This document shows positions 1 through 64,000 of a DNA stretch of 64,000 nucleotides, piece by piece (positions within the stretch are counted from its first letter, which is position 1; each line of letters starts with the position of its first letter). The translations under genes were made by a program, and so were the position numbers. The stretch is from an uncultured Gammaproteobacteria bacterium (GTDB taxonomy: Bacteria; Patescibacteriota; Patescibacteriia; Magasanikbacterales; GWA2-37-8). The notes below the pieces were generated by a model. The model searched no databases. It saw nothing but the letters and a program-made list of their open reading frames with translations, and was not told the DNA's origin. The stretch covers positions 678,509 to 742,508 of the forward strand of contig CAZQUL010000001.1 of NCBI GenBank assembly GCA_964596525.1. Direction: 5' to 3'.

Positions 1-3000
1 CGCGACGAAAACTGCCGCAGCACCACCCCGGTTCTTACCACGACCGACGTTTATTTGGAAAAAGAAAGCAATTACACGGTTCTTAAGATCGCCAACTCGC
101 GCGCTGGATCCATTCCGCTTGAACAGGGGACGCTCTACCAGGTAATCGTTTCGGCGTCGAGCACTAATCCGTTTGCTAGCACGAACCAGATCTGGTCGGC
201 GGCGCGTCTCAATGACCCAACCACCTTCAGTCGTCCATACAACGGCGCTTTTACCTGGCGCTTTAAGACCAAGCGCGACAGCTGTCGTATTGATCGGGTA
301 GAAATCAGCCCGAGCGAGTATGTGGGCCAGAACATCAAAGACCGTTCGTCGTTTGAGGCGGCAGCCTTTACGTCGCCGGATAGCTGCAGTGCCCAGGGCC
401 AAAAACTCAATCCGTGGCTCGTTGGCTGGAATTGGACTTCGAGCGATGAAAAAGTAGCTACTCTTTCCACCTTCAATACGAAAGGAAAAAATCCCTCCTG
501 CAGCGCGGAATGTGTCCGTCGTGGCAGTGCAGTTCCAGCAGGCACTTCGGCTACGGTTCCTTTGTGTGGCAATGGCATTATCGAAGCTGGTGAAGATTGC
601 GATCGACCGGATAAAGCCAAAGGTTGCAGTTTGGATTGCCGTTTTATGGGTTCTACAGGAGCGACGTGCGGAAATGGTACGGTTGAGAAGGACCGTGGTG
701 AAGCCTGCGACCCCAAAGACCCTGCCACCCAAATTGGTTGTAGCTCGGACTGCCGCAACCTAGGTGCTGAACAAAACGTTTCTTCTCGGGAGGTAACCGC
801 TTCAATTTGCGGTACCGGTGTTATGGGTAGCGGTAAAGATTGCGATGTGCAAATCCCGGGACAGGTGAGTGATCCGCGTTCGGCACTGTTCTGCTCGGAA
901 AAATGCCTCCATCAGGGTACGCCGCTTTCGAGCGCGTGGTGCAGTGATAATCGCCTTACCAAAGGAGGTTTCACTACGATTGAATACGATGCGGCGTGCT
1001 CTAAGGCCCTTAGCCAGTGCGGTAACGGTTTTTTGGAACCAGAAGAAGATCCGGGTTGCGATGGTACGAACGGTTGGAATAAGGCTGAATGCAATGAATT
1101 CTGCAAAAAAATGACTGCAGCCGAGTGTATCGCTTCGTCCGAAGGTTGCGATCCGCAAGGACGTCTCCTTGGTTCGAGCTTGTCGTATTCTATTCCTTCG
1201 GTCTGTGGTGATGGAAAAGTAGGTATCGGTGAAGTGCCGATGTGTGAAAACAATTTGGTTTCATCAAATCGTGACGGGCTTATCGATCCGTGGTCGTTGG
1301 CCATTGGCCAAGGTCTTGGTATGCCAAGCGGTGATCCGCCGACCCAGAAAACGATCGTTACTGGTGGAACCTCGCAGCAGACGACTGGCGGAATCAAGTC
1401 TGGCCAGGCCACCTTCGCGTTAATGTGCGGCTACAGTACGGACAACGAATGCCAAGCAGTCTTTGGTAATGATTACGGCGTAGGAGCTAACACCTGCTGC
1501 ACCAAACGTTCGTCCCTGATTTCTACCTATCCAGCCAACGGTACTACTAATGCATGTCCTAATACATACCTTGAGGCGCTTTTCGATAGTCAGATTGATC
1601 AAGTTACCCTCAAAGAAGGTATCGTGATTGCTCGTGGTGCCGATGATTGCGGTTCAGCCGAAGAGGTGACCGGAGTTGTTGCGGCGTTAACTGCGCCGCG
1701 CGCCAGCGAACGGTGGTACGCCCGTGCGTGGAATGAAGTCCGTTCGTGGTTTGGTACGAGTGTTACTGCTGCGCCGACTAAGTGGTGCGTGGCACCCGAT
1801 ACCGCCACTGCCGAAGTCGTTCCTGCGCCAGAAGTGTCGCCGCAGGCTTCGCGTATCCGTGTCAAACTTACTAAACCGCTGGCACTGGATACTGATTATG
1901 CCATCGTTCTCAAAGATAGTATCCGCACGACCGCGGGTGTGAGCGTCGGCCGCACTGCCGGTAAGTTCCTTTCCTGGAAATTCAGCACGGTGACCCAGAT
2001 TTGCGAGGTAAATAGCGTTGCTGTAGAGCCAAAAGAATGGTCGTTTACCCGTGCCAATGCCACAACGACGCTTGCCGCTAAAGCGAAAACCAACAACGGC
2101 ACGTTCATCCAGGGCGTCCCAGGAGTTTATGACTGGAGTTACGTGTGGGGTCCGTTTAATGACGCTTCGGTAGCTGTACAAAATACGAGCTCTTCGGCCA
2201 ACATCATCACCGCGCAAAACAGGAATGGTGAAACCATGGTTCGCGCCTCAGCAGTTATTACAGCCAACCAACTTACAACTGCGACCGGCACGGCAGCTAC
2301 CGGCCAATCCCGCGTGATCGTGCTTTTGTGTGAAAATCCGTGGCCGCCGAAAGATCTGCGCCTTAACGGCCAGGGACCGTTTAGTATCTTCCCGTTCGAC
2401 GACGCGGTTGGCAATAACGACGGTTTTGACCTTACGTCCAACACCTTCAACAACACCCCGTTGCCAGCATCGCCAGTAACACGCGAAGGATACTTTAATT
2501 TCAGCACTTACTACTGTGCGGATAAAGGCGTGCCAGGCACGGCCGATGACCTGCCATACTTACGCGGCACGGTTCAAATTTCGCCGACTATTGTTTCGGC
2601 TACGACCTCGCTCAAGCGCTTCTTGTTCTCTAATACTAAGAATTCCGATGTTGTTGGTATCCAAGTCTTCCCCAACCCGGGACATTTGAGTGCTGCCGAA
2701 TGGTACTCACTCGATCGTGCTCAGGGTGGTCAGGGCTTCACCGGCCAGCTCCAGAAACTCACGGTAGATGGCTACGAGGCGGTCTCGGACGGTAATAATG
2801 TCTATATCGACGGCCTCAACTACGCCGGCTCAACGAATGCGCTCTTCAGCAATATTTATCTGGTGAGTATTAATGCGAATGCGCAGGCCGATACGCGCGC
2901 CGTGTTCGATCAGATACTCAAAAACTTCAAGATCGCTACCAATCTCACTAATTATGGTTACTGCGGTGTGAACGCTGATAAACCGTCCTTTACGACGCAG

Positions 3001-6000
3001 TGTCGTGTTGATCTTGAGTGCCCCTCAGGCCAGGTCTGTTCGGCGGTCGAAGACAAATTACGCCGCAACTACCAGCGTTTGCGCGGCGCCCGTACCTTGC
3101 AGAACGCACTTAGTGCTTACAGCGCCGCCACGAATGGCACCTATCCGGAATTAGCCGAAGGTTCATACCTTAAAGGCCAAACGCTCAGCACCTGGCCGTC
3201 GTGGTCCAACTTGGCTACGGCGCTCCGTACCGATTTGCCGGGCGACCCGATTAATGCTTTAGCTCCAGCTGGAACGTGTGAGCGCACCACAAACCGCTTC
3301 TGTACCCAGAACGCCGAATGTCCGACCGGAGAAGCGTGCGTTATCCATGATCAGCAAACTGCATGGAGTGTTCAGGATCGTCGCTTCAGCTTTGCGTGTC
3401 CCACGTCTTCGCTCGCGTATCGCTACATTTCTATTTCGCCAACCAAGTATCTCGTTAAAGGACGGCTCGAGGATGCTGGTATTTCTCTCAGTAATCTTGA
3501 TACGCTTATTCGCGACTTCGTTGATCCGTCGTCCTTCATCTTTACAGATAAGAACGGTATCTGTAATCAAGATCAAGAAATTTCTACGCTCAACCAGGGC
3601 CGCTGCGGTGATGGTGTTATTAACTACAGCCGCGGTGAAGAATGTGACCCGGTAGGTTCGCAGCGCTTTGGTGCATGTTCGGCTGAGCAGGCTGGCCGTA
3701 TTCGGGTCGATGTATGTTCCTCGAGTTGTACGTTTGTGCCTTCTTCCACGCCGTTTATTGCCTGCTCGGCGTTGAGCTCTTGTGGTAACGGCAAAGTGGA
3801 AGCTGGTGAAACCTGCGACGACGGTGTCTTGAACGGTACTTATAACCATTGCTCGAAATCGTGTACGTATCCGCCGGCCGATCCGCCGGGGTACTGCGGT
3901 GATGGAAAAGTTCAGGGGGCCAATGAAACCTGCGATATCCGCGCCGGTTTGGGTGGTCAGCCAGGTTGGTGTCTGGGCGGTGTGAACAATGGTGCCCCAT
4001 GTACGACAAGCGCGACCTGTAACATCAAAGATGCAATGGATAATGGCGTCGCGATTTCGCTCAGCTCACAGTCTGGCGTGTGTCGTTTGGTTGAGACCAA
4101 TGCCGGACGATATGCTCCGGCGCAAGCTAATTCCTGCAGTTTCGATTGTAAAGCCCGTGGTGCGTACTGTGGTGACGGTATTGTGCAAACCCAATTTGGT
4201 GAAGAATGCGACGGTGCAGCTGCCTGCACGGTATCTGGCTTACCAGGCAGCAAACAATGTTCGAGTTCATGCCGCTTGGTGGATGCAACCGCAGCCGGCT
4301 GGTGGCGCTTCAGTGACTTTACCCGCTACTCCCGTTCGGCGACGATGGCTGATCCCTATCTTACCGTTGCCGACAGCGCCAAGGGTATCGTCGAAGATTT
4401 GGTCTGTGTTGATACAGAATGCCCCTCCTTCAGTATGGATGGTAAATTCGGAGGCGCCTTTAGTTTTAATGGTTCGCACTTCTTGAGAGGAAATGACGTG
4501 ATGACTCGCTCCGCCGCACTCAACGCCACATCGTCTTTGACGGTGGAAGCCTGGGTGTACCCCACCAATCGCGCGCCCTGGATGCGTATTCTTGAGAAAG
4601 GCGGTTACCAGCGTGACGGCGGCTATACCTTCCAGTTCGATGAAAAAGGGGAAAAAGCTTCGTTAGCTATTTGGAATGCGGGGGCATCCATGGCAACCAG
4701 CGTTACGGGACGCACCATCATTCCGCTTAACCGTTGGACGCATGTCATGGCTACGTATTTACGCACCGATGCGACGCATTCTTTGCAGCTCTTCGTTAAC
4801 GGTGAGCTCGACAATGCGGTCACGATCGATAGCGCTGGCATGCTCCTTGCTCCGTCTGACGATCAGATCATCATCGGTCGGGCCACCTCTGGTGGAAGCG
4901 GTTTTATTGGTCGTTTAGATGAACTGAAAGTGCATCTGCGCGCTCTTAACCCGATAGAAATCCAAGATCGTGCCGCGAACGAATCGGTCTGTTCGCTCAC
5001 TTCGGTGCCTAAAGTGGCGGCGGTTGCCCCAGGCGCTTCCTGCGGTGATGGCAAAGTCACCGAAGGCGAGGCGTGTGACCGTGGCGCTCAAAACGGCGTA
5101 CCGTGCGTCCCGGCGTATGGCAAATCCTGTTCCTACTGCCATAGCAGCTGCCGGGTAGTTATCGATGTTCAGTCAGCGGAATTTTGTGGTAATGCCAAAG
5201 TCGAAGCGCCAGAAGCGTGTGAAACCGACGCTGCCACTCAGCTTATCTATTCTGCGCTGCCCAACAGTACTACCAAACAAGAAAAAGACCCTCGTTATAA
5301 TGGTTACGAGGTTCTCTCGTGCGCGGACGAAGCGACAGCTCCCGATATCGTTAAGAAAGGTACTAAATCGTGTGTAAGTTCTTGCTCGGCTGTCCAATCT
5401 AACTGCGCAATTTGCGGTACCGATCTCGAACGCGGGGTAAATATTGCGGGTAGCGTCATTAACATTCTCGATCCCAAGAATCCTAATCCGCTCTATGATC
5501 AGGGGAGGATGGACTTGACGATGTCGGCTAATTCCACGGATAAGCGTGTGGGAGTTGCGGCGTGGTCGGCAGCGAGCGCTATCGAGTATAAACTCCGTCC
5601 GGCTTCGGATCCGTACTCAACCACCGATTTGGCCAAGTTGAGCACTGACAGCCGTTGTTCTTTCGGTGAAGGTCCGCTCTATACCATGTACTTCAACGGC
5701 GATAATACTCACCCGTTCAATTTCCCGGTTTTGGCTAAACCTGAAACATGGCAGAATGATTTCGTGCTTTCGCCAATTATCAACCGTAACGAGCGCCCGA
5801 ACGACATCCGTGTAGTCGTGCGCTGGGTGGGAACCGCGGTTGACTTTGTAAGTGGCTGGCAGGTGTTCCGCGCCGATCCGGATAATCCGTATCAGCTGAC
5901 AACGGTTGAAAGTACGGCGTACAGTTCCAATAATATCCGGAAAGGACCGAACTATTACGATTATCCTCCCGATATTTTGAACGGGTTGTGGTACCACGGC

Positions 6001-6345
6001 TTCACGACGACGAAAGGTAATACGAATGCCATGTCGTTCACCATCAATTCCAACGCCTTGTATAATGATAAGTATATTTTCTTCGTCCGCTTGCCGAACG
6101 ATGTGCAGGGAATTTCTCGTTTCCGCAGCAATACCCAGCTAAAGGTTGAAGTATATGTTCCAGAAGACGGTCCGGCTAATGCTTTTGCTGTACCGGCTGC
6201 GACCTTCTATTTAAACCAGGCAGCCTCCTCGGAGAATCCGAATGCTTCCTACTGGCAGGTGTTTGCCCTCAAACGTGATCCGTCAGCCCAGCCTAAAGAC
6301 CGGATTCTGCGCATCGACAAAATAACTACCGATGTGCGCCTCTAA
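1..6345 (+). CDS. Giant secreted/surface protein, 5'-truncated at the window edge. Carries about 11 myxo-type cysteine-rich repeats (CGxGxxExGExCD) and a LamG/ConA-like lectin domain.
   Basis: The frame is open from nt 1, with no stop upstream of the TTG at 55, and the stop is TAA at 6343-6345. Repeats such as CGNGIIEAGEDCD, CGDGKVEAGETCDDG and CGDGIVQTQFGEECDG match the Myxococcus-type Cys-rich repeat (TIGR02232-like). A LamG_3-like stretch, FNGSHFLRGND...EAWVYPT...WTHVMATY...FVNGELD...IGRLDELKV, lies at about nt 4370-4980. Confidence 0.75.
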   Translation, partial: RDENCRSTTPVLTTTDVYLEKESNYTVLKIANSRAGSIPLEQGTLYQVIVSASSTNPFASTNQIWSAARLNDPTTFSRPYNGAFTWRFKTKRDSCRIDRVEISPSEYVGQNIKDRSSFEAAAFTSPDSCSAQGQKLNPWLVGWNWTSSDEKVATLSTFNTKGKNPSCSAECVRRGSAVPAGTSATVPLCGNGIIEAGEDCDRPDKAKGCSLDCRFMGSTGATCGNGTVEKDRGEACDPKDPATQIGCSSDCRNLGAEQNVSSREVTASICGTGVMGSGKDCDVQIPGQVSDPRSALFCSEKCLHQGTPLSSAWCSDNRLTKGGFTTIEYDAACSKALSQCGNGFLEPEEDPGCDGTNGWNKAECNEFCKKMTAAECIASSEGCDPQGRLLGSSLSYSIPSVCGDGKVGIGEVPMCENNLVSSNRDGLIDPWSLAIGQGLGMPSGDPPTQKTIVTGGTSQQTTGGIKSGQATFALMCGYSTDNECQAVFGNDYGVGANTCCTKRSSLISTYPANGTTNACPNTYLEALFDSQIDQVTLKEGIVIARGADDCGSAEEVTGVVAALTAPRASERWYARAWNEVRSWFGTSVTAAPTKWCVAPDTATAEVVPAPEVSPQASRIRVKLTKPLALDTDYAIVLKDSIRTTAGVSVGRTAGKFLSWKFSTVTQICEVNSVAVEPKEWSFTRANATTTLAAKAKTNNGTFIQGVPGVYDWSYVWGPFNDASVAVQNTSSSANIITAQNRNGETMVRASAVITANQLTTATGTAATGQSRVIVLLCENPWPPKDLRLNGQGPFSIFPFDDAVGNNDGFDLTSNTFNNTPLPASPVTREGYFNFSTYYCADKGVPGTADDLPYLRGTVQISPTIVSATTSLKRFLFSNTKNSDVVGIQVFPNPGHLSAAEWYSLDRAQGGQGFTGQLQKLTVDGYEAVSDGNNVYIDGLNYAGSTNALFSNIYLVSINANAQADTRAVFDQILKNFKIATNLTNYGYCGVNADKPSFTTQCRVDLECPSGQVCSAVEDKLRRNYQRLRGARTLQNALSAYSAATNGTYPELAEGSYLKGQTLSTWPSWSNLATALRTDLPGDPINALAPAGTCERTTNRFCTQNAECPTGEACVIHDQQTAWSVQDRRFSFACPTSSLAYRYISISPTKYLVKGRLEDAGISLSNLDTLIRDFVDPSSFIFTDKNGICNQDQEISTLNQGRCGDGVINYSRGEECDPVGSQRFGACSAEQAGRIRVDVCSSSCTFVPSSTPFIACSALSSCGNGKVEAGETCDDGVLNGTYNHCSKSCTYPPADPPGYCGDGKVQGANETCDIRAGLGGQPGWCLGGVNNGAPCTTSATCNIKDAMDNGVAISLSSQSGVCRLVETNAGRYAPAQANSCSFDCKARGAYCGDGIVQTQFGEECDGAAACTVSGLPGSKQCSSSCRLVDATAAGWWRFSDFTRYSRSATMADPYLTVADSAKGIVEDLVCVDTECPSFSMDGKFGGAFSFNGSHFLRGNDVMTRSAALNATSSLTVEAWVYPTNRAPWMRILEKGGYQRDGGYTFQFDEKGEKASLAIWNAGASMATSVTGRTIIPLNRWTHVMATYLRTDATHSLQLFVNGELDNAVTIDSAGMLLAPSDDQIIIGRATSGGSGFIGRLDELKVHLRALNPIEIQDRAANESVCSLTSVPKVAAVAPGASCGDGKVTEGEACDRGAQNGVPCVPAYGKSCSYCHSSCRVVIDVQSAEFCGNAKVEAPEACETDAATQLIYSALPNSTTKQEKDPRYNGYEVLSCADEATAPDIVKKGTKSCVSSCSAVQSNCAICGTDLERGVNIAGSVINILDPKNPNPLYDQGRMDLTMSANSTDKRVGVAAWSAASAIEYKLRPASDPYSTTDLAKLSTDSRCSFGEGPLYTMYFNGDNTHPFNFPVLAKPETWQNDFVLSPIINRNERPNDIRVVVRWVGTAVDFVSGWQVFRADPDNPYQLTTVESTAYSSNNIRKGPNYYDYPPDILNGLWYHGFTTTKGNTNAMSFTINSNALYNDKYIFFVRLPNDVQGISRFRSNTQLKVEVYVPEDGPANAFAVPAATFYLNQAASSENPNASYWQVFALKRDPSAQPKDRILRIDKITTDVRL

Positions 6346-6355
6346 TCGCTCTCCT

Positions 6356-6775
6356 ATGAATTCACGCCTTGTCATCATCTTCATTATCATTCTGGCCGTC
6401 ATTGTCGGCGGGGTCTTCTATGCCGCCTCATACTTTGGCAAGGGAGGTGAAGAAACCGCTCAAACGTCGACGGAAACGCAGGTGCCTACTTCTGCGCCCG
6501 TACCGGTGGCTCCTTCCACTACGACCTCGACTAATTTTGAAGCGGAACGCGAGCGTCGTTATGCGATTGATAAAGATCTGGATGGCTTGACCGATAGCGA
6601 AGAGCAAACGTACGGTACCAATCCGGGTAAGCTTGATACTGACAGCGATGGTATTAATGATAGCGTTGAAGTGCGAATCCATAAAACCGACCCAAAAAAA
6701 GCGGATACCGATGGTGATGGTATGAACGATGGTGCGGAAGTATTGCGCGAAAGGAACCCTCTTAAAAAAGATTAA
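6356..6775 (+). CDS. Small membrane-anchored protein with three bacterial TSP3-type Ca-binding repeats (D-x-D-x-D-G-x-x-D-x-x-E).
   Basis: ATG at 6356 lies just after the upstream stop. An N-terminal TM helix (RLVIIFIIILAVIVGGVFYAA) is followed by a Thr/Pro linker and the repeats DKDLDGLTDSEE, DTDSDGINDSVE and DTDGDGMNDGAE, with YGTNP spacers. Confidence 0.6.
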   Translation: MNSRLVIIFIIILAVIVGGVFYAASYFGKGGEETAQTSTETQVPTSAPVPVAPSTTTSTNFEAERERRYAIDKDLDGLTDSEEQTYGTNPGKLDTDSDGINDSVEVRIHKTDPKKADTDGDGMNDGAEVLRERNPLKKD

Positions 6776-6822
6776 AAGAGCGTGTATTCTATCTATATCA
6801 CCTAAACCTTGATTTTCAGCCT

Positions 6823-7638
6823 ATGTTCGACGACGAAAAAAATCCTTCTTCCGCGCCTTCTAACCTACCGTTCGCTCCGGATTCGCGTTCAGGTACCCCC
6901 GCGCCCAGCGCCCCCGCAGCCCCGTCTACGCCAAACGCTCTTTCGGCCGGCTTGCTTCGCCGTAAAGACGCAGATGCCGAAACTGCCACTCCAGCTGCCT
7001 CTGCCGCTCCGGCCGCCGAAGGTGGCGTTCCCGGCGCTCCGCCGGCACAGCCGACAATGGCGGCCATGGCTTATGCTACCAAAGAGCCGGTGCTCGGAAA
7101 AATCTTGGCTACAGTTTTAACGATTGTTCTTGTCGGCGGTTTGGGTTTTGGCGGCTGGTATGGTTATACCAAAATCCTCAAACCCCTTCTTAACAAAACC
7201 CCTGGTACCGCGCCGACTACAACGGTTGTCTCTACCGATACCGCAGTGCCCACCCCGCAGAGTACGAGTTCAGCGGTTACGCCACTTCCTACGACGTCGA
7301 TCCGTAACGATATCAATAACGAAACCATCCTTTTTGGTGAGCAGACGGACACTGATGCGGATAATTTGAGCGATCGCCGCGAGCGTGAGATCGGTACTGA
7401 TGAATACGTGGCTGATACTGATCAGGACGAGCTCGCAGACGGCGATGAAGTGCTCATTTGGGGCACTGATCCGCGCAATCCAGATACCGACGGCGATGGT
7501 CATCGCGACGGTCACGAGATTTTGCATGGATATAGCCCGCTTGGCAGTGGCCGCTTGCTCGCTCCGCCCGCCACTCAGCCCACGACCTCCGCTCCGATGA
7601 GCGCCCCTGAGCCGACCACTCCGGTTCCTTCCCTTTAA
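6823..7638 (+). CDS. Paralogous membrane-anchored TSP3-repeat protein with an Ala/Pro-rich N-terminal region.
   Basis: A TM helix (LATVLTIVLVGGLGFGGWYGY) is followed by a Thr/Pro linker, then DTDADNLSDRRE, DTDQDELADGDE and DTDGDGHRDGHE with a GTDP spacer. The architecture is the same as 6356..6775. Confidence 0.6.
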   Translation: MFDDEKNPSSAPSNLPFAPDSRSGTPAPSAPAAPSTPNALSAGLLRRKDADAETATPAASAAPAAEGGVPGAPPAQPTMAAMAYATKEPVLGKILATVLTIVLVGGLGFGGWYGYTKILKPLLNKTPGTAPTTTVVSTDTAVPTPQSTSSAVTPLPTTSIRNDINNETILFGEQTDTDADNLSDRREREIGTDEYVADTDQDELADGDEVLIWGTDPRNPDTDGDGHRDGHEILHGYSPLGSGRLLAPPATQPTTSAPMSAPEPTTPVPSL

Positions 7639-7649
7639 ATTTTTTCGTT

Positions 7650-8954
7650 ATGATGTTCGGTAGCAAAAAAACTTCACCACCGCCGCCGGAGCAGGGAACA
7701 CCGGCTATTTCCGTCGAGGGAATGCCGCAAGAATTTTATGGTGGCGCCAACCCCGTAGTCTCATTTAAGACTGTGCCTAAAGAAGTAGTGTTTCGTCCTG
7801 AAACTCCCGAAGTCCCAGTAGCTGATAAAAAAGCATTCGAAGAGCAAACTGCAGTGGGAGGAGGGGATCCGTCGCATCCCATACACTGGTTTTCTAACCC
7901 CAAAAAACTCGCCCTGCTTTCGGCTGGTATTTTGGGTATCACCATCATTGGTGTAACGACGTATTATCTGGCCACTGCCCGCCAGAATATGACTGTACCA
8001 CCTCTTTTCACTAATACTACATCGACAGCTACTTCTACGCTTGCCGACTCCACCTCCACCCTTCCTGCCGATACTACGCCAGTTGCAACTCCTTCTGTTA
8101 CAGGAAACGAACAGCGACTCGATACTGCTTCGCTTGTGCTTACCGACGATCGCGATAACGATGCGGACGGCCTTACCGATGTGGAGGAGGAGCTTTACCG
8201 TACTGATCCGGAAGTCAAAGATACCGACCGCGACACGTATCCGGACGGACATGAGCCGTTTTACCTCTATAGCCCTACCGAACGCGAACCGGGTAAACTT
8301 ATTGAAAGTGGTTCGGTGCGGGAATATAGCAATCCGACGTTTGGCTACACGCTCTATTACCCATCTGGTTGGGTTGTTGATACGGTTGATCCGCAGTATC
8401 GTCATGTGCTCTTCAGTACGTTGCGCGGCGAGTACGTCGGTATCCAGGTGTTCGATCGTTCCGGGTCCGAGCCGTTCGAGGCGTGGATGGCTCGCGTAGC
8501 CACGACCGAGCGCTTGAGCGATTACCAGAATTTCATGTCCCGTTTTAATGAGCCGGGCGTTGGACGCCAAGATCGTTTGGTGTACTTTTACGTATCGCCA
8601 ACGCGTATTTATGCTTTAACGCTCCACAACGGTACCGAAGCTGGCCGGCCACTTGCCTACCGCCAGACGTTTACTGTTATGGCCCGCAGTTTCCGTACGA
8701 ACGACGGTGCTGAAGCGGTTAATTTGACCGCTACGCTCCCGGAACCTGAACCGCGCTTGCCGCCACTCGTCATTCCGACATCAACGCCGGAAGTTACCTC
8801 CTCTCCTGAGTTTGCACCTGGGACTTTCGAGGCAGCGGCTTCTTCGACCGCACGCGTTACCACAACCGAAGCGGGTGTTACTTCGACCGTCACGAGCACT
8901 GTTTTATCGACCACAACCGTGACGTCTACCCCAACTACCTCTTCACCACTTTAA
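7650..8954 (+). CDS. Third TSP3-repeat membrane protein, with an extra C-terminal domain of about 200 aa and a Ser/Thr-rich tail.
   Basis: A TM helix (LALLSAGILGITIIGVTTYYL) is followed by a Thr/Ser linker, then DNDADGLTDVEE...RTDPEVKDTDRDTYPDGHE. A C-terminal TTTVTSTPTTSSPL-type tail follows. Confidence 0.6.
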   Translation: MMFGSKKTSPPPPEQGTPAISVEGMPQEFYGGANPVVSFKTVPKEVVFRPETPEVPVADKKAFEEQTAVGGGDPSHPIHWFSNPKKLALLSAGILGITIIGVTTYYLATARQNMTVPPLFTNTTSTATSTLADSTSTLPADTTPVATPSVTGNEQRLDTASLVLTDDRDNDADGLTDVEEELYRTDPEVKDTDRDTYPDGHEPFYLYSPTEREPGKLIESGSVREYSNPTFGYTLYYPSGWVVDTVDPQYRHVLFSTLRGEYVGIQVFDRSGSEPFEAWMARVATTERLSDYQNFMSRFNEPGVGRQDRLVYFYVSPTRIYALTLHNGTEAGRPLAYRQTFTVMARSFRTNDGAEAVNLTATLPEPEPRLPPLVIPTSTPEVTSSPEFAPGTFEAAASSTARVTTTEAGVTSTVTSTVLSTTTVTSTPTTSSPL

Positions 8955-8964
8955 TTTCCGTACC

Positions 8965-9483
8965 ATGCTTGAGGTTTATAACCAGCCACGGGTGCGCCTC
9001 CCGCTTTCGCGAGAGCGCATCGCTGCCATTGTAAGGCTGGTAGAAAAGAATCTGCGCCAGGGGAGGATCGAGGGGGAGGCGGTTTTCACTGCGCCGCGCT
9101 CCATGCAAGCGCTCAACCGTACATACCGCGGTAAAAATTATGCCACGGACGTGCTTTCTTTTGCGCTCGACGAACAGGTTGATTGGCCTGGGGAGAGGGC
9201 AAAAAAAACTTCCTTTACCGTGCAACTTTACCTCTGCCCTGCGGTTATCAAGAAACAAGCACGCCGGTTCAAAGTTCCCGAGCGCGAGGAGTGTGCTCGC
9301 ATGATCATCCATGGTCTACTGCACGCAGCTGGATATGACCATATGGTCCGCGCCGAAGCCGTCACTATGTTTACGTTACAAGAAACGATTCTAGCCCGCT
9401 TCTTGTCGCCGCGTTCGCGCCGACCTCTTTCTGTCCTCACAAAAGAAGAAATGGAGCGCCGCTTCGTAGTTCCTCATCAGTAA
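8965..9483 (+). CDS. ybeY: Endoribonuclease YbeY (rRNA maturation factor).
   Basis: The HGLLHAAGYDH zinc-binding motif is the UPF0054/YbeY signature. The size is 172 aa. It is followed by dgkA, as in the conserved phoH-ybeY-dgkA arrangement. Confidence 0.85.
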   Translation: MLEVYNQPRVRLPLSRERIAAIVRLVEKNLRQGRIEGEAVFTAPRSMQALNRTYRGKNYATDVLSFALDEQVDWPGERAKKTSFTVQLYLCPAVIKKQARRFKVPEREECARMIIHGLLHAAGYDHMVRAEAVTMFTLQETILARFLSPRSRRPLSVLTKEEMERRFVVPHQ

Positions 9484-9487
9484 TACT

Positions 9488-9862
9488 ATGGGTTTATCCC
9501 GACTTAAAAAAAGTTTTTCCTACGCTCTGCGCGGTGTTTCCTATGCATTCGAACATGAACCGAACATGCGTATCCATTGCGCGGTCGGCACCGTGGTTGT
9601 GCTTGGCGCGTTCGTGTTCCCCCTTCTTGCGTGGGAGAGGGTAGTTATCATCATGGTGGTGGGAGCGGTTATCGTTGTTGAGCTTATTAATAGCGCGCTT
9701 GAGTATTGCATCGACGTCCTCAAACCACGACTCCATCCGGCTGTGGAGCGTAGTAAAGACGTGATGGCTGGAGCCGTGCTTTTAACGGTGCTTATCGCGG
9801 TTATCGTGGGTATTGTAATTTTTGGCCCGCATCTTCTGGGTGTGGTACAATTACGGTTATAA
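9488..9862 (+). CDS. dgkA: Diacylglycerol/undecaprenol kinase family protein (DgkA-like).
   Basis: 124 aa with three TM segments. The ELINSALEYCIDVL motif is typical of prokaryotic DAGK, and it sits immediately downstream of ybeY. Confidence 0.7.
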   Translation: MGLSRLKKSFSYALRGVSYAFEHEPNMRIHCAVGTVVVLGAFVFPLLAWERVVIIMVVGAVIVVELINSALEYCIDVLKPRLHPAVERSKDVMAGAVLLTVLIAVIVGIVIFGPHLLGVVQLRL

Positions 9863-9987
9863 CGTTCGGGAGCGGTAGCTCTTTAGCTAGTTAGCTTATG
9901 GGATTTTTTCTTTAAAATAGCTAACCAGCCGACGAGCTATACGAGGAGGATGATTATTTATGTTTAAGTCTGGGTAATAAGAAAGAT

Positions 9988-11250
9988 ATGAAACACACAG
10001 AAGAACATCTTATCGCCGGCCTCGATATCGGATCTTCTATGGTGCGCGTGGCGGTTGGGCAGCATCTCGAGCGCGGCGCTGAAGGCGAAGTACATATTTT
10101 GGGTGCGGCCGAAGTGCCGTCCCAGGGCGTTCATCGCGGCGTTATAAGCAGTATTGAAGACGTGGTCTCGTCGGTTTCAGCATGTATTGAAGAAGTAGAG
10201 CGCATGGTAGGCGAGCCGCTCGATCGCGTCTGGCTTGGTATTGCTGGAGGTGCCATTACCTCACAGCTCAGCAAGGGCGTCGTGGCTGTTTCCAAAGGCG
10301 ACAATGAAATCAGCGATGAAGACGTGGAGCGCGCCATCGAAGCTTCGCGCGCTATCGCGACCCCGCTTAATTACGAAATTTTGCATGCTTTGCCGCGTTC
10401 TTTCACTATTGATGGCCAGGCTGGCATTAAAGATCCAGTGGGTATGACCGGTGTGCGTCTCGAAGTGGACACGCACATCATTCTTGCTCCTTCGGCTCAT
10501 GTGAAAAATATCACGAAGGCCGTGTACCGTACGGGTCTTGAAATCGAAGATATTGTTTTGTCCATTCTCGCGACGGCGGAGGTGGTGGTAACCCAGCGAC
10601 AGAAAGAATTGGGTGTGGTCGTTGTTAACATCGGTGCTACTACGACGAGCATTGCCATTTTTGAAGAAGGGGATTTGGTGCATACGGCGGTCTTGCCGAT
10701 CGGTTCGGGCCATATCACCAATGACATTGCTATCGGACTTAGAACGTCGATCGATGTGGCTGAGGCTGTTAAGCTCACGTACGCCGATTGTTCCCTTGCT
10801 TCTATTACTAAAGATGATCAGTTCGATTTAGCTGAGCTTGGGGCGGCAGATCATGAGCTTATTAAAAAAGCGTATTTACTCGAAATTGTGCAAGCGCGCG
10901 TTGAAGAGCTTTTGACCAAGATTTACCAGGAAATCCAGCGTGCTAAAAAAACGTCCCTTCTTCCAGCTGGTGTAGTATTTACTGGCGGTGGTGCAAAACT
11001 ACCGGGTCTTGTTGAGCAGGCGAAAAAGTATTTACGCCTACCGTCATCGCTTGGCGTGCCTATGAACCTAGTGAGTGTTACGGACAAGGGAACGGATATG
11101 AGTTTTTCAACCGTGCTTGGCCTTGTGAAGTGGGGGGCGGCGCTCAAGCCGTACGACTCTGGACGCTCGGGCGGAAACGGTAATATGAAAAAAGTCGGCG
11201 GTCAGGTGGGTAAGCAAGTTAAAGAATGGTTTAAGGCACTGATACCATAA
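9988..11250 (+). CDS. ftsA: Cell division protein FtsA.
   Basis: Actin-like ATPase N-terminus LIAGLDIGSSMVRVAVGQ, 420 aa, directly upstream of ftsZ. Confidence 0.9.
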   Translation: MKHTEEHLIAGLDIGSSMVRVAVGQHLERGAEGEVHILGAAEVPSQGVHRGVISSIEDVVSSVSACIEEVERMVGEPLDRVWLGIAGGAITSQLSKGVVAVSKGDNEISDEDVERAIEASRAIATPLNYEILHALPRSFTIDGQAGIKDPVGMTGVRLEVDTHIILAPSAHVKNITKAVYRTGLEIEDIVLSILATAEVVVTQRQKELGVVVVNIGATTTSIAIFEEGDLVHTAVLPIGSGHITNDIAIGLRTSIDVAEAVKLTYADCSLASITKDDQFDLAELGAADHELIKKAYLLEIVQARVEELLTKIYQEIQRAKKTSLLPAGVVFTGGGAKLPGLVEQAKKYLRLPSSLGVPMNLVSVTDKGTDMSFSTVLGLVKWGAALKPYDSGRSGGNGNMKKVGGQVGKQVKEWFKALIP

Positions 11251-11263
11251 AGTGTTCTCTAGC

Positions 11264-11300
11264 AGACGCGACAAACCCGCGTCTGTTTTGTTTTTTTACT
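11264..11300 (+). terminator. Rho-independent terminator after ftsA.
   Basis: Stem AGACGCG/CGCGTCT with loop ACAAACC, followed by GTTTTGTTTTTTT. Confidence 0.7.
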
Positions 11301-11320
11301 GGATGTAACCGGTGATTTTC

Positions 11321-11349
11321 TTGACAAGGGAAGGGCTAAAACTTATACT
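11321..11349 (+). promoter_or_regulatory. σ70-type promoter of ftsZ (TTGACA-17-TATACT).
   Basis: TTGACA at 11321-11326, a 17-nt spacer and TATACT at 11344-11349, about 70 nt upstream of the ftsZ ATG. Confidence 0.65.
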
Positions 11350-11420
11350 ACCTGCACGGATATTTTTTGCTTTATTACGATAAAAAGTTGAATACTATAG
11401 GTGTTCACTAATACCTGAAT

Positions 11421-12644
11421 ATGCCCCAAGTTAAACCAGAGCTTGAGACCGTTGCCAAAATTAAGGTCATCGGGGTGGGAGGATCCGGTGGTTCAACACT
11501 CAACCGCATGATCAACGGCAAGGTGCGCGGCGTGGAGTTTATCGCGATGAATACCGATGCGCAGGCTTTGTCAGCTAATCTTGCTCCAACTAAATTGCAT
11601 ATCGGAAAAACGGTGACGCGCGGTTTGGGGGCTGGCATGGATCCAGAAGTGGGCAGAAAAGCTGCCGAAGAATCCCAAAATGAAATCCGTGAACTTCTCA
11701 AAGATACTGACATGGTGTTCATCACCTGCGGTTTGGGTGGTGGTACGGGTACGGGCGCGAGTCCGGTCGTTGCCGAAATTGCCCGCGAGCTGGGTGCGTT
11801 GACCGTTGCTGTTGTTACCAAGCCCTTTGCTTTCGAAGGCAGGCAGCGCGGGGCGATTGCCGAAAAAGGCTGGGCAGCGCTCGGCGAAAAAGTGGACACG
11901 ATCATCACTATTCCAAACGATCGCATTTTGCAGATCATCGACAAACGCACCACGCTTCTCGACGCGTTCCGCACAGTTGACGAAGTGATGCGCCAAGGCG
12001 TGCAAGGAATTTCTGAGCTTATTACTATTCCTGGTCTCATCAATGTCGACTTCGCTGACGTGAAAGCTGTTATGACCAACACCGGATCTGCCCTCATGGG
12101 TATCGGCGTTGCGACCGGCGATAACCGCGGCGTGGACGCAGCTAAAGCAGCTATTTCCAGTCCGCTCCTGGATATTTCCATCGAGGGTGCTAAGGGTATT
12201 CTCTTCACCATTACTGGTGGTACCGACCTCACCATGGCTGAAGTGAGTGAAGCGGCAAAAATAATCACTTCGTCGGCGGCGGAAGAAGCGAAAATCATTT
12301 TCGGCGCCAACATCGATGAGACCCTCACGAGCGGCGAGATCCGTATTACCGTTATCGCGACTGGTTTTGATGCGGAAGAAGAAGTAGTTAAAAAAGAAGA
12401 GCCGGCTACGACGTTTTTTGCCGGTGGCAAGTTCATGCCAACCATCAAGAAAACTCCGCCCAAAGAAGTTGTTGAAGAAGAGCCGCCGCGCGTCTTCAAA
12501 CCTCAACCTACGACAGTGCGCGCCCCATCCTTCCCGCCGCCAGCCTCCCGCCAACCGGTCGTTCCCGACCAGTCCAAAGACGCTTCGGGCGATGATGCGG
12601 CGCTTGATATCCCCGCTTTCATCCGCAAAAAAATGGAAATCTAA
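11421..12644 (+). CDS. ftsZ: Cell division GTPase FtsZ.
   Basis: Tubulin signature GGGTGTG (ITCGLGGGTGTGASP), the N-terminal IKVIGVGGSGGSTLNRM, and the conserved C-terminal peptide DIPAFIRKK. Confidence 0.95.
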   Translation: MPQVKPELETVAKIKVIGVGGSGGSTLNRMINGKVRGVEFIAMNTDAQALSANLAPTKLHIGKTVTRGLGAGMDPEVGRKAAEESQNEIRELLKDTDMVFITCGLGGGTGTGASPVVAEIARELGALTVAVVTKPFAFEGRQRGAIAEKGWAALGEKVDTIITIPNDRILQIIDKRTTLLDAFRTVDEVMRQGVQGISELITIPGLINVDFADVKAVMTNTGSALMGIGVATGDNRGVDAAKAAISSPLLDISIEGAKGILFTITGGTDLTMAEVSEAAKIITSSAAEEAKIIFGANIDETLTSGEIRITVIATGFDAEEEVVKKEEPATTFFAGGKFMPTIKKTPPKEVVEEEPPRVFKPQPTTVRAPSFPPPASRQPVVPDQSKDASGDDAALDIPAFIRKKMEI

Positions 12645-12744
12645 CATGAGGGCTTGTGAGGCTACTGAGGCTTGTGGGTTAGTAAGGCACGTTGTGTGAC
12701 GTGCGGACCTCATAAGCTTCGCGCCACATGAGCCTTTTTCATAT

Positions 12745-13200
12745 ATGCGCTGCCCGGTCTGTAATCATCGCGAGGTGAGCGTCGTCGAAACCCGTGCCAG
12801 TGAAGATGGTATGATGGTCCGTCGCCGCCGTGAATGCGAAAAGTGTAAGTATCGTTTTTCCACGAGCGAAGAAGTGGAGCTTTTGGATATCATCGTAGTC
12901 AAAGAAGACGGCCGCCGCGAAAGTTATATGCGCGAAAAAATGGAGCAAGGGATTAAACGTTCCCTCACCAAACGTTCTTACAAGCAAGAAGATTTCCGTC
13001 ATCTCATCCATACCATTGAGCGCGATATTCAAAAAAAGAAAAGCCGCGAAGTGGCTAGTAAAGAAATCGGCAAGCTCGTCATGAAGCATTTGCGGGCTTT
13101 TGATGGCGTTGCTTATATCCGTTTCGCGAGCGTGTACCGGGATTTTAAAGATGTTGAAACATTTGAAAAAGAGCTTAAAAAGATTTCTACCCAACGTTAG
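12745..13200 (+). CDS. nrdR: Transcriptional repressor NrdR.
   Basis: N-terminal zinc ribbon MRCPVCNHREVSVVETR...CEKCKYRFSTSE followed by an ATP-cone, 151 aa. Confidence 0.9.
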   Translation: MRCPVCNHREVSVVETRASEDGMMVRRRRECEKCKYRFSTSEEVELLDIIVVKEDGRRESYMREKMEQGIKRSLTKRSYKQEDFRHLIHTIERDIQKKKSREVASKEIGKLVMKHLRAFDGVAYIRFASVYRDFKDVETFEKELKKISTQR

Positions 13201-13222
13201 TTTTTTATTTTTTACAAAATCT

Positions 13223-13639
13223 ATGGACCAGCAACCTCCGCTTTCCGCCGAGCCGACCAAGCCTACGCTCGAAGAAAAAATGTCCCGCCCGCCCGGAGCT
13301 GCCGCCATGCCGCAGGTGACGTCGCTTGATACGCTCAAGAGCCTGCTCGAAAAAAATCTTAAATGGTCGGAGCTTATCTACGAACAAAACAAAAAAATTC
13401 GCCGCCATTTTTTGTGGGTCAGCCTTTATACTGCGGCAAAAATCGTTATCGTGGTTGGTGCGGTGGCAACGGCGGTCATCTTCGCTTCTGCGTGGTATAA
13501 AGGACTGCAAAAGAAATACCCGCTCGTCTTTGGTTCTCGTGCGCAGACTGCCACATCGACACAACCCTTTGATGAGTTTCTTAAGGCGCTGCCCTTGAGC
13601 GATGCGCAGCGCGCGCAGGTGAAAGAATGGGTAAAGTAA
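13223..13639 (+). CDS. Hypothetical membrane protein.
   Basis: An internal ATG at 13223 avoids overlap with nrdR. One TM helix (VSLYTAAKIVIVVGAVATAVIFASAW). No recognised motif. Confidence 0.4.
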   Translation: MDQQPPLSAEPTKPTLEEKMSRPPGAAAMPQVTSLDTLKSLLEKNLKWSELIYEQNKKIRRHFLWVSLYTAAKIVIVVGAVATAVIFASAWYKGLQKKYPLVFGSRAQTATSTQPFDEFLKALPLSDAQRAQVKEWVK

Positions 13640-13667
13640 TTTGATTAATCTAGGAGGAGTTCTTTCT

Positions 13668-15107
13668 ATGCCACTTCTTTATACCAAAATCGGCGCCACT
13701 ATCGGACCGTCGTGTGCAACGCCCGAGATTATCGCGGACATGATCCGCGGGGGGATGACGTTTGCGCGTCTCAATTTTTCGCACGGCACTTATGATGATC
13801 ATGCCAAGCTTATCGCTGCTATTCGGAGTGCGGCCAAAAGCGCTGGGCGGCATGTGGCTATCATGCAGGATCTGCAGGGGCCTAAACTGCGCATCGGGGC
13901 GGTGCCTCCCGAGGGAGTAGCAGTTGCAGCGGGTGATAATGTAGTACTTTGTACTACGAAACATGAATATGAACGATCCGGTGAACTGCCGCTCCCGATT
14001 GCGGGTCTCGAGAAAAACATCAAACCTGGTGAGCGGATTCTTATTGACGATGGAACGATTGCGACGGTGGTTGTGGCAACTGCGCCGGGTGCGATTACCG
14101 TCCGGGTTGAAATCGGAGGAAAAGTGAAGGCGCACAAGGGCCTCAATTTTCCGGACAGCAGTTTGGTGGGTATTCCTGCGCTGTCGGAAAAAGATAAAAA
14201 TGATGTGTCGTTCGGCGTTGCCCAGGGCGTGGATTTGATTGCGCTTTCATTCGTTAAACGGCCGCGCGACGTGGTGGAGCTCAAAAGCCATATTGCTAGC
14301 GTGCAGCGCAGTCTCGGCAAACCGATCGTGCCGGTGCCGGTGATTGCCAAGATCGAGCGGCCGGAAGCGCTTGAAGACATTGATCGGATTGTGGAAGTGA
14401 CGGATGGCGTACTCGTGGCGCGCGGTGATTTGGGTCTTGAAACGCCGATGGAACGCCTGGCAGTAGAGCAAAAAGCCATCATTGAAGCCGCGCGGCGTCA
14501 GGCTAAACCGGTTATGATCGCGACGCACCTTCTGGCTTCCATGGAACATAATGCCATACCTACGCGAGCCGAAATCTCGGATGTTGGTCACGCGGTGATC
14601 GATCGTGCTGATGCGCTCTTGCTTACCAATGAAACCGCGGTTGGGGAACATCCGGTTTCGGCAGTGCGCTTTTTGGCGCAAACGGCCAGAGCTACCGAGC
14701 AGACTGCGCTCGATGACGTGGTTATTGCCGGTATTACGGTACCCGATCATCATATCAACTACAGCATTCATGAAATCGCAGAACTTTTACGATCGCATCC
14801 TTTGGTGGATCGGATTGTGGCGTACTCGGTGAACGGCAAAGCTATTCGAACCGTTGCGGCACTGCGCCTTACGATTCCAACCGTAGCGGTGACGAGTGAA
14901 GAACCTGTTTATGCATTGAGTTCCGTGGTGTGGGGAGGGGAAACGCTCTACGTCCCCAAAGCGTGGAATAGTCGCGGCGAGCTCGAGCGGGCGGTTATGG
15001 AAACCGTGCGTGCGCATACCAAAATAACCAAGCGCGAGCGCATCCTCTTTATTACCGATGAAGTCTTTTCGCCGGATGAGCTTATGGCTCAAATCAAAGA
15101 ATTATAA
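13668..15107 (+). CDS. pyk: Pyruvate kinase.
   Basis: TKIGATIGPSC...MTFARLNFSHG matches the PK N-terminal signature. GGAGG lies 9 nt upstream of the ATG at 13668. Length is about 480 aa. Confidence 0.9.
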   Translation: MPLLYTKIGATIGPSCATPEIIADMIRGGMTFARLNFSHGTYDDHAKLIAAIRSAAKSAGRHVAIMQDLQGPKLRIGAVPPEGVAVAAGDNVVLCTTKHEYERSGELPLPIAGLEKNIKPGERILIDDGTIATVVVATAPGAITVRVEIGGKVKAHKGLNFPDSSLVGIPALSEKDKNDVSFGVAQGVDLIALSFVKRPRDVVELKSHIASVQRSLGKPIVPVPVIAKIERPEALEDIDRIVEVTDGVLVARGDLGLETPMERLAVEQKAIIEAARRQAKPVMIATHLLASMEHNAIPTRAEISDVGHAVIDRADALLLTNETAVGEHPVSAVRFLAQTARATEQTALDDVVIAGITVPDHHINYSIHEIAELLRSHPLVDRIVAYSVNGKAIRTVAALRLTIPTVAVTSEEPVYALSSVVWGGETLYVPKAWNSRGELERAVMETVRAHTKITKRERILFITDEVFSPDELMAQIKEL

Positions 15108-15111
15108 AAAT

Positions 15112-15145
15112 ACACCCTCCGTTTCTCGGAGGGTGTAAATTTTTA
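15112..15145. terminator. Bidirectional rho-independent terminator between pyk (+) and the convergent minus-strand genes.
   Basis: ACACCCTCCG-TTTCT-CGGAGGGTGT hairpin flanked by AAAAA on the 5' side and TTTTT on the 3' side. Confidence 0.7.
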
Positions 15146-15427
15146 GGCAGCGGCACGTTTGGCGCCTGGACGTTTTATGACACCGGCACTGATTGCTCGC
15201 TGTTCATCGATGCGTTTGGCGTCGGGTTTTGCTTGTAGGGTGGCTTGGATTTTTTTAATCTCGTCGCCAATTTCATCGCCGCTATTATCTTCATCCAGAA
15301 GGCCTTTTTCGGCCAAATAGGGGGTTTGTTTGTGCGCTTTTTCCTGATCAATTTTGCGGTTTAAATTATCTTGCTTTTTCTCACTGGCTAAAATTGAGGG
15401 CTTTGCTCCGCGCATATGAAAGATCAA
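15143..15427 (-). CDS. Hypothetical small Lys/Glu-rich protein.
   Basis: 94-aa ORF downstream of glyA on the minus strand. Low-complexity charged sequence with no motif recognised. Confidence 0.3.
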   Translation of the reverse strand: MIFHMRGAKPSILASEKKQDNLNRKIDQEKAHKQTPYLAEKGLLDEDNSGDEIGDEIKKIQATLQAKPDAKRIDEQRAISAGVIKRPGAKRAAA

Positions 15428-15435
15428 GTTACTAT

Positions 15436-16689
15436 TTAAAAAGTAAACAAAGGGAATTTTTTGGTCAGCTCGTTCACGTCATTCCGGATGGATGTAAGTT
15501 TTGATTCGTCGGCGTGATGCGTAATCGCGGTGTCGATCCAGGCGGCGATCTGTTTCATTTCTTCTTCCTTCATACCGCGCGTGGTGAGGGCCGGGGTGCC
15601 AAGCCGGATACCCGAAGGGTCCATGGGGGAGCGCTGGTCGTTTGGAACCATGTTTTTGTTAACGGTGATACCAGCTTTATCCAAAGCGATTTGCGCTTCT
15701 TTCCCGCTCACTCCTTTGTTCGTGAGATCGATGAGGAGTAGGTGATTTTCGGTCGTGCCGAAACAGATGGTGTAGCCTCGTTCTTTGAACGCCGCTTCTA
15801 ACACTTTGACGTTTTTCTTTATCTGCGTGACATAGGTTTTGAATTCTGGTTTGAGCGCTTCTTTGAATGCGACGGCTTTGGCGGCAATGACATTTTCATG
15901 GGGGCCGCCCTGGAGACCGGGGAAGACGGCTTTGTTGATGTCTTTCGCAAAGCGTTCTTTGCACATAATCATGCCGCCGCGCGGACCGCGGAGCGTTTTA
16001 TGCGTGGTGGTCGTCACGACGTCAAAAAGAGGTACTGGGTTTGTCATTGCGCCGCCTGCGATGAGGCCGGCGATATGGGCAATGTCGGCCATGGTGATGG
16101 CGCCCACTTCGTCGGCGATGGCTCTAACGGCCGCATAGTCGATCTCGCGCGAGTAAGCGGAGTAGCCGACGAGGATGATTTTCGGTTTGTGCTCTTTAGC
16201 CATGGCGCGCAGGTTGTCGAGGTCGATTGTGCCCGCGGCCGTGGTTTGGTAGCGCACGAAGTTGAAAATGTGGGCCATGAACGTGACTGGATGGCCGTGG
16301 GTGAGATGGCCGCCGTGGGCAAGGTCCATGCCAAGCACCGTATCGCCGGGTTTGAGAAGTGCCGCATATACGGCGATATTGGCTGGCGCACCCGAGAGCG
16401 GCTGTACGTTAACATGTTCGGCGCCGAAAAGTTTTTTGGCACGGTCGATGGCGAGCTGTTCGATGATGTCGATATATTCGCAGCCACCGTAGTAGCGTTT
16501 GCCTGGGTAGCCTTCGGCGTATTTGTTGGTGGCGATTGAGCCGAGCGCTTCGAGCACGGCCGGGGAGACGAAGTTCTCTGACGGTATCATTTCGAGCCCG
16601 GTTGTTTGGCGGGTGCGTTCACGTTCGAGAGCAGTGAAGATTTCTTGGTCAAAGGAAGAAAGGGTGGTAGACATGGGTTGTAGGGACAA
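15436..16689 (-). CDS. glyA: Serine hydroxymethyltransferase.
   Basis: SENFVSPAVLEALGS...NKYAEGYPGKRYYGGCEYID, and a PLP-Lys region TTTTHKTLRGPRGG. 417 aa. Confidence 0.95.
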   Translation of the reverse strand: MSLQPMSTTLSSFDQEIFTALERERTRQTTGLEMIPSENFVSPAVLEALGSIATNKYAEGYPGKRYYGGCEYIDIIEQLAIDRAKKLFGAEHVNVQPLSGAPANIAVYAALLKPGDTVLGMDLAHGGHLTHGHPVTFMAHIFNFVRYQTTAAGTIDLDNLRAMAKEHKPKIILVGYSAYSREIDYAAVRAIADEVGAITMADIAHIAGLIAGGAMTNPVPLFDVVTTTTHKTLRGPRGGMIMCKERFAKDINKAVFPGLQGGPHENVIAAKAVAFKEALKPEFKTYVTQIKKNVKVLEAAFKERGYTICFGTTENHLLLIDLTNKGVSGKEAQIALDKAGITVNKNMVPNDQRSPMDPSGIRLGTPALTTRGMKEEEMKQIAAWIDTAITHHADESKLTSIRNDVNELTKKFPLFTF

Positions 16690-16728
16690 CTACAGCCCTA
16701 GTGTAGCAGGGGGTTGGTCGGTTGACAA

Positions 16729-18729
16729 TTAGCGGCCTGAAGAAGGGCGGCGAGATTGGCGTGTCCGCACGGCAGACGGCAAGGAGCTCGAAGGGCGAGG
16801 TGCTCCGGAATGGCGCAAGCGGTGCGTGAGGCCAAAAACGGCGGCTAAGATAATGATGGTTACGGCGATCGAAATGCCGATGGTGGCATACCAGAAACGT
16901 TCGCGTGCTGAGAGTCCCTCCCCGCTGCCCCACACGCCAAATTTCAGCGGCGTGCTCTTGAGTTGCTTTATCTCAGCATACGAAAATTGATTATCTTGAT
17001 TCACTACCAGTGTATTTCCTGTGGTGTCATACCATCCTTCTCCTGCCATAAGCGTGTCAGTAAGGCGAGAGAGACCTTCGGGCCAGAACGTAGTTGTGAG
17101 CGAGATGACGGGGTATTCTTTTTCGAGAAATGTTTCAAGTACTGCGAAACGTCCAGCCATGTTCATGCGGGCGGAAAGTTCCGGGGCAGCAACCGTAAGC
17201 GAAGGTGGGTCGATGAGACGTTGCAATGACGGAAAAAGAGTGGGTTGCGAGCTGATGAGCACCGAAGGTTTGGTAATGTCGATGTCGGGATGAAGCCAGT
17301 TGACCGTTGGACGTAAGGGGCGAGGGCTTAAGCGTTGCCAGAGTGTTATAAGGCGTGCGGCAGCATTCCAGGATCGCTCATCGTTTTTTTCGACGAAGAG
17401 ATCGAATACCGGCAGAAGTGCTTGCGGGAATTTATCGAAAAGCGGAGTAAAAATAGGGGATGAGGTGGCGGTAATAAATGAGGTTGCGTCGATATCGAGT
17501 GTCATGTTGTGTAGTCCGATACGACAGTTGCCGCCGGGAGGGGTGTAGTTAGCAATGATATCTAGTTTATTGTCACGCGCTAGAAATTCATCGGGAAGTT
17601 CGATGGTGCGGCGAAAACGTTCACCCTCTTCGGAAAGAGCGTAAGAATCCACGAGGTGATTATTAAGAAATGTCGCCAGCGTCCCTATGCCACCTTTTTG
17701 CAATACCGAAGAAATACCGTGCAGATTCAAGCTGATGTTACGAACCGGGCCGCCCAAAGCCGCTTGCGAGAAACCAATAGTGGTTTTTGTTTCTCCGGAG
17801 CCTTGCAGTCTTAGCAATGGATAGCCAAGCTCCTTGAGATCTAGATGGTAAGAAGTAGTAGGGAAAAATGGGGTGCGGGCAAACGTAGTGTCACTATTTT
17901 TAGTCAGGAGTAGTTCGCGGACCGGAGATGAGAACAGGGTTTCGACTGCTTCGTTTAGGTGGTCGGGTGCGGCGGAAAGCGCGAGGATTGGCCAGCCGTT
18001 ACTCGCGGGAACAAGGGTGAGGCGGGGAATGGTGCTTGAGCTAGAAGTAATAAGCACGGCGCGTTCGTAAGGACCGATACCTGGCGCGTCCAAGGTGCGC
18101 GCTGCAACCCGCACATCGATTGCACGGCCATTTAAAAGATGCTGTGTCCGGCCGGCTAAATTGAATGCGGCAGTGAGTTCTTCTGCGGTTGGAACCGGGG
18201 AGACGTAAATGGCTAGGCGCCGCAAAGTCGGTGGGAAAAAATCTTTAAGCGTCGCTGGTTTTTGCGCGTCCCCGTCTACCGTTACACGGATATCTGAAAT
18301 ATCGATCCAACGGGCCCGTAACGCCGAGCATGTGTCAGTATCGCTTGATACCATAACGGCTCGCAGGGAAACCGTCAGCCGACCGTCTTCAACCGGCAGG
18401 TTGGTAAGAGGGAAAATAACTTCTTGAGGTTTGGAATTAAAGGCAAAGCTTGCAACTAGCCGACCTTGGTGCTCGAGAGCTATGAAACCATCGCCGATAT
18501 TGGGAGTAGGGGTAAGGTAAAACCGCATGTCTACGGGCGTCTGTCCGTTGGCTACAGGGATGGAAACGAAACTCTCCGCATTGGTTCCGCTTAGGCGCAC
18601 GCTTTCCCCGTATCCGTAATCATGTAGCGAAAATTCTTCGAGGGCAATAGCCGGACGCGCAAAACAACCTATCATCAATGTGAAAAGAACGGAGGTGAGT
18701 TTATAAAAGAGATTCTTTTTTTGTCTCAT
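16729..18729 (-). CDS. Large periplasmic/exported protein with an N-terminal signal and a C-terminal TM anchor. Possibly a BcsB-like partner subunit of the adjacent GT2 synthase.
   Basis: 666 aa. The N-terminal hydrophobic segment is LTSVLFTLMIGCF, and the C-terminal TM is WYATIGISIAVTIIILAAVFGL followed by a basic tail. It lies downstream of the processive GT2 gene, the same gene order as bcsA-bcsB. No catalytic motif recognised. Confidence 0.4.
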   Translation of the reverse strand: MRQKKNLFYKLTSVLFTLMIGCFARPAIALEEFSLHDYGYGESVRLSGTNAESFVSIPVANGQTPVDMRFYLTPTPNIGDGFIALEHQGRLVASFAFNSKPQEVIFPLTNLPVEDGRLTVSLRAVMVSSDTDTCSALRARWIDISDIRVTVDGDAQKPATLKDFFPPTLRRLAIYVSPVPTAEELTAAFNLAGRTQHLLNGRAIDVRVAARTLDAPGIGPYERAVLITSSSSTIPRLTLVPASNGWPILALSAAPDHLNEAVETLFSSPVRELLLTKNSDTTFARTPFFPTTSYHLDLKELGYPLLRLQGSGETKTTIGFSQAALGGPVRNISLNLHGISSVLQKGGIGTLATFLNNHLVDSYALSEEGERFRRTIELPDEFLARDNKLDIIANYTPPGGNCRIGLHNMTLDIDATSFITATSSPIFTPLFDKFPQALLPVFDLFVEKNDERSWNAAARLITLWQRLSPRPLRPTVNWLHPDIDITKPSVLISSQPTLFPSLQRLIDPPSLTVAAPELSARMNMAGRFAVLETFLEKEYPVISLTTTFWPEGLSRLTDTLMAGEGWYDTTGNTLVVNQDNQFSYAEIKQLKSTPLKFGVWGSGEGLSARERFWYATIGISIAVTIIILAAVFGLTHRLRHSGAPRPSSSLPSAVRTRQSRRPSSGR

Positions 18730-18773
18730 ATAACTCTTTTATGATACCATATTCCTGCTTATCAAGAAATTTT

Positions 18774-19163
18774 ATGCCGCACTTCCTAATTGTTGAAGAC
18801 GATGAATTTTTGGCCGATGCGTACCAAGCGTTTCTCAAAAAACGCCACCACACCTTTGATATCGCGCATGATGGGGCTGAGGCCTTGCGTATGATTGATA
18901 AAAGAAAACCGGAGGTGGTGATTCTTGATTTGGTGATGCCCAACGTTGACGGAGTCGCCTTCCTTAAGACGCTAAAAAAACAGAATCTTTTGGATGACAT
19001 GCCAGTGATCGTTGCATCGAATATCTCTGATAATGAGACTATGGAAGAATGTAAGAAACTGGGGGCTCGTGATTTTATTGTAAAAAGTTCTTCTTCGCTT
19101 AATGAGCTTATGGAGCGTTCTTTGGCACTTCTCGCGCCGTCGCGGACATCAAAAAGAAAATGA
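18774..19163 (+). CDS. Stand-alone CheY-like response-regulator receiver domain.
   Basis: FLIVEDDEFLADA (acidic pocket), phospho-acceptor D in VVILDLVMP, then VIVASN and the conserved K in FIVKS. Start taken at the internal ATG 18774 (MPHFLIVEDD). Confidence 0.75.
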   Translation: MPHFLIVEDDEFLADAYQAFLKKRHHTFDIAHDGAEALRMIDKRKPEVVILDLVMPNVDGVAFLKTLKKQNLLDDMPVIVASNISDNETMEECKKLGARDFIVKSSSSLNELMERSLALLAPSRTSKRK

Positions 19164-19197
19164 TCAGCTTAATTTTTTAGGCCGTCAATTATTTTTA

Positions 19198-19231
19198 ACC
19201 CGCCATGCCTACAAAGCGTGGCGGGTTTTTT
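19198..19231 (+). terminator. Terminator of the receiver gene, overlapping the 3' end of the convergent GT2 CDS.
   Basis: Hairpin AACCCGCCATGC...GCGTGGCGGGTT followed by TTTTTT on the + strand. Confidence 0.5.
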
Positions 19232-21119
19232 CCCAGCGGTAGGGTGAGCGGACAAATTGCCAGAGTGCTCGGTAACAGGCGACGCTTATGAAGAGCCAAT
19301 AAATTGGTAAGAGGGGAATATAGGGAAGCAAGTATAATTGGCGGCGTTTTACCGCAACAACGGCATGCACGATCATTTGGGAAAGATTGCCGATGATAAG
19401 GTTGAAAATGCCAATATAGCGGAAGAGGAGTGTGGGAATAGGAACTGACAGGAACGTTGAAAATGGCAAGAACGATGCGGCGAACATGCACCAGAGTAAT
19501 GGATTAAAAAGAGGAAGAAAAAAATTGGAACCCACAGTAAATAAGCCGCTTGCATATCGCTTGAGCCCGACACTCTTAATGGCTTTGATGGGGTGGGCGG
19601 CATGAACAAGGAAGGTGATGAAAAACCCTTTTTCCCAACGCGTGCGTTGTCGAATCCAGTTTCCTAGCAAGCTATTTGCCTCCTCGAGAGTGTAGGAGTT
19701 GACAAGCGCAGTGATGAGTCCGTAATCGTAGATGCGTACACCCAAATCTGCGTCTTCTGTAACATTGTACGGGTCCCAGCCGCCGATACCTTTTAGATAC
19801 TTGGTGGGGAAATGATTACTCGTTCCCCCGAGGGGGATTGCTCCGCCCACTTCTTGGCTGCCCGGAAGGTAAAAATCATACCAAAAACCGTACTCGAGCG
19901 AAAATAAACGAGTTAAAATATTGCGTTTGGTGTTGTAAAAATTGAGACGTGCCTGCACGCAGACCGTGGTGAGGGCCGATCGACGAAAAGCGGCAATCGC
20001 TTTTTTGAGTTGATCTGGGTCTGGCCGATCTTCGGCGTCGTAAATAACGATGAACGAGCCGCGGGCAAAGCTTAGCGCGTAGTTGCATGAGCGGGGTTTG
20101 GTAGACAATTCAGCTATGGGCACTTTGACATGTTCGGCCATGAGCGCTTCCGGTGTTGCGTCGTTTTCGTGTTGGCCGATGCCGTGGGCGTGGAGTGCGG
20201 CGATGGTGGTAGTGTCGTTTACTTCGGTAATGAATTTAATATCGAGTTTTTCGCGTGGATAGTTTAGCGCAAAGAGATATTTAACAAGCTGAGGCACCAT
20301 TGCCGCTTCGTTCTTGAGTGGGACGAGAATGGTGTAGATTGGGAGCTCGTCGTCGGTTATGGAGTTTATCTCTTCTTCTTTTACCTGGATAAGGTGTGTG
20401 GGTTGGAAAGAACGAGAAAATACGTAAATTTTAAAAGGATTAAGAAAAAAATAAATGACATTGAGCGTTATGAAGGTGCCTAAGACGAGGGGAAATGGCC
20501 AAAGCCATAGACCTAACGCATAGAAGGCTAAAAAGCCGAGAGGAAAAACGTAGGGTACAAGCAGTGTGCGGTAGTGGCGGCTGGAGTAATCTTGCTTGAG
20601 CACTTCGATTCGATCGGTGGCAGTGATATCCAGTTCATGGCGGTAGGCGAAGGCGAGTGCGGAGCGGAGTGTGTTGGGAGGGGCTAGCGAGAAATGAGTC
20701 AGTGGCTGGCCGAGAAAGGCACTGAAAAGATCAACAGTCTCTTGAGCGATGAAGGGGGTTGCCGCTGCGAACCACACGGCACCGTTTGATTCGTATACTA
20801 AGATCTGGTGCTCGATAGCTATCTCGGCGGGAATAAGGCTAGAGACTGCCCCGGTGGGAGTTAGGTTGAGAGGAATCTCTTTAAGCAGGGGAACATCAAG
20901 AATATGAGCGAGATTCTCGTAGAAGTTATGTTCCTTGGCGTATCCTTTGAGAATTATTTTTTCAAGCGGGTGGTCTTCATGTTTAATGATCTCTTCGATG
21001 TGCTGAAAAGCCGCTTTTTTAAAAATTCGTTCATTGAGCAGTTTTTTGTTTCGCAAGCGTGGTAAAATGTTCGTGGAGTATATCGAGCGCGCGTTCCTCA
21101 TGGGCAGATTTTTGTACAT
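19209..21119 (-). CDS. Processive family-2 glycosyltransferase (cellulose/chitin/hyaluronan-synthase-like) with an N-terminal T2SSE_N-like cytoplasmic domain.
   Basis: GT2 DxD in VIYDAEDRPDPDQ and the QxxRW motif (IRQRTRWEKGF), with multiple TM helices on both sides. The N-terminal 170 aa (LAHILDVPLLKEIPLNL...LIPAEIAIEHQILVYESNGAVWFAAATP...) resembles the GspE/MshE N-terminal domain. Confidence 0.8.
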   Translation of the reverse strand: MYKNLPMRNARSIYSTNILPRLRNKKLLNERIFKKAAFQHIEEIIKHEDHPLEKIILKGYAKEHNFYENLAHILDVPLLKEIPLNLTPTGAVSSLIPAEIAIEHQILVYESNGAVWFAAATPFIAQETVDLFSAFLGQPLTHFSLAPPNTLRSALAFAYRHELDITATDRIEVLKQDYSSRHYRTLLVPYVFPLGFLAFYALGLWLWPFPLVLGTFITLNVIYFFLNPFKIYVFSRSFQPTHLIQVKEEEINSITDDELPIYTILVPLKNEAAMVPQLVKYLFALNYPREKLDIKFITEVNDTTTIAALHAHGIGQHENDATPEALMAEHVKVPIAELSTKPRSCNYALSFARGSFIVIYDAEDRPDPDQLKKAIAAFRRSALTTVCVQARLNFYNTKRNILTRLFSLEYGFWYDFYLPGSQEVGGAIPLGGTSNHFPTKYLKGIGGWDPYNVTEDADLGVRIYDYGLITALVNSYTLEEANSLLGNWIRQRTRWEKGFFITFLVHAAHPIKAIKSVGLKRYASGLFTVGSNFFLPLFNPLLWCMFAASFLPFSTFLSVPIPTLLFRYIGIFNLIIGNLSQMIVHAVVAVKRRQLYLLPYIPLLPIYWLFISVACYRALWQFVRSPYRWEKTRHAL

Positions 21120-21200
21120 CTCGCATGAGGCGTTGTAAACGATCTTCGAGAACGAGTAACGATGATACGGTGGTGGTTGCAGTGAGGATAAGCTTGGTTT

Positions 21201-21422
21201 TCATATAGTACGTTTTGGACGCAGTAGCGAATCAATTATCTCTTCGCGTTCCTGAACCAACCCTGCGGCGGTGGAGAAAAATTTTTCCCAGTCGCCCCGT
21301 TCGGAGGTGGGTAGCGTGCCGAGATAATTGCGCCAGCCTTGAATTTTATTTTTCATGAGCTTTGTTATCTCGCGTGCTTCGATAAGGGCGTCGCGGGGGA
21401 TAGTCTTTCCTTTTTTGTTCAT
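21201..21422 (-). CDS. Hypothetical small protein.
   Basis: 73-aa ORF between the GT2 gene and manC with plausible, non-shadow composition. Its start codon abuts the manC ATG at 21423. Confidence 0.3.
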   Translation of the reverse strand: MNKKGKTIPRDALIEAREITKLMKNKIQGWRNYLGTLPTSERGDWEKFFSTAAGLVQEREEIIDSLLRPKRTI

Positions 21423-22430
21423 ATGAAAAAACTACGTATTGCTCCGGTCTTGGTGGGAGTAATTTATGCGGGTGGTAACGGCACAAGGCTTTGGCCGATT
21501 TCTACGGCGGAAAACCCCAAGCAGATCAATACGGTTTTTACGGGCAAGAGCATGGTGGTTGAGGCGTACCGCCGGGCACGACTTTTTCTTCCTCCGGAGC
21601 GTATTGTTGTGGTAGTGACTGCGGCTCTTTATCCAAAGGTTTTCGCTGCGTTGGATCTGCCGGTGCGTAACTATATTATACAACCCAAAAACGCCGACAC
21701 CGCGAGCGCTTTCGCATTGACCGCCTTGGTTCTGGAAACATTATACCCCGGCGCCGTGGCAGTGACCATCTATGCCGACCATATTGTTCTTAATACACGG
21801 CGCTACATTGCGGCGGTGCACGAAGCGGCTCGTCTTGCTAGAAGCAAACATGCGCTGGTTACTATTGGCACTAAACCACTGTATCCAAACCCGCTTTTTG
21901 GCTATATCAAGCTCAAGAAAGAACGCCTCGCTCCTAACGTTCATACCGCTATCGCGTTCGTTGAGAAACCAACTATTGAACAGGCTAGACGATATATTTC
22001 TTCGCATCAATACGTGTGGAATACTGGCTTATACGTATGGGAGCCCACGGCAATCCTGCATATTTTTAAACGCTATGCCACAGAGTTTTACCAGGCTCTT
22101 CTTGCGCTGCGGGCTTTTATTCTAACGCCTGATTTCGATCGCCAACTGGCGCGTTGGTACGGCTATATCAAACCAGTATCGTTTGAACGACAGGTATCGG
22201 AACGCATGCAAGGTCTCTACGTTCTGGTAGCTGATTATGCGTGGAAAGATCTCGGTAATTGGAATGTGATTTATGAGGTTGCCGGCAAGAATGCGGCGCG
22301 CCACGCGCTTCTGGGTGAAAAACCGGCAAAATTCGTTTCAGTAGATAGTTCCGGATGCTTGCTGCTTGCGCCCGGTAAAAAAGTGGCACTCATAGGAGTG
22401 AAAGATCTGGTAGTGGTCGGAGACCGATGA
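21423..22430 (+). CDS. Mannose-1-phosphate guanylyltransferase-like sugar nucleotidyltransferase.
   Basis: GGNGTRLWPIS matches the GGxGTRLWP motif of ManC/GMP-type NTP transferases. Start taken at the internal ATG 21423. Confidence 0.75.
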   Translation: MKKLRIAPVLVGVIYAGGNGTRLWPISTAENPKQINTVFTGKSMVVEAYRRARLFLPPERIVVVVTAALYPKVFAALDLPVRNYIIQPKNADTASAFALTALVLETLYPGAVAVTIYADHIVLNTRRYIAAVHEAARLARSKHALVTIGTKPLYPNPLFGYIKLKKERLAPNVHTAIAFVEKPTIEQARRYISSHQYVWNTGLYVWEPTAILHIFKRYATEFYQALLALRAFILTPDFDRQLARWYGYIKPVSFERQVSERMQGLYVLVADYAWKDLGNWNVIYEVAGKNAARHALLGEKPAKFVSVDSSGCLLLAPGKKVALIGVKDLVVVGDR

Positions 22431-22589
22431 CACCCTACTGGTTATGGCGCGTGAGGCGGCAGCTGACGTTAAAAAAGCTGTTTGTAAGCTAAATGATTAA
22501 TGTTGCGCGCAGAACGCAAAGTAATGAAAAAGACCTAAAAGGCTGCTGGTGCAAGGTTTTTCACACGAACGGGGCCGTTCTGCAAACTA

Positions 22590-22618
22590 TTGACAAAAGA
22601 GCTTTTTTATGATACACT
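22590..22618 (+). promoter_or_regulatory. σ70-type promoter (TTGACA-17-TACACT) for the 22659 gene.
   Basis: TTGACA at 22590-22595, a 17-nt spacer, TACACT at 22613-22618, and GGAGGA SD at 22644-22649. Confidence 0.55.
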
Positions 22619-22658
22619 TTTGAGTTAAGTGTCCCAACCCTGAACTGGAGGATAATAA

Positions 22659-22919
22659 ATGAGTGTTGATGTGCTCAAAGAGCTGTGTGAGGCCGGTGCC
22701 CGCTACGTTACCCGTCTCCAGGGTGCGTTGGATATGAGGTGGCGGATCTACTGTTACTATGCCCTGAATCCTACCCGCGGGACACCTGAAGTGCTGGAGT
22801 GGGTGTCTGCCAACCTCACCCGGGTCCAGAGGCGTCTCAACGAGGTTGAAGAGGCCCTGCGGCATCTGCAGGACGCCTACCAACGCGCCGCGGCCAAAGC
22901 CGCCTTGCTCGCCGCCTAG
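22659..22919 (+). CDS. Hypothetical 86-aa protein with GC-rich codon usage.
   Basis: Good promoter and SD. The C-terminal half is helical and heptad-like (LTRVQRRLNEVEEALRHLQDAYQRAAAKAALLAA). No motif recognised. Confidence 0.45.
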   Translation: MSVDVLKELCEAGARYVTRLQGALDMRWRIYCYYALNPTRGTPEVLEWVSANLTRVQRRLNEVEEALRHLQDAYQRAAAKAALLAA

Positions 22920-23029
22920 TCGCGAGAGGGGGTGGCACGAAAACCGCCCCTTACTCGTTATGTCCATACCATGTGTGGTTATAACGAGAGGGCGGTTTTT
23001 ATAATTTAAAAAGAGCCGGTAAATAAGAT

Positions 23030-23467
23030 TTACAAGCTCATGAGAGTGAAGGTTTCGGTTACGCTTCGTTCAATGGAGCAGTTTTGCCTGCCGAGCGTAG
23101 CGACGCAGTCCCAAAGTCCGCGGCCAAGGGACTTGTAGATATCCACGCGGGCACGGATGCTGTGGTTGATGGCAATGCCGGTAACCGGGCCGGATTCAGT
23201 ATCCGCGGAAGCGACGAAGCGCTCGTTGAGTACGATCGGGCCGTCAAAGCGCTGAATATGAACGGCTACCGTGCTGTCGTTACCGTTCACGATAGTCACT
23301 ACGCCGCGCTCCACATCAGTGAGCGTGATGTATATACTTACGCCCGCGAGCGTGAAATGGAAATGCTTATTGCTTGAGTAAAGCGGTGTGGGCGGGGGTT
23401 CGCAGGCAGTAAACGACGTGAAAAAATAACCGATGACGAGACCGATGAGAAGAGATCGGCGACGCAT
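23030..23467 (-). CDS. Hypothetical lipoprotein.
   Basis: N-terminal MRRRSLLIGLVIGYFFTSFTAC, a signal peptide with a lipobox-like Cys. 145 aa. Confidence 0.45.
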   Translation of the reverse strand: MRRRSLLIGLVIGYFFTSFTACEPPPTPLYSSNKHFHFTLAGVSIYITLTDVERGVVTIVNGNDSTVAVHIQRFDGPIVLNERFVASADTESGPVTGIAINHSIRARVDIYKSLGRGLWDCVATLGRQNCSIERSVTETFTLMSL

Positions 23468-23647
23468 GAGTGCCTCCTGAGTTCCTTAGTACGATGCCTC
23501 GTACTCATTGCTATGTCAATGATCTGAACGACAATTCGATTGTTTAAAATTCATCTATTTTTTAAACATAATTAAGGATGTTTAAAGTTGCAGATTTGAA
23601 TGCGGTAATTTTGAACACTCCACGTTCTCTACTCTTACAGTCTCTGG

Positions 23648-23676
23648 TTGACAAAAAATGAGATACACCTTATAAT
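23648..23676 (+). promoter_or_regulatory. Perfect consensus σ70 promoter (TTGACA-17-TATAAT) for the M50 protease gene.
   Basis: TTGACA at 23648-23653, an exact 17-nt spacer, TATAAT at 23671-23676, and AGAGGGGGAG SD before the ATG at 23734. Confidence 0.7.
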
Positions 23677-23733
23677 GCGCTGTTTAGCTCTATAGCCAGG
23701 GCTAAATTCAACGAACAGCAGAGGGGGAGTTAA

Positions 23734-24669
23734 ATGGACAAGAAAAAGAACCGTTTGCTCGCGTGGCCAGCTGTGATCGTAACCAAGTCGACCCAACTCA
23801 TGAAGGCCTTTAAGCTCTTTAAAGCGCTCAAGATCGCCAAGTTCGCACTCACCTTTCTGACGATGACCCTGTCGGCCGTGGCGTATTCATTCCGCTATGG
23901 AAGCTGGTCTTTCGCTGTCGGGTTCGTTATCATGCTCTTTATTCATGAGATGGGCCATGTCGTTGCTCTCCGGGAGCGGGGATATCGGGCTTCGCTGCCT
24001 GTGTTCATACCGTTTCTCGGTGCGCTCATCTTCGCTCCAAGGTTCTCCTCGTCCGAAGATGAGGCGTATGCGGCGTACGCTGGTCCGTTGTTTGGCACCA
24101 TCGCCGCCGCTACCGCCTTTCTGCTGTGGTTTACGGGGATGTGTCCCTTCAACAGCATGCTCCTCGTGAGTTTCTCGGGTGCGCTCCTCAACCTGTTCAA
24201 CCTTATGCCGGTACCGCCGCTCGATGGCGGGCGCGTTACCCGCGCGGTTGGAAGCTGGTTCAAATGGATCGGGATGGTGATGCTGCTTCTACTCTTGATT
24301 GCTGGCCAGGATGCGGCGCTCCTGCTCGTCTTCCTCATGGCCATCAGGGAGCTCGAAATCAGTCCCGCCGCCAAGTTAAAAGTCGGTGCGACCTGCTTTG
24401 TGGTCATGACTGTGCTGCTCGCGCTCGGTTTCACTAAGCAGCACTGGATGATTTCGGTTGTCGATGTGGTGATCGGCACGGTCTTTCTTCTTAACGTGCT
24501 GAGCGATGTGGCGAGTGATCATGAGAATCCGACCCCCGCTGTGCCCGAGGTCGCTAGTCCGAATCCTCGCCGCTTCATGTGGCTCGGTCTATACCTTGCG
24601 CTGGTCGGTGTGCTGCTCGCCCTCATGGCAGCGCACACCCCGTATCTCGCCCAGATCGTAAAGCGCTAA
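23734..24669 (+). CDS. Membrane-embedded zinc metalloprotease of the M50 (site-2 protease/SpoIVFB-like) family.
   Basis: HExxH in a TM helix (LFIHEMGHVVAL) plus the second M50 signature NLFNLMPVPPLDGGR. Polytopic membrane protein, 311 aa. Confidence 0.7.
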   Translation: MDKKKNRLLAWPAVIVTKSTQLMKAFKLFKALKIAKFALTFLTMTLSAVAYSFRYGSWSFAVGFVIMLFIHEMGHVVALRERGYRASLPVFIPFLGALIFAPRFSSSEDEAYAAYAGPLFGTIAAATAFLLWFTGMCPFNSMLLVSFSGALLNLFNLMPVPPLDGGRVTRAVGSWFKWIGMVMLLLLLIAGQDAALLLVFLMAIRELEISPAAKLKVGATCFVVMTVLLALGFTKQHWMISVVDVVIGTVFLLNVLSDVASDHENPTPAVPEVASPNPRRFMWLGLYLALVGVLLALMAAHTPYLAQIVKR

Positions 24670-24933
24670 GGCAGGGCTCACTGTACCTAAAACCACCCCA
24701 TCAAAAAACCATAAGCCCACCACGTCTTGCGCGAGATGTTCCGGTGGGTTTTTTCAAAAACAGTCCTCAGAGTTTGAGGACCGTTTTTGTTTTGCAGGAG
24801 ACTGAGATATGCTCCTAGAGTTTTATTAGTGTGTAACTTTCTATTATCCGCAGAAAATCTTGCCTTTCCCCCTTTTCTGTGAATATGCTGTAGTACGAAC
24901 GTAAAGACATGCGTTCAGTACAGGAGAGCTGCA

Positions 24934-25566
24934 ATGTTGACGATTACCTCTATCCCTGACCACCGTTCGTTTGAGGAGCTCGGCCCTCATATTAACGAGA
25001 TTCACCTGGTGGGGCAGCTTACGGGTTGGGTTTTCGATATCCTCGAAAAACGAGCGCCTAATCTCAAGCTCATCGAGCTCGGTCCTTCTCTTTTAGCGAG
25101 CCTTCCCTTCCGCATGCGCGAGAAATGCCGGGCAAAGGGGATAGTGCTCAAGGCGAACTGCCTTCCGCCCCTCATTACTCGGCGCCCGCCGGAACCGCGG
25201 GATCCCCATTTCGCCAGCAAGCGGCGCATACTCCGTTCGCTGCGCGGTATTGGCCGGCGGCGACTCCAGTTCCTGCTAAAGAATAAGTACAAACCCGCTC
25301 AAGACCTTCTAGCGTATTATGGGGTGCGGGCGAGAAAGAATAGCGCGGCGTCTTCTGAAGCGCCTCCTCAATTCTTGACCGTACATATGCGGGCAGTTTT
25401 TGCCTGCATTCACCCGACACAGGTGGTGGATTCGAAAGTGCTCGAGCGGGCCTGGAAACTTTACCTGGCCAGCTTTGCTCAAGCGGAACTCGAACCATTC
25501 CTGAGCAAGCTCAAGAAGATCGAGGTTAGTTTTCAGGCCGCCTTCGAAGCCGGCCTTGAGAATTAA
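24934..25566 (+). CDS. Hypothetical protein with a probable helix-hairpin-helix motif.
   Basis: LRSLRGIGRRRLQFLL resembles the HhH GIG motif of UvrC/ComEA-type DNA-binding modules. The rest is unrecognised. AGGAGA SD is present. Confidence 0.4.
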   Translation: MLTITSIPDHRSFEELGPHINEIHLVGQLTGWVFDILEKRAPNLKLIELGPSLLASLPFRMREKCRAKGIVLKANCLPPLITRRPPEPRDPHFASKRRILRSLRGIGRRRLQFLLKNKYKPAQDLLAYYGVRARKNSAASSEAPPQFLTVHMRAVFACIHPTQVVDSKVLERAWKLYLASFAQAELEPFLSKLKKIEVSFQAAFEAGLEN

Positions 25567-25686
25567 GGTAGGCCACCCTCTTTAAGATAAACCCATGCCG
25601 TCCGTAAGGGCGGTTTTAATATACATATAAGTTAGCCAAAATATTGCTTATTATTTTAAACTATCCACAGCATCTCCGGGTATATC

Positions 25687-25714
25687 TTGACAACATATCC
25701 AAATATGCTATTCT
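25687..25714 (+). promoter_or_regulatory. σ70-like promoter (TTGACA-16-TATTCT) for the high-GC lipoprotein gene.
   Basis: TTGACA at 25687-25692 and TATTCT at 25709-25714. Confidence 0.45.
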
Positions 25715-25739
25715 GGCCCAGTCTCAAGCGCTTTTTGGT

Positions 25740-25784
25740 CCGGTGCCTTTCATGCATTCCTATTTTGTGGGTGAAGGGCACCGG
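25740..25784 (+). promoter_or_regulatory. Near-perfect 13-bp inverted repeat in the leader of the lipoprotein gene: CCGGTGCCTTTCA-N19-TGAAGGGCACCGG.
   Basis: The arms at 25740-25752 and 25772-25784 are reverse complements with one mismatch. The repeat sits between the promoter and the SD (ACAGGAGG). Confidence 0.45.
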
Positions 25785-25811
25785 GGCATTCCGCCCCACA
25801 GGAGGTGCGCT

Positions 25812-26285
25812 ATGAAGATGTCCAATAAGAAGGGTCTCCGTTCCGTCATGTTCTCCGTCGCCCTCGCCGGCTTCGCCCTCATCGGTGGCTGCGGCCTGCC
25901 GCCGGAGGACTACGTCGGAACCGAGGAGCTCGTCTGCCAGAAGGGTTCCCAGGTGGGGGCGCCGATCGTCGTGGGCTACGTGCTCGGTAACAGCGGCCTG
26001 CTGCTGAGCGACGTGGCCAGCCGAACCATCGTCGTGACCGAGGAGAGCGGAGCGTCGAGCGCGAACACCCAGAACTTCGCTGCGAACGCCGGCAAGTCGC
26101 TCGGCACGAAGCAGCTCAAGGACAGCGTGCTGCCCTGCAGTGTGGGCCGCCTCACCATCAAGACCTTCGTCACGCTGACGAACGACAGGGGTGAGGCGCA
26201 GGGGTCGGAGTCCTACGACTACCGCGCCGACCTCGAGCACCCCGCGACCGCGGTTCAGCTCAAGCTGACCATGGTCCAGAAGTAG
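25812..26285 (+). CDS. Hypothetical lipoprotein with strongly GC-biased codon usage (third positions largely G/C).
   Basis: MKMSNKKGLRSVMFSVALAGFALIGGC, a signal peptide with a lipobox LIGGC. The codon usage is unlike the flanking genes. Confidence 0.55.
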   Translation: MKMSNKKGLRSVMFSVALAGFALIGGCGLPPEDYVGTEELVCQKGSQVGAPIVVGYVLGNSGLLLSDVASRTIVVTEESGASSANTQNFAANAGKSLGTKQLKDSVLPCSVGRLTIKTFVTLTNDRGEAQGSESYDYRADLEHPATAVQLKLTMVQK

Positions 26286-26417
26286 CGGCTGCGGCCTGAG
26301 CTGCGCCCGCTGCGCCCCGGATGAACGGGGCGCTTTTGTTTTTTGACTTTTTGTCCTCGGCAGAGTAAGGTGATGGATCGTCGAATGCTTCGACGAGAAT
26401 AACGTAGGGAGGTAGCC

Positions 26418-26978
26418 ATGCCGCAATCACCGTGGCCTCAACAGGTAGTCTTTTCGGAACTCAATTATCCCAGTTTCGCCAAAGCGTTTCGTCAGGCTGC
26501 TACGTTTAGGCAGGTAGGCGATCGATTGAGTATCGAAGATTTTTCTGGCAGCTCTTGGGCTTTGCAGCCTGGTTGCCCTATGGATGAAACATCGATACCG
26601 TATGCGGCGATCGTTCGCGGTCGGCGTTATATCATCGATGTCGACGATACCGAGGTGGACGAGCAGGGTAAACGGATCGTGTTTGAGCTGGTAGAGATTA
26701 AAAGCTATCAGCCTACTGATGCTGATCGCGTAGCAGATATCCGGGCGTGCCTCGAGTACCTTAATCCCACGATCGAGCGCTCGCTTGACGTGCCGCTCGT
26801 GCCGCCGTGGCCTGATGCGCCGCGCATCGAGGAAGGTGCTATTAAGATCGTCATGACGGTCAAGTACGTTGGCGAGCGCTACAGCGTGCTCGCCCTCGAA
26901 CCGCTGGCGCCCGTCAACGCGTCTGATGGGGCGGGTCTTAGCTGGTTCCAGCGTCTCTTGAAGCGATGGTTTTTTTAG
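26418..26978 (+). CDS. Hypothetical protein.
   Basis: 186-aa ORF co-directional with its neighbours. No motif recognised. Confidence 0.4.
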   Translation: MPQSPWPQQVVFSELNYPSFAKAFRQAATFRQVGDRLSIEDFSGSSWALQPGCPMDETSIPYAAIVRGRRYIIDVDDTEVDEQGKRIVFELVEIKSYQPTDADRVADIRACLEYLNPTIERSLDVPLVPPWPDAPRIEEGAIKIVMTVKYVGERYSVLALEPLAPVNASDGAGLSWFQRLLKRWFF

Positions 26979-27232
26979 GAGGTGCAAACGTAAGCGTGCT
27001 TTGTAGCTCTTATCTCATCGCGTACCACGCGAGCTCAAAGCGCGTAAACCAGAGCTGAGCCAAAAATTCCGCAAAGATTAGTCGTCCGCCCTTCATACGG
27101 GGCGGATATTTGTTTTTTATATTAGGGTTGAGCATACCTGATGCGGTGCTTAAAATCTTGACAATAATCGTCTTCTTTGCTATGCTTAACCGTCAATTAC
27201 ACGCACTGTCAAAACATTGCTGGAGGTGTATC

Positions 27233-27484
27233 ATGCAGTCCCTGGACGATCTTAAGGCCCATTTGGCGCGAGAGCAGGTTCTTTACTACGATCTGTTCGG
27301 TACACTCGGCCCGGTTCGGGCTGAGGTGCTGCGCACTATTACGTGGGAGAGGATTACGTGCACAGAGTGCCCGGCTGCCTTTGAAGCCGTGGTTAAGCTG
27401 CCTGAGCTGGGTTTCATCAGAGACGTTGTGCTCCAGTTCCACAGCGACAGCGTCAATGGAATTTTCTTGCGTATCAACCCCTGA
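27233..27484 (+). CDS. Hypothetical small protein.
   Basis: ATG at 27233 preceded by a GGAGGTG SD at 27222-27228. 83 aa. Confidence 0.4.
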   Translation: MQSLDDLKAHLAREQVLYYDLFGTLGPVRAEVLRTITWERITCTECPAAFEAVVKLPELGFIRDVVLQFHSDSVNGIFLRINP

Positions 27485-27572
27485 TTGCTCCACGCTACCA
27501 ATCACGCGCGCCCTTACGGTACAGAGCGTAGCTCCTGCCTTGGGCGCGCTCTTTAATTTTGCATGCAGATAA

Positions 27573-27602
27573 TTGACAAAATCCTGCTTTTTCTGCTATA
27601 AA
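27573..27602 (+). promoter_or_regulatory. σ70-type promoter of the ABC-F gene (TTGACA-18-TATAAA).
   Basis: TTGACA at 27573-27578 and TATAAA at 27597-27602. Confidence 0.55.
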
Positions 27603-27630
27603 ATCTCGTATTACTCCGCTTAAAATCCCT

Positions 27631-29097
27631 ATGAACCACGGTAACGTGATTCTCAGTTTCGACAAAGTTTCCTTCTATTACCACGAAGATCGCTACCTGC
27701 TTGAGGAAGCGAGTTTTTCGGTGCGCGAAAACGCCAAAATCACGATCATGGGGCAAAACGGCGCCGGTAAGTCCACGATTTTTAAAATGATCACCGGCGA
27801 ACTTAAACCCGAAAAAGGCCAGGTAAATATCCGCCCCGGTGCATCGATCGCCATTGCGACGCAGGTGATGAGCCGTGAGAATCTCGAAAAGACGGTTGAG
27901 GAATTTTTTGCCGCCGCCTTTGACAAGAAACTTTACGATCTCCCCAAGCGCATCAAGGACATTCTGGAAGTCGTGCATCTTTCCGCTCCGCTCGATAAAA
28001 AAATCCGCCAGTTTTCCGGCGGACAGCAGGCGCGCCTTCTTCTTGCTTATGCGCTTATCCAAGAACCGGACATTCTGCTTCTTGATGAACCGACCAACAA
28101 TCTCGATGCCGAAGGTATAGCGCATCTAACGCAGTTCCTTATCGATTATCCCAAAACCTGTCTTGTCATTTCGCACGACGCCACGTTCTTGAACGCGTTC
28201 ACGCACGGCGTTTTGTATCTCGACTCATTTACGCACAAAGTTGAGCAGTACGTGGGTGACTATTACGACGTGCTTGGCAAAATCGAAGAGCAGATAGAGC
28301 GCGAACGCATGAAAAACGCACAGCTCAGAAAAAGCATTTTGGATCGTAAAGAGAAAATCAACTTCTTTGCCAATAAAGGTGGTAAGATGCGCAAGCTCGC
28401 GAGCAAACTACGCGACCAAGTGGCCGAAGCCGAAGATGAGATGGTCGATGAGCGCCAAGAAGACCGGACGATCAACGAATTTATCATTCCCGCACAGGAA
28501 GGCCTTGTCGGGCCGGTCGTGGAAATTAATTCCGTCGGCATCATGATCGATCATGAACCGGTACGCAAAGCAGTGTCGCCGGCGGTAAGTGTACGCAAGA
28601 AAGACAAGCTCCTCATTCACGGCCCGAACGGCATTGGCAAATCGACGCTTCTGGCGGCACTTGCCGAGAAACGGGAAGAGGGTGCGGCTATCGCGCCGGA
28701 TGTTGTTATCGGCTACTATCGCCAAGATTTTTCCGGACTCGACTTTAATAAAACCGGTTACGAAGCGCTCGCCGAAATGATGCATCAGCCGTGGAACCAG
28801 GAAATTTACGCGACTGCCGCGCAGTTTCTACTCACGCCGGCGATTCTTAAAAATACCGTCGGGTCGTATTCTGAAGGACAGAAGGGTTTGCTCTGCTATG
28901 CGCGCTTCGTCTTGCAGAAGCCGGGACTTCTTATCATGGATGAGCCGACCAACCATATCAACTTCCGCCATTTGCCGATCATCGCCAAAGCGCTTGCCGA
29001 ATTTGAAGGCGCGCTCATCGTGGTGAGCCATGCCTACGAGTTCGTCGCTGAGCTCGGTATTACGGATACGCTTGATTTGAGTAGTTTAAAAAACTAA
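27631..29097 (+). CDS. ABC-F family ATPase (two tandem ABC domains, no TM domain).
   Basis: Walker A motifs IMGQNGAGKST and IHGPNGIGKST. ABC signatures FSGGQQARLLLA and YSEGQKGLLCYA. Walker B/D-loops ILLLDEPTNNLD and LLIMDEPTNHI. No TM helices. Confidence 0.85.
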   Translation: MNHGNVILSFDKVSFYYHEDRYLLEEASFSVRENAKITIMGQNGAGKSTIFKMITGELKPEKGQVNIRPGASIAIATQVMSRENLEKTVEEFFAAAFDKKLYDLPKRIKDILEVVHLSAPLDKKIRQFSGGQQARLLLAYALIQEPDILLLDEPTNNLDAEGIAHLTQFLIDYPKTCLVISHDATFLNAFTHGVLYLDSFTHKVEQYVGDYYDVLGKIEEQIERERMKNAQLRKSILDRKEKINFFANKGGKMRKLASKLRDQVAEAEDEMVDERQEDRTINEFIIPAQEGLVGPVVEINSVGIMIDHEPVRKAVSPAVSVRKKDKLLIHGPNGIGKSTLLAALAEKREEGAAIAPDVVIGYYRQDFSGLDFNKTGYEALAEMMHQPWNQEIYATAAQFLLTPAILKNTVGSYSEGQKGLLCYARFVLQKPGLLIMDEPTNHINFRHLPIIAKALAEFEGALIVVSHAYEFVAELGITDTLDLSSLKN

Positions 29098-29120
29098 TTT
29101 ATTAGTGCGTTTATTGACCT

Positions 29121-29225
29121 GTCAGTGCGAGGAACGAAGAATGAGCGATGAAGCAATCCCTCTGATAACAGAGCGAGCTCTGAAATACGAAGGGATTGCT
29201 TCGTCGCTACGCTCCTCGCACTGAC
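29121..29225 (+). promoter_or_regulatory. Long imperfect hairpin of about 105 nt in the leader of the nucleoside hydrolase gene. It contains a 27-codon mini-ORF (29141..29224) with a GAGGAA SD.
   Basis: Outer 13-bp stem GTCAGTGCGAGGA (29121-33) / TCCTCGCACTGAC (29213-25). Inner 15-bp stem CGATGAAGCAATCCC (29146-60) / GGGATTGCTTCGTCG (29192-206) with one G·U pair. The central loop holds the palindrome CAGAGCGAGCTCTG. Confidence 0.5.
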
Positions 29226-29244
29226 GGAAAAACAAGGAGGCCCC

Positions 29245-30099
29245 ATGTCCCGACCGATCCCGATCATTCTCGACACGGATATCGCCGGTGATCCGGATGA
29301 TGTGTTCTGTCTTAACTTTCTCTTAAAATCACCGGAGGCGAATGTCGCGCTTATCATCACTGCTGACGAGCATGATGGTCATCGCGCGCGGTTTGTTCGG
29401 CATTTCCTCGAACGTTTTGGGCGTGCTGATATTCCGGTGGTGCAGGGGGTTGATCTTGGCAACAGCAGGTACTGCTTGGCCTGTGATGAAGCGCCGTTAA
29501 AAGAAACCGTTCCAACCGATACAGCTGCCGCAGTCGCAGAAGTGCTTGGTAAGCATCCAGACGCGCAGTATCTGTGCGTCGCGCCCCAGAGCAATCTAGC
29601 CGGCGTCATTCGTCATGCTCCGGGCCTTTTGCACGATTACAACGTGCCAATCACGCTCATGGGCGGTGGACTTAAGGATTATCGCGATCCTCGTAAGGCC
29701 GAACATAATATCCGGTACGATGTTGATGCAGCGCGTGCGGTGCTTGGAAGCGGTCTTCGACTTCGCTACGTGCTCGGGGATACGACGTTCAATCCGGCCA
29801 TCAAGATCGATGCGCGGCATGAGATTTTCAAGATCCTTGCCACATCACCCAAACCACTCCACAAGATCATCGTGGAGCAGTGCCGTCGGTTTTTTGAGTC
29901 CAGCTACAACTCAACCATGATGCATGATCCCTTGACAGCGGCAGCGGTCATAACGCCTGAACTCGTTACCTTCCGTGAGGCGTGCGTCATTATGGATGAG
30001 CATGGGTGTATGCACGAAGCGCCAGAGGGAAGCAAAGTAGAAGTTAGCGCTACCGCAGATTACACCCGATTCCTTATGCTTTTTGCTGAACGGCTCTAG
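29245..30099 (+). CDS. Inosine-uridine-preferring nucleoside hydrolase family protein.
   Basis: N-terminal Asp cluster ILDTDIAGDPDD, the IUNH DxDxxxDD fingerprint. 284 aa. AAGGAGG SD. Confidence 0.8.
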   Translation: MSRPIPIILDTDIAGDPDDVFCLNFLLKSPEANVALIITADEHDGHRARFVRHFLERFGRADIPVVQGVDLGNSRYCLACDEAPLKETVPTDTAAAVAEVLGKHPDAQYLCVAPQSNLAGVIRHAPGLLHDYNVPITLMGGGLKDYRDPRKAEHNIRYDVDAARAVLGSGLRLRYVLGDTTFNPAIKIDARHEIFKILATSPKPLHKIIVEQCRRFFESSYNSTMMHDPLTAAAVITPELVTFREACVIMDEHGCMHEAPEGSKVEVSATADYTRFLMLFAERL

Positions 30100-30115
30100 C
30101 CTACCTGCAAATATA

Positions 30116-30141
30116 AAGCGCCCAAAGGCGCTTTTTGATTT
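30116..30141 (+). terminator. Rho-independent terminator after the nucleoside hydrolase gene.
   Basis: AAAGCGCC-CAAA-GGCGCTTT followed by TTGATTTT. Confidence 0.7.
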
Positions 30142-30251
30142 TAATAATTTAAGTGAGATTGAATTTTATTTTTTTACAGGGTATCCTACGCTGGTTATCG
30201 GCTGTTATGCACTGCCCAGGGTCGGTAACATCACATAGCTCAGGAGACGTC

Positions 30252-30686
30252 ATGGTACAGAAGTCGTTCGCTCAGAAGAGTCTTATCGCCGCGTCTTTTT
30301 TCTTTGGCCTGGGGGCGGTGGAAAGTTGCGGTGCCCCGCCAGAGAGGGTTTGCGCTCCGTGTGAGCAGCATCACAGTATTACCGACCCCGAAGGGATGGT
30401 TAACATTCTCGGCGCACTCTATGACAGTACGGGATCGCGAGGTTTTACCGTCCTGTGCGATGCCAAACGCGGTGAGGCTGGCACTCCCGTTGAGGTCGTT
30501 TTTGAAAGCCGGCCGACCGTGCAAAAACCCCTTAAGATCGACTGGCGCATCAAGGGTGCTATGCTTGCGAACCAGAGCCAGGTTTACGAGGTGTTTGAGG
30601 TTACACGCACCTACTCAAGCGGCGCACCGACCATAAAGATTACTTCGTTTATACTCCATCCGCAGGCGATGAGCTGCTTCTTTTAG
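30252..30686 (+). CDS. Hypothetical secreted protein or lipoprotein.
   Basis: AGGAGA SD with the ATG at 30252. A signal-like LIAASFFFGLGAVESCG. No motif recognised. Confidence 0.4.
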   Translation: MVQKSFAQKSLIAASFFFGLGAVESCGAPPERVCAPCEQHHSITDPEGMVNILGALYDSTGSRGFTVLCDAKRGEAGTPVEVVFESRPTVQKPLKIDWRIKGAMLANQSQVYEVFEVTRTYSSGAPTIKITSFILHPQAMSCFF

Positions 30687-31027
30687 CTCTGCGGCTTGAT
30701 GTTTTGTTTCGGGGTTTTAGAGTGCTCCGAAACGATGTGTGCAGGTCTGGCCATCAGCTTCTGACGTGATGGCTTTTTAGTTTGGTTGAGAACGAGGTGC
30801 TCTTTTTCTTTTCTCGTCAGGCATTTGATTTCCGCTTCGCGTCTTTTAGCGCTCGAAGCAGTCGGGTGCTTTTCGCTGTAAACGACGGTAACTGGCCGCC
30901 GCGAACGTGTATATTTTGCTCCGGACGATAGCGAGTTATGCGCATGCAGGCGGTGGGCCAGGTCGGTGGTAGAGCCGGTGTACAATGTGCCATCAGCGCA
31001 TCTGAGGATGTAGACTGTCCAAGTCAT
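30683..31027 (-). CDS. GIY-YIG nuclease superfamily protein (UPF0213/YhbQ-like).
   Basis: VYILRCADGTLYTGSTTDLAHRLHAHN matches the GIY-YIG core. Its start codon overlaps the NUDIX stop (ATGA). Confidence 0.7.
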   Translation of the reverse strand: MTWTVYILRCADGTLYTGSTTDLAHRLHAHNSLSSGAKYTRSRRPVTVVYSEKHPTASSAKRREAEIKCLTRKEKEHLVLNQTKKPSRQKLMARPAHIVSEHSKTPKQNIKPQS

Positions 31028-31458
31028 ACCGAGTTTTGCGGGGTGGAAGAAAGGGATTTTCTCACCTCTTCGGCGATGATATAGATGTTGGGTGCGCACG
31101 CAGGCGGCGGAGGAAGGTTGTCAAGCGAAAACCAGCGCCAGGCGGAAATATCGCTTGTCGGCGTTATGTCGGCATCACTATCACCAATTTCCGCGAGATA
31201 GTGGACAAGGATGATGTGTCGATCTTTGGCTGTGGTAACTAATGGTTCGAGCGGGCGGATGATACGGGCGGTTATTCCAAGTTCTTCTTTTAGTTCGCGT
31301 AGGCAGGCGCTGCGTAAATCTTTATCCGTACTTTCTACCACTCCGCCCGGGAACATCCAGGGGTAAATAGTGCCATTTTTGCTTTGTTCTACCAAAAGAA
31401 GGTGGTTATTCCGGACAATAACAGGTCCGGCGACGACCAAGGCTTGTTCGAGCTTCAT
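31024..31458 (-). CDS. NUDIX hydrolase.
   Basis: Nudix box GGVVESTDKDLRSACLRELKEELGI (Gx5Ex7REUxEExGU). Confidence 0.8.
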   Translation of the reverse strand: MKLEQALVVAGPVIVRNNHLLLVEQSKNGTIYPWMFPGGVVESTDKDLRSACLRELKEELGITARIIRPLEPLVTTAKDRHIILVHYLAEIGDSDADITPTSDISAWRWFSLDNLPPPPACAPNIYIIAEEVRKSLSSTPQNSV

Positions 31459-31482
31459 AGGTAAAGTTATCAGAGCTTTAGC

Positions 31483-31511
31483 TTGACACCAGATGCGTCT
31501 TCGGGTATGAT
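31483..31511 (+). promoter_or_regulatory. σ70 promoter (TTGACA-17-TATGAT) of the RRM gene, giving a 5' UTR of about 120 nt.
   Basis: TTGACA at 31483-31488 and TATGAT at 31506-31511. The ATG is at 31638. Confidence 0.6.
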
Positions 31512-31637
31512 GGGTGTATTAATCAGTCACATCCGTAAAATACTCATAGTTATTGTAGCATACCCTTACCGAGTGCACGCTTAGGTATACGGTGCTACCC
31601 TTATGAACGTATCTTAGGGAGTGCATTAAGTATAGGT

Positions 31638-31973
31638 ATGAACAATAAATTATTTGTAGGTTCGTTGTCGTTTGATACGACTGAAGAAAGCTTGGCCCAG
31701 GCCTTTTCTGTGGCTGGCACCGTTAAATCCGCCAAAGTCATGACCGATAAATTCACCGGTCGTCCGCGCGGTTTCGGTTTCGTAGAAATGGGCAGCGACG
31801 AAGAAGCCCAGAAAGCCATTGAAATGTTGAATGGTCAGGCGATTGATGGCCGCCCAGTTGCGGTTAGCATCGCTCGTCCGCTCGAAGATCGTCCGCCTCG
31901 CCGCGCCGGTAACGGTGGTGGTTTCGGTGGTGGTCGTGGTGGTTTTGGCGGCGGTTCCCGCGGTCAGTTCTAA
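31638..31973 (+). CDS. RRM-type RNA-binding protein with a Gly-rich C-terminal tail.
   Basis: RNP-2 KLFVGSL and RNP-1 RGFGFVEM, with a C-terminal GGGFGGGRGGFGGGSRG. Confidence 0.85.
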   Translation: MNNKLFVGSLSFDTTEESLAQAFSVAGTVKSAKVMTDKFTGRPRGFGFVEMGSDEEAQKAIEMLNGQAIDGRPVAVSIARPLEDRPPRRAGNGGGFGGGRGGFGGGSRGQF

Positions 31974-31993
31974 TCTCCAACATCAAAAACAAA

Positions 31994-32024
31994 AAACAGG
32001 GTCCGTGCAGCCCTGTTTTTTGTT
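31994..32024 (+). terminator. Rho-independent terminator after the RRM gene.
   Basis: AACAGGG-TCCGTGCAG-CCCTGTT followed by TTTTTTG. Confidence 0.65.
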
Positions 32025-32175
32025 GTAAGTAAAAGTAATCGCCGGGTTATCCACCACATGAGTGGGCGCTCGAGTAGGGGAGGTATACAGTACCTTCATG
32101 CCTACCCACAGGAATCCCTTTCCCGGGTACGCGGATCGCCTGTCGGGCAGTCTATTACTTTTAACGACTACCTAT

Positions 32176-32370
32176 ATGGCTCGCGAAAATTCTTCATCCA
32201 ACCGCGGGTTCGCGGCGATGGATGAAAATCGGCAGCGTGAAATAGCCAGTCGCGGTGGCAGTGCTAGCGGTGGTAATTTCGCCAACGATCCAGCACGTGC
32301 CGCCGAAGCTGGACGCCGAGGCGGTCAGGCTTCGCATGGCGGACGTGGACGGTCAGAAAACAACGAATAA
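32176..32370 (+). CDS. KGG-repeat general stress protein (YciG/GsiB-like).
   Basis: SRGGSASGGNFANDPARAAEAGRRGGQASHGG closely parallels the YciG repeat GGNFxNDPxRAxEAGxKGGQxS. ATG at 32176. Confidence 0.7.
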   Translation: MARENSSSNRGFAAMDENRQREIASRGGSASGGNFANDPARAAEAGRRGGQASHGGRGRSENNE

Positions 32371-32378
32371 GACATATC

Positions 32379-32443
32379 AAAGACGGCATTACCGATGCCG
32401 TCTTTGACGATGTAAAAAACCCTCTTTACTAAGAGAGGGCTTT
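32379..32443. terminator. Pair of hairpins forming a bidirectional terminator region between the KGG gene (+) and the 32463 gene (-).
   Basis: AAAGACGGCAT-TACCG-ATGCCGTCTTT and AAAAACCCTCTT-TACTAAG-AGAGGGCTTT, with A/T runs on both sides. Confidence 0.6.
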
Positions 32444-32462
32444 GACTACAGAGCTTTTGGGC

Positions 32463-32774
32463 TTACAGGGATCGTCGCGCTACGGCGTGGCGCCGGCGCA
32501 CCGAAACGGCGACCGCGGCGAGAAAGAACAGGCCGGGTGCCGCCCAGGACACGGAGTTGGGTGGGTGTTTTACCATCGCACAACTCCCTTGCAGCTTGTC
32601 GGTAATGTCATCCCCTGGTCCGCGGATGCAATTTTTAGGCGACGGCCTGGTCGCATCTTGACTCTCCGGGAAAGGGGAGTTGGGTTGCTCGGGTTTATAG
32701 TTGGTCGTAGCGTTGCTACAGCCAAAAAAAAGGGATAGGACCACGATACTGGCAGCACTTCTCGCGATAGGCAT
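32463..32774 (-). CDS. Hypothetical small lipoprotein.
   Basis: MPIARSAASIVVLSLFFGCS (lipobox FFGC) and a C-terminal hydrophobic segment. Confidence 0.4.
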   Translation of the reverse strand: MPIARSAASIVVLSLFFGCSNATTNYKPEQPNSPFPESQDATRPSPKNCIRGPGDDITDKLQGSCAMVKHPPNSVSWAAPGLFFLAAVAVSVRRRHAVARRSL

Positions 32775-32997
32775 GAATCACTCCTGTGGTTGATGACGTG
32801 GTAAGACTATAGATAACCACATGTCTCGTCAAGCTCTTAACGTGTTTAGGAGGAAGGTATTTTTTAATCCACCTTGTGCAGGTGATATGGGGGTGTTGCG
32901 CGCTTGTAGCGAAACGGTCCAAGCTAAGATATACACGAACCTGCTTGCTCACTTTCGAGAGTGTTGAGCATGCTTTGATTTTATGAATCTCTGTCAA

Positions 32998-34770
32998 TTA
33001 GATTAGATTTTTTACCATGTAGGTGTTTTCTAGTTCGTATCCCCATTTACGGTAGTAATCTCGTACGCCAACGCCCGAGATAACCGCTAACTTGTCGACA
33101 TTTTTTGATTGAGCGATACCCTCGGCTTTGGCGACGAGCTGTTTGCCTAGACCGCGATGTTGGATATGTTCGGCGTTGCGTTCGCCCAACTCGAGGAGTT
33201 GGCCGTACGTGTGAAGTTCGCGGATGAAAGCGCGGTAGAAGACTTTTTTGGCCGGGTGAAGAGGATTTTCATCGAGGACGCGCAAGCGGCAAAACGCGAA
33301 AACCGCTTGACGATCTTTGTCTTCAAAACTCAAAAAGTACTCTGTTCCGCCCTGCGTAGCGTATTCGTCGATAAATAGTACCGGTGTAGGATCGGCGATG
33401 CTGTGCGGGTCGACATGGCCCACTTCGCGGCAGCGCAAACACTGACAGCGAATGCCGTCCCGTTTCATTTCATCTTCAATGACTTGGCGGAGATTGGTGA
33501 CTTTATTGCCTTCTTCGATGTACTGACCAGGAATGTCGCGAATGAGGCGAGAAACGCGGGTGTAGCGGGGGAGATGGCGCTGAGCTTCTTTTAGTACACG
33601 GATAAGTTCCACCGTCGGGTAGGCGCGGTAGTTTCCGGCTTGAAACCAGTCGTAGAGCTCGGAATTTTTGACGACCGAGCAGGGGTAGATCTTGATCATG
33701 TCGGGGCGGAAACCCGGGTCGTCGAAAACGGTTTTGATCATGGCTAAATCCTTATCGGGTGGTGAACCGGGGAGTTGCGGCATGAGGTGGAGGTCTGCTT
33801 TGAACCCGTAATTGCGCAAAAGTTCGAGAGCATCTTTGGCTTCTTGGTTCGTATGGCCGCGTTTGATGAGAGTAAGCACGTCATCATCGGTATGCTGGAG
33901 GCCGATCTCGAGGCGTGTGGCGCCTAGTTCGCGCATGATCCAGATGGTATGGTCATTGATGCAGTCGGGGCGCGTTTCGAGCGTGAGACCGATGATACGA
34001 TGGGCGGCAGTTTCGTTGATGGTCTGTTCATAGAGGAGTGCGGCGCGTAACTCGGGAAGTGGGGAGTGTTCGGTAAGGATTGCTTTCCTATCATTGCGAG
34101 GAGGTACGACAAAGTAATCCCCCCGTGGTTCAGAGCTTTTTCTACTGCTAATGGGGTTGCTTCGTCGCTCCTGCGTCGCTTCTCGCAATGACACGTTTAG
34201 CTCGTTGCACGCTTGGAATGAACGCAAGATGAACCAATATTGATACTGAAGCGGATACGAATTCCATGTTCCGCCTTTGACGATGAATTCGATTTTATCT
34301 GTGGGGTGGCCGTTATTCTCGAGCGCTTCGAGGCGTCTGGCCATTTGTTCGTACGGGTCAAATTCAAGCGTGAGGGCGCGCATGGCGGCCGGTTCTTCGG
34401 AAAGATAACTTTTGGGCATACGCTCGTCGAGGGGGCAGTAAACGCATTTGCCGGGGCAAGGGTAGGGCTTGATGAGCGATGTGACGATTGCGACGCCGGA
34501 GAGGCTGCGCACCGCGCGGCGGGTGAGAATGCGTTCCAAATACTCGTTCGGTTTGATGTGCGCATTTTTAACCATGGTACGGTACGTTTTGAGGAGTTCC
34601 GTTTTGCTCGGAAAGGCTTCTTTGGATGACAGCTCAGCTACGGCAAGTCGTTTGAGATTATTAAAAGCCGCCTCGCTCTTAGGAGGATTTTCGAGGGCTT
34701 TCTGGATGATGGTTTGGGCGAGGTCCATACGGATAGGCTTTACCTTAGCAAAAACCCTTTGCTTGCGCAA
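32998..34770 (-). CDS. ELP3-family radical-SAM/GNAT protein (tRNA wobble-uridine modification, archaeal/eukaryotic Elp3 homologue).
   Basis: Radical SAM cluster region PCPGKCVYCP following the conserved RSLSGVAIVTSLIKP. A C-terminal GNAT acetyl-CoA motif RGLGKQLV. 590 aa. Confidence 0.8.
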   Translation of the reverse strand: MRKQRVFAKVKPIRMDLAQTIIQKALENPPKSEAAFNNLKRLAVAELSSKEAFPSKTELLKTYRTMVKNAHIKPNEYLERILTRRAVRSLSGVAIVTSLIKPYPCPGKCVYCPLDERMPKSYLSEEPAAMRALTLEFDPYEQMARRLEALENNGHPTDKIEFIVKGGTWNSYPLQYQYWFILRSFQACNELNVSLREATQERRSNPISSRKSSEPRGDYFVVPPRNDRKAILTEHSPLPELRAALLYEQTINETAAHRIIGLTLETRPDCINDHTIWIMRELGATRLEIGLQHTDDDVLTLIKRGHTNQEAKDALELLRNYGFKADLHLMPQLPGSPPDKDLAMIKTVFDDPGFRPDMIKIYPCSVVKNSELYDWFQAGNYRAYPTVELIRVLKEAQRHLPRYTRVSRLIRDIPGQYIEEGNKVTNLRQVIEDEMKRDGIRCQCLRCREVGHVDPHSIADPTPVLFIDEYATQGGTEYFLSFEDKDRQAVFAFCRLRVLDENPLHPAKKVFYRAFIRELHTYGQLLELGERNAEHIQHRGLGKQLVAKAEGIAQSKNVDKLAVISGVGVRDYYRKWGYELENTYMVKNLI

Positions 34771-34784
34771 AGGGCGTGTGGTCT

Positions 34785-35189
34785 TTAGCAGTTGCCGTCG
34801 AGTGGCGGGAAGCCGGGGTTGGAAATGGAGACCGTACCGGTAACTGCGCCTTCGGCCGTGAAAAAGATGGTCGTGCGCATATAGCAGAGACCATCGGAGT
34901 CTCGTTTATAGATCTGCTGCTCATAAGTGGCTGGCGGACGCGTCGCAAGCGGTATGGTCATAGTCGGCGTCTTGAGAGAAAAACGGCATGCATCATCAGT
35001 CGTTACGAATGGGGCCGGCTCGTGGGCGATTGTGCCGATTTCATGGCCGTCCTGAGTTACTTTGCCGCCGACGTAGATGCTGCTGCACAGCTTCTTGCTG
35101 CTCGTAATTGTTTCGGTGCGAACCGGGTGGCCGCACCCAAAAAACATGAAAAACGTCGTGCAAATTCCGGTGTAAAGGTGTTTGGACAT
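34785..35189 (-). CDS. Hypothetical small lipoprotein, paralogue 1.
   Basis: Lipobox FFGCG, 134 aa. The C-terminus is ...PPLDGNC. Confidence 0.45.
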   Translation of the reverse strand: MSKHLYTGICTTFFMFFGCGHPVRTETITSSKKLCSSIYVGGKVTQDGHEIGTIAHEPAPFVTTDDACRFSLKTPTMTIPLATRPPATYEQQIYKRDSDGLCYMRTTIFFTAEGAVTGTVSISNPGFPPLDGNC

Positions 35190-35273
35190 TTTGCCTCCAG
35201 CCGTTTGATAATCGGCATGCGCATGGTAAGTACTGCCGCTCCTATTGTCAATAGTTAATCCTGATAATTAAAG

Positions 35274-35295
35274 CACCCTCTACGTGTAGAGGGTG
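35274..35295 (-). terminator. GC-rich stem-loop terminator after the 35314 gene.
   Basis: CACCCTCTAC/GTAGAGGGTG, a perfect 9-10 bp stem with a tetraloop. Confidence 0.5.
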
Positions 35296-35313
35296 GGTCG
35301 TTGAGGAGTGTGT

Positions 35314-35745
35314 CTAGCATCCGCCCGAGAGAGGTGTGAGTTTTTCTTCGAAGACGGAGATTTTTCCGTCAACATCTCCTTCGACTCGGATGGTTACCGT
35401 ATCTTTGTACCGGCACTGCCCATCGGGACCTTTTACGAGCTGCCACGTAAGTTCGGCCGGAACAAGAGCAGTAACGAGGAGTGTGCCTTCACCATCTTTT
35501 TTCTCGATCGCGATGCGGCACTTACCGGTTAAGTCGAGGGTAGGTGCGGGCGCGAAGCTGATGGTGCCGAGATATGTGGTGCCCTGATGCACGGTGAGGC
35601 CACTTTTTGCTTCGTGGCAAATCTCTTGAGCTTCAGTGAGCTGTTTGCGGTGAATCTCTTTTTCGCCTTCGCCGCAACTCAAGATTCCTAGGATAAGCAG
35701 GGTTAAAGCACGTCTCTTCATGATCTCTCCTTGCCTGTGAGGCAT
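35314..35745 (-). CDS. Hypothetical small lipoprotein, paralogue 2.
   Basis: MKRRALTLLILGILSCG lipobox, 143 aa. The C-terminus is ...TPLSGGC, parallel to 34785..35189. Confidence 0.45.
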   Translation of the reverse strand: MPHRQGEIMKRRALTLLILGILSCGEGEKEIHRKQLTEAQEICHEAKSGLTVHQGTTYLGTISFAPAPTLDLTGKCRIAIEKKDGEGTLLVTALVPAELTWQLVKGPDGQCRYKDTVTIRVEGDVDGKISVFEEKLTPLSGGC

Positions 35746-35787
35746 ATGGCATAGTATGATTTTCTTGTTTAGCTGTCAACGTAGTGT

Positions 35788-36495
35788 ATGGATCTTATTG
35801 CTAAAACAAAAGCTGATTATAACCGCATTGCTGGCGCGTATGCTTTGACGCGCAGTGCTGAGCGCGAACTTGTTCAGTTTGAGCATTTTGTAGAACCGGG
35901 TCGGGCGATTTTGGATTGGGGTTGTGGCAACGGCCGACTCGTGCATGTGTTTAAAGGAAAACAAGCCCGCTATATTGGGGTAGATCAAAGCGAAGAAATG
36001 ATTGCCGTTGCGCGCGAAGAATTTAAGAATGAAATTGCTGCTGGGTGGGCAACTTTTGAAGTCACTCCGGGATTACCGCCGTGGCAGTTCGCTGATGCGA
36101 ATTTTGACGGTATTTTTATGATTGCTTCGTTTCATCATCTTCCGGATGTTGAGAGTCAGCTGGCAATACTGTGCGAAGCGCAGCGGGTCCTTAAGCTGGG
36201 CGGATTTCTTGTTATCACAACGTGGAATCTGACGAGTCGGTGGGCAAGGGAACAGATCGGTAACGATTTGTGGCAAAAGGTAGGTGAATACGATTTTATA
36301 ATTCCTTGGAAAAATAATCGTGGGGAAATAGTGGTCGAAAGATATTATCACCATTTTGAACCAGCAGAACTCATATCTTTATGTGAACGGGCAGATTTTT
36401 CTATTAAAAAATCATTTTGGTCAGACGGGGTAGGGGAGGTAAGTCGCGAAAATGGTAAAAACTTGGTAATTATTGCTGTTAAAGAAAACCATTGA
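35788..36495 (+). CDS. Class I SAM-dependent methyltransferase.
   Basis: Motif I ILDWGCGNGRL. Motif II/post-I VDQSEEMI. Motif III-like LKLGGFLVITTW. Confidence 0.75.
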   Translation: MDLIAKTKADYNRIAGAYALTRSAERELVQFEHFVEPGRAILDWGCGNGRLVHVFKGKQARYIGVDQSEEMIAVAREEFKNEIAAGWATFEVTPGLPPWQFADANFDGIFMIASFHHLPDVESQLAILCEAQRVLKLGGFLVITTWNLTSRWAREQIGNDLWQKVGEYDFIIPWKNNRGEIVVERYYHHFEPAELISLCERADFSIKKSFWSDGVGEVSRENGKNLVIIAVKENH

Positions 36496-36554
36496 CCTTT
36501 TAGGTAAAAAAGCCTAAACTAAGTCCGCTCTGTAATTACCTCGGGAGAGCAAAA

Positions 36555-37691
36555 ATGACGCGTGCTGTTGGCATGATCGGCGCCTGTGGCTTGGTGGCGT
36601 ATTTTGTGGGATGCGAACCGGCGGACTCTTCGTCCGTCGATGCTGGTGGTGCGACGACTGTCCGGGTCGAAGCGCCTTCCGACGCGGCGCTCGCCGATGT
36701 TCATTTTCGGGCAGATGCACTCTTACCGTTACCGTGCTTTTACAGCGCGCGCATTGGAATGGCACGTGACGTGCAGATCGGCCCGTTTACCGATCGCACG
36801 CCGTACGGACTCTTCATTACGACCGAACATCAGGTTGGCAGCACATTCCGCACTATCTGCGGCAAAACGCTTGATGCGGCCGGCGCAGCCTGGGAGAATC
36901 TTCCTGAGCCATGGTACGCGGCAGCCAAAAATACCGTTGAGATCCCCACCACACCGATCGGTGTAAGTAAAAACGGCCTCATCGTTCCCTTTGATCCGCG
37001 TGGTGCGGCCGTAGTCGGTTGGGACGGCTTTCGGGTTTTTCCCTTCGACCCCGACATGTACCAGTTGCAGTACTACGGATTGGTATCGCTCCTTGCCGCC
37101 TCTGATGCGCCCTGGATCGGGTTCGTACTCAAGCGCCGTGTCGATATTTACTCCGTCGGCAAAGGGCTTGAACTTACGGGGAGTGTGAATGCCTCTCGGG
37201 GTACTGATTTCCATCATGCGGTGATGCGCAGTCCGTTGGTCTACAAGAACGCAACCTTGCACGGACTCTGGGCCGATGCGCTGGTGTGGACCAACGACAA
37301 TCGTTTGCAATTCGGCTATCAACGCATTTCGTCGTTTTTTCCGCTTCCTACCGATGCAGTGCCGCTCGAGCGCGCGCATGAGGCGTCGGCCAATCAGGTG
37401 GTGGGTGAGCGTCTGGCGCAGGCTATGTTCGCGGCGGCCCTTACTGACCTTAACGCGGATGGCACGCAAGATCTTGTTGTCTTGCCGTACGGTACGGCGG
37501 AACTGCTCTTTGCCCCGTCGGACGGCTACACTTTCCAGCCGTTGCGCGGTACCGGTCTTTTCCTTCAGAACGTAAAGAGTTTGGCGGTCGGCCACCTTAA
37601 CCACGATGCGTACCCCGATGTTGCGGTGGCGAATATTGATGGTGCGGTGCAGGTCTACCTGGCGGTAGCGCCCAATCCGCGACCGCAGTAA
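36555..37691 (+). CDS. Secreted lipoprotein with FG-GAP-like repeats.
   Basis: Lipobox GCEP after MTRAVGMIGACGLVAYFV. C-terminal DLNADGTQDLVV and GHLNHDAYPDVAVANIDG resemble FG-GAP/VCBS Ca-binding β-propeller blades. Confidence 0.5.
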   Translation: MTRAVGMIGACGLVAYFVGCEPADSSSVDAGGATTVRVEAPSDAALADVHFRADALLPLPCFYSARIGMARDVQIGPFTDRTPYGLFITTEHQVGSTFRTICGKTLDAAGAAWENLPEPWYAAAKNTVEIPTTPIGVSKNGLIVPFDPRGAAVVGWDGFRVFPFDPDMYQLQYYGLVSLLAASDAPWIGFVLKRRVDIYSVGKGLELTGSVNASRGTDFHHAVMRSPLVYKNATLHGLWADALVWTNDNRLQFGYQRISSFFPLPTDAVPLERAHEASANQVVGERLAQAMFAAALTDLNADGTQDLVVLPYGTAELLFAPSDGYTFQPLRGTGLFLQNVKSLAVGHLNHDAYPDVAVANIDGAVQVYLAVAPNPRPQ

Positions 37692-37810
37692 TTTTTTCGG
37701 CTGACCCAACCAAGGTCAGCTTTTAGATTTTAAGAAACGGAATACCCTTGCCAAAAACGTTTAAGTATGGTGATATAGGGTCATAACTTATAAAGATTCG
37801 GAGGGAGCTC

Positions 37811-38365
37811 ATGCGTCCTTTTTTTAGTTTCCTGCTCGTACTTTTGTTCGTTACCCAAGGTAATTCTTCGGCTGAGGCAGCTAAGAAAAGAACCTTGAAA
37901 AAGAAGCCTGCCCGGGCATCGATCAAGAAAATCGAAGAAAAAGAGAAGCCTGTGGCTAAGAAAAATCCTGAAAAGAAAAAGAGGCTGGCTCCATATCCGC
38001 TCATCGAAGTTGCGCCTGTCGACGATAGCGTGCCCACTTTTGGCTCGTCGCCCAGCTCGTATCTGGCAACATGCCTTTTGGATCAACCGTTCAGCGTTCT
38101 GGACAAAGATCAGAAGAATTTGCCTCTTAATAAAGTTTTGAGCAAGCCCGTCTCGGCGGTTTTTATCGAGTGCACCAGTGTGGTGCGCCCGTATTCGGTC
38201 TATACCAAGATTAGCTCCGGCCGCTTTGAGCCGTTTCGGGCGGAGGTGGTCTGTCCGTCTACCGGATCAAAGCGCCGCGGTTTCGTTGAGATCGACACGT
38301 TTGCTTACACGCTCGATCGAGAGCGCGTCATCGGACTTGTTTGCAAAGATCTCGGCTCCAAATAA
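37811..38365 (+). CDS. Hypothetical secreted protein with a Lys-rich N-terminal region.
   Basis: Signal peptide, then KKRTLKKKPARASIKKIEEKEKPVAKKNPEKKKR, then a Cys-containing domain. Confidence 0.4.
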   Translation: MRPFFSFLLVLLFVTQGNSSAEAAKKRTLKKKPARASIKKIEEKEKPVAKKNPEKKKRLAPYPLIEVAPVDDSVPTFGSSPSSYLATCLLDQPFSVLDKDQKNLPLNKVLSKPVSAVFIECTSVVRPYSVYTKISSGRFEPFRAEVVCPSTGSKRRGFVEIDTFAYTLDRERVIGLVCKDLGSK

Positions 38366-38389
38366 AAAGGCCTACCCACGGCCTTTTTT
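38364..38389 (+). terminator. Rho-independent terminator after 37811..38365.
   Basis: AAAAAGGCC-TACCCAC-GGCCTTTTTT. Confidence 0.7.
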
Positions 38390-38425
38390 ATATGTAAAGA
38401 CCGACGATGAAGCGTCGGTCGGGGT

Positions 38426-38749
38426 TTAGCGCTTGTGGTGGGCGAAGGAAATGATGGTCACCGTGCCGTTACGCTTGATGGTGCCTTTGATAAGCACGGC
38501 GAGCCGGTTGCATGTTATTGATTGGCAAGTGCATGTGCAGGCTAGGTTACCAATTTCGACCGTCGCGTTGTCATCAGTGCGCAGCATTGCGGCGATGTGA
38601 GAGAATCGTCTGGTTGTCTCCGGGGTGCGCACGGGGGTAGCGTGGTGAGGTTCCAGTGCCCGGGTAATCATGTTTTCAACACTGCGCTCGTAAAGTGCCT
38701 CGCGCGGGAGGGGGGTGGTGGCCGGTGCTTGATTCTTCTTGGGGCGCAT
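38426..38749 (-). CDS. Hypothetical small protein downstream of the GT4 gene (contains CTCTC).
   Basis: Internal ATG at 38749 just after the GT4 stop (38764). Unusual NLACTCTCQSITCNR segment. Weak evidence. Confidence 0.25.
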   Translation of the reverse strand: MRPKKNQAPATTPLPREALYERSVENMITRALEPHHATPVRTPETTRRFSHIAAMLRTDDNATVEIGNLACTCTCQSITCNRLAVLIKGTIKRNGTVTIISFAHHKR

Positions 38750-38763
38750 TGTTTCTCCTTGGG

Positions 38764-39924
38764 TTAGCGGTGCACAGGGGCGGTTCGTGCAGTAGAAAGA
38801 GCCTGGGCGCGCGCGTACAGAGCGGTTGTTTCGCGGGCAATGTGGTCCCACGTGAATGAACTGACTATGCTTTTGTTATGGTGACTGAAATTGGCCGATT
38901 CAGTTTTGTTACCCAGATGCCAAGCAAGTACGCGAGCTAGGTCTGCCGGGTCAGCGACATTAAATTGGCAGCGGGGGTTCATAACAATTTCTTGCAGTTC
39001 GGGGATAGCGGAGACAAGTACGGTTTTACCATGCGCCATGGCTTCAAGCACGGCAAGCGGCATTCCTTCATTAGCCGAGGGGTGGACATTTAAAACGGCA
39101 TGCTGATATAACTCGTGCAATGCGCTGGTGTCGAGCCAGCCGGTGAAGACGATGTCCTGTTCCGTCTCAGCCATTCTTTTGAGTTCGGCTACGTAGGTGT
39201 CGGTAAAAAAACCGTCGCCGACGATGACCACCTTAAGGCCGCGCAGTAGTTCGGATTGGTTTTGTTTGAGCAGTTTCCAGGCTGTAATAAGATCGTGAGC
39301 GCCCTTGTGGCGGATGAGCCGAGCGACCATGAGGATGTAGGTGCCTGGTTCGAGACCAAAACGTTCGAGCGTTGCAGTGCTGGTTGTTGGCACAATCGTA
39401 ACACCATTTGGGATATAGGTGGTTTCAACATTAAATTCGTTGCGGCAGTAAGCGTGTAGTGTTTTGGAAACGACGATGGTTTGATGTGCCCAATGGCACG
39501 CCGCCCACTCGCCAAGGCGAAGCATGGTGCGGGCGATCCAGCTCCATTTTTGGTGATAACGGTCGATGCAGTGGAAAGTTATGATAACGCGGGCTGAAGG
39601 AGCAAAAAGCCGCGGTATCCAAGCAAGAAGCGCCGGACCGACACCGTGGAAATGGTAAATATCGACACGCTCTTTGAGCGCGTTAAGAACGCTTAAAAGG
39701 GTGTGAGTTATCGCGTCGAAATTTTTGGTTTTAAGGCTCCGAGTAGTAATGACGCGGATGCCAGATGCTTCGCTTAAGGTTTGTGCAGGTGTATACCAAG
39801 ATCGGGAATATACCAAAATTTCGTGTCCTTGGGTGGCGAGGGCACGACTTAGCTCTTCAACGTGGCGTTCAATGCCACCGAAGCGAGCAGGAAAACCTTT
39901 TTGTCCGATCATGGCGATGCGCAT
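38764..39924 (-). CDS. Family-4 (GT-B) glycosyltransferase.
   Basis: N-terminal MRIAMIGQKGFPARFGGIERHVEELSRALATQGHEILV matches the GT4 N-domain. A C-terminal EGMPLAVLEAMAHGKTVLVS E(x7)E-like retaining motif region. Confidence 0.75.
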   Translation of the reverse strand: MRIAMIGQKGFPARFGGIERHVEELSRALATQGHEILVYSRSWYTPAQTLSEASGIRVITTRSLKTKNFDAITHTLLSVLNALKERVDIYHFHGVGPALLAWIPRLFAPSARVIITFHCIDRYHQKWSWIARTMLRLGEWAACHWAHQTIVVSKTLHAYCRNEFNVETTYIPNGVTIVPTTSTATLERFGLEPGTYILMVARLIRHKGAHDLITAWKLLKQNQSELLRGLKVVIVGDGFFTDTYVAELKRMAETEQDIVFTGWLDTSALHELYQHAVLNVHPSANEGMPLAVLEAMAHGKTVLVSAIPELQEIVMNPRCQFNVADPADLARVLAWHLGNKTESANFSHHNKSIVSSFTWDHIARETTALYARAQALSTARTAPVHR

Positions 39925-40399
39925 GGGCGTACAATAACGGCTTACCATAGCATTTTCCAGTCTACATGTCAACTAACGTAGGGGGTGTGAAAAGGTCTCG
40001 CGGGTGGTGGAGCGCCTCTTGAGGAGTTAAAAATAGGTTGCAGCGCCTGGAATTTGAAACTGGCTGGTTCCTAGTTTGCAGCCTCTCTCGGTAATGGTGT
40101 AGGCGTTAATAATAGCGTGATATTCACCTTCTCGTCGGATCATAGGAATGTCAGTCTGAAAGAAACGTGGTGCTGAGGGTGCGGAAATAATCGTCACGGT
40201 AATGAATAACGATCTTATTGATGCTGTCGACCTTAAGGAAATAGCTGCCGCTTGTTGCTCGACTAGTATCATGGCCGGCCGCGAGCAGCAATGCAAACGT
40301 TGCTATAACGGACTTTTGCTCGGAATATGCCCTGTGCGGTACGTTTTTTTTGGCTTGCTTAAAGCGGCATGGTCGATTTTTTATACGTATTTTGAACTA

Positions 40400-40435
40400 A
40401 AAACCTCCCTGCCGAAGCAGCGAGGTTTTTGCTAA
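40400..40435. terminator. Bidirectional terminator downstream of the Fn3 protein gene.
   Basis: AAAACCTC-C-CTGC-CGAA-GCAG-C-GAGGTTTT hairpin with T/A runs on both sides. Confidence 0.6.
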
Positions 40436-40446
40436 AACAATGTCGA

Positions 40447-42087
40447 TTATTGAACGATGAATTTGAAGATGCCCGTATCAACCAACCGCCCACCTTCGCC
40501 CTGGGCATAGATACTGACGTGTATCTTGTATTCACCCTTAACCCAGTTCGCGCCGGTAAAGACCGTCGGCGAAAGAGTCATAGTAGTCCCGGGGGTAACC
40601 GTGAAGGTGGCGTTCGTCCTGGATACTAAAGCGCCTTTGGGGTTGGTAATGTAGCGTTCGATGCGCAGTGGGCCGCTGTAGAGGCGCTGGTTTTTCTTAT
40701 CCATGTAATTGCTCTTCACTGAATAGCGGAAGAAGAAGAGGTTACCGGCCTTAATCGTCATGCCGTTTTGGAGGCTGTACGAGATATTTGAGGGTGGAAT
40801 GTAGTTTGAGCCAATCAATTGCACCTCGTTGGAGCTCGGGCCGACGTTTTTGTCGGCGCTAATGGCGGCCACGAAGTATTTATAGGAACGATCTGGGATG
40901 GCCAGGTATTCACTATGGGTGGTTTGCTCCGTTTCTTTAACAAGGACAGCTTGCGCGCCATCGTTACCAACACGACGATAGAGGCGATAGGCGGCTGCGC
41001 CAGGAATTGCATTCCAGCTTAATTCACCGCTGTACATCGAAGTGAGTTTGCCGGTGAGTGTGGGCGCAGTAAGTGTCGCTCCAGGAGAAACGCTTACTTC
41101 GGCTGAGCTTTGACCGCTTTCACCTTGGGCGTTTTCAGCGCGTACGTAGTACGTGTATGTCGTGCCAGCCGTAAGTCCGCTGTCGGCAAAAGAAGGTGAT
41201 GTTACTTTTCCGACAATCGCGTAGCTCGAACCATCCGGGGCGCGACGGTGAACCGTGTAGGCACTCGCACCAGAAACTGCTGTCCAGTTAAGCCGGATGC
41301 TTGTCAGTGAGGTGATTGAGGCAGAAAGGCCGGTTACCGGACCGGGCACTGCTGCCGGAGGTGGAATGTTGATGGTCGTCGGGGCGGGTGGTAAGACCGG
41401 TGTCGAAAGGGCGAGGTAGGCAGTGCTACGGGTGGTGCCGTCATTTTTGCGTGCCGTTACATAGTAGGTGTATGTGGCGCCGTCAGACAAGCCGGTGTCA
41501 TCATAGTAACTCTGGATCGTGTTGGTGCTGCTATAAATTTTGGTGAACGTGCCACCAGAAGGAGCACGGTACACATCGTATCCCGCAATGTCCTGGAGAG
41601 CCGACCAGCTTACGTGAAGTGATGTGGGGGAGTTATGATGGCCGTTGATTACGAAGATCGAGGCTTCCTGTGTGGCCGAAACCATCGGCGAATTACTGCT
41701 TTCAAGACTACCGTTTAAGGCCGCAATCTTGTAGTTATATTTTTTATTTTCGGCAACCGAGTAGTCATCATAAAAAAGCTGTGTTCCCGGTGTCCAGATG
41801 ACTGGGCTTTGGCTGGCAAAATCCATGTCACTGCCTTCGGTGCGATAGACGACGTAGTTTTGCACGGTGCCGGTTTCTGAAGCGTCCCAGCTCACGGTAA
41901 TGCGGCCCGGGATGTTCATCGTGATGCGGGGGTTGCGCGGAGCGCTTGGGGTGCCCATCATCATGTCGCCCATTTCTTTGGCGAAAACGAATGTCGGCGT
42001 TGTCGCCGTGGCGAGGAGGCTCAGAATGCCAACGGCGGTGAAACTGAGCCGGTGGAGAGTCCGAGAATTCTCTGAGGAGAGTGCCAT
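40447..42087 (-). CDS. Secreted cell-surface protein with multiple fibronectin type III domains (paralogue A).
   Basis: Signal peptide. Fn3-like segments ITVSWDASETGTVQNYVVYRT, LHVSWSALQDIAGYDVYRA, IRLNWTAVSGASAYTVHRR and GELSWNAIPGAAAYRLYRR. Shares the N-terminal AKEMGD...PSAPRNPR with 42226..43953. Confidence 0.6.
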   Translation of the reverse strand: MALSSENSRTLHRLSFTAVGILSLLATATTPTFVFAKEMGDMMMGTPSAPRNPRITMNIPGRITVSWDASETGTVQNYVVYRTEGSDMDFASQSPVIWTPGTQLFYDDYSVAENKKYNYKIAALNGSLESSNSPMVSATQEASIFVINGHHNSPTSLHVSWSALQDIAGYDVYRAPSGGTFTKIYSSTNTIQSYYDDTGLSDGATYTYYVTARKNDGTTRSTAYLALSTPVLPPAPTTINIPPPAAVPGPVTGLSASITSLTSIRLNWTAVSGASAYTVHRRAPDGSSYAIVGKVTSPSFADSGLTAGTTYTYYVRAENAQGESGQSSAEVSVSPGATLTAPTLTGKLTSMYSGELSWNAIPGAAAYRLYRRVGNDGAQAVLVKETEQTTHSEYLAIPDRSYKYFVAAISADKNVGPSSNEVQLIGSNYIPPSNISYSLQNGMTIKAGNLFFFRYSVKSNYMDKKNQRLYSGPLRIERYITNPKGALVSRTNATFTVTPGTTMTLSPTVFTGANWVKGEYKIHVSIYAQGEGGRLVDTGIFKFIVQ

Positions 42088-42174
42088 AGAGGATTAGATA
42101 AAAGTAATTAGTTAAGAATAGTATAACACATTTGTTCCTATTTCACTTAAAAATTCGCACTGTATATAAAACCA

Positions 42175-42203
42175 AAACCACCCTGCGCATGCGGGGTGGT
42201 TTG
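42175..42203 (-). terminator. Terminator after the 42226 gene.
   Basis: AAAACCACCC-TGCGCATGCG-GGGTGGTTT, with a T-run on the minus strand. Confidence 0.55.
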
Positions 42204-42225
42204 TTGAGCGTCTTGGCGTAGAGGA

Positions 42226-43953
42226 TTATTCGACTTTGAACCCAATTGTTTTGCTGTCGATGAAGCGTCCATTTTCTTGGAGGGCGTAGACATTGATCAC
42301 CATTTTATAGTCTCCTTTCATCCAACCAGAATTGGTAATGACGGTCGGGGTAGAGTTGAACACGTCGCCATATTTTCCGTTCCAGATCGCGCTCGTACGA
42401 AATATGGTGGTACCTCTAGGATTAATAATCGAGCGTTCGATGCGGAAGTTTCCCTTGTACGGGTACAGGCTTCTTGTGTCCAAGTAACCACTCTTGACTG
42501 AGTAGCGGAAGTTAAAGGCGTTGCCCGGTTTGATTCTGACGTTGTCCATGCCGTTCACGGTGATCTGCGACGGGGCGACATAGCTGTCACCTAAGAGTAC
42601 GACTTCGTTTGAGTTTAGACTCGGTTTATCATCGGCACCGTATGCAACTACATAATAGTAATAGGGACGATCTGGGATGAACAGACCTTCGTTAAAAGTA
42701 GTTTCTGTTCCTCCGTACAGTACGTTTGGGGGGCTGTCTTTACTATGGCGGCTAAAGAGGGAGTAAGAGACGGCGCCAGGGACCGCGTTCCAGCTCAACA
42801 CGGCCGAAGCTTTTGAGGTAAGTTTGCCGGTCAGTTGGGGTGCGGCGACTGAAGCGACCTGCACAGGGCTGACCTCGGCCGATCTTTGACCGCTGTCAGA
42901 GCTAACATAGTATGAGTAGGCGGTACCTGGGGTAAACGCAGCATCGACGAAATTGGTCCTAAGGAAGTAGCTTGATAATGTACTGATGACTACAGGGGTG
43001 GGGCTACCTGCAGCACGACGGTATACAGTGTAAGCGGTAGCTCCAGGAACGCTGGTCCAGCTCAGCTGGACGATCGTCGGTGACATGACTATCGCGGAAA
43101 GTTGAATCGCAGCTCCCGGAGCGCTGGTTGTTGGGGTTGAGAAGGCGGGAAGAATTGAGCTCGATTGCGGGGCTGAGCTAGATTGGGGAGGTGGAGCGGC
43201 TGGGGTTGAAAGCTGGACAACCCCCGCGCTCCGTGTCGTTCCGTCGTTCTTGCGGACTACAACGTAATACGAATAACTTGTCTCGGGCAGCAAATTAATA
43301 TCGTCGTAATAAGCCGGAGTCAGCGTGGTGGTGTCCCAGATTTTGACATATTCGCCGTTGCCGGTAGTCCGATACACGCTGTAACCAGTATAACCCTCCG
43401 TTGCCTGCTGGGCTGTCCAACTTAGGTGGAGTGAGGTGGGAGAGTTGTGGTGGCCGCTGAGCACAAAGATGGACTGCTCTTGGGTTACAGAAACTAATGG
43501 TGAGTTGGAACTCTCGAAACTCCCTTTTTGAGCGGCAATTTTGAAATTGTACGTTTTGTTTTCCGAAATGCCGTATGCATCGTAGTATGTTTGGGTTCCT
43601 GGGGTAAAAATATTCGCTGAGACATTGGTGAAGTCGGTGTTTCCAGCTCCTTCAGTCATGTATACCGCGTAATATTCTGGAACTCCTGTTTCCGGAGCGT
43701 CCCAGGCGATGCTGATGCGGCCTGGAACGTTCATGGTAACGCGCGGGTTGCGCGGCGCGCTGGGTGCGCCCATGGAGACGGAATCCCCCATTTCTTTGGC
43801 GTACGTAGCGGAAGGGAGACTGAGCGGTAGGGTGAGACCGATTAGTCCAACTCCGATAACGAGCAGTCCTCCTAAGCGGTAGGAAACAGCTCGGTATGCA
43901 ACCGAGTGTGTCATAGAAAAAAATAACGTAAGTAAATTAGTATAGTATACCAT
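42226..43953 (-). CDS. Secreted cell-surface protein with multiple Fn3 domains (paralogue B).
   Basis: Same domain order and N-terminus as 40447..42087, for example ISIAWDAPETGVPEYYAVYMT and IVQLSWTSVPGATAYTVYRR. Confidence 0.6.
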   Translation of the reverse strand: MVYYTNLLTLFFSMTHSVAYRAVSYRLGGLLVIGVGLIGLTLPLSLPSATYAKEMGDSVSMGAPSAPRNPRVTMNVPGRISIAWDAPETGVPEYYAVYMTEGAGNTDFTNVSANIFTPGTQTYYDAYGISENKTYNFKIAAQKGSFESSNSPLVSVTQEQSIFVLSGHHNSPTSLHLSWTAQQATEGYTGYSVYRTTGNGEYVKIWDTTTLTPAYYDDINLLPETSYSYYVVVRKNDGTTRSAGVVQLSTPAAPPPQSSSAPQSSSILPAFSTPTTSAPGAAIQLSAIVMSPTIVQLSWTSVPGATAYTVYRRAAGSPTPVVISTLSSYFLRTNFVDAAFTPGTAYSYYVSSDSGQRSAEVSPVQVASVAAPQLTGKLTSKASAVLSWNAVPGAVSYSLFSRHSKDSPPNVLYGGTETTFNEGLFIPDRPYYYYVVAYGADDKPSLNSNEVVLLGDSYVAPSQITVNGMDNVRIKPGNAFNFRYSVKSGYLDTRSLYPYKGNFRIERSIINPRGTTIFRTSAIWNGKYGDVFNSTPTVITNSGWMKGDYKMVINVYALQENGRFIDSKTIGFKVE

Positions 43954-44049
43954 ATCTTTCTCGGATGTTATGCGAATAGTCGTGCCAAAACCTTGTTTTT
44001 TGACGAGTAGTGTGGTAACGTCTCTAACAATCTACCTAAGGAGAGGAAC

Positions 44050-44745
44050 GTGACCGCGATTATCGGAAACGTGGTAGTTGATGGTAAAAACTACGGAGTA
44101 AAAGTCGTAAAAGAGGCAAAAAATCCTCATAATCTTGCCGCTAGCTGCAGCTGCCTCGAGCGCCTTAAAGAAGGCGGGCGGGAACGTGAAAAAAACACCG
44201 GTTTTCTGCCGGTCGATCCGCCGCCGGGGAGTGAACCGGGAAGTGCCGGGTACGTCTGCCTCGGTTGTCGGACCTTCTTTTGCCCAGCGGGCTGGGTGGA
44301 ACGGCTGTTTGTCCCTCTTAACACCACGATTATCGGAAATGTAGTAATCGACGGCAAGAAGTACGGAATCAGTGTTGTTGCAGAGACCAAAGAGCCTTAT
44401 TACCTGGCTGCTGTCTGCCGATGTTTTAAAGGAATCGATCAACGAGATCGACATGGGGAAAACACCGGTTTTCTGCCGGTCGATCCGCCGCCGGGGAGTG
44501 AACCGGGAAGTGCCGGGTACGTCTGCCTCGGTTGTCGGACCTTCTTTTGTCCGATCGGAATGACAGGGCAATTGTTCGCACCACTCAACGCCCAAGAGAC
44601 CCCTCCTTCGCCCCATCCGTCACCGGAGGTGATCGAAGAGATGAAGCGTCGGATGCGTGAAGACGGCATCAGCGAGCGTAGTTTCGCCGAGATGAACAAT
44701 CTGATTCATCGCCGCCGACGGCGCCATCGTCACGAGGAAGGCTGA
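44050..44745 (+). CDS. Hypothetical protein built from two tandem Cys-rich units of about 90 aa, plus a basic His/Arg tail.
   Basis: Unit 1 is NVVVDGKNYGVKVV...CSCLERL...NTGFLPVDPPPGSEPGSAGYVCLGCRTFFCP. Unit 2 is NVVIDGKKYGISVV...CRCFKGI...NTGFLPVDPPPGSEPGSAGYVCLGCRTFFCP. The C-terminus is HRRRRRHRHEEG. Confidence 0.5.
   Translation: MTAIIGNVVVDGKNYGVKVVKEAKNPHNLAASCSCLERLKEGGREREKNTGFLPVDPPPGSEPGSAGYVCLGCRTFFCPAGWVERLFVPLNTTIIGNVVIDGKKYGISVVAETKEPYYLAAVCRCFKGIDQRDRHGENTGFLPVDPPPGSEPGSAGYVCLGCRTFFCPIGMTGQLFAPLNAQETPPSPHPSPEVIEEMKRRMREDGISERSFAEMNNLIHRRRRRHRHEEG
44193..44549 (+). repeat. Two identical direct repeats of about 90 bp (44193-44282 and 44460-44549), period about 267 bp, inside the 44050..44745 ORF.
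   Basis: AAACACCGGTTTTCTGCCGGTCGATCCGCCGCCGGGGAGTGAACCGGGAAGTGCCGGGTACGTCTGCCTCGGTTGTCGGACCTTCTTTTG occurs twice. The flanking repeat-unit sequence has diverged to roughly 60% aa identity. Confidence 0.85.
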
Positions 44746-44763
44746 GCACTCTTCCTCCTTACA

Positions 44764-44798
44764 AGTCCTGGCTCGCGCTGTGCAGCCCGGACTTTTTA
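44764..44798 (+). terminator. Terminator after 44050..44745.
   Basis: AGTCCTGGCT...AGCCCGGACT hairpin with one mismatch, followed by TTTTT. Confidence 0.5.
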
Positions 44799-44829
44799 AA
44801 TACCTGCATTCTCGTTATACTACCTAACT

Positions 44830-45849
44830 ATGGTAGTACGTCGTTTTTGGTTTTTTATTCTTGGTTTGGCGGCGTTTGTCGGGTGTGTTGTCGCTGCTTT
44901 TTGCTGGTCGGCACGCCCGGCGAGCGTTCCTCTGTATGGTTTTACCTTCAGTCCGGGATATGCTGCCTGGCTGGGTTATGATTCTGTCGTTTTATTTGAG
45001 CGCATCCTAAATGACATGCCGTTTACGTTGGTGCGCATTCCCGTACCGTGGAGCGAGGTGGAGAAAGTACGCGGATCTTTTTCGTTCGAGCAGTATGATG
45101 CCCTTTTGGCAATCGCCGAGCAGTATAACGTCCGTGTACTTCTCGCGCTCGGACAAAAAGTACCGCGCTGGCCTGAGTGCCATATTCCCGCATGGGCAGA
45201 AGATGTAGCGATGGAGGACTATCGTAGAGCTGTTATGAATTACATCGAAACCGCGGTGCGGCATTTTAAAACTGCATCGTCCGTCGAAGCGTGGCAAATC
45301 GAAAACGAAGCATACGTGCCGTTTGGCGCGTGCGACAGCTTGGTAACTAACATCATTCCTGAAGAAATCGAACGCGTGCGCACGCTCGACGGCCGCCCAA
45401 TAGTCGTGGCTGATAGCGGCGAGTTGTCGCTCTGGCACAGATCTTCGCGGCTCTCGGGCGATTATTTCGGCACGACGCTCTACCGCAGTGTTTGGAATCG
45501 CTATCTTGGGTACTTCACCTATTGGTTTATTCCACCTTTTGCATATCGTGCGCGTGCCCAATGGAATGGCATAGATGCCACTCGTCTCTGGCTCGTCGAA
45601 TTTCAGGCCGAACCCTGGCTTTCCGCCGGTGATCTGCACTCTGCAACGCTCGAGGAACAGCTTAGGACTATGAATCCAAGCATTCTTGCCAACAATCTTG
45701 CGTTTGCACACCGGGTCGGATTTTCGCGTATCTATGCCTGGGGTGTGGAGTGGTGGTACTATCTTGCAGACAACAAAGGTGACCATAGTATGATCGAAAC
45801 AGGGCAGCACCTCTTTTCTTCTCCAGTGATTCCCCAGGTAGGGGATTGA
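44830..45849 (+). CDS. Membrane-anchored protein, possibly a clan GH-A (TIM-barrel) glycoside hydrolase.
   Basis: N-terminal TM helix. WQIENEAY (NE acid/base-like) and LVEFQAEPW (candidate nucleophile Glu) are spaced as in GH5-like enzymes. Weak. Confidence 0.4.
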   Translation: MVVRRFWFFILGLAAFVGCVVAAFCWSARPASVPLYGFTFSPGYAAWLGYDSVVLFERILNDMPFTLVRIPVPWSEVEKVRGSFSFEQYDALLAIAEQYNVRVLLALGQKVPRWPECHIPAWAEDVAMEDYRRAVMNYIETAVRHFKTASSVEAWQIENEAYVPFGACDSLVTNIIPEEIERVRTLDGRPIVVADSGELSLWHRSSRLSGDYFGTTLYRSVWNRYLGYFTYWFIPPFAYRARAQWNGIDATRLWLVEFQAEPWLSAGDLHSATLEEQLRTMNPSILANNLAFAHRVGFSRIYAWGVEWWYYLADNKGDHSMIETGQHLFSSPVIPQVGD

Positions 45850-45885
45850 CGTGGTGCGCAAGGTTGAGTAGTATGTGAACACTAT

Positions 45886-45959
45886 GGACGCCTAGCTCAG
45901 TTGGTTAGAGCATCTCGTTTACACCGAGAGGGTCAGGGGTTCGAATCCCTTGGCGTCCA
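45886..45959 (+). tRNA. tRNA-Val (anticodon TAC). CCA is not encoded.
   Basis: Cloverleaf read manually: acceptor stem GGACGCC/GGCGTCC, D-arm GCTC-AGTTGGTTA-GAGC, anticodon stem TCTCG/CGAGA with loop TTTACAC, T-arm AGGGG-TTCGAAT-CCCTT, discriminator A. Confidence 0.85.
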
Positions 45960-45996
45960 CACCGTATAATCAAAGCCGGTTTTTTATTTGCGCCGG

Positions 45997-47772
45997 TTAG
46001 ACAGCTGCTGTGGAAGGCGGCTTTTGTTCTAGTTGGCTGATCTCGGTAAACCGGCCTTGTTTATCAACGAAGAACCCCATGTCTCCGCCGGAAATGTATG
46101 ATTCTGCTTCAAGCTCGAACATGAGTTTCCCTGTAAGACCACCGGCGTCCTGGATCCGTTTAAGCCATGTTTTTTCCGTTAGGGCACGGCTTCCACTCTT
46201 AGGTAAATTTTCATCGGCAAAGGTGAGGGTCGGACTGTCCTCGCCGCTTGATGTAATGATGGTGGGAAGTCCGATATCAGCACTATCGATACCGATTATT
46301 TTTTCAAGTCCCATGCGCGAATACTGACCCTTGATCGCGGATGCGATCTGGCGGCTCAGATTATGACTCTTGCAGCCGTCAATGAATACAGTCATTTGTT
46401 TTAGACTGTCTTTACCGGCCGTCACTCCCTTTTCTTGAACCTCTTTTAAAAGACGATTAACAAAAGCTAGCGCTATCCCATCGTATTTGAGCGTTGTCGG
46501 GTGTCGGATGTCGTGCGCGTCAATAACGAGTTCTTGCGGTCCGGCATGAGTGGCGATATGTATGTAGGTAGATCCACTGCTCCCTTCGATGCTTTTAAGA
46601 AGCAGATCGCCAGCATTCGTTTTGGTCTTGTCTTTGACGCGACTTGTTTCAATAAACGTAATCCGAGGATCTTTGGCATTTTCTTCTACGCCCATTGCGA
46701 CTTTAGTCATCTTCACTATTTCCTTGCCCTTGAACGTTTCCGCTGCCCCTTTTTCTGCGCCGTAGCTGAAGACGATTACGTGCTTGGTGTCTGGGCCGAG
46801 GATCTTTTTTTTACTCAGCTCCTGCCGTTCTTTAATGAGCTCGCCCAGTTTCTTTTCGGCTTCGGCAGACGTGATGTCGAGGGTCGTGCCGATGGTTGCT
46901 TTAAGCAAAGAAAATGCCCCGGCAACGGATACGTCGGCCGAAGAAAGCTTTTCGCGGATACTTGCTTTATTGAGAAGGCGATTGAATACTTTTTGCCGTT
47001 CGGGGTTGGCCCAGCCGCTCCTTGTCTGAAGATATTTTTCTCTCAATTCCTGAACCTCTCTCGGAAGCTGCACTGCTCGCTCAGGACTTAAATCCGCCAA
47101 TTGGCGCACAGACATGTCGGTTTTATTTCCCAGCCCGACTTTAAAATTTTCTTCAAGTATTGCCCGGGCATCTTCTTCATCTTCGGGCGACCATACTGAT
47201 TCGCTTTTAAGCTGCCGTAATTCTGCTTGGACGATATTTCTGCGGATTCCTTTGGGGGCGTTTTCGAGTTCTTCTTCTAACAATCCTACCTGTTTGATGC
47301 GTGGCTCGATATCTTCAGGTGCTGCGGAAAGAGGGAGGGCATCCTGTGCTTTCAGGCTCAAGCGACGGACCGGATCAGTCTCGTTCCAGCGACGATCGCG
47401 GCTTTCGTCTGCTTTGTTCGTTTCTTTCCCCAGCTGTGAACTACTTTCTTGCCGAGCCGTATCTGTTTTTTGTATGTATGCCGCGCCGCTACCGACGGCA
47501 CTTAAAAGACCGATACCGGCTAATAAGTTGCGAGCTGAATTAAAAAGTCCTTTTTTTGGAGGTCGATTTTTGGAGCGCTGCTCGACGGCGATGAATTTTT
47601 CGCTTGGTGTATCCTCGATCATTTCGAGAACTTTTTCGTCAGCTGGAAACGTGTCTGAGCGCGATAATTCATCCATGATGTCGGTAGCCGAAGTGCCAGA
47701 TTGTTCATACTGGACACGGATTTTTTCTCCGTTTTGCTTAGAACTTTCCCCACCTTTTTTTTCTTGAGACAT
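45997..47772 (-). CDS. Membrane-anchored protein with a coiled-coil region and a C-terminal caspase/CHAT-like His..Cys protease-like domain.
   Basis: One TM helix (LLAGIGLLSAVGSGAAYI) after a basic segment. A caspase-fold-like strand order KHVIVFSYGAEKG ... YIHIATHAG (His-Gly) ... MTVFIDGCKSH (Cys), as in CHAT/peptidase C14 catalytic dyads. Confidence 0.45.
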   Translation of the reverse strand: MSQEKKGGESSKQNGEKIRVQYEQSGTSATDIMDELSRSDTFPADEKVLEMIEDTPSEKFIAVEQRSKNRPPKKGLFNSARNLLAGIGLLSAVGSGAAYIQKTDTARQESSSQLGKETNKADESRDRRWNETDPVRRLSLKAQDALPLSAAPEDIEPRIKQVGLLEEELENAPKGIRRNIVQAELRQLKSESVWSPEDEEDARAILEENFKVGLGNKTDMSVRQLADLSPERAVQLPREVQELREKYLQTRSGWANPERQKVFNRLLNKASIREKLSSADVSVAGAFSLLKATIGTTLDITSAEAEKKLGELIKERQELSKKKILGPDTKHVIVFSYGAEKGAAETFKGKEIVKMTKVAMGVEENAKDPRITFIETSRVKDKTKTNAGDLLLKSIEGSSGSTYIHIATHAGPQELVIDAHDIRHPTTLKYDGIALAFVNRLLKEVQEKGVTAGKDSLKQMTVFIDGCKSHNLSRQIASAIKGQYSRMGLEKIIGIDSADIGLPTIITSSGEDSPTLTFADENLPKSGSRALTEKTWLKRIQDAGGLTGKLMFELEAESYISGGDMGFFVDKQGRFTEISQLEQKPPSTAAV

Positions 47773-47837
47773 ATTTTTTTAAGGTTGAAAAACTATTCTA
47801 CTACTATAACATATTGAGGCGAGGATAGACGTTTGGG

Positions 47838-49043
47838 TTGGTCAATATGGCAATCAAGCTGTTTTGTATGCAGTGTGTTACAATGAGTAAAGGAATATTT
47901 CATCATCAATTTTTTCGTATGAACATGCGGCGCTCGCAAATTGATATGCGCAATCCGATTTTTGAGGAACCAGCGCGGGTAAAGATTGAAAAAACGCCGG
48001 CGAGGGAAAAAAAGGAGTCATTTCCGACTACATTTGGAGCAGCGACTGAGAAGTCTGAAGAACATAAGGATAATGAAGATGCCTATACCGTTTCCACAGA
48101 TGAAATTGGTATTTATGACGGGATGGGTAATAGTTTGCGAGCTAAAGAAGCGGCTCAAACGGTCAAGAAATTTTTTGAAGAACAGTTACGTATTTTGCCT
48201 CCTCAGCCGTCCGCTGAGGCGTTGGCTGAAAAAATGGCGGCAATCACCCGCGAGGCGAGTAAAAATCTTTATGACGCTTCTTTTGATCGAAGCGGGGTAA
48301 AACAAGGGCTTGACGAACTTGGTTCAACGGTCTCTTTCATGAAAGTATGGACCGGTAAAAATCAAGAGAAAAAAGCAGTTATCGTCCATGTCGGTGACAG
48401 TCGCATCTATCGTTTGCGTGAGGGAAAAATATCCCAGCTCACCGAAGATGAATCTGTTTCCAATTGGACCATCGAGCATTCCGGTGTAAGTCCGGAAGGA
48501 CAGCGGCGAGTAAAAGAAGCTCTTGATACTTTTGAAAACGATAAAGATGTTCATCTTGTTGAAGATGAGAAAATCCTTTTTGATTTGGCGTTTAAAAAAC
48601 GCAATAGTATTCGCCAGGCTTTGGGTAAAGAATCCGTCGAGCCACGCACCTATATTTATTCTATCCAGCCGGGCGATGAATATTTCGCCATGTCTGACGG
48701 CATTAGCGATCCGCTCACGAATAAACGCATCGAACGCTCGCTTGCAGGCGACCCTGAGCGTACCATGGAACAGAAAGCGCGGGATTTGATAATGGAAGTC
48801 CATAAAGCCAACGCTGAAGGCATTAAGCGCAAGAAATTTGATGATAAAACCGTTGTCGGCATTGGATTTAGCGAAGAGCTGCCCGACTTATCGGCCGATT
48901 TGATGGAAATGGTTGATGACGAAGGCGAGTTTATCGATCCTGACGATTTGTTTGTGGTTAAGGAAGTTGTAAAAAAACCAGCTCGACCACCTCGCAAACC
49001 CACCGCTCCGCCGCCGTTGCCGCGTATGAAAAAAGCGGCCTAA
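47838..49043 (+). CDS. PP2C-family (PPM) Ser/Thr protein phosphatase with a Pro-rich C-terminal tail.
   Basis: PPM motifs YDGMGNS, HVGDSRIYRL and FAMSDGISD, and a C-terminal DDKTVVGI. The exact start is uncertain. Confidence 0.7.
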   Translation: MVNMAIKLFCMQCVTMSKGIFHHQFFRMNMRRSQIDMRNPIFEEPARVKIEKTPAREKKESFPTTFGAATEKSEEHKDNEDAYTVSTDEIGIYDGMGNSLRAKEAAQTVKKFFEEQLRILPPQPSAEALAEKMAAITREASKNLYDASFDRSGVKQGLDELGSTVSFMKVWTGKNQEKKAVIVHVGDSRIYRLREGKISQLTEDESVSNWTIEHSGVSPEGQRRVKEALDTFENDKDVHLVEDEKILFDLAFKKRNSIRQALGKESVEPRTYIYSIQPGDEYFAMSDGISDPLTNKRIERSLAGDPERTMEQKARDLIMEVHKANAEGIKRKKFDDKTVVGIGFSEELPDLSADLMEMVDDEGEFIDPDDLFVVKEVVKKPARPPRKPTAPPPLPRMKKAA

Positions 49044-49057
49044 CTTCTTGATGCTCG

Positions 49058-50188
49058 ATGAAAAAAGGTTCTCTTGCTTCGGCGTTATTTATTATTACCG
49101 GCGTCACGATCGGCGCCGGTATTTTCGGTTTGCCGCGGATGGTGGCGGTATTTGGCATTGTGCCGAGTCTTGTGGTGCTGGCTATCTTGGGGGCGGTAAT
49201 GATGTTTTTTAATACGCTTGTAGCCGAGCTTGTCAGTGCCACGCGCACGCCGCTCCAGTTGCCAGGATTGGCCGGGCGCTATGCTGGTTCGCTTTTTAAG
49301 GATATTTTGGCGCTCACTCAGGTGGGGAGTTTGTACGGGTCGCTCGTCGCCTATATTGTTGGTGCCGGTGATACTATTCAGGGTCTTGTGCCGCAGGTGC
49401 CGGTTGCGTGGATCAAATTGGTCTTTGGATGTGTTCTCGCTCTACCTGTTTGGGCAGGACTCAAGTGCGTAGTTGTCGTTGAGCGAAAAATCGGGCGTGT
49501 GCTGATCGGTTCGCTCATCGTGTGTGCCCTTATTGTCGCTACGCGAATATCACCGGATGCTCTCGTAGAGCGGCCGCCAGCGTGGGGGAGTTTGGTACAA
49601 ACGATCGCTGTGATGGTATTCGCGCTCCATGGCGCGCCTGGTATTCCGGTCGCTGAAAAGCCTGCGGGTGACCGGCGGCGGCTCAAAAAAGCGGTTATGC
49701 TCGGCACCTTGATTCCTGTTGGTGTATATGCAATTTTTTCCGCCGCCTTTGCAGGCGCGCTCGGGACGGCCACCCCAGATATTGCAACTGCCGGACTCTA
49801 CGCCCTATTTGGTGAGCCGTGGGGAACGCTCGGCCGCATTATTACCGTCTTGGCGTTCACAGGAGCGTTCGTCGGTATTGCAACGGCTCTTAAAGACCTG
49901 TGGCAATGGGATTTTGGCGTGCCAAGCCGCTATGCGTCTTCCCTCGTTCTCGTACCGCCGCTTATTGTAGCGGTAAGTGGTCGGTTACATTTTTTGGATA
50001 TTCTTGCGGCAGTGGGTGGTATCATTATTGCTTGCGAGATGATCGTTATTATTGGTACATATTGGTGTGCGGTGTATAAAAAGGCGCTGCGTTTGCATCC
50101 GCGTGCTCTGGCTGTGAGGGTCGTTGGTTCGTGTGCGGTGGTTGCTCTCGCGCTTGCAGTAGGGGTGGCGACGGTTTTAATCCTCTGA
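49058..50188 (+). CDS. Amino acid permease, possibly of the aromatic/hydroxy amino acid (HAAAP, Trp/Tyr permease) type.
   Basis: The N-terminal SALFIITGVTIGAGIFGLPRM resembles the HAAAP N-terminal motif. About 11 TM helices, 376 aa. Confidence 0.55.
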   Translation: MKKGSLASALFIITGVTIGAGIFGLPRMVAVFGIVPSLVVLAILGAVMMFFNTLVAELVSATRTPLQLPGLAGRYAGSLFKDILALTQVGSLYGSLVAYIVGAGDTIQGLVPQVPVAWIKLVFGCVLALPVWAGLKCVVVVERKIGRVLIGSLIVCALIVATRISPDALVERPPAWGSLVQTIAVMVFALHGAPGIPVAEKPAGDRRRLKKAVMLGTLIPVGVYAIFSAAFAGALGTATPDIATAGLYALFGEPWGTLGRIITVLAFTGAFVGIATALKDLWQWDFGVPSRYASSLVLVPPLIVAVSGRLHFLDILAAVGGIIIACEMIVIIGTYWCAVYKKALRLHPRALAVRVVGSCAVVALALAVGVATVLIL

Positions 50189-50277
50189 TTCACTTGACGT
50201 ACTGAACTCGCAGGGTAAGATACCAAACTCGCTCTGTATCGTGTCTACCTTGCACGCTTAACCTAAAGGGGGATGTC

Positions 50278-50829
50278 ATGAAAATCATCATCGGCTTCGG
50301 ATACAGCGATGAAAAGTATGAACACCTGCCCGGTTCCTGGGGCGTGCACGTTGTCCGCCGCGCGGCCGAGCTGGAAGAGGCGGAATTTGAGACCGTCGAA
50401 CACTATCATGCTCGCATTGCCACGTTTCCTGGTGGAATGTTCTGTATGCCGTTGCCCGGAGTTGAGCCACGGATAGCCGCGCTTAGCGTTCTTGAGAGAG
50501 AGCAGCCCAGCATTGAGCGGATGTCTCGGGAAGTGCTGGTTATTTTTCAAAGCACCGAGTATCCGACTGGCGTGGTGAATCTTGCTACAAAAATCCAGCC
50601 TTTTACTACAGTGCCTAACCCGGACGTAAAAAGTTTGGCCGAACAGGTCTGTCGTGGTTGCTCAAAACCGGGCCTTTTTGCTCGGCTGAGTATCAGCTTT
50701 GGTCAATCTTCGCCGTTTCTTCCGGTTCGTATCGGTTCGCGTTCGGTGTACGAGCGGACCTTTATGGATTCTGTACAGCGCGGAACTGTCTTGACTCGTT
50801 ACTGGTTGGCTGGTAAGGCCGGTGTATAG
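50278..50829 (+). CDS. Hypothetical protein.
   Basis: 183-aa ORF, GC-rich, with no motif recognised. A strong terminator follows. Confidence 0.4.
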   Translation: MKIIIGFGYSDEKYEHLPGSWGVHVVRRAAELEEAEFETVEHYHARIATFPGGMFCMPLPGVEPRIAALSVLEREQPSIERMSREVLVIFQSTEYPTGVVNLATKIQPFTTVPNPDVKSLAEQVCRGCSKPGLFARLSISFGQSSPFLPVRIGSRSVYERTFMDSVQRGTVLTRYWLAGKAGV

Positions 50830-50860
50830 CGTTCATAACGAACTATGCAGCAAAGGGGGA

Positions 50861-50888
50861 ACACGGACCTCCCTCCGTGTTTTTTTAA
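50861..50888 (+). terminator. Rho-independent terminator.
   Basis: ACACGGA-CCTCCC-TCCGTGT followed by TTTTTTT. Confidence 0.75.
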
Positions 50889-50957
50889 GACTTTCATGGG
50901 GTGAAACTTGACTAAACTCCGTTTTTTTGCTAAAAAAGACTATTATTTTCTTATTAT

Positions 50958-52952
50958 ATGCGCCGCCCACATTTTACCCTGATTTTAGCAGCTGTAGTGC
51001 TTGCGGCAGCGGCCCTTCCGGCCCTGGCTCAAGCCAAAACCACCGCTAACTTGCTTTCCCAGCCAGACTGGTTTCGTTATGGTGTTAATCCGTGGGATAA
51101 AGACACGGATAATGACGGTTGGACTGATGATTGGGAAGTAAAAAGCGGTTATTGCCCAACCTTTCCTGGTGCTCTCAAAATCACTGACCAGAACTGCAAA
51201 AAAGGCACCTTTGATCTCAAAACCGGCCGTTACACACCGCCAGCCAATACCACGTTTTACCCAGCGCGCGATATACGCGCTATCGGTACCTGCAATGCGC
51301 TTTCTCAGGTTCTTGCCCAAAAATCCGCCGTTGAACCGCTCGGGACAACCGAAAAGACCGCAATTTCGGGTGATGAGGGGGTAGTTTTAACGCGTAACGA
51401 TTCTCGTTATCTGTATACCATCCAGTCGCGCGCCTTGCGGATCGTTGAGCTGAGCCCCACGTCGAGCAAGCCCCTTCTCTCAAGTACTCTGCTTGCCGAT
51501 ACTTTCCGCCCGGAACGCCTCTATGTGTATGGGGATACGGCCCTTGTTATGGGTCCGGCTTACAATACCCGCACCTACGAAGAAAGCGCGACTCATCTTG
51601 AGTGGTGGGATCTGCGTAATCGCCGCGCCCCGCGCCTCTTGCGCGTAATGCAGGTTGAAGGTGCGTTGCTCGCCACACAGCTTTATGACGGCTCTGTCTA
51701 TGCGGCCTTAAGTTTGCAAGAAGATGCTACTGCGCCGCGTTTTTCGGCGACTGCTGTGCTTAAAGGTTTATGGTTCTATCGCGATTTGAGCGGTCGGGTA
51801 ATGTCCGACATGGCCGCTAAACCGTGGCAGATTTTGAGCCGTTGCAATGATGCCGAAGTTATCGCGCCGTTGCGCGGGCAGGGTATTATCGAGCTGGCTG
51901 CTTTCTCGCTGCGCTATCCGCTCTCCAAACCGTTCCAAACCACGCTGATTGGCGTTGCTAAAACCGATGAATTGCATGTCGGCGTTGCTGGTACATGGTA
52001 TCTTTTGTCGCCCGACTTCAGCTATTCGTGGCTTGCCGCCAATGCTTCCGAGCGCACCGAAATCTACCGTCTGACTCTCGGTAAAAACACTATCCAGTTC
52101 TCGGGAGCGCAGACCGTGCCAGGCACGTTCGTTTCGGGTGGTTTGGGGTACACAGGTGGCATACTCCGTCTTGCAACTACCATCCAAAAATCGCCGCTCG
52201 TCGGCCAGGAGAACAACTTCATCAATAATCTCTATTTCTTGGATGCCGATCTCGATCGTATTGCGTGGTATGAAGGATTCTTACCGTGGGAGAAAATCAT
52301 TGACGCTACCTTTATTGGCGAGCGCATCTATGTGCGCACCGACATGCCGGAGCGCGGTCTCTTTGTTATGAATTTCGGTTCTGACCGCATCCCCAAAGAA
52401 ATCGGCCGCCTTAATGCTATCGGCCTTACCTTAGTTAAATCTGCTGGAAAAAATAGCCTCATCGCTTTGGGTGCTCCGTCGCGTCTTACCACCACAACCC
52501 CGGGTTTTGCGTGGCATCAGGGTCTCAAGCTCTCCCTGCTCAATGTTGAAAACAGCGATCGTTTTGCCGAATGGCCCGAGTTTATCGGTGACCGCGGCAC
52601 CGTATCGCCGGTCTTTGATACAGAACGGCGTTTGGTGACCAACGGCACCTATGTGGTCTTACCTGTGTCGCGGGCTGTTTTGCCTGCGGCAGTAAAAGCC
52701 GCCGAACCAACCAGCACTCTTCCTTTTGCTACGCCTTCCGAATCTGAACTCGTGATCTATCGCGCCATCGGCAATCAACTCGTGTATGCCGGCGCCATTT
52801 CGCCCATGAGCTCGTGGGCGACGTATCCCTTCGCCTCCGATCTTGCGGTTGATAGTTTCATCCGGGGCACTACGCTTTACGCGGTTTCCCCTGACGGTGT
52901 TGAGATGTATGATCTCTCGACGCTTGGCTACATCCGCCGTGTTTCCTGGTAA
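50958..52952 (+). CDS. Hypothetical secreted protein with one N-terminal TSP3-type Ca-binding motif, possibly a β-propeller.
   Basis: Signal peptide (MRRPHFTLILAAVVLAAAALPALA) followed by NPWDKDTDNDGWTDDWE. 664 aa. Confidence 0.5.
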   Translation: MRRPHFTLILAAVVLAAAALPALAQAKTTANLLSQPDWFRYGVNPWDKDTDNDGWTDDWEVKSGYCPTFPGALKITDQNCKKGTFDLKTGRYTPPANTTFYPARDIRAIGTCNALSQVLAQKSAVEPLGTTEKTAISGDEGVVLTRNDSRYLYTIQSRALRIVELSPTSSKPLLSSTLLADTFRPERLYVYGDTALVMGPAYNTRTYEESATHLEWWDLRNRRAPRLLRVMQVEGALLATQLYDGSVYAALSLQEDATAPRFSATAVLKGLWFYRDLSGRVMSDMAAKPWQILSRCNDAEVIAPLRGQGIIELAAFSLRYPLSKPFQTTLIGVAKTDELHVGVAGTWYLLSPDFSYSWLAANASERTEIYRLTLGKNTIQFSGAQTVPGTFVSGGLGYTGGILRLATTIQKSPLVGQENNFINNLYFLDADLDRIAWYEGFLPWEKIIDATFIGERIYVRTDMPERGLFVMNFGSDRIPKEIGRLNAIGLTLVKSAGKNSLIALGAPSRLTTTTPGFAWHQGLKLSLLNVENSDRFAEWPEFIGDRGTVSPVFDTERRLVTNGTYVVLPVSRAVLPAAVKAAEPTSTLPFATPSESELVIYRAIGNQLVYAGAISPMSSWATYPFASDLAVDSFIRGTTLYAVSPDGVEMYDLSTLGYIRRVSW

Positions 52953-52958
52953 GCTTTT

Positions 52959-53003
52959 AAAAACACTACGACCTCGGTACAGCCGAGGTCGTAGTGTTTT
53001 TTT
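52959..53003. terminator. Strong bidirectional terminator between convergent genes.
   Basis: A 15-bp perfect stem ACACTACGACCTCGG-TACAG-CCGAGGTCGTAGTGT flanked by AAAAA and TTTTTTT. Confidence 0.8.
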
Positions 53004-53078
53004 GTGATTTTTTTACTTTTATAATCCGTTAGTGGTGCGTTTATCGTTACGTGCGATTCCTCGTTGATGTGGGATTAT

Positions 53079-54761
53079 CTATCGCACTACACGGGCACCA
53101 GCACCCCGCCCTTTATCGTTGGGTGCAAGAACGGTGGTGATCGACGGAAACGTCGAAGAAATAAGGCGGCCGGTCGTTTCGTCAGTTGCGTTGAAGCGTG
53201 CGGAAACGAGCAGGGGGATTGTACCGATCTGTTCTTCGGTCGGCGTTAGCGCAACCTCGAAAAACCAGGTGGTTGTTACGTTTCTTAGGCGTGAACCCTC
53301 CCAGTGAAGTTCGTTCGCCGATGTTGTAGACGTTTTTCCAACCTCTCCTTCATCGACAAAGAATTTACCTGTAAAACGCGTGCCGGGAGCACTGGTGAGT
53401 TCGATGGCGGGGTTACTGATGCGGCCTCGTTCGCCAACTACCTCAAGCACGGCCAGATACCGCGTGGTCTCGCCCACTGTTGGAGGTAAAGGACCGCGCC
53501 CAAGCTGGTCGCCTTCGGGTGAGTAGTAGCGGGTGAGAGCGTTCACCTGTACGGTGGCAGCTACGGGGAGCTTGAGCGGCGCGCCAGCAACGTGGGTTGT
53601 GGCTGCTTCGGGTGTCGTAAGTATTAAGCGGGGGGTGAGAGTTATGTGTTCCGTTGAGGGTAACCCTTTGGTTGAAAATCGCACGGTAACGGTACTGGTA
53701 GCTGTGGCCGATGGTTCAAGAATCGTTGTGGAGAGCGGAAGGACAAGTTCACGAGTTCGGCCACGTGCACTTTCAAACCACGCACCTTCTTCGGTTGTTA
53801 GTTCAAGCGATAATGCTCCAAAGGAAAGGGGGCTTTTATTCGTCCATTGAACATTAAACGCGTACGTTTCGCCGGCTTCGATTGCTAGGGCAGAATTTTT
53901 AGGCTCTATCGTTACTTCTACGGCTGGGGGTTTGATGAAAAAAGATTTTGTTAGATTAACCTGGCGTAGTTTTTTTCCGTTCCGTTCTAGTGTTACTTCA
54001 GCACGCCAATCATGACGTCCGACATCGGCCAGGGCAGTGCCAGTTACAGAAAATGTGTATGGCTTTGCTGTGGGTAGTTCCAGCGTGGGGGAGGGGAGTG
54101 GAATCTGGTTAGTGTCCCGCCAGAGCGCTGTGCTTACAGGAAGTGTGCCCGAGCTATGGTTGAGAAGCGTTAAAGCAAACGGTGTTTTTTCAAAAGGGTA
54201 GTGTTCGGCTGCGGCAATGGCGCGAGCTTCAATAACACTACGTTCAGCACGCAAGAAAAAGGGGGTTGTTTCTTCGTGCATGCGTTCAGAGGGGCCGTAA
54301 AAAAGTGTGGCAAAGATGGTTTCTTCGCTGTCGACGTTAGTCCACAACACGCCGGGAATCAAAAGCGTGCGGGTTTCTTTGGGGCCCAGTTCGACAAAGG
54401 GAATAATAAGACTCCTCTTATCGCTTAAAACTCCATGTGTATCCGACTCAAAAACGATGCCAGTGGTGGCACGCAGGACGAGGTCATTATCCGTGAAGGT
54501 TTTTTCGGTAGCATTAGTGACGGTAACGGATAGTGGTACCCGGCCACCGCTCGTCAGTTGCTCTTGACCGAGTGAAACCGATATCGATATATCTGGTTGG
54601 TACGGACGATTGGCAACGAACATGGTAACAGTAACCACCAAAAGACCAATCATGATAGCGACGAGCGTGGCGTCAAACGCAAAGACGTGCCGGGCAAAAC
54701 GGTAGTGGGGGTGATAGTGGGCGTGGTAAAATCGGGAAACAAGCCTGAGCAGATGACGCAT
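53079..54761 (-). CDS. Membrane-anchored protein with repeated Ig-like (CARDB/DUF11-like) domains.
   Basis: An N-terminal TM helix (FAFDATLVAIMIGLLVVTVTMFVA) is followed by repeats of the form VPLSVTVTNATEKTF and FNVQWTNKSPLSF. 560 aa. Confidence 0.45.
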   Translation of the reverse strand: MRHLLRLVSRFYHAHYHPHYRFARHVFAFDATLVAIMIGLLVVTVTMFVANRPYQPDISISVSLGQEQLTSGGRVPLSVTVTNATEKTFTDNDLVLRATTGIVFESDTHGVLSDKRSLIIPFVELGPKETRTLLIPGVLWTNVDSEETIFATLFYGPSERMHEETTPFFLRAERSVIEARAIAAAEHYPFEKTPFALTLLNHSSGTLPVSTALWRDTNQIPLPSPTLELPTAKPYTFSVTGTALADVGRHDWRAEVTLERNGKKLRQVNLTKSFFIKPPAVEVTIEPKNSALAIEAGETYAFNVQWTNKSPLSFGALSLELTTEEGAWFESARGRTRELVLPLSTTILEPSATATSTVTVRFSTKGLPSTEHITLTPRLILTTPEAATTHVAGAPLKLPVAATVQVNALTRYYSPEGDQLGRGPLPPTVGETTRYLAVLEVVGERGRISNPAIELTSAPGTRFTGKFFVDEGEVGKTSTTSANELHWEGSRLRNVTTTWFFEVALTPTEEQIGTIPLLVSARFNATDETTGRLISSTFPSITTVLAPNDKGRGAGARVVR

Positions 54762-54773
54762 AGAGATGCGTTT

Positions 54774-55130
54774 TTAAAGAGTAGGAGTATCGTCTGGTGT
54801 TGCAGACAGAAAAGTATCCTCATTTCGCTCTTCATCCGGTTTGGGTGCGGTAAAGGCCTTGGGGTTGGGGGAGTAGAGCGGGTTTTTTATCTTCCAGCGT
54901 TCTACAAACTGGCCGATACCTTTTCTGGCCAGTTTATTACGTGTAGTGGTGCGTTTCTGTGACCATTTCACCAGGCTTTCAAAATTGAGCTTGTACCGCC
55001 CGCCGACAACCACGTAGGTAACTTCTTGCGCAGTAATCGCACGGCGGATAGTTTGGGCGTTTACGCCAAAAAGCCTTGCAGCTTCAGAAACCGAAACGCG
55101 GATAAGCTCCTTCTTATCATCAAGTTCCAT
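54774..55130 (-). CDS. Helix-turn-helix DNA-binding protein (excisionase/MerR-like HTH_17).
   Basis: VSVSEAARLFGVNAQTIRRAITAQEV. Internal ATG at 55130. Confidence 0.5.
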   Translation of the reverse strand: MELDDKKELIRVSVSEAARLFGVNAQTIRRAITAQEVTYVVVGGRYKLNFESLVKWSQKRTTTRNKLARKGIGQFVERWKIKNPLYSPNPKAFTAPKPDEERNEDTFLSATPDDTPTL

Positions 55131-55205
55131 AATTTGTCGACATAAGTATATACAATTAACCACGACGAGCGGTGTACTGTCAATCGGTCTCGCAGCATGA
55201 TTGTA

Positions 55206-55234
55206 TTGACTAAAAGCTCTTTTTTTGCTAAAAT
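55206..55234 (+). promoter_or_regulatory. σ70-type promoter (TTGACT-17-TAAAAT) of the ECF sigma gene.
   Basis: TTGACT at 55206-55211 and TAAAAT at 55229-55234. Confidence 0.55.
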
Positions 55235-55247
55235 ATTGAACAATTAT

Positions 55248-55295
55248 GGCGGTGTCTAAGAAGCTGTCTACCTTACGTATTCACCGCCATTTTTA
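55248..55295 (+). promoter_or_regulatory. Terminator-like hairpin with a U-tract inside the leader of the ECF sigma gene (possible attenuator).
   Basis: GGCGGTG-(27 nt)-CACCGCC followed by ATTTTTAGG. It lies between the promoter and the ATG at 55358. Confidence 0.4.
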
Positions 55296-55357
55296 GGCTT
55301 TATTTCCATGCTTCAGGTGCCGGGTGTAACATTTCTTGTTTTCTAGCGTCTTATTAC

Positions 55358-55915
55358 ATGAACACGCTGACAGAGGCTTACTTATTGGCAAAAATCAAAG
55401 CCAGCCGCGATCCTGAAGCGTTTGGCAAGCTCTATGATGCCTACGTCGGTTCCATCTATCGTTTTATTTTTTTCAAAGTAGGGAGTCAGGAAGATGCCGA
55501 AGATTTGTCGGCTGACGTGTTCCTCAAAACCTGGAACTACCTTACCGAGCACGGTGATGAAGTGAAAAGCTTCAGCGCGCTCGTGTACCGCATCGCCCGC
55601 ACCACGATCATCGATTGGTACCGTGCCCGGGCTCGCAAGCCCACGGTGTCCATTGATCGCGATGATGCAGTGGCTGACGAAACAAGTGATCGCCATGCTT
55701 GGGTCAAGTCCATCCATACCGAACTTGAGCACAAAGAAGTCCTTGCTGCCATGGAACGCCTTAAGCATGACTATCAGGAGCTCATAGTCCTTCGGTATGT
55801 GGAAGGGTTCTCTATCCCCGAAATCGCCGAGATAACCGGCAAAAAAGCTTTAGTGATTCGAGTAACGCTCCATCGAGCGCTTAAAAAACTTCAAGAACTT
55901 ATCAAAAAAGATTAA
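55358..55915 (+). CDS. ECF-type RNA polymerase sigma-70 family factor.
   Basis: Region 2 (YDAYVGSIYRFIFFKVGSQEDAEDLSADVFLKTW) and region 4 HTH (ELIVLRYVEGFSIPEIAEITGKKALVIRVTLHRALKKL). Confidence 0.85.
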   Translation: MNTLTEAYLLAKIKASRDPEAFGKLYDAYVGSIYRFIFFKVGSQEDAEDLSADVFLKTWNYLTEHGDEVKSFSALVYRIARTTIIDWYRARARKPTVSIDRDDAVADETSDRHAWVKSIHTELEHKEVLAAMERLKHDYQELIVLRYVEGFSIPEIAEITGKKALVIRVTLHRALKKLQELIKKD

Positions 55916-55920
55916 TCCGT

Positions 55921-57429
55921 ATGTCGTCGTTCACCCTGAAACGACAACTCAAAAGCTTGCGCACCGGCATTGTGCCGCGCGTCGCCTGGACCGAACAGAC
56001 TCGTTCGCAGCTTTTGGCGCAGATTGGCAACACGTTGCCGCGTACGGCCCCTTCGTTCTGGCGGCAGCTTCAGAGCGGTTTTTCGTTTGGCAGCCTGGTG
56101 ATGCGCCCGGTAGCGGTTCTCGTCATGTTTGCTCTTACTGCGAGCGGTTGGGTGGCTACGAGCCGCGCCGCTTTCGACACCGTGCCCGGCGATACGCTCT
56201 ATCCGGTCAAACGCGCCACCGAAAAAACTCAAATGGCCTGGGTAGAAATGATTAACGATAAAACCAAAGCCGTTGAGTTCCACCTTGAGTTGGCCAAGCG
56301 CCGCGCTCAAGAAGCCGAAAAAATTATTGTTGCCCAACCCCAAAAGAAGCCTAAAATCGCTCAGACGGTTACCAACATCAAGCAAGAATTAGTTGCTGCC
56401 AACTCCAAACTCGAAGATATTAAAAAACAAACCACTTCCGAACTTTCTTCCGCTACGGTAACTGCCTTGCAGAAGCAGACGGATGACATTAAAAAGACTT
56501 TGCAGGCGGTGAAAGCCGGCACCGACGGTTCTTTATCGAAAGAGGTTGCTGAGGTGAAGAGTCTTATCAAAGATACTGATTTGGCCACGGTAGAAGTAGC
56601 GGTCGCTGGCCATCTCAAGGGTAGTCAGGAACTTTCCAAAGAATACGTCAGTTCCCTTATCGGCAAAACGCTCCAAGAAGCGGTCGCCGAAGTGGCGGGT
56701 ACCAAAACTGCGGTTGATGAGGCTAAAAATGCGGTCGAAAATGTAGTAAAAGGCCTTTCCGACAACACGCTGATTATCGTGAGCTCTTCCACCTCTTCCA
56801 CGGTTGTCGAGATGCCGCTTGCAGCCGTAGCCAGCTCCACTTCTTCTACGCTCTTGTCTGGCACTGCTAGTACCACAGCCCCCAATTCTGTCACCACTAC
56901 ACTCCTTGTTGTTAAAGAAGTTCTTAACACAGCAGCCACCGATACAGCCCAATTCTCTGTTAAAACCGCCGCTGCCGCTGAAGTGGTTGACCAGAAAACA
57001 GAAGAAGTAAAAATACTTCTTTCGCGCGGCGAACTCAGCGAGGCTGTAAATAAAATAAAAGAAGTCGCCACAGCAGCCAAAGAGGTGGAAAAAATTTCTG
57101 ACACAGCTCGGCTCCAGCTCCAGCAAACCGTACTCCCGGCTGTTGATCGCCTGCAGTCCCGCTCCGACGCTTCCATTTCAGTAAGTTCTTCTGTAACATC
57201 ATCGGCGGTCGCTGTGATTAAAGAAAAAATCGATGCGCTGACCAAGCCGGTAGTCACTCCTTCCTCAACGCCTACCTCTACGACTGTTTCTACGGGCACG
57301 CCCCTCATGGGTGGCGGCCTCACTGCCCCGCTTGAAGCTTTATTTTCCACCTCTACAATTTCTTCCTCAACAGTGGTAACTACATCGCCGTCATCCACAA
57401 GTGTAAGTAATTCTTCCTCATCTCGTTAG
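55921..57429 (+). CDS. Putative anti-sigma factor-like membrane protein with a coiled-coil region and a Ser/Thr-rich C-terminal part.
   Basis: Starts 6 nt after the sigma factor stop. One TM helix (VAVLVMFALTASGWVA) followed by TVPGDTLYPVKRATEK (DUF5667-like, recalled from memory), Lys/Glu-rich helices and an STV-rich tail. Confidence 0.45.
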   Translation: MSSFTLKRQLKSLRTGIVPRVAWTEQTRSQLLAQIGNTLPRTAPSFWRQLQSGFSFGSLVMRPVAVLVMFALTASGWVATSRAAFDTVPGDTLYPVKRATEKTQMAWVEMINDKTKAVEFHLELAKRRAQEAEKIIVAQPQKKPKIAQTVTNIKQELVAANSKLEDIKKQTTSELSSATVTALQKQTDDIKKTLQAVKAGTDGSLSKEVAEVKSLIKDTDLATVEVAVAGHLKGSQELSKEYVSSLIGKTLQEAVAEVAGTKTAVDEAKNAVENVVKGLSDNTLIIVSSSTSSTVVEMPLAAVASSTSSTLLSGTASTTAPNSVTTTLLVVKEVLNTAATDTAQFSVKTAAAAEVVDQKTEEVKILLSRGELSEAVNKIKEVATAAKEVEKISDTARLQLQQTVLPAVDRLQSRSDASISVSSSVTSSAVAVIKEKIDALTKPVVTPSSTPTSTTVSTGTPLMGGGLTAPLEALFSTSTISSSTVVTTSPSSTSVSNSSSSR

Positions 57430-57526
57430 GTATAATGAGGGCACGAATCCTCTTTCGTGCAGAGAAGGTTAGCGCCTTTTCTGCCGGAGAGGGGATTTCA
57501 AACGGTCAGGACCAAAAAAGGTCGAG

Positions 57527-57540
57527 CGCTCATATGAGCG
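57527..57540. promoter_or_regulatory. 14-bp perfect palindrome CGCTCATATGAGCG upstream of the giant surface-protein gene (candidate operator).
   Basis: The exact palindrome at 57527-57540, about 90 nt upstream of the ATG at 57631. Confidence 0.35.
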
Positions 57541-57630
57541 TGCCTGGCTTTTGTGAGAAAGGTGGTTGAGAAATCGATTGCCTTTCAAAAAGGCTGCCTA
57601 CGGGCAACCTCAATACTATTTATCTTATTT

Positions 57631-60600
57631 ATGAACAAAACCTTTAAACGTGTAGTGACGAGTGTGGTGGCTTTTGCCATGGCTTTCTCGGTCGCTCCCG
57701 TTGCGTCGCTTGCTGCGATTGATCCGTCCTGCCCGACGCTTAACGCTGGTGACGAAGTGAAAGTCGTTGGTCGTTCGGCCATTTACATCGTTGATTACGA
57801 TGGAAAGATCCGCCCGTTCACGAGCGGTGACATCTACAAGACCTACAAGGCCGCTTATGGCAACTACAAGCTTATTGGCGGTGCTTGTCTCAATTCCTTA
57901 CCGCAACCGAGTCAGTTCCCGTCAATCGTTACCTACCGCCCAGGTGCTGTCGTCGTTCGCTACAGCGCTGACCCGACCGGCCAGCTCTACGTAGTACAAC
58001 CCGGCAACGCTTTGGCCAAGATCTCGCTTGAGAACGCTCGCGTTCTCCACGGAGCCAACTTCCGCGTCCGCGACATCTCCCTCATCGACTGGCCGCACTA
58101 CGTAAATCGCCGCGCCGATGTCACTGGTCCTAAAGTGTACCCCGGCATGACGATCCGCACCCCTTCGACGGGTAGCAAAGTGTGGTACGTCTCCACCATG
58201 AACAAACTCCATGAAGTTTCTCCGTCGGCTTTGGCGGCTAACTTCATTCTCCCTGAATACATCTTCACCGTTCCGGATTCTGCTGTAGCGGGTATGGCCA
58301 TGGGTGATGCCATCACTGGTATCAACCCGATGCTCATGGACCGCACTCAGAGCGGCTTCGCTGCTGATGGTACGTGGGTAGGTGTTGGTGCTAACCCCAC
58401 CACTCCGACTGGTCCGGTTTCCGGTTCCCAGTTGAGCGTCTCGCTCGCCTCGAACAACCCGACGAACTCGACCAACATCCCGGTCGGTACTTCGGCTCTT
58501 GCTCGTACTCTTGATCTCTCCTTCTCGGCTGGTAACGCTGATGTGACCGTCACTGGTCTTAACCTCATGCGCACTGGTCTTTCGGTTGATCAGGACATCA
58601 ACAATGTTTACCTCATGGACGGCAACACCATCATCGCTTCCAACCTTGGAATCTCGAATGGTGTCGTCAACTTCAGCAACCCGAGCGCTGCTGGTCTCTT
58701 CAAGGTTCCTGCTAACGGTTCCAAGAAAATCACCGTTGGCGTGACCATGAACTCGTCTGCTGCTGGTCGCACGATCGGCTTCAGCCTCCAGAACGCTTCG
58801 GCTGTCATGAGCAACGCTTCGGCTGTTTCTGGCTCCTTCCCGATGATGAGCGCTACCTACACTGGTACCTCGCTCACCAACTCCGGTGGCGTCCAGATCA
58901 CCAACTCCTCGGCTGGTCCTTCCAGCCCGGGTATCAGCGTCAACGCTGGCCAGAAGAACTTCACGGTCGGTCAGTTCTCCCTCTTGGGTCAGAACCAGAC
59001 TGTCCAGGTTCGCTCGCTCAAGTTCACCTTGATCGGCTCGGCCAACGCTTCTGATGTTACCAACTTCTCCTTGTGGAATGGTGGTACTCAGATCGGCCAG
59101 ACCGTCGGTGTTGCTAACGGCAATGAAGTGGTCTTCGACCTCTCCACGCTTCCGTTGCAGCTCAACGCTGGTCAGAACGTTGTTCTCACTGTTCGCGCTG
59201 ACATCATGGGTGGCGTAAACCGCTACTTCCAGATGTCGGTACAGCGCAACTACGATGTTGTCGCTCACGACATGCAGTTCAACATGGGTGTGCTCCCGAC
59301 TCTCAACACCGGCAGCTTCCCGATGAACTTGTCCTACGTCAACATCAACGCTGGCAGCTTGACGGTTACTCGCTCGACGAGCTCTCCGTCCACCTACCTC
59401 TTGCCGGGCGGCACCAACCAGACGGTTGCTACGTTCGACATGACTGCTAACGGCGAAGCCGTTCGCTTGACCGCTGCCAACATCGGTCTTACCCTTGGCG
59501 GTACCCTCAACCTTTCTCATCTCTCCAACCTCAAGTTGGTTGATGACCAGGGTCAGCAGATCGGTACCACCCAGTCGACCATCTCGAACACCTCGACGGC
59601 TGCTTCGTACAGCAACCTCAACTACATCATCCCGGCCAACACGACCCGCAAGGTCTCCGTGGTCGTTGATGTATCGAGCTCGGCTGCTGGCACCTTCCAG
59701 GCTACCCTCTCGGGTATGACTGGTCAGGGCTTCACCTCGCTCGCCAACCTCACCATTTCTCAGCAGGCTGGTAACTTGCTTACCGCCAACTCCACGATCT
59801 TGACCGTTGCTGCCAATGGCACTCCGGCCAACCTCGTAACTGGTCAGCCGAATGCTAAGATCGGTTCCTTCACCCTCACGGCTGGTGCTGCTTCGGACGT
59901 TTCCGTCTCGAACATCACCTTGAAGGTCCTTTCCACCAACAGCCCGGCCACCGTCTTCCAGAACTTGAAGATGATGATCGGCAACACGCAGATCGGCACC
60001 ACTCAGTCGACCCTTACCAACGGTACTTCGTACAACTTCAGCCTCTCGCAGCCGGTTACCATCACTAAAGGTGGTCAGCTCGTTGTCGATGTTTACGCTG
60101 ATGTCTTGACGAACAACACCTCGTTCTCCGCTACTGCTCCGGTTGCTATCGCTTCTGGTGGTATCTCCGCCATCGCGACCGCTACCAACCAGTCGGTCAC
60201 GAGCGTTCCTGGTTCGGATGTCAACTCGCTCACCGCCACTGTTACCTCGGCTGGCTCTCTCAGCTACTCGCCGATCAACATGCCGGTTGGCGCTCACGTA
60301 GCCATGGGCCTCACCAACGTCAAGTTGGGCACCTATCAGCTCTCGGCTAGCACCAACGAAGACATCAAGGTTACCGATCTTACCTTGCGTGTCACTTCGA
60401 CCAACTCCAACTCGGTACTTGCTCCGCAGTCGTTCGTTAACTACCGCTTGGTAGCTAACGGCATCACCTACGGTCAGGCTACCAACATCAACGCGAGCGC
60501 TTCCGCTTCGCCGTTCGAATTGGTTTGGTCTGGTCTTAACAACGCTGGCAACTTCCTCATCGTACCGAAAGGCGGTACTGTGAACGTCGATGTCATTGCG

Positions 60601-61314
60601 GATGTTAACACCTGGGATAACCTCCAGTCCGTCTCTGGTCTCCACACCGATCTCTACAACGCCGCTACCGCGGTCCGCGTAGCGACCGTTACGTACCAGG
60701 GCGCTGCTTCCTCGGTGGTTGGTAACGCTACCTCCACTGCTGGTGGCAACACGTTCAACGTCTTCCGCTCCACGCTCAGCGCGGCTGCGGCTAGCTCCAT
60801 CCCTGGCGGCTACTCGACGAACGTGCTCTCGAGCGAAGTCAAGACCAGCGGTTACACCTTTACCGCTGCTGCTCAGGGTGACGCGACTCTCCGCCGCATC
60901 TCCTTCAGCTACTTCTTCACGGGTGTCGTTTCCACGAGCCCGACTGCTACCTACACGATCTACATGACCAACCCGTCGTCGCCTGGTTCCGTTGGCGACC
61001 TCGTAGCTACGGGTACCATCAGTCTTGCTAGCTCGTTCTCGGGTACTGTCACCAACCTCGGCCTTGCTCTTCCGGGCAGCGCCTCGGGTAGCGGTGTGAA
61101 GATCGCTGGTGGTGCTTCGGGTGCTCGCACCTTGATCATTGCCTTCACCGGTACTGCGTTTGAATCCAAACCGAACGTCACCGGTAAGTCTGCTGGTACG
61201 CAGCTCGTCAACTGGGGCTGGGATGACCTCACTCGTGGTGTCACCACTCCGGTCGATGCTGATCCGCAGCTTGTGATCTCGCCGATCAACGGTAACACTG
61301 TTTCCTCGAACTAA
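57631..61314 (+). CDS. Giant S-layer-like cell-surface protein (about 1230 aa) with an N-terminal globular domain and long Thr/Ser/Asn/Gly-rich Ig-like repeats.
   Basis: Signal peptide (MNKTFKRVVTSVVAFAMAFSVAPVASLAA). The N-terminal domain of about 200 aa has two Cys. The remainder is low-complexity β-rich repeats (…TVGVTMNSSAAG…, …VVLTVRADIMGG…). A strong terminator lies at 61447-61483. Confidence 0.65.
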   Translation: MNKTFKRVVTSVVAFAMAFSVAPVASLAAIDPSCPTLNAGDEVKVVGRSAIYIVDYDGKIRPFTSGDIYKTYKAAYGNYKLIGGACLNSLPQPSQFPSIVTYRPGAVVVRYSADPTGQLYVVQPGNALAKISLENARVLHGANFRVRDISLIDWPHYVNRRADVTGPKVYPGMTIRTPSTGSKVWYVSTMNKLHEVSPSALAANFILPEYIFTVPDSAVAGMAMGDAITGINPMLMDRTQSGFAADGTWVGVGANPTTPTGPVSGSQLSVSLASNNPTNSTNIPVGTSALARTLDLSFSAGNADVTVTGLNLMRTGLSVDQDINNVYLMDGNTIIASNLGISNGVVNFSNPSAAGLFKVPANGSKKITVGVTMNSSAAGRTIGFSLQNASAVMSNASAVSGSFPMMSATYTGTSLTNSGGVQITNSSAGPSSPGISVNAGQKNFTVGQFSLLGQNQTVQVRSLKFTLIGSANASDVTNFSLWNGGTQIGQTVGVANGNEVVFDLSTLPLQLNAGQNVVLTVRADIMGGVNRYFQMSVQRNYDVVAHDMQFNMGVLPTLNTGSFPMNLSYVNINAGSLTVTRSTSSPSTYLLPGGTNQTVATFDMTANGEAVRLTAANIGLTLGGTLNLSHLSNLKLVDDQGQQIGTTQSTISNTSTAASYSNLNYIIPANTTRKVSVVVDVSSSAAGTFQATLSGMTGQGFTSLANLTISQQAGNLLTANSTILTVAANGTPANLVTGQPNAKIGSFTLTAGAASDVSVSNITLKVLSTNSPATVFQNLKMMIGNTQIGTTQSTLTNGTSYNFSLSQPVTITKGGQLVVDVYADVLTNNTSFSATAPVAIASGGISAIATATNQSVTSVPGSDVNSLTATVTSAGSLSYSPINMPVGAHVAMGLTNVKLGTYQLSASTNEDIKVTDLTLRVTSTNSNSVLAPQSFVNYRLVANGITYGQATNINASASASPFELVWSGLNNAGNFLIVPKGGTVNVDVIADVNTWDNLQSVSGLHTDLYNAATAVRVATVTYQGAASSVVGNATSTAGGNTFNVFRSTLSAAAASSIPGGYSTNVLSSEVKTSGYTFTAAAQGDATLRRISFSYFFTGVVSTSPTATYTIYMTNPSSPGSVGDLVATGTISLASSFSGTVTNLGLALPGSASGSGVKIAGGASGARTLIIAFTGTAFESKPNVTGKSAGTQLVNWGWDDLTRGVTTPVDADPQLVISPINGNTVSSN

Positions 61315-61446
61315 CCTTTGAGGACAGGTTACTCGCTTGGGTAGCGTAAAAAACCTACAACTCCCGCTTGGTAACAAGCGGGAGTTGTTTTATAAGGCCA
61401 ACGAGAGAAAGTGTGTCTTGGGTGTTGATTGATTGAAGCTTTGGCG

Positions 61447-61483
61447 AAAGGTTAGTTTTAGAAAAAGTAGATATCGATCGCAG
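61447..61483 (+). terminator. Rho-independent terminator after the S-layer-like gene.
   Basis: ACAACTCCCGCTT-GGTAAC-AAGCGGGAGTTGT followed by TTTTAT. Confidence 0.75.
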
Positions 61484-61534
61484 TTCCGCTTCGCAATATT
61501 TTTATTGTTTTGGTACAAAATACCCTTATTTTAA

Positions 61535-61564
61535 TTGACAGATGCCGCCCCCTTCTTCTACAAT
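61535..61564 (+). promoter_or_regulatory. σ70-type promoter (TTGACA-18-TACAAT) for the Wzy_C/TPR gene.
   Basis: TTGACA at 61535-61540 and TACAAT at 61559-61564. Confidence 0.5.
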
Positions 61565-61599
61565 ACGCCACATCGACGGTTTTTTATTTATCAATCCGT

Positions 61600-63705
61600 A
61601 TGCCCGGTAAAAAATTTTTCGAAGCCTTCCTGCGCGGTCTAATTTACCTCTCGTTCGCTGCGCCGTTCGTCGTTCTGCCGACATCCTTTATTTTTCCCTT
61701 CATCGTACCTAAAACTATCTTTTTCCGTACGGTAGTAGAGGTAATGCTCGGTGCGTATTTGATACTCCTCTATATCAATTTCGAGGAATATCGCCCGCGG
61801 TTTCGCCCTGTGGCGCTGGCCATTACGTTCTTTATGGTCAGTTTTGGATTATCCACCTTCGCCGGCGTGGATGCGTACCACAGTTTTTGGGACAATCACG
61901 AACGCATGCTCGGGTTCTTTACTATTTTGCACTACGGCATTTATGCTGGCATCTTGACGAGCGTCTTGAAGGATTGGAATGCGTGGCGTCGCACGCTTAA
62001 CGTCTTTTTGGGCATGGGCATGGTGGTTATGATGGCGGCGTTCATTCAAGTGCTTAAGCCCGATTTCCTCTTGAACCAAAACAATGCGCGCGTCATGGGA
62101 ACGCTTGGCAATCCCATCTACCTTGGTGGGTACGGACTCTTCTTGGCTTTTGTTGCCGCTCTCTTATTCCTCAAAGATACGCGTGTTGGTGCTAAGGCTG
62201 TGTACAGTATTGCCGCGGTTATGGGTCTTTTGGCCATGTTTTTCAGTGGTACGCGTGGTTCGGTGCTTGGTCTTGCGGTAGCCATCGTTGCCGCCGGTTT
62301 TATGTATCTGGCGGCGTATTGGAAGAATGTTCGCGTGCGTAACGTACTTTTGGCTATTGCTGTCGGATGCGCGATTATTTTCGGTGTGCTGTACGCTTTC
62401 CGTACAACGCCTGCGATTGCGAATTTGCCGGCAGTCGGGCGTGCCCTCAACACGTCGTGGGAAGATATTAAGGCTAGTCCGCGCTACATTGCCTGGACCA
62501 TTGCCATGCAGAGTTTTAAGGAGCGACCTGTTTTCGGCTGGGGTCCGAATAATTACTTCTACGCTTTCAACAAATACTACGATCCAAAATCGCTCAGTTT
62601 CGGCTATGGCGAAACATGGTTCGATAACGCGCATAACATCATCGTCAACACCTTGTCAGTGCAGGGTATTGTTGGTCTGGTGAGTTATGTGGGCCTCTTC
62701 GGCGCTGCGACAGTTATGGCATACCGGGCGTATCGCCAGGGTCTTATCGACCAGCACGTGGCGATTATCGGTGTAGCGTTTTTGGTGGCACATCTAGCGC
62801 AGAATATTACTGTTTTTGAGAATCCGACGTCGTACCTGTACTTCATGGCTTGGCTCGCATTCTTGAATTCCGTAACCATGCGCAAAGCTGTAGTGGAAAC
62901 GCCGGATCGTCCACTGAGCCCGGCGGTTCTTGTCGGGGCTGCACTTTTCAGCGTAATTTCTGTAACTATTTTCAATGTCCGTCCGGCTTCTGCTAACCGT
63001 GGAACGCTCGCGATTCTGCGTTCCATGCAGCAAGCTTCACCTGAAGGTGGCCCTAATAACCCGGGTTACTTCCCGTTCGAGAACATCCGCACACTCTTTA
63101 AGACTCCATCGCCGCATATTGATGACATTAGAAGTGACATTGCCCGGAGCGCGGCAGGTGCGCTGCCGCTTATTAACCAGCAAGCGGGTAAAGAAAAGAA
63201 TATCGAAGCGTATAATCTCATGGTTGATGAGCTGAAAAAGAATATCGAATTGCACCCGCTTGATATTCGCAACCACTTCTTGCTGGCGCAACTCCATCAG
63301 ATTCAGGCCAACATCATGCAAGATGCGAAGTATATGACTGAAGCGGAAAACGTGATGAAGGAAGCTTTGGCCCTTTCGCCGCGCCGCCAGCAGCTCATGT
63401 TTGCGATTGCGGCCGTGCAGGCGCAGACCGGCAAGGTTGATGAAGCTGTTAAGCTCTTGGAGCAAGCGCTTAAGGAAAATCCGGAGATCGGCGAAGCGTA
63501 CTGGCGTTTAGCGCTGGGCTATCAGTTGCAAGGCAATATCAGCGCGGCTCAAGAAGTCCTTATTGAAGCCAATAATCGTTCGTCGACCCTTAAACTCATT
63601 AACGAACAGGATCCGCAACTTCTTGGTCAATTGACTAACGAACTTCTTGTTAAGCCGCTTTCGGCCACGCCGACCCCGGCGACCAGTGCCCCTAAGAAAC
63701 GCTAG
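61600..63705 (+). CDS. O-antigen ligase/polymerase-like (Wzy_C) polytopic membrane protein fused to C-terminal TPR repeats.
   Basis: About 12 TM helices with a large loop, as in Wzy_C. C-terminal TPR-like helices (AYWRLALGYQLQGNISAAQEVL; LLAQLHQIQANIMQDAKYMTEAENVMKEALALSP). Confidence 0.65.
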   Translation: MPGKKFFEAFLRGLIYLSFAAPFVVLPTSFIFPFIVPKTIFFRTVVEVMLGAYLILLYINFEEYRPRFRPVALAITFFMVSFGLSTFAGVDAYHSFWDNHERMLGFFTILHYGIYAGILTSVLKDWNAWRRTLNVFLGMGMVVMMAAFIQVLKPDFLLNQNNARVMGTLGNPIYLGGYGLFLAFVAALLFLKDTRVGAKAVYSIAAVMGLLAMFFSGTRGSVLGLAVAIVAAGFMYLAAYWKNVRVRNVLLAIAVGCAIIFGVLYAFRTTPAIANLPAVGRALNTSWEDIKASPRYIAWTIAMQSFKERPVFGWGPNNYFYAFNKYYDPKSLSFGYGETWFDNAHNIIVNTLSVQGIVGLVSYVGLFGAATVMAYRAYRQGLIDQHVAIIGVAFLVAHLAQNITVFENPTSYLYFMAWLAFLNSVTMRKAVVETPDRPLSPAVLVGAALFSVISVTIFNVRPASANRGTLAILRSMQQASPEGGPNNPGYFPFENIRTLFKTPSPHIDDIRSDIARSAAGALPLINQQAGKEKNIEAYNLMVDELKKNIELHPLDIRNHFLLAQLHQIQANIMQDAKYMTEAENVMKEALALSPRRQQLMFAIAAVQAQTGKVDEAVKLLEQALKENPEIGEAYWRLALGYQLQGNISAAQEVLIEANNRSSTLKLINEQDPQLLGQLTNELLVKPLSATPTPATSAPKKR

Positions 63706-63714
63706 CGTTTCCGT

Positions 63715-64000
63715 ATGGCCACCATACTTGTTACGGGCGGGGCGGGCTTTGTCGGCTCTCACCTTATTGATCGACTCCTCGGCGATGGCCATACCGTGGT
63801 GTGTCTTGATAATTTTTTTAGCGGGCGGCGCGAGAATATTGCGCATCACGCAGGTAATCCGCGGTTCTATCTGGTTAAGCACGATGTCCGTAAACCGATC
63901 CGATTGCCGGTAGCGACGCTTGATCGTATTTATCATCTGGCATGTCCGGCCTCACCCGTGCAGTACCAGTTTGATCCGGTGGCCACGCTTGAGACGAGTG
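63715..64000 (+). CDS. UDP-glucuronate decarboxylase/NAD-dependent sugar epimerase-dehydratase (UXS-like), 3'-truncated at the window edge.
   Basis: Rossmann motif [19 protein letters not shown]...[13 protein letters not shown] and YHLACPASP. Confidence 0.8.

Follow-up and report, generated by a model that had tools for sequence, protein, structure and literature searches.

A recent gene-conversion tract as the probable source of an identical 91-nt core in two diverged units of an orphan cysteine-rich gene

How can two tandem units of one small bacterial gene have diverged to 60% DNA identity and still share a stretch in which not a single nucleotide differs? This question is raised by a 231-aa ORF in the 64-kb stretch of DNA analyzed here (referred to as the window), in which two cysteine-rich units follow each other in frame. 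A preliminary description of the DNA had proposed three explanations for the shared core, namely gene conversion, selection acting on the nucleotide sequence itself, and an assembly artefact. Our analysis favors the first of these. The best explanation, to which we assign a probability of roughly 0.75, is a recent and short gene-conversion tract between old intragenic duplicates, located in a real, lineage-specific protein-coding gene.

A duplicated cysteine-rich unit under purifying selection

The ORF, its parts and its flanking signals occupy the following positions in the window.

44038-44046, plus strand: Shine-Dalgarno-like AAGGAGAGG, identified by inspection of the sequence, with 3 nt between it and the GTG
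44050-44745, plus strand: protein-coding ORF of 231 aa with a GTG start, comprising two cysteine-rich units and a basic tail; a singleton without a family
44053-44322, plus strand: unit 1, 90 aa, with a beta-hairpin, C-x-C, a charged loop, a Pro/Gly-rich linker and C-x-x-C-x4-C, the secondary structure being taken from low-confidence AF2 models
44323-44589, plus strand: unit 2, 89 aa, a paralogue of unit 1 minus one codon (tblastn of unit against unit, E = 1e-37)
44590-44742, plus strand: unique C-terminal tail, 51 aa, consisting of a Pro/Ser linker and two predicted helices ending in HRRRRRHRHEEG
44763-44798, plus strand: terminator-like GC-rich hairpin followed by TTTTT, starting 18 nt past the stop codon

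This arrangement agrees with the preliminary description, which had proposed a 231-aa ORF built from two units of about 90 aa (here placed at 44053-44322 and 44323-44589), a conserved cysteine pattern in each unit and a basic HRRRRRHRH tail, found at the end of the ORF. Five cysteines per unit are kept in both, in the order C-x-C, 34 residues (33 in unit 2) and C-x-x-C-x4-C. The first two of them, C32 and C34, are retained in both units despite their location in the diverged flank. No signal peptide was detected in the 231-aa protein, and the protein is therefore probably cytoplasmic. The region of the terminator-like hairpin (44745-44830) folds with an energy of -16.9 kcal/mol (z = -2.09); the hairpin is absent from the output of a consensus terminator scan, and a consensus scan for sigma-70-type promoters returned none on the plus strand.

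The reading frame was evaluated by comparing the two units across all six frames with respect to pN/pS and stop codons. The frame of the 231-aa ORF is the sole stop-free frame in which pN/pS lies well below 1, with values of 0.38 in the flank 5' of the core and 0.27 in the flank 3' of it. The Shine-Dalgarno-like sequence ahead of the start codon adds support to this frame. The frame of a 194-aa antisense ORF yields 0.68 and 1.08, and every other frame is either interrupted by stops or has ratios near or above 1. By codon position, the differences number 19/4/28 in the 5' flank and 4/6/11 in the 3' flank. The antisense ORFs had been regarded as shadows of the repeat, an interpretation borne out by the ratios of 0.68-1.08 in the 194-aa antisense frame against 0.27-0.38 in the plus-strand frame, and the other alternative-frame ORFs are likewise shadows. 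Since pS in the flanks is saturated at 0.80 and pN is 0.28, the duplication is old and the frame is under purifying selection. Both units have thus been maintained as protein by purifying selection since that old duplication.

The identical core and its probable origin

Within these diverged units, repeat finding and an exact pattern search located a direct repeat whose copies start 267 nt apart and in frame.

44192-44282, plus strand: repeat copy 1, exact over 91 nt, one end of the proposed conversion tract
44459-44549, plus strand: repeat copy 2, exact over 91 nt, the other end of the proposed conversion tract

An identical core of 90 bp had been described at 44193-44282 and 44460-44549; its exact identity holds, but its extent is 91 nt, beginning one position earlier in each copy. 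The identical peptide reported for both units is present as NTGFLPVDPPPGSEPGSAGYVCLGCRTFFCP, the last two codons of which (Cys TGC/TGT and Pro CCA/CCG) differ synonymously just outside the exact repeat. Outside the core, the flanks are identical at 60% of DNA positions and 53% of protein positions (32/60 codons), the latter value being near the earlier figure of about 60% aa identity. The core pair is the only repeat of at least 30 nt in the 64-kb window, where no third copy was found even when up to 3 mismatches were allowed. Tandem Repeats Finder gave no report at the locus because the units are too diverged overall. A second region of similarity is formed by the first eight codons of the units (44053-44076 and 44323-44346), which are identical at 21 of 24 nt (TAIIGNVV and TTIIGNVV), well over the flank average; it may represent an older, decayed conversion tract or strong local constraint.

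The significance of the core was assessed on the aligned units by a run-length test in the spirit of GENECONV (Sawyer logic). With 71 differences among 267 aligned sites, the longest identical run of 91 has an analytic probability of ~5e-14, and the largest run among 200,000 permutations was 47. Third codon positions alone contain an identical run of 30 out of 89 (P ~4e-8). The 91-nt identical run is therefore real and far beyond chance. Substitution values and codon identity were as follows for the two parts of the alignment.

Flanks: pS 0.80 (saturated); pN 0.28; 14/32 degenerate codons for the same amino acid identical
Core: pS 0; pN 0; 29/29 degenerate codons for the same amino acid identical

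The difference in degenerate-codon identity between core and flanks is significant (Fisher p = 3.9e-7). Since the synonymous sites have been homogenized as well, conservation at the protein level is unable to explain the identity of the core.

Among the marks of gene conversion are two paralogous sequences in one genome, a tract longer than the divergence of its flanks predicts and homogenized synonymous sites. The two units supply the first (tblastn E = 1e-37), the run-length test the second (P ~5e-14) and the degenerate codons the third (29/29 versus 14/32). Together with the saturated flanks, these observations give good support to the earlier suggestion that gene conversion acts at this locus. 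From the pattern of the tract we infer the recombination mechanism itself. An in-frame tandem duplication of a ~90-aa unit would have come first, followed by a long period of divergence in which synonymous sites became saturated. A short, non-reciprocal homologous recombination event would then have copied 91 nt from one unit onto the other, leaving the segment encoding NTGFLPVDPPPGSEPGSAGYVCLGCRTFFC free of any difference, even at synonymous sites. If a RecA-type exchange started at a flank identity of ~60%, the core would presumably have had to be unusually similar already. Once made, the 91-nt identical tract could seed more conversion or the in-frame loss or gain of a unit. Ninety-one nucleotides exceed the minimal homology needed by bacterial recombination. 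As a perfect, in-frame direct repeat with copies 267 nt apart, the tract is a recombination substrate, so that variants differing in unit number may exist in the population.

Known examples of conversion in prokaryotes include tufA/tufB, rRNA operons and repeat domains of surface proteins. The present locus resembles known short-tract conversion between prokaryotic paralogues in that a fully identical block, synonymous sites included, lies within diverged paralogous sequence, and in that the partners are near each other, in direct orientation, with a significant GENECONV-type run. The locus differs from the known cases in its partners, which are not two genes but two domains within a single small orphan gene, in the shortness of the tract (91 nt) and in the unusual divergence of the flanks (~60% DNA identity with saturated synonymous sites). 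That paralogues in prokaryotes undergo gene conversion and concerted evolution is well established (PMC6053082, PMC12046097).

Assembly, nucleotide selection and other alternatives

An assembly or polishing artefact would imply either that the true gene has one unit or that differing cores were homogenized by mis-mapped reads during consensus polishing. The locus is known from a single genome record, and 91 nt, shorter than typical reads, is yet enough to confuse k-mer assemblers. A second assembly that carries the locus, the Logan k=31 assembly of run SRR11567528, indeed breaks there, and the positions of the breaks are informative. The Logan contig with the upstream fibronectin type III (fn3) gene (52.7 kb) matches the window at 100% over the 300 nt compared and ends at 44221, so that it includes just the initial 30 nt of repeat copy 1. 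On the other side, the 1,403-nt contig that carries the downstream gene starts at 44520 and contains just the last 30 nt of copy 2; it agrees with the window in the stretch compared by eye. Both outer breaks lie exactly k-1 = 30 nt inside the repeat, as expected for a repeat with two entrances and two exits in the de Bruijn graph. This argues against a single-unit gene, because a single unit would give an unbroken linear k-mer path. The Logan contigs confirm the outer 30 nt at each end, whereas identity further inside the two copies is seen in one assembly, as the second assembly reads neither the repeat interior nor the junction of unit 1 with unit 2. The ~12 nt that this junction has in common with the start of the gene are too few to have caused a false join. 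Furthermore, the units differ at 71/267 sites in a codon-structured manner (pN/pS ~0.3), a pattern that no assembler duplication makes, and homogenization by polishing rarely yields a clean, contiguous tract with sharp borders. The artefact considered in the preliminary description is weakened by the k-1 breaks at both outer borders and by the identical flanks in the second assembly, and we judge it very unlikely.

Selection on the nucleotide sequence would keep the cores identical if they formed a duplicated cis RNA or DNA element (a binding site for a protein or an sRNA), an embedded gene, or a substrate for programmed in-frame gain and loss of units. Zero synonymous change over 29 codons is what such selection would produce, and the most conserved peptide includes a Pro/Gly/Ser linker, which is not normally the most constrained part of a protein. 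Short ORFs in another frame also cross both cores (44135-44344 and 44372-44563), and the 267-nt spacing leaves any recombinant in frame. However, the RNA fold of the core is no better than that of shuffled sequences (z = -1.19 and -0.66 for the two strands), and neither folding against shuffles nor Rfam, whose sole match was a tRNA-Val at 45886-45959, indicated a structured RNA in the core. There is no extra copy in the 64 kb and no match in metagenomes, genomes or viral sequences. The alternative-frame ORFs carry stops and have pN/pS of ~1 or more in the flanks, and a single recent conversion accounts for the same data more simply. With z = -1.19 for the fold, no Rfam match for the core and an ordinary GC3, the suggestion that selection acts on the nucleotide sequence gained no positive support, and it appears very improbable. 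Still more doubtful is the specific version in which DNA-level selection holds the core identical, either because recombination or replication slippage at an in-frame repeat would allow a lineage-specific metal-binding protein to alternate between forms with one, two or three units, or because the core is a cis-regulatory site, in RNA or DNA, that occurs twice. The core was also considered as a foreign or mobile insert. This was rejected because neither the window nor the collections searched contain another copy and because 22% of 30-codon windows in the genes of the window have a GC3 as high as that of the core (0.67) or higher.

Direct repeats of ~100 nt are used by diversity-generating retroelements, which occur commonly in bacteria of the candidate phyla radiation (CPR), and multi-core precursors of ribosomally made, post-translationally modified peptides are often rich in cysteine. 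The host is of CPR type, the locus combines two direct repeats of ~100 nt, at least one of them coding, with a cysteine-rich protein, and the copies could accordingly be conceived as template and variable repeats of such a retroelement or as repeated core peptides of such a precursor. Against the retroelement, the copies show 0 mismatches of any kind and hence no adenine-specific differences, both repeats lie within the same ORF, and no nearby reverse transcriptase was found. Among the ORFs scanned at 33-55 kb with Pfam, NCBIfam, PADLOC and PHROGs, no match to a reverse transcriptase or a peptide-modifying enzyme was obtained, four of these ORFs (34776-35258, 37811-38365, 50278-50829 and the 591-aa ORF at 45997-47772) having no informative family match. 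In known multi-core precursors, it is the recognition flanks, not the cores, that are conserved. Either origin is barely credible.

Host, genomic surroundings and predicted function

Homology searches returned no true relative of the protein. In a word-indexed search of 5.8 billion clusters, the sole match was the protein itself, a 1-member NCBI cluster from a contig of 1,343,778 bp, and a full HMMER scan of 1.84 billion representatives gave the protein itself and one further sequence (P0002, 366 aa). This second match was rejected as a homologue, as it is a translation through a 77-bp satellite array whose E = 1.7e-7 accumulates from five repeated weak stretches. Its source (ENA ERZ25070786 ctg28234l, 1911-3049) is a 77-bp tandem satellite of 14.8 copies with 97% matches, and it provides an example of a spurious repeat ORF that obtains a misleadingly good HMMER E-value against a repeat-containing query. 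The single match in a scan of GTDB genomes was also spurious, lying in the wrong frame of an IMP-dehydrogenase-like gene. Searches of the JGI metagenomes with peptide patterns and with a degenerate DNA pattern for YVCLGCRTFFCP found nothing, as did a search of IMG/VR viral contigs, so that 15 billion proteins, the GTDB representative genomes, the JGI metagenomes and IMG/VR yielded no homologue. Pfam, NCBIfam, PHROGs, PADLOC and the PDB sequences likewise gave nothing above threshold. The earlier impression that the protein belongs to no recognizable family was thus correct; as a true singleton, it might be the founding example of a new small cysteine-rich domain.

The neighboring genes indicate the kind of genome in which this singleton resides. 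For the glycoside-hydrolase-like gene that follows downstream (44830-45849), more than 2,000 homologues were found. The best of them share 41-45% identity with it, and where these carry a source name it is Candidatus Magasanikbacteria, Parcubacteria or Patescibacteria. This suggests a deep-branching host of CPR type whose close relatives have not been sequenced, which largely explains the orphan status of the cysteine-rich gene. In GCA_964407865.1 (CAYOXC010000001.1), the gene order is an Elp3-like radical SAM gene (minus strand), a methyltransferase (plus), a GT4 glycosyltransferase (minus), FolD, EamA, a glycoside hydrolase (plus), a Trp/Tyr permease (plus) and a DUF11-like gene (minus). The window shares this Elp3-to-DUF11-like backbone at 33000-54800 with distant Patescibacteria (GCA_964407865.1 and a second sequence). 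The slot occupied by FolD and EamA in the relatives is filled here by two paralogous fn3 genes and the cysteine-rich ORF. The Patescibacteria backbone is thus conserved around the cysteine-rich gene, which itself belongs to a lineage-specific island.

Several other features of the window were recorded. The tandem fn3 paralogues (40447-42087 and 42226-43953, both on the minus strand) encode proteins of ~550-575 aa in which a hydrophobic segment at the N-terminus is accompanied by several fibronectin type III domains (Pfam fn3 E = 7.5e-15); their weak PHROGs matches to 'major tail protein' are probably due to Ig-like or fn3 domains. Unlike the units of the cysteine-rich ORF, they share no exact DNA tract of at least 30 nt. 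A tRNA-Val gene (anticodon TAC; 45886-45960, plus strand) lies directly 3' of the glycoside-hydrolase-like gene; it contains another break of the Logan contig of SRR11567528, presumably caused by other organisms in the sample that have the same tRNA sequence. Relative to the gene order of the distant Patescibacteria, a 591-aa ORF (45997-47772, minus strand) and a PP2C-type phosphatase (47838-49043, plus strand; Pfam PP2C_2 E = 4e-9) are inserted after the tRNA-Val as a divergent pair. The 591-aa ORF has no family, its weak match to a XopAJ/AvrRxo1 zeta-toxin-like profile (E = 0.006) being far below the cut-off. Elp3 is uncommon in bacteria, and the window contains a full-length bacterial homologue of this tRNA U34 modification radical SAM/GNAT enzyme (32998-34770, minus strand; TIGR01211 E = 1e-157). 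A 2,096-aa ORF (55-6345, plus strand) opens the window, and a 1,253-aa ORF without an NCBIfam match (57553-61314, plus strand) is overlapped nearly fully by a 1,151-aa antisense ORF (57922-61377, minus strand). As usual for CPR genomes, many of the large ORFs in this stretch match no family.

The conserved cysteines provide the main clue to function. The C-x-C ... C-x-x-C-x4-C pattern is compatible with a Cys4 site and differs from the canonical pair of C-x-x-C knuckles. Like treble-clef and zinc-ribbon domains (for instance FYVE/PHD-like fingers with their C-x-x-C-G-x-x-F-C knuckle), the units have a C-x-x-C, here located at a predicted beta-turn and with F-F-C after it. In contrast to those domains, their second ligand pair is C-x-C rather than C-x-x-C, and they have neither a PDB sequence match nor a structural match. 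No profile of such a domain reached its threshold; the best Pfam match, FYVE_CARP1-2 on YVCLGCRTFFCP, obtained 14 bits (E = 0.056), far short of its cut-off of 27. AF2 returned a pLDDT of 51.8 for the full protein, and a pLDDT of 60.6 with a pTM of 0.47 for the unit model, in which unit 1 was aligned with unit 2. The best-scoring part of the full model is the tail (pLDDT 66-77), with helices at 192-204 and 209-230. Foldseek searches of the PDB with these weak AF2 models as query gave only noise and no match with E ≤ 0.001. Judging from the sequence pattern, and at low confidence, the five conserved cysteines of each unit probably serve in metal binding, with zinc as the likeliest metal. The modeled Arg/His-rich helical tail tentatively suggests binding to nucleic acid or another polyanion.

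Gene conversion as such is a known phenomenon, and the present locus is a real but ordinary case that indicates no new mechanism; it is a very short and clean instance in an orphan gene. The locus marks a spot where short-read assemblies break or collapse. It also cautions that identical cores in diverged repeats should not be taken as protein-level conservation. For the organism, the locus offers a clean, small case of mosaic divergence within one bacterial gene, in which saturated old duplicates are interrupted by a sharp and recent 91-nt tract, pointing to homologous recombination over very short tracts in a CPR-type bacterium whose reduced genome measures ~1.3 Mb.

Follow-up and report, generated by a model that had tools for sequence, protein, structure and literature searches.

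The stretch of DNA analysed here (the window, 64,000 nucleotides) contains a tRNA-Val gene followed by a minus-strand gene for a 591-residue protein, a PP2C-type phosphatase, an amino-acid permease and a short orphan reading frame. The features to which the text refers are as follows.

45846-45874: promoter-like site upstream of tRNA-Val
45886..45960, plus strand: tRNA-Val(TAC) (ARAGORN; Rfam RF00005, 69.7 bits)
45997..47772, minus strand: gene of the 591-residue protein, a putative signal-anchored, C13-like (legumain/GPI8-like) clan CD cysteine peptidase
46033..46794, minus strand: predicted catalytic domain of caspase-hemoglobinase fold, residues 327-580 (AF2 model, hhalign)
46372-46374, minus strand: codon of Cys467 (codon checked)
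46546-46548, minus strand: codon of His409 (codon checked)
46795..47427, minus strand: conserved N-terminal helical domain, residues 116-326 (AF2, alignment)
47299-47310, minus strand: near-invariant I-[DE]-P-R motif, residues 155-158
47473..47529, minus strand: signal anchor or weak transmembrane (TM) segment, residues 82-100, NLLAGIGLLSAVGSGAAYI, with KNRPPKK just before it
47925..49043, plus strand: PP2C/PPM Ser/Thr phosphatase, 372 residues (PF13672), with an in-frame ATG also at 47919
49058..50188, plus strand: amino-acid transporter of the Trp/Tyr permease family (PF03222, 8.4e-24)
50278..50829, plus strand: orphan ORF of 183 residues with no Pfam, NCBIfam or PADLOC match
About 50855-50886, plus strand: terminator-like 13-bp hairpin with a T-run, read from the sequence, after the 183-residue ORF

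Conserved backbone around tRNA-Val

The tRNA, the 591-residue reading frame, the permease behind the PP2C and the hypothetical ORF after it are all present as the earlier note had described them. The PP2C exceeds the gathering score of PF13672 (E 4.4e-9; 36.6 bits, cut-off 24), carries the metal-binding acidic motifs DGMG, GDSR, SDG and DDKT (pattern DDxT), and matches the NCBIfam Stp1/IreP-type model at 8e-23, under that model's cut-off. The gene caller returns a protein of 372 residues, the ATGAACATG start context is common to the L009 orthologue, and the start most likely lies at ATG 47919/47925, TTG 47838 not being favoured. The divergent orientation of phosphatase and peptidase thus stands, but the spacer between them measures about 146-152 bp rather than the 65 bp originally given. 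The permease starts 14 bp downstream of the PP2C, and the two probably form an operon.

Synteny was compared with relatives from the Magasanikbacteria group, which are distant (44-84% amino-acid identity). The PP2C-permease pair forms a syntenic backbone in three of them (L009, L012 and L013), where the PP2C orthologues are 47-50% identical and have the permease next to them; the permease is syntenic in L014 and L024 as well. L009 shows the order GH, PP2C, permease, beta-propeller, without tRNA and without peptidase, and L014 and L024 read GH, tRNA-Val, short ORF, permease. In the latter two, tRNA-Val again follows the GH gene; a conserved promoter-like TTGAC box precedes it, and a hairpin and T-run come after it. 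The order GH, tRNA-Val, PP2C, permease, beta-propeller is a conserved backbone in which tRNA-Val, behind the GH gene, marks no island border; of the proposed block, nothing but the peptidase gene, of about 1.9 kb, and the 183-residue ORF is missing from the relatives. The peptidase gene is thereby the one sizeable lineage-specific gene of the locus.

These observations bear on the proposal that the interval 45886-50888 is an island next to tRNA-Val. On that reading, a tRNA-Val-integrated element of 45.9-50.9 kb would carry a caspase/CHAT-like cell-fate or defence effector working with the divergent PP2C. The tRNA adjacency and the divergent arrangement are real, the fold is caspase-like (see below), the stretch 3' of tRNA-Val varies between genomes, and the peptidase gene is missing at the same position in L009, L014 and L024. 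However, PP2C, permease and tRNA belong to the backbone; the 31-nt 3' end of the tRNA occurs once in the window at up to three mismatches, and a repeat search gave no att-like pair. Pfam scans of the ORFs between 45.9 and 52.9 kb, and of further window ORFs, detected no integrase or recombinase. An island integrated at the tRNA is not supported.

The coupling of protease and phosphatase in a signalling or defence module fares no better. No PP2C was found in the flanks, and no adjacent tRNA, at any of 16 other family-member loci, which represent about eight synteny types. SAVED, TPR, CRISPR or other defence partners are absent near the peptidase both in the window and at these 16 loci; PADLOC returned a weak generic PP2C match and no defence model, and the Pfam scans of window ORFs showed no kinase, as the earlier note had said of Ser/Thr kinases. 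Hydropathy analysis gave no hydrophobic segment in the PP2C; with export predicted for the peptidase domain, the two proteins would occupy different compartments. The PP2C is cytoplasmic, without a functional tie to the peptidase, and a module of the two is not supported; the peptidase lies beside it by chance. We regard the combined picture of island and effector as extremely unlikely.

The second variable element, the 183-residue ORF, matched only its own contig by tblastn among the fetched loci and is missing between permease and beta-propeller gene in L009. Its region has no DNA or protein similarity to the variable ORF that lies 3' of tRNA-Val in L014 and L024, and we class it as lineage-specific filler whose coding status is uncertain. 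The hairpin behind it had been called a strong terminator: the 13-bp stem and T-run exist (folding energy -14.1 kcal/mol, z -1.35), but the consensus terminator scan does not list the site. A tandem repeat at 44.05-44.6 kb was rejected as a known or strongly structured RNA, with no Rfam match and fold z-scores of -0.4 to -0.5.

Fold and family of the 591-residue protein

The protein contains, in order, the blocks KHVIVFSYG, YIHIATHAG and MTVFIDGCKSH, from which a caspase fold had first been suggested. An exhaustive phmmer search yielded 66 representatives sharing the region of residues 240-590. The catalytic-position His409 is retained in 63 of 64 and Cys467 in all 64 family sequences, each preceded by a hydrophobic block (YIHIATH409 and MTVFIDGC467); the residue after the histidine changes from Gly to Ala or Ser in the subclade of the window protein (THAG).

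In the AF2 model, the catalytic domain is predicted with confidence. Its six main strands and five larger helices correspond to the central sheet of six strands and the five major helices expected of clan CD. Modelled strand 402-407 ends at the histidine and strand 460-465 at the cysteine. Clan CD enzymes carry these two residues at the ends of consecutive core strands (PMC4357240), and the agreement of the model with this description supports the fold. Foldseek ranks PIGK and asparaginyl endopeptidase at the top, C13 enzymes being the nearest structural neighbours, with C14 scores level with or just below them. By hhalign, using a legumain sequence confirmed against 4fgu, the family THG falls on legumain TDH148G and DxC on IEAC189, although the match is weak (E 0.006, with a hhalign probability of 6%). 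The model and alignment thus support a caspase-hemoglobinase (clan CD) fold for the C-terminal block, with His and Cys at the catalytic positions.

Family assignment was pursued by profile searches. The 591-residue protein itself has no Pfam match at E <= 1 and does not reach the curated threshold of PF01650, but 14 of 42 family members give weak Peptidase_C13 matches (best E 1.8e-5). One member weakly matches Peptidase_C25, none of the 42 matches Peptidase_C14, and PF12770 (CHAT) matches neither the protein nor its relatives in Pfam or PADLOC. On the modelled structure, the nearest family is C13 (legumain/GPI8) rather than CHAT or C14; of the original CHAT/C14 assignment, the caspase-like fold holds and the family does not. 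NCBIfam and PADLOC returned nothing for the peptidase, an NCBIfam XopAJ match being spurious (15.9 bits, where the cut-off is 300). Neither the protein nor two family profiles retrieved anything relevant from PDB sequences, and no PDB legumain was retrieved via the family profile. A word-indexed homologue search found only the protein itself, whether queried with the protein or with the family alignment; a scan of genome contigs with the protein gave no match, and the subclade alignment recovered four loci from metagenomes.

In the searches made here, the family occurs only in bacteria of the candidate phyla radiation (CPR), and its members are labelled in databases as 'hypothetical' or 'twin-arginine translocation signal domain-containing protein'. 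Literature searches turned up no relevant work on legumain, C13 or clan CD enzymes in CPR, Patescibacteria or Magasanikbacteria. We conclude that this is a new, hitherto unannotated legumain-like family of the Magasanikbacteria group of the CPR.

The likeness to C13 (PF01650: legumain, plant asparaginyl endopeptidases and ligases, GPI8/PIGK) lies in the fold and in the positions of His and Cys. Unlike legumain, the protein has no C-terminal activation peptide and LSAM prodomain but stops some 10 residues past the catalytic domain; its accessory domain is instead N-terminal, helical and marked by the IDPR motif. Of the Asn/Asp-specific S1 pocket of legumain (Arg44, His45, Ser216 and Asp231), Arg44 and His45 are not evidently conserved in the family; alignments A1-A3 show no obvious counterpart of the two behind strand 1. 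The family further differs from C13 in its use of twin-arginine export or a signal anchor and in having been found only in CPR bacteria. In contrast to the C14 caspases, metacaspases and paracaspases, it gives no sign of an intersubunit-linker architecture and is predicted to be exported rather than cytoplasmic. With CHAT proteins (SAVED-CHAT, TPR-CHAT/Csx29) it has in common the clan CD fold and a helical region ahead of the protease domain, and C11 clostripain-like enzymes and C25 gingipains, also His/Cys enzymes of clan CD, are likewise bacterial, secreted and equipped with pro-regions.

N-terminal regions and predicted export

The single TM helix of the earlier description corresponds to a segment that is present but only moderately hydrophobic, its highest Kyte-Doolittle window reaching 1.45 at residues 82-83. 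It sits where other members carry a twin-arginine signal: an RRxFL motif occurs in 42 of the 66 family members (about two thirds), and 12 of 42 match Pfam TAT_signal. The window protein has KNRPPKK and a hydrophobic stretch without the RR pair. Because its anchor is moderately hydrophobic and the RR motif is absent, its export is inferred from its relatives; the twin-arginine signals of the family, together with this signal anchor, indicate that the peptidase domain probably lies outside the cytoplasm.

Between anchor and catalytic domain, the helices at residues 120-170 and 240-320 are modelled at pLDDT 90-95. Conservation there is high among non-gap sequences, with D/E156 in 63/63, P157 in 58/63, R158 in 58/63 and W254 of the GWAN motif in 60/63. 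The helical domain is a possible pro- or regulatory domain.

Candidate activity and its meaning

The account that we consider likely is that of an exported legumain-like peptidase with a signal anchor and a conserved dyad, which entered or left this locus as a single gene and not as part of an island or module. As predicted from sequence and model, a disordered cytoplasmic N-terminus (residues 1-80) would be followed by the weak TM segment or signal anchor at residues 82-100, placing the protein in a type-II orientation that leaves its catalytic domain extracytoplasmic. The conserved helical domain with the I-[DE]-P-R motif would connect this anchor to the caspase fold, and the legumain/GPI8-like domain with its putative His409-Cys467 dyad would form the C-terminus; most family members would reach the same side by the twin-arginine pathway. 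Such a protein may be an active endopeptidase, or perhaps a transpeptidase, and cut proteins or peptides outside the cell or on its surface, with surface-protein maturation or turnover and nutrient scavenging as candidate roles. Its place near tRNA-Val and PP2C would reflect gain of one gene, or its loss in relatives, within a conserved backbone.

A catalytically dead, caspase-like scaffold for protein-protein interaction at the surface, comparable to the caspase-like domain of Raptor, is an alternative reading. Across the 66 representatives, which otherwise share 20-40% identity, His and Cys hardly ever change, the pattern expected from purifying selection on catalysis, and we judge a scaffold very improbable.

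Several homologues adjoin a class A PBP, Peptidase_S11, VanY, alanine racemase or Wzy_C, and Pfam scans show the window neighbourhood to be rich in envelope and surface genes; other homologues lie among ribosomal, chaperonin or copper-ATPase genes. Given this heterogeneity, a link to the envelope is no more than hinted at, and the family loci yielded no common gene for a partner or substrate. An enzyme acting mainly as a transpeptidase or ligase, like GPI8 and the plant peptide asparaginyl ligases, might attach or cross-link surface proteins or wall peptides in the CPR envelope, a sortase-like function on a C13 scaffold. Fold similarity, however, does not separate hydrolase from ligase; the ribosomal, chaperonin and copper-ATPase neighbourhoods and the missing common partner or substrate gene speak against it, and no clan CD enzyme is known to act on peptidoglycan. 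We rate this possibility as unlikely. A bolder version, which we hold to be likewise unlikely, would see in the family what GPI transamidase and plant peptide ligases are elsewhere, in a Tat-exported form peculiar to the CPR: a C13-scaffold transpeptidase maturing or anchoring surface proteins or wall-linked peptides of these episymbiotic bacteria, with the IDPR motif of the helical domain as an autoinhibitory or processing site.

The exported peptidase thus remains our preferred reading. It removes a false lead, the locus harbouring neither a caspase-PP2C cell-fate or defence module nor a tRNA island, and it suggests both fold and likely chemistry for proteins of Magasanikbacteria-type CPR genomes so far known as 'hypothetical' or Tat-signal proteins. 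These organisms depend on surface and secreted enzymes for their life on hosts; surface-protein processing or nutrient release would be a candidate task for an exported enzyme of the legumain/GPI8 type.

Composition and synteny of the tRNA-Val locus

The features ascribed to the locus are all present:

45886–45960: tRNA-Val(TAC), ARAGORN and Rfam concordant
45997..47772, minus strand: ORF of the 591-aa protein
Probable start ATG 47919/47925, plus strand: PPM/PP2C phosphatase (PF13672, E 4.4e-9, above the gathering score)
3' of PP2C: Trp/Tyr-permease-family transporter (PF03222, 8.4e-24)
50278–50829, plus strand: 183-aa ORF, next after the permease
~50855–50886: hairpin with T-run, 3' of the 183-aa ORF

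The PP2C gene call (372 aa) contains the DGMG, GDSR, SDG and DDKT motifs. Its start is most likely ATG 47919/47925, where the ATGAACATG context is common to the window and the orthologue on L009, a 569-kb metagenomic contig; the gene is divergent from the 591-aa gene as the earlier note described, and with this start the spacer is ~150 bp rather than ~65 bp.

L009 carries the closest PP2C orthologue (47–50% identical) in the order pyruvate kinase–SHMT–radical SAM–methyltransferase–GH–PP2C–permease–beta-propeller and, thereafter, 583 aa–HTH–sigma–DUF5667–1261 aa, where GH is the gene that lies upstream of tRNA-Val in the window. The window backbone follows this gene order at 44–84% amino-acid identity; tRNA-Val, the 591-aa gene and, at its syntenic position, the 183-aa ORF are absent from L009. 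PP2C is followed by the permease on two further contigs, L012 and L013, both short. A genome scan anchored on the radical-SAM gene placed a 'Candidatus Magasanikiibacteriota' MAG (75% identity) as the nearest named genome, and in two relatives' loci, L014 and L024, tRNA-Val(TAC) directly follows GH with a conserved promoter-like box and terminator, succeeded first by a diverged ORF of 196/227 aa and then by the permease. Given this synteny, GH–tRNA-Val and PP2C–permease are both backbone, and the genome-specific parts are only the peptidase gene (~1.9 kb) and the orphan 183-aa ORF, for which neither the libraries nor the fetched loci yielded a homologue and whose coding status is uncertain.

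The PP2C–permease pair, with a 10–14 bp gap, is conserved in four related candidate phyla radiation (CPR) genomes (window 47925–50188; L009 10001–12322; L012 445–2725; L013 981–2875) with no kinase found near it, and such a phosphatase–transporter operon is unusual. Despite a precomputed Pfam label of PF00491 (Arginase) with no PP2C listed, the 420-aa L013 orthologue (P0074, 981–2243) and the window PP2C are 49% identical; the label may stem from a fusion at the N-terminus or from a quirk of annotation. In L014 (1257–2144) and L024 (1302–2217), the place of PP2C between tRNA-Val and permease is taken by the GC-rich 196/227-aa ORF; the two proteins are recognisably similar by eye, their DNA aligns at the ends only, and neither resembles the 183-aa ORF. 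The position 3' of tRNA-Val seems to be fast-evolving. Records titled 'uncultured Gammaproteobacteria bacterium' (L014, L015, L017, L024) have radical-SAM proteins 55–67% identical to the window's, L014, L017 and L024 additionally share parts of its CPR-type synteny, and all four are probably mislabelled Patescibacteria.

Compared with the compact backbone of L009 1–10000, the window holds large lineage-specific envelope/surface-gene blocks at ~16.7–33 kb and 36.5–44.8 kb (BcsB-like, GT2, GT4, FG-GAP and two fn3 proteins); the region is a patchwork in which the peptidase gene is just one of several indels. A tandem direct repeat (44050–44600, period ~267–270 nt) between an fn3 surface-protein gene and GH has a 94-nt core (44192–44285 and 44459–44552, 99% identical; flanks ~70%), no Rfam match and unremarkable folding z-scores; it is unexplained, the candidates being a small RNA, a duplicated small gene or a mobile element. 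A 1253-aa protein without Pfam domain (57553–61314) and its L009 counterpart (19004–21182) agree at 72% of positions across the first 720 residues of the window protein, which is far more conserved than its neighbours.

Fold and sequence family of the 591-aa protein

Alone, the 591-aa protein matched nothing in Pfam, NCBIfam, PADLOC or PDB sequences, and a word-indexed homologue search returned only itself. Exhaustive search of 1.84 billion representative proteins yielded a family of 66 (32 with E <= 1e-10) sharing aa 240–590. His409 is kept in 63/64 sequences (strand-(T)HG) and Cys467 in all 64 (strand-(D/E)xC), with an I-[DE]-P-R motif (aa 155–158) and a GWAN motif upstream of the dyad. Peptidase_C13 was matched weakly by 14/42 members and TAT_signal by 12/42; by sequence, the 591-aa protein lies outside every curated model.

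An AlphaFold2 model built from a 42-sequence alignment (pLDDT 77.6, pTM 0.75; confident at aa 120–170 and 240–580) places His409 and Cys467 each at the C-terminal end of a core strand, the two strands (402–407 and 460–465) being consecutive, which is the clan CD arrangement (PMC4357240). Structural comparison scored the OaAEP1 asparaginyl ligase proenzyme (15.7), human legumain (15.6), the GPI transamidase PIGK (14.6), metacaspases (14.6, 14.1), caspases (about 12), SAVED-CHAT (11.9), gingipains (10.4, 9.9) and clostripains (8.8, 8.7); PIGK and an asparaginyl endopeptidase held the top Foldseek ranks. Profile–sequence comparison of the family's catalytic domain with human legumain (PDB 4fgu except for its engineered N-to-Q change) gave one weak local alignment (E 0.006), with IYFNTHG opposite IYFTDH148G and IIDxC opposite YIEAC189, in agreement with the structural result. 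Because strand-end dyad, structural neighbours and legumain alignment concur, the caspase fold proposed earlier is supported, with C13, not CHAT or C14, as the nearest family, by a small margin over metacaspases. The fold is thus clan CD/C13-like, with an essentially invariant His/Cys dyad.

Genomic context, export and proposed role

The earlier note had read 45886–50888 as a putative tRNA-Val island with a caspase–PP2C pair reminiscent of signalling or defence modules. No repeat of the tRNA-Val 3' end, and hence no att site of that kind, was found; the window ORFs scanned against Pfam include no integrase and, as that note had stated, no kinase; and defence models gave no match. Among 16 other loci with a family member (~8 distinct synteny types), none has PP2C in the fetched flanks or an adjacent tRNA. 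The gene is flanked by class A PBP and S11 carboxypeptidase in one setting; elsewhere it lies downstream of a VanY-like gene or of flippase and Wzy_C, or adjoins alanine racemase, SecE/NusG, TrmD/GroEL, or a copper ATPase and large fn3 surface protein. The family loci share no conserved partner gene. With PP2C, permease and tRNA-Val in the backbone, neither the island nor the module is supported; variability is confined to the peptidase gene and 183-aa ORF, and is tRNA-associated only in that the stretch downstream of tRNA-Val differs between genomes.

Predicted export signals occur across the family: in 42/66 members a hydrophobic stretch comes after a twin-arginine motif (RRxFL), and one member bears the name 'twin-arginine translocation signal domain-containing protein [Candidatus Magasanikbacteria]'. 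At this position the window's subclade (P0001–P0007) has a Lys/Arg-rich stretch and hydrophobic segment, preceded by a variable, disordered N-terminal extension; the proposed TM helix corresponds to aa 82–100, of only moderate hydrophobicity. We infer an N-in/C-out topology that would place the peptidase domain outside the cytoplasm. PP2C, in which no hydrophobic segment was detected, is presumably cytoplasmic.

The 591-aa protein would then be a catalytically active cysteine endopeptidase, tethered to the membrane with its peptidase domain outside the cytoplasm, and its substrates would be extracellular or surface proteins or peptides. It could instead be a transpeptidase, since a ligase and a transamidase are among its best structural neighbours. 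By analogy with the pro-regions of other clan CD enzymes (PMC4357240), the helical domain at the N-terminus, which bears the invariant IDPR motif, may have a pro/regulatory function in the putative endopeptidase. In several relatives the gene has envelope genes as neighbours, and the window is rich in surface genes; both hint at a role in the envelope, only a hint because the relatives' neighbourhoods are heterogeneous. We found no literature on C13-like or clan CD enzymes in CPR bacteria. The proteins, so far without annotation, vary a well-known fold and chemistry at the level of a family and do not make up a new kind of system; they are marked by a new accessory domain, predicted twin-arginine export and a restricted phylogenetic range.
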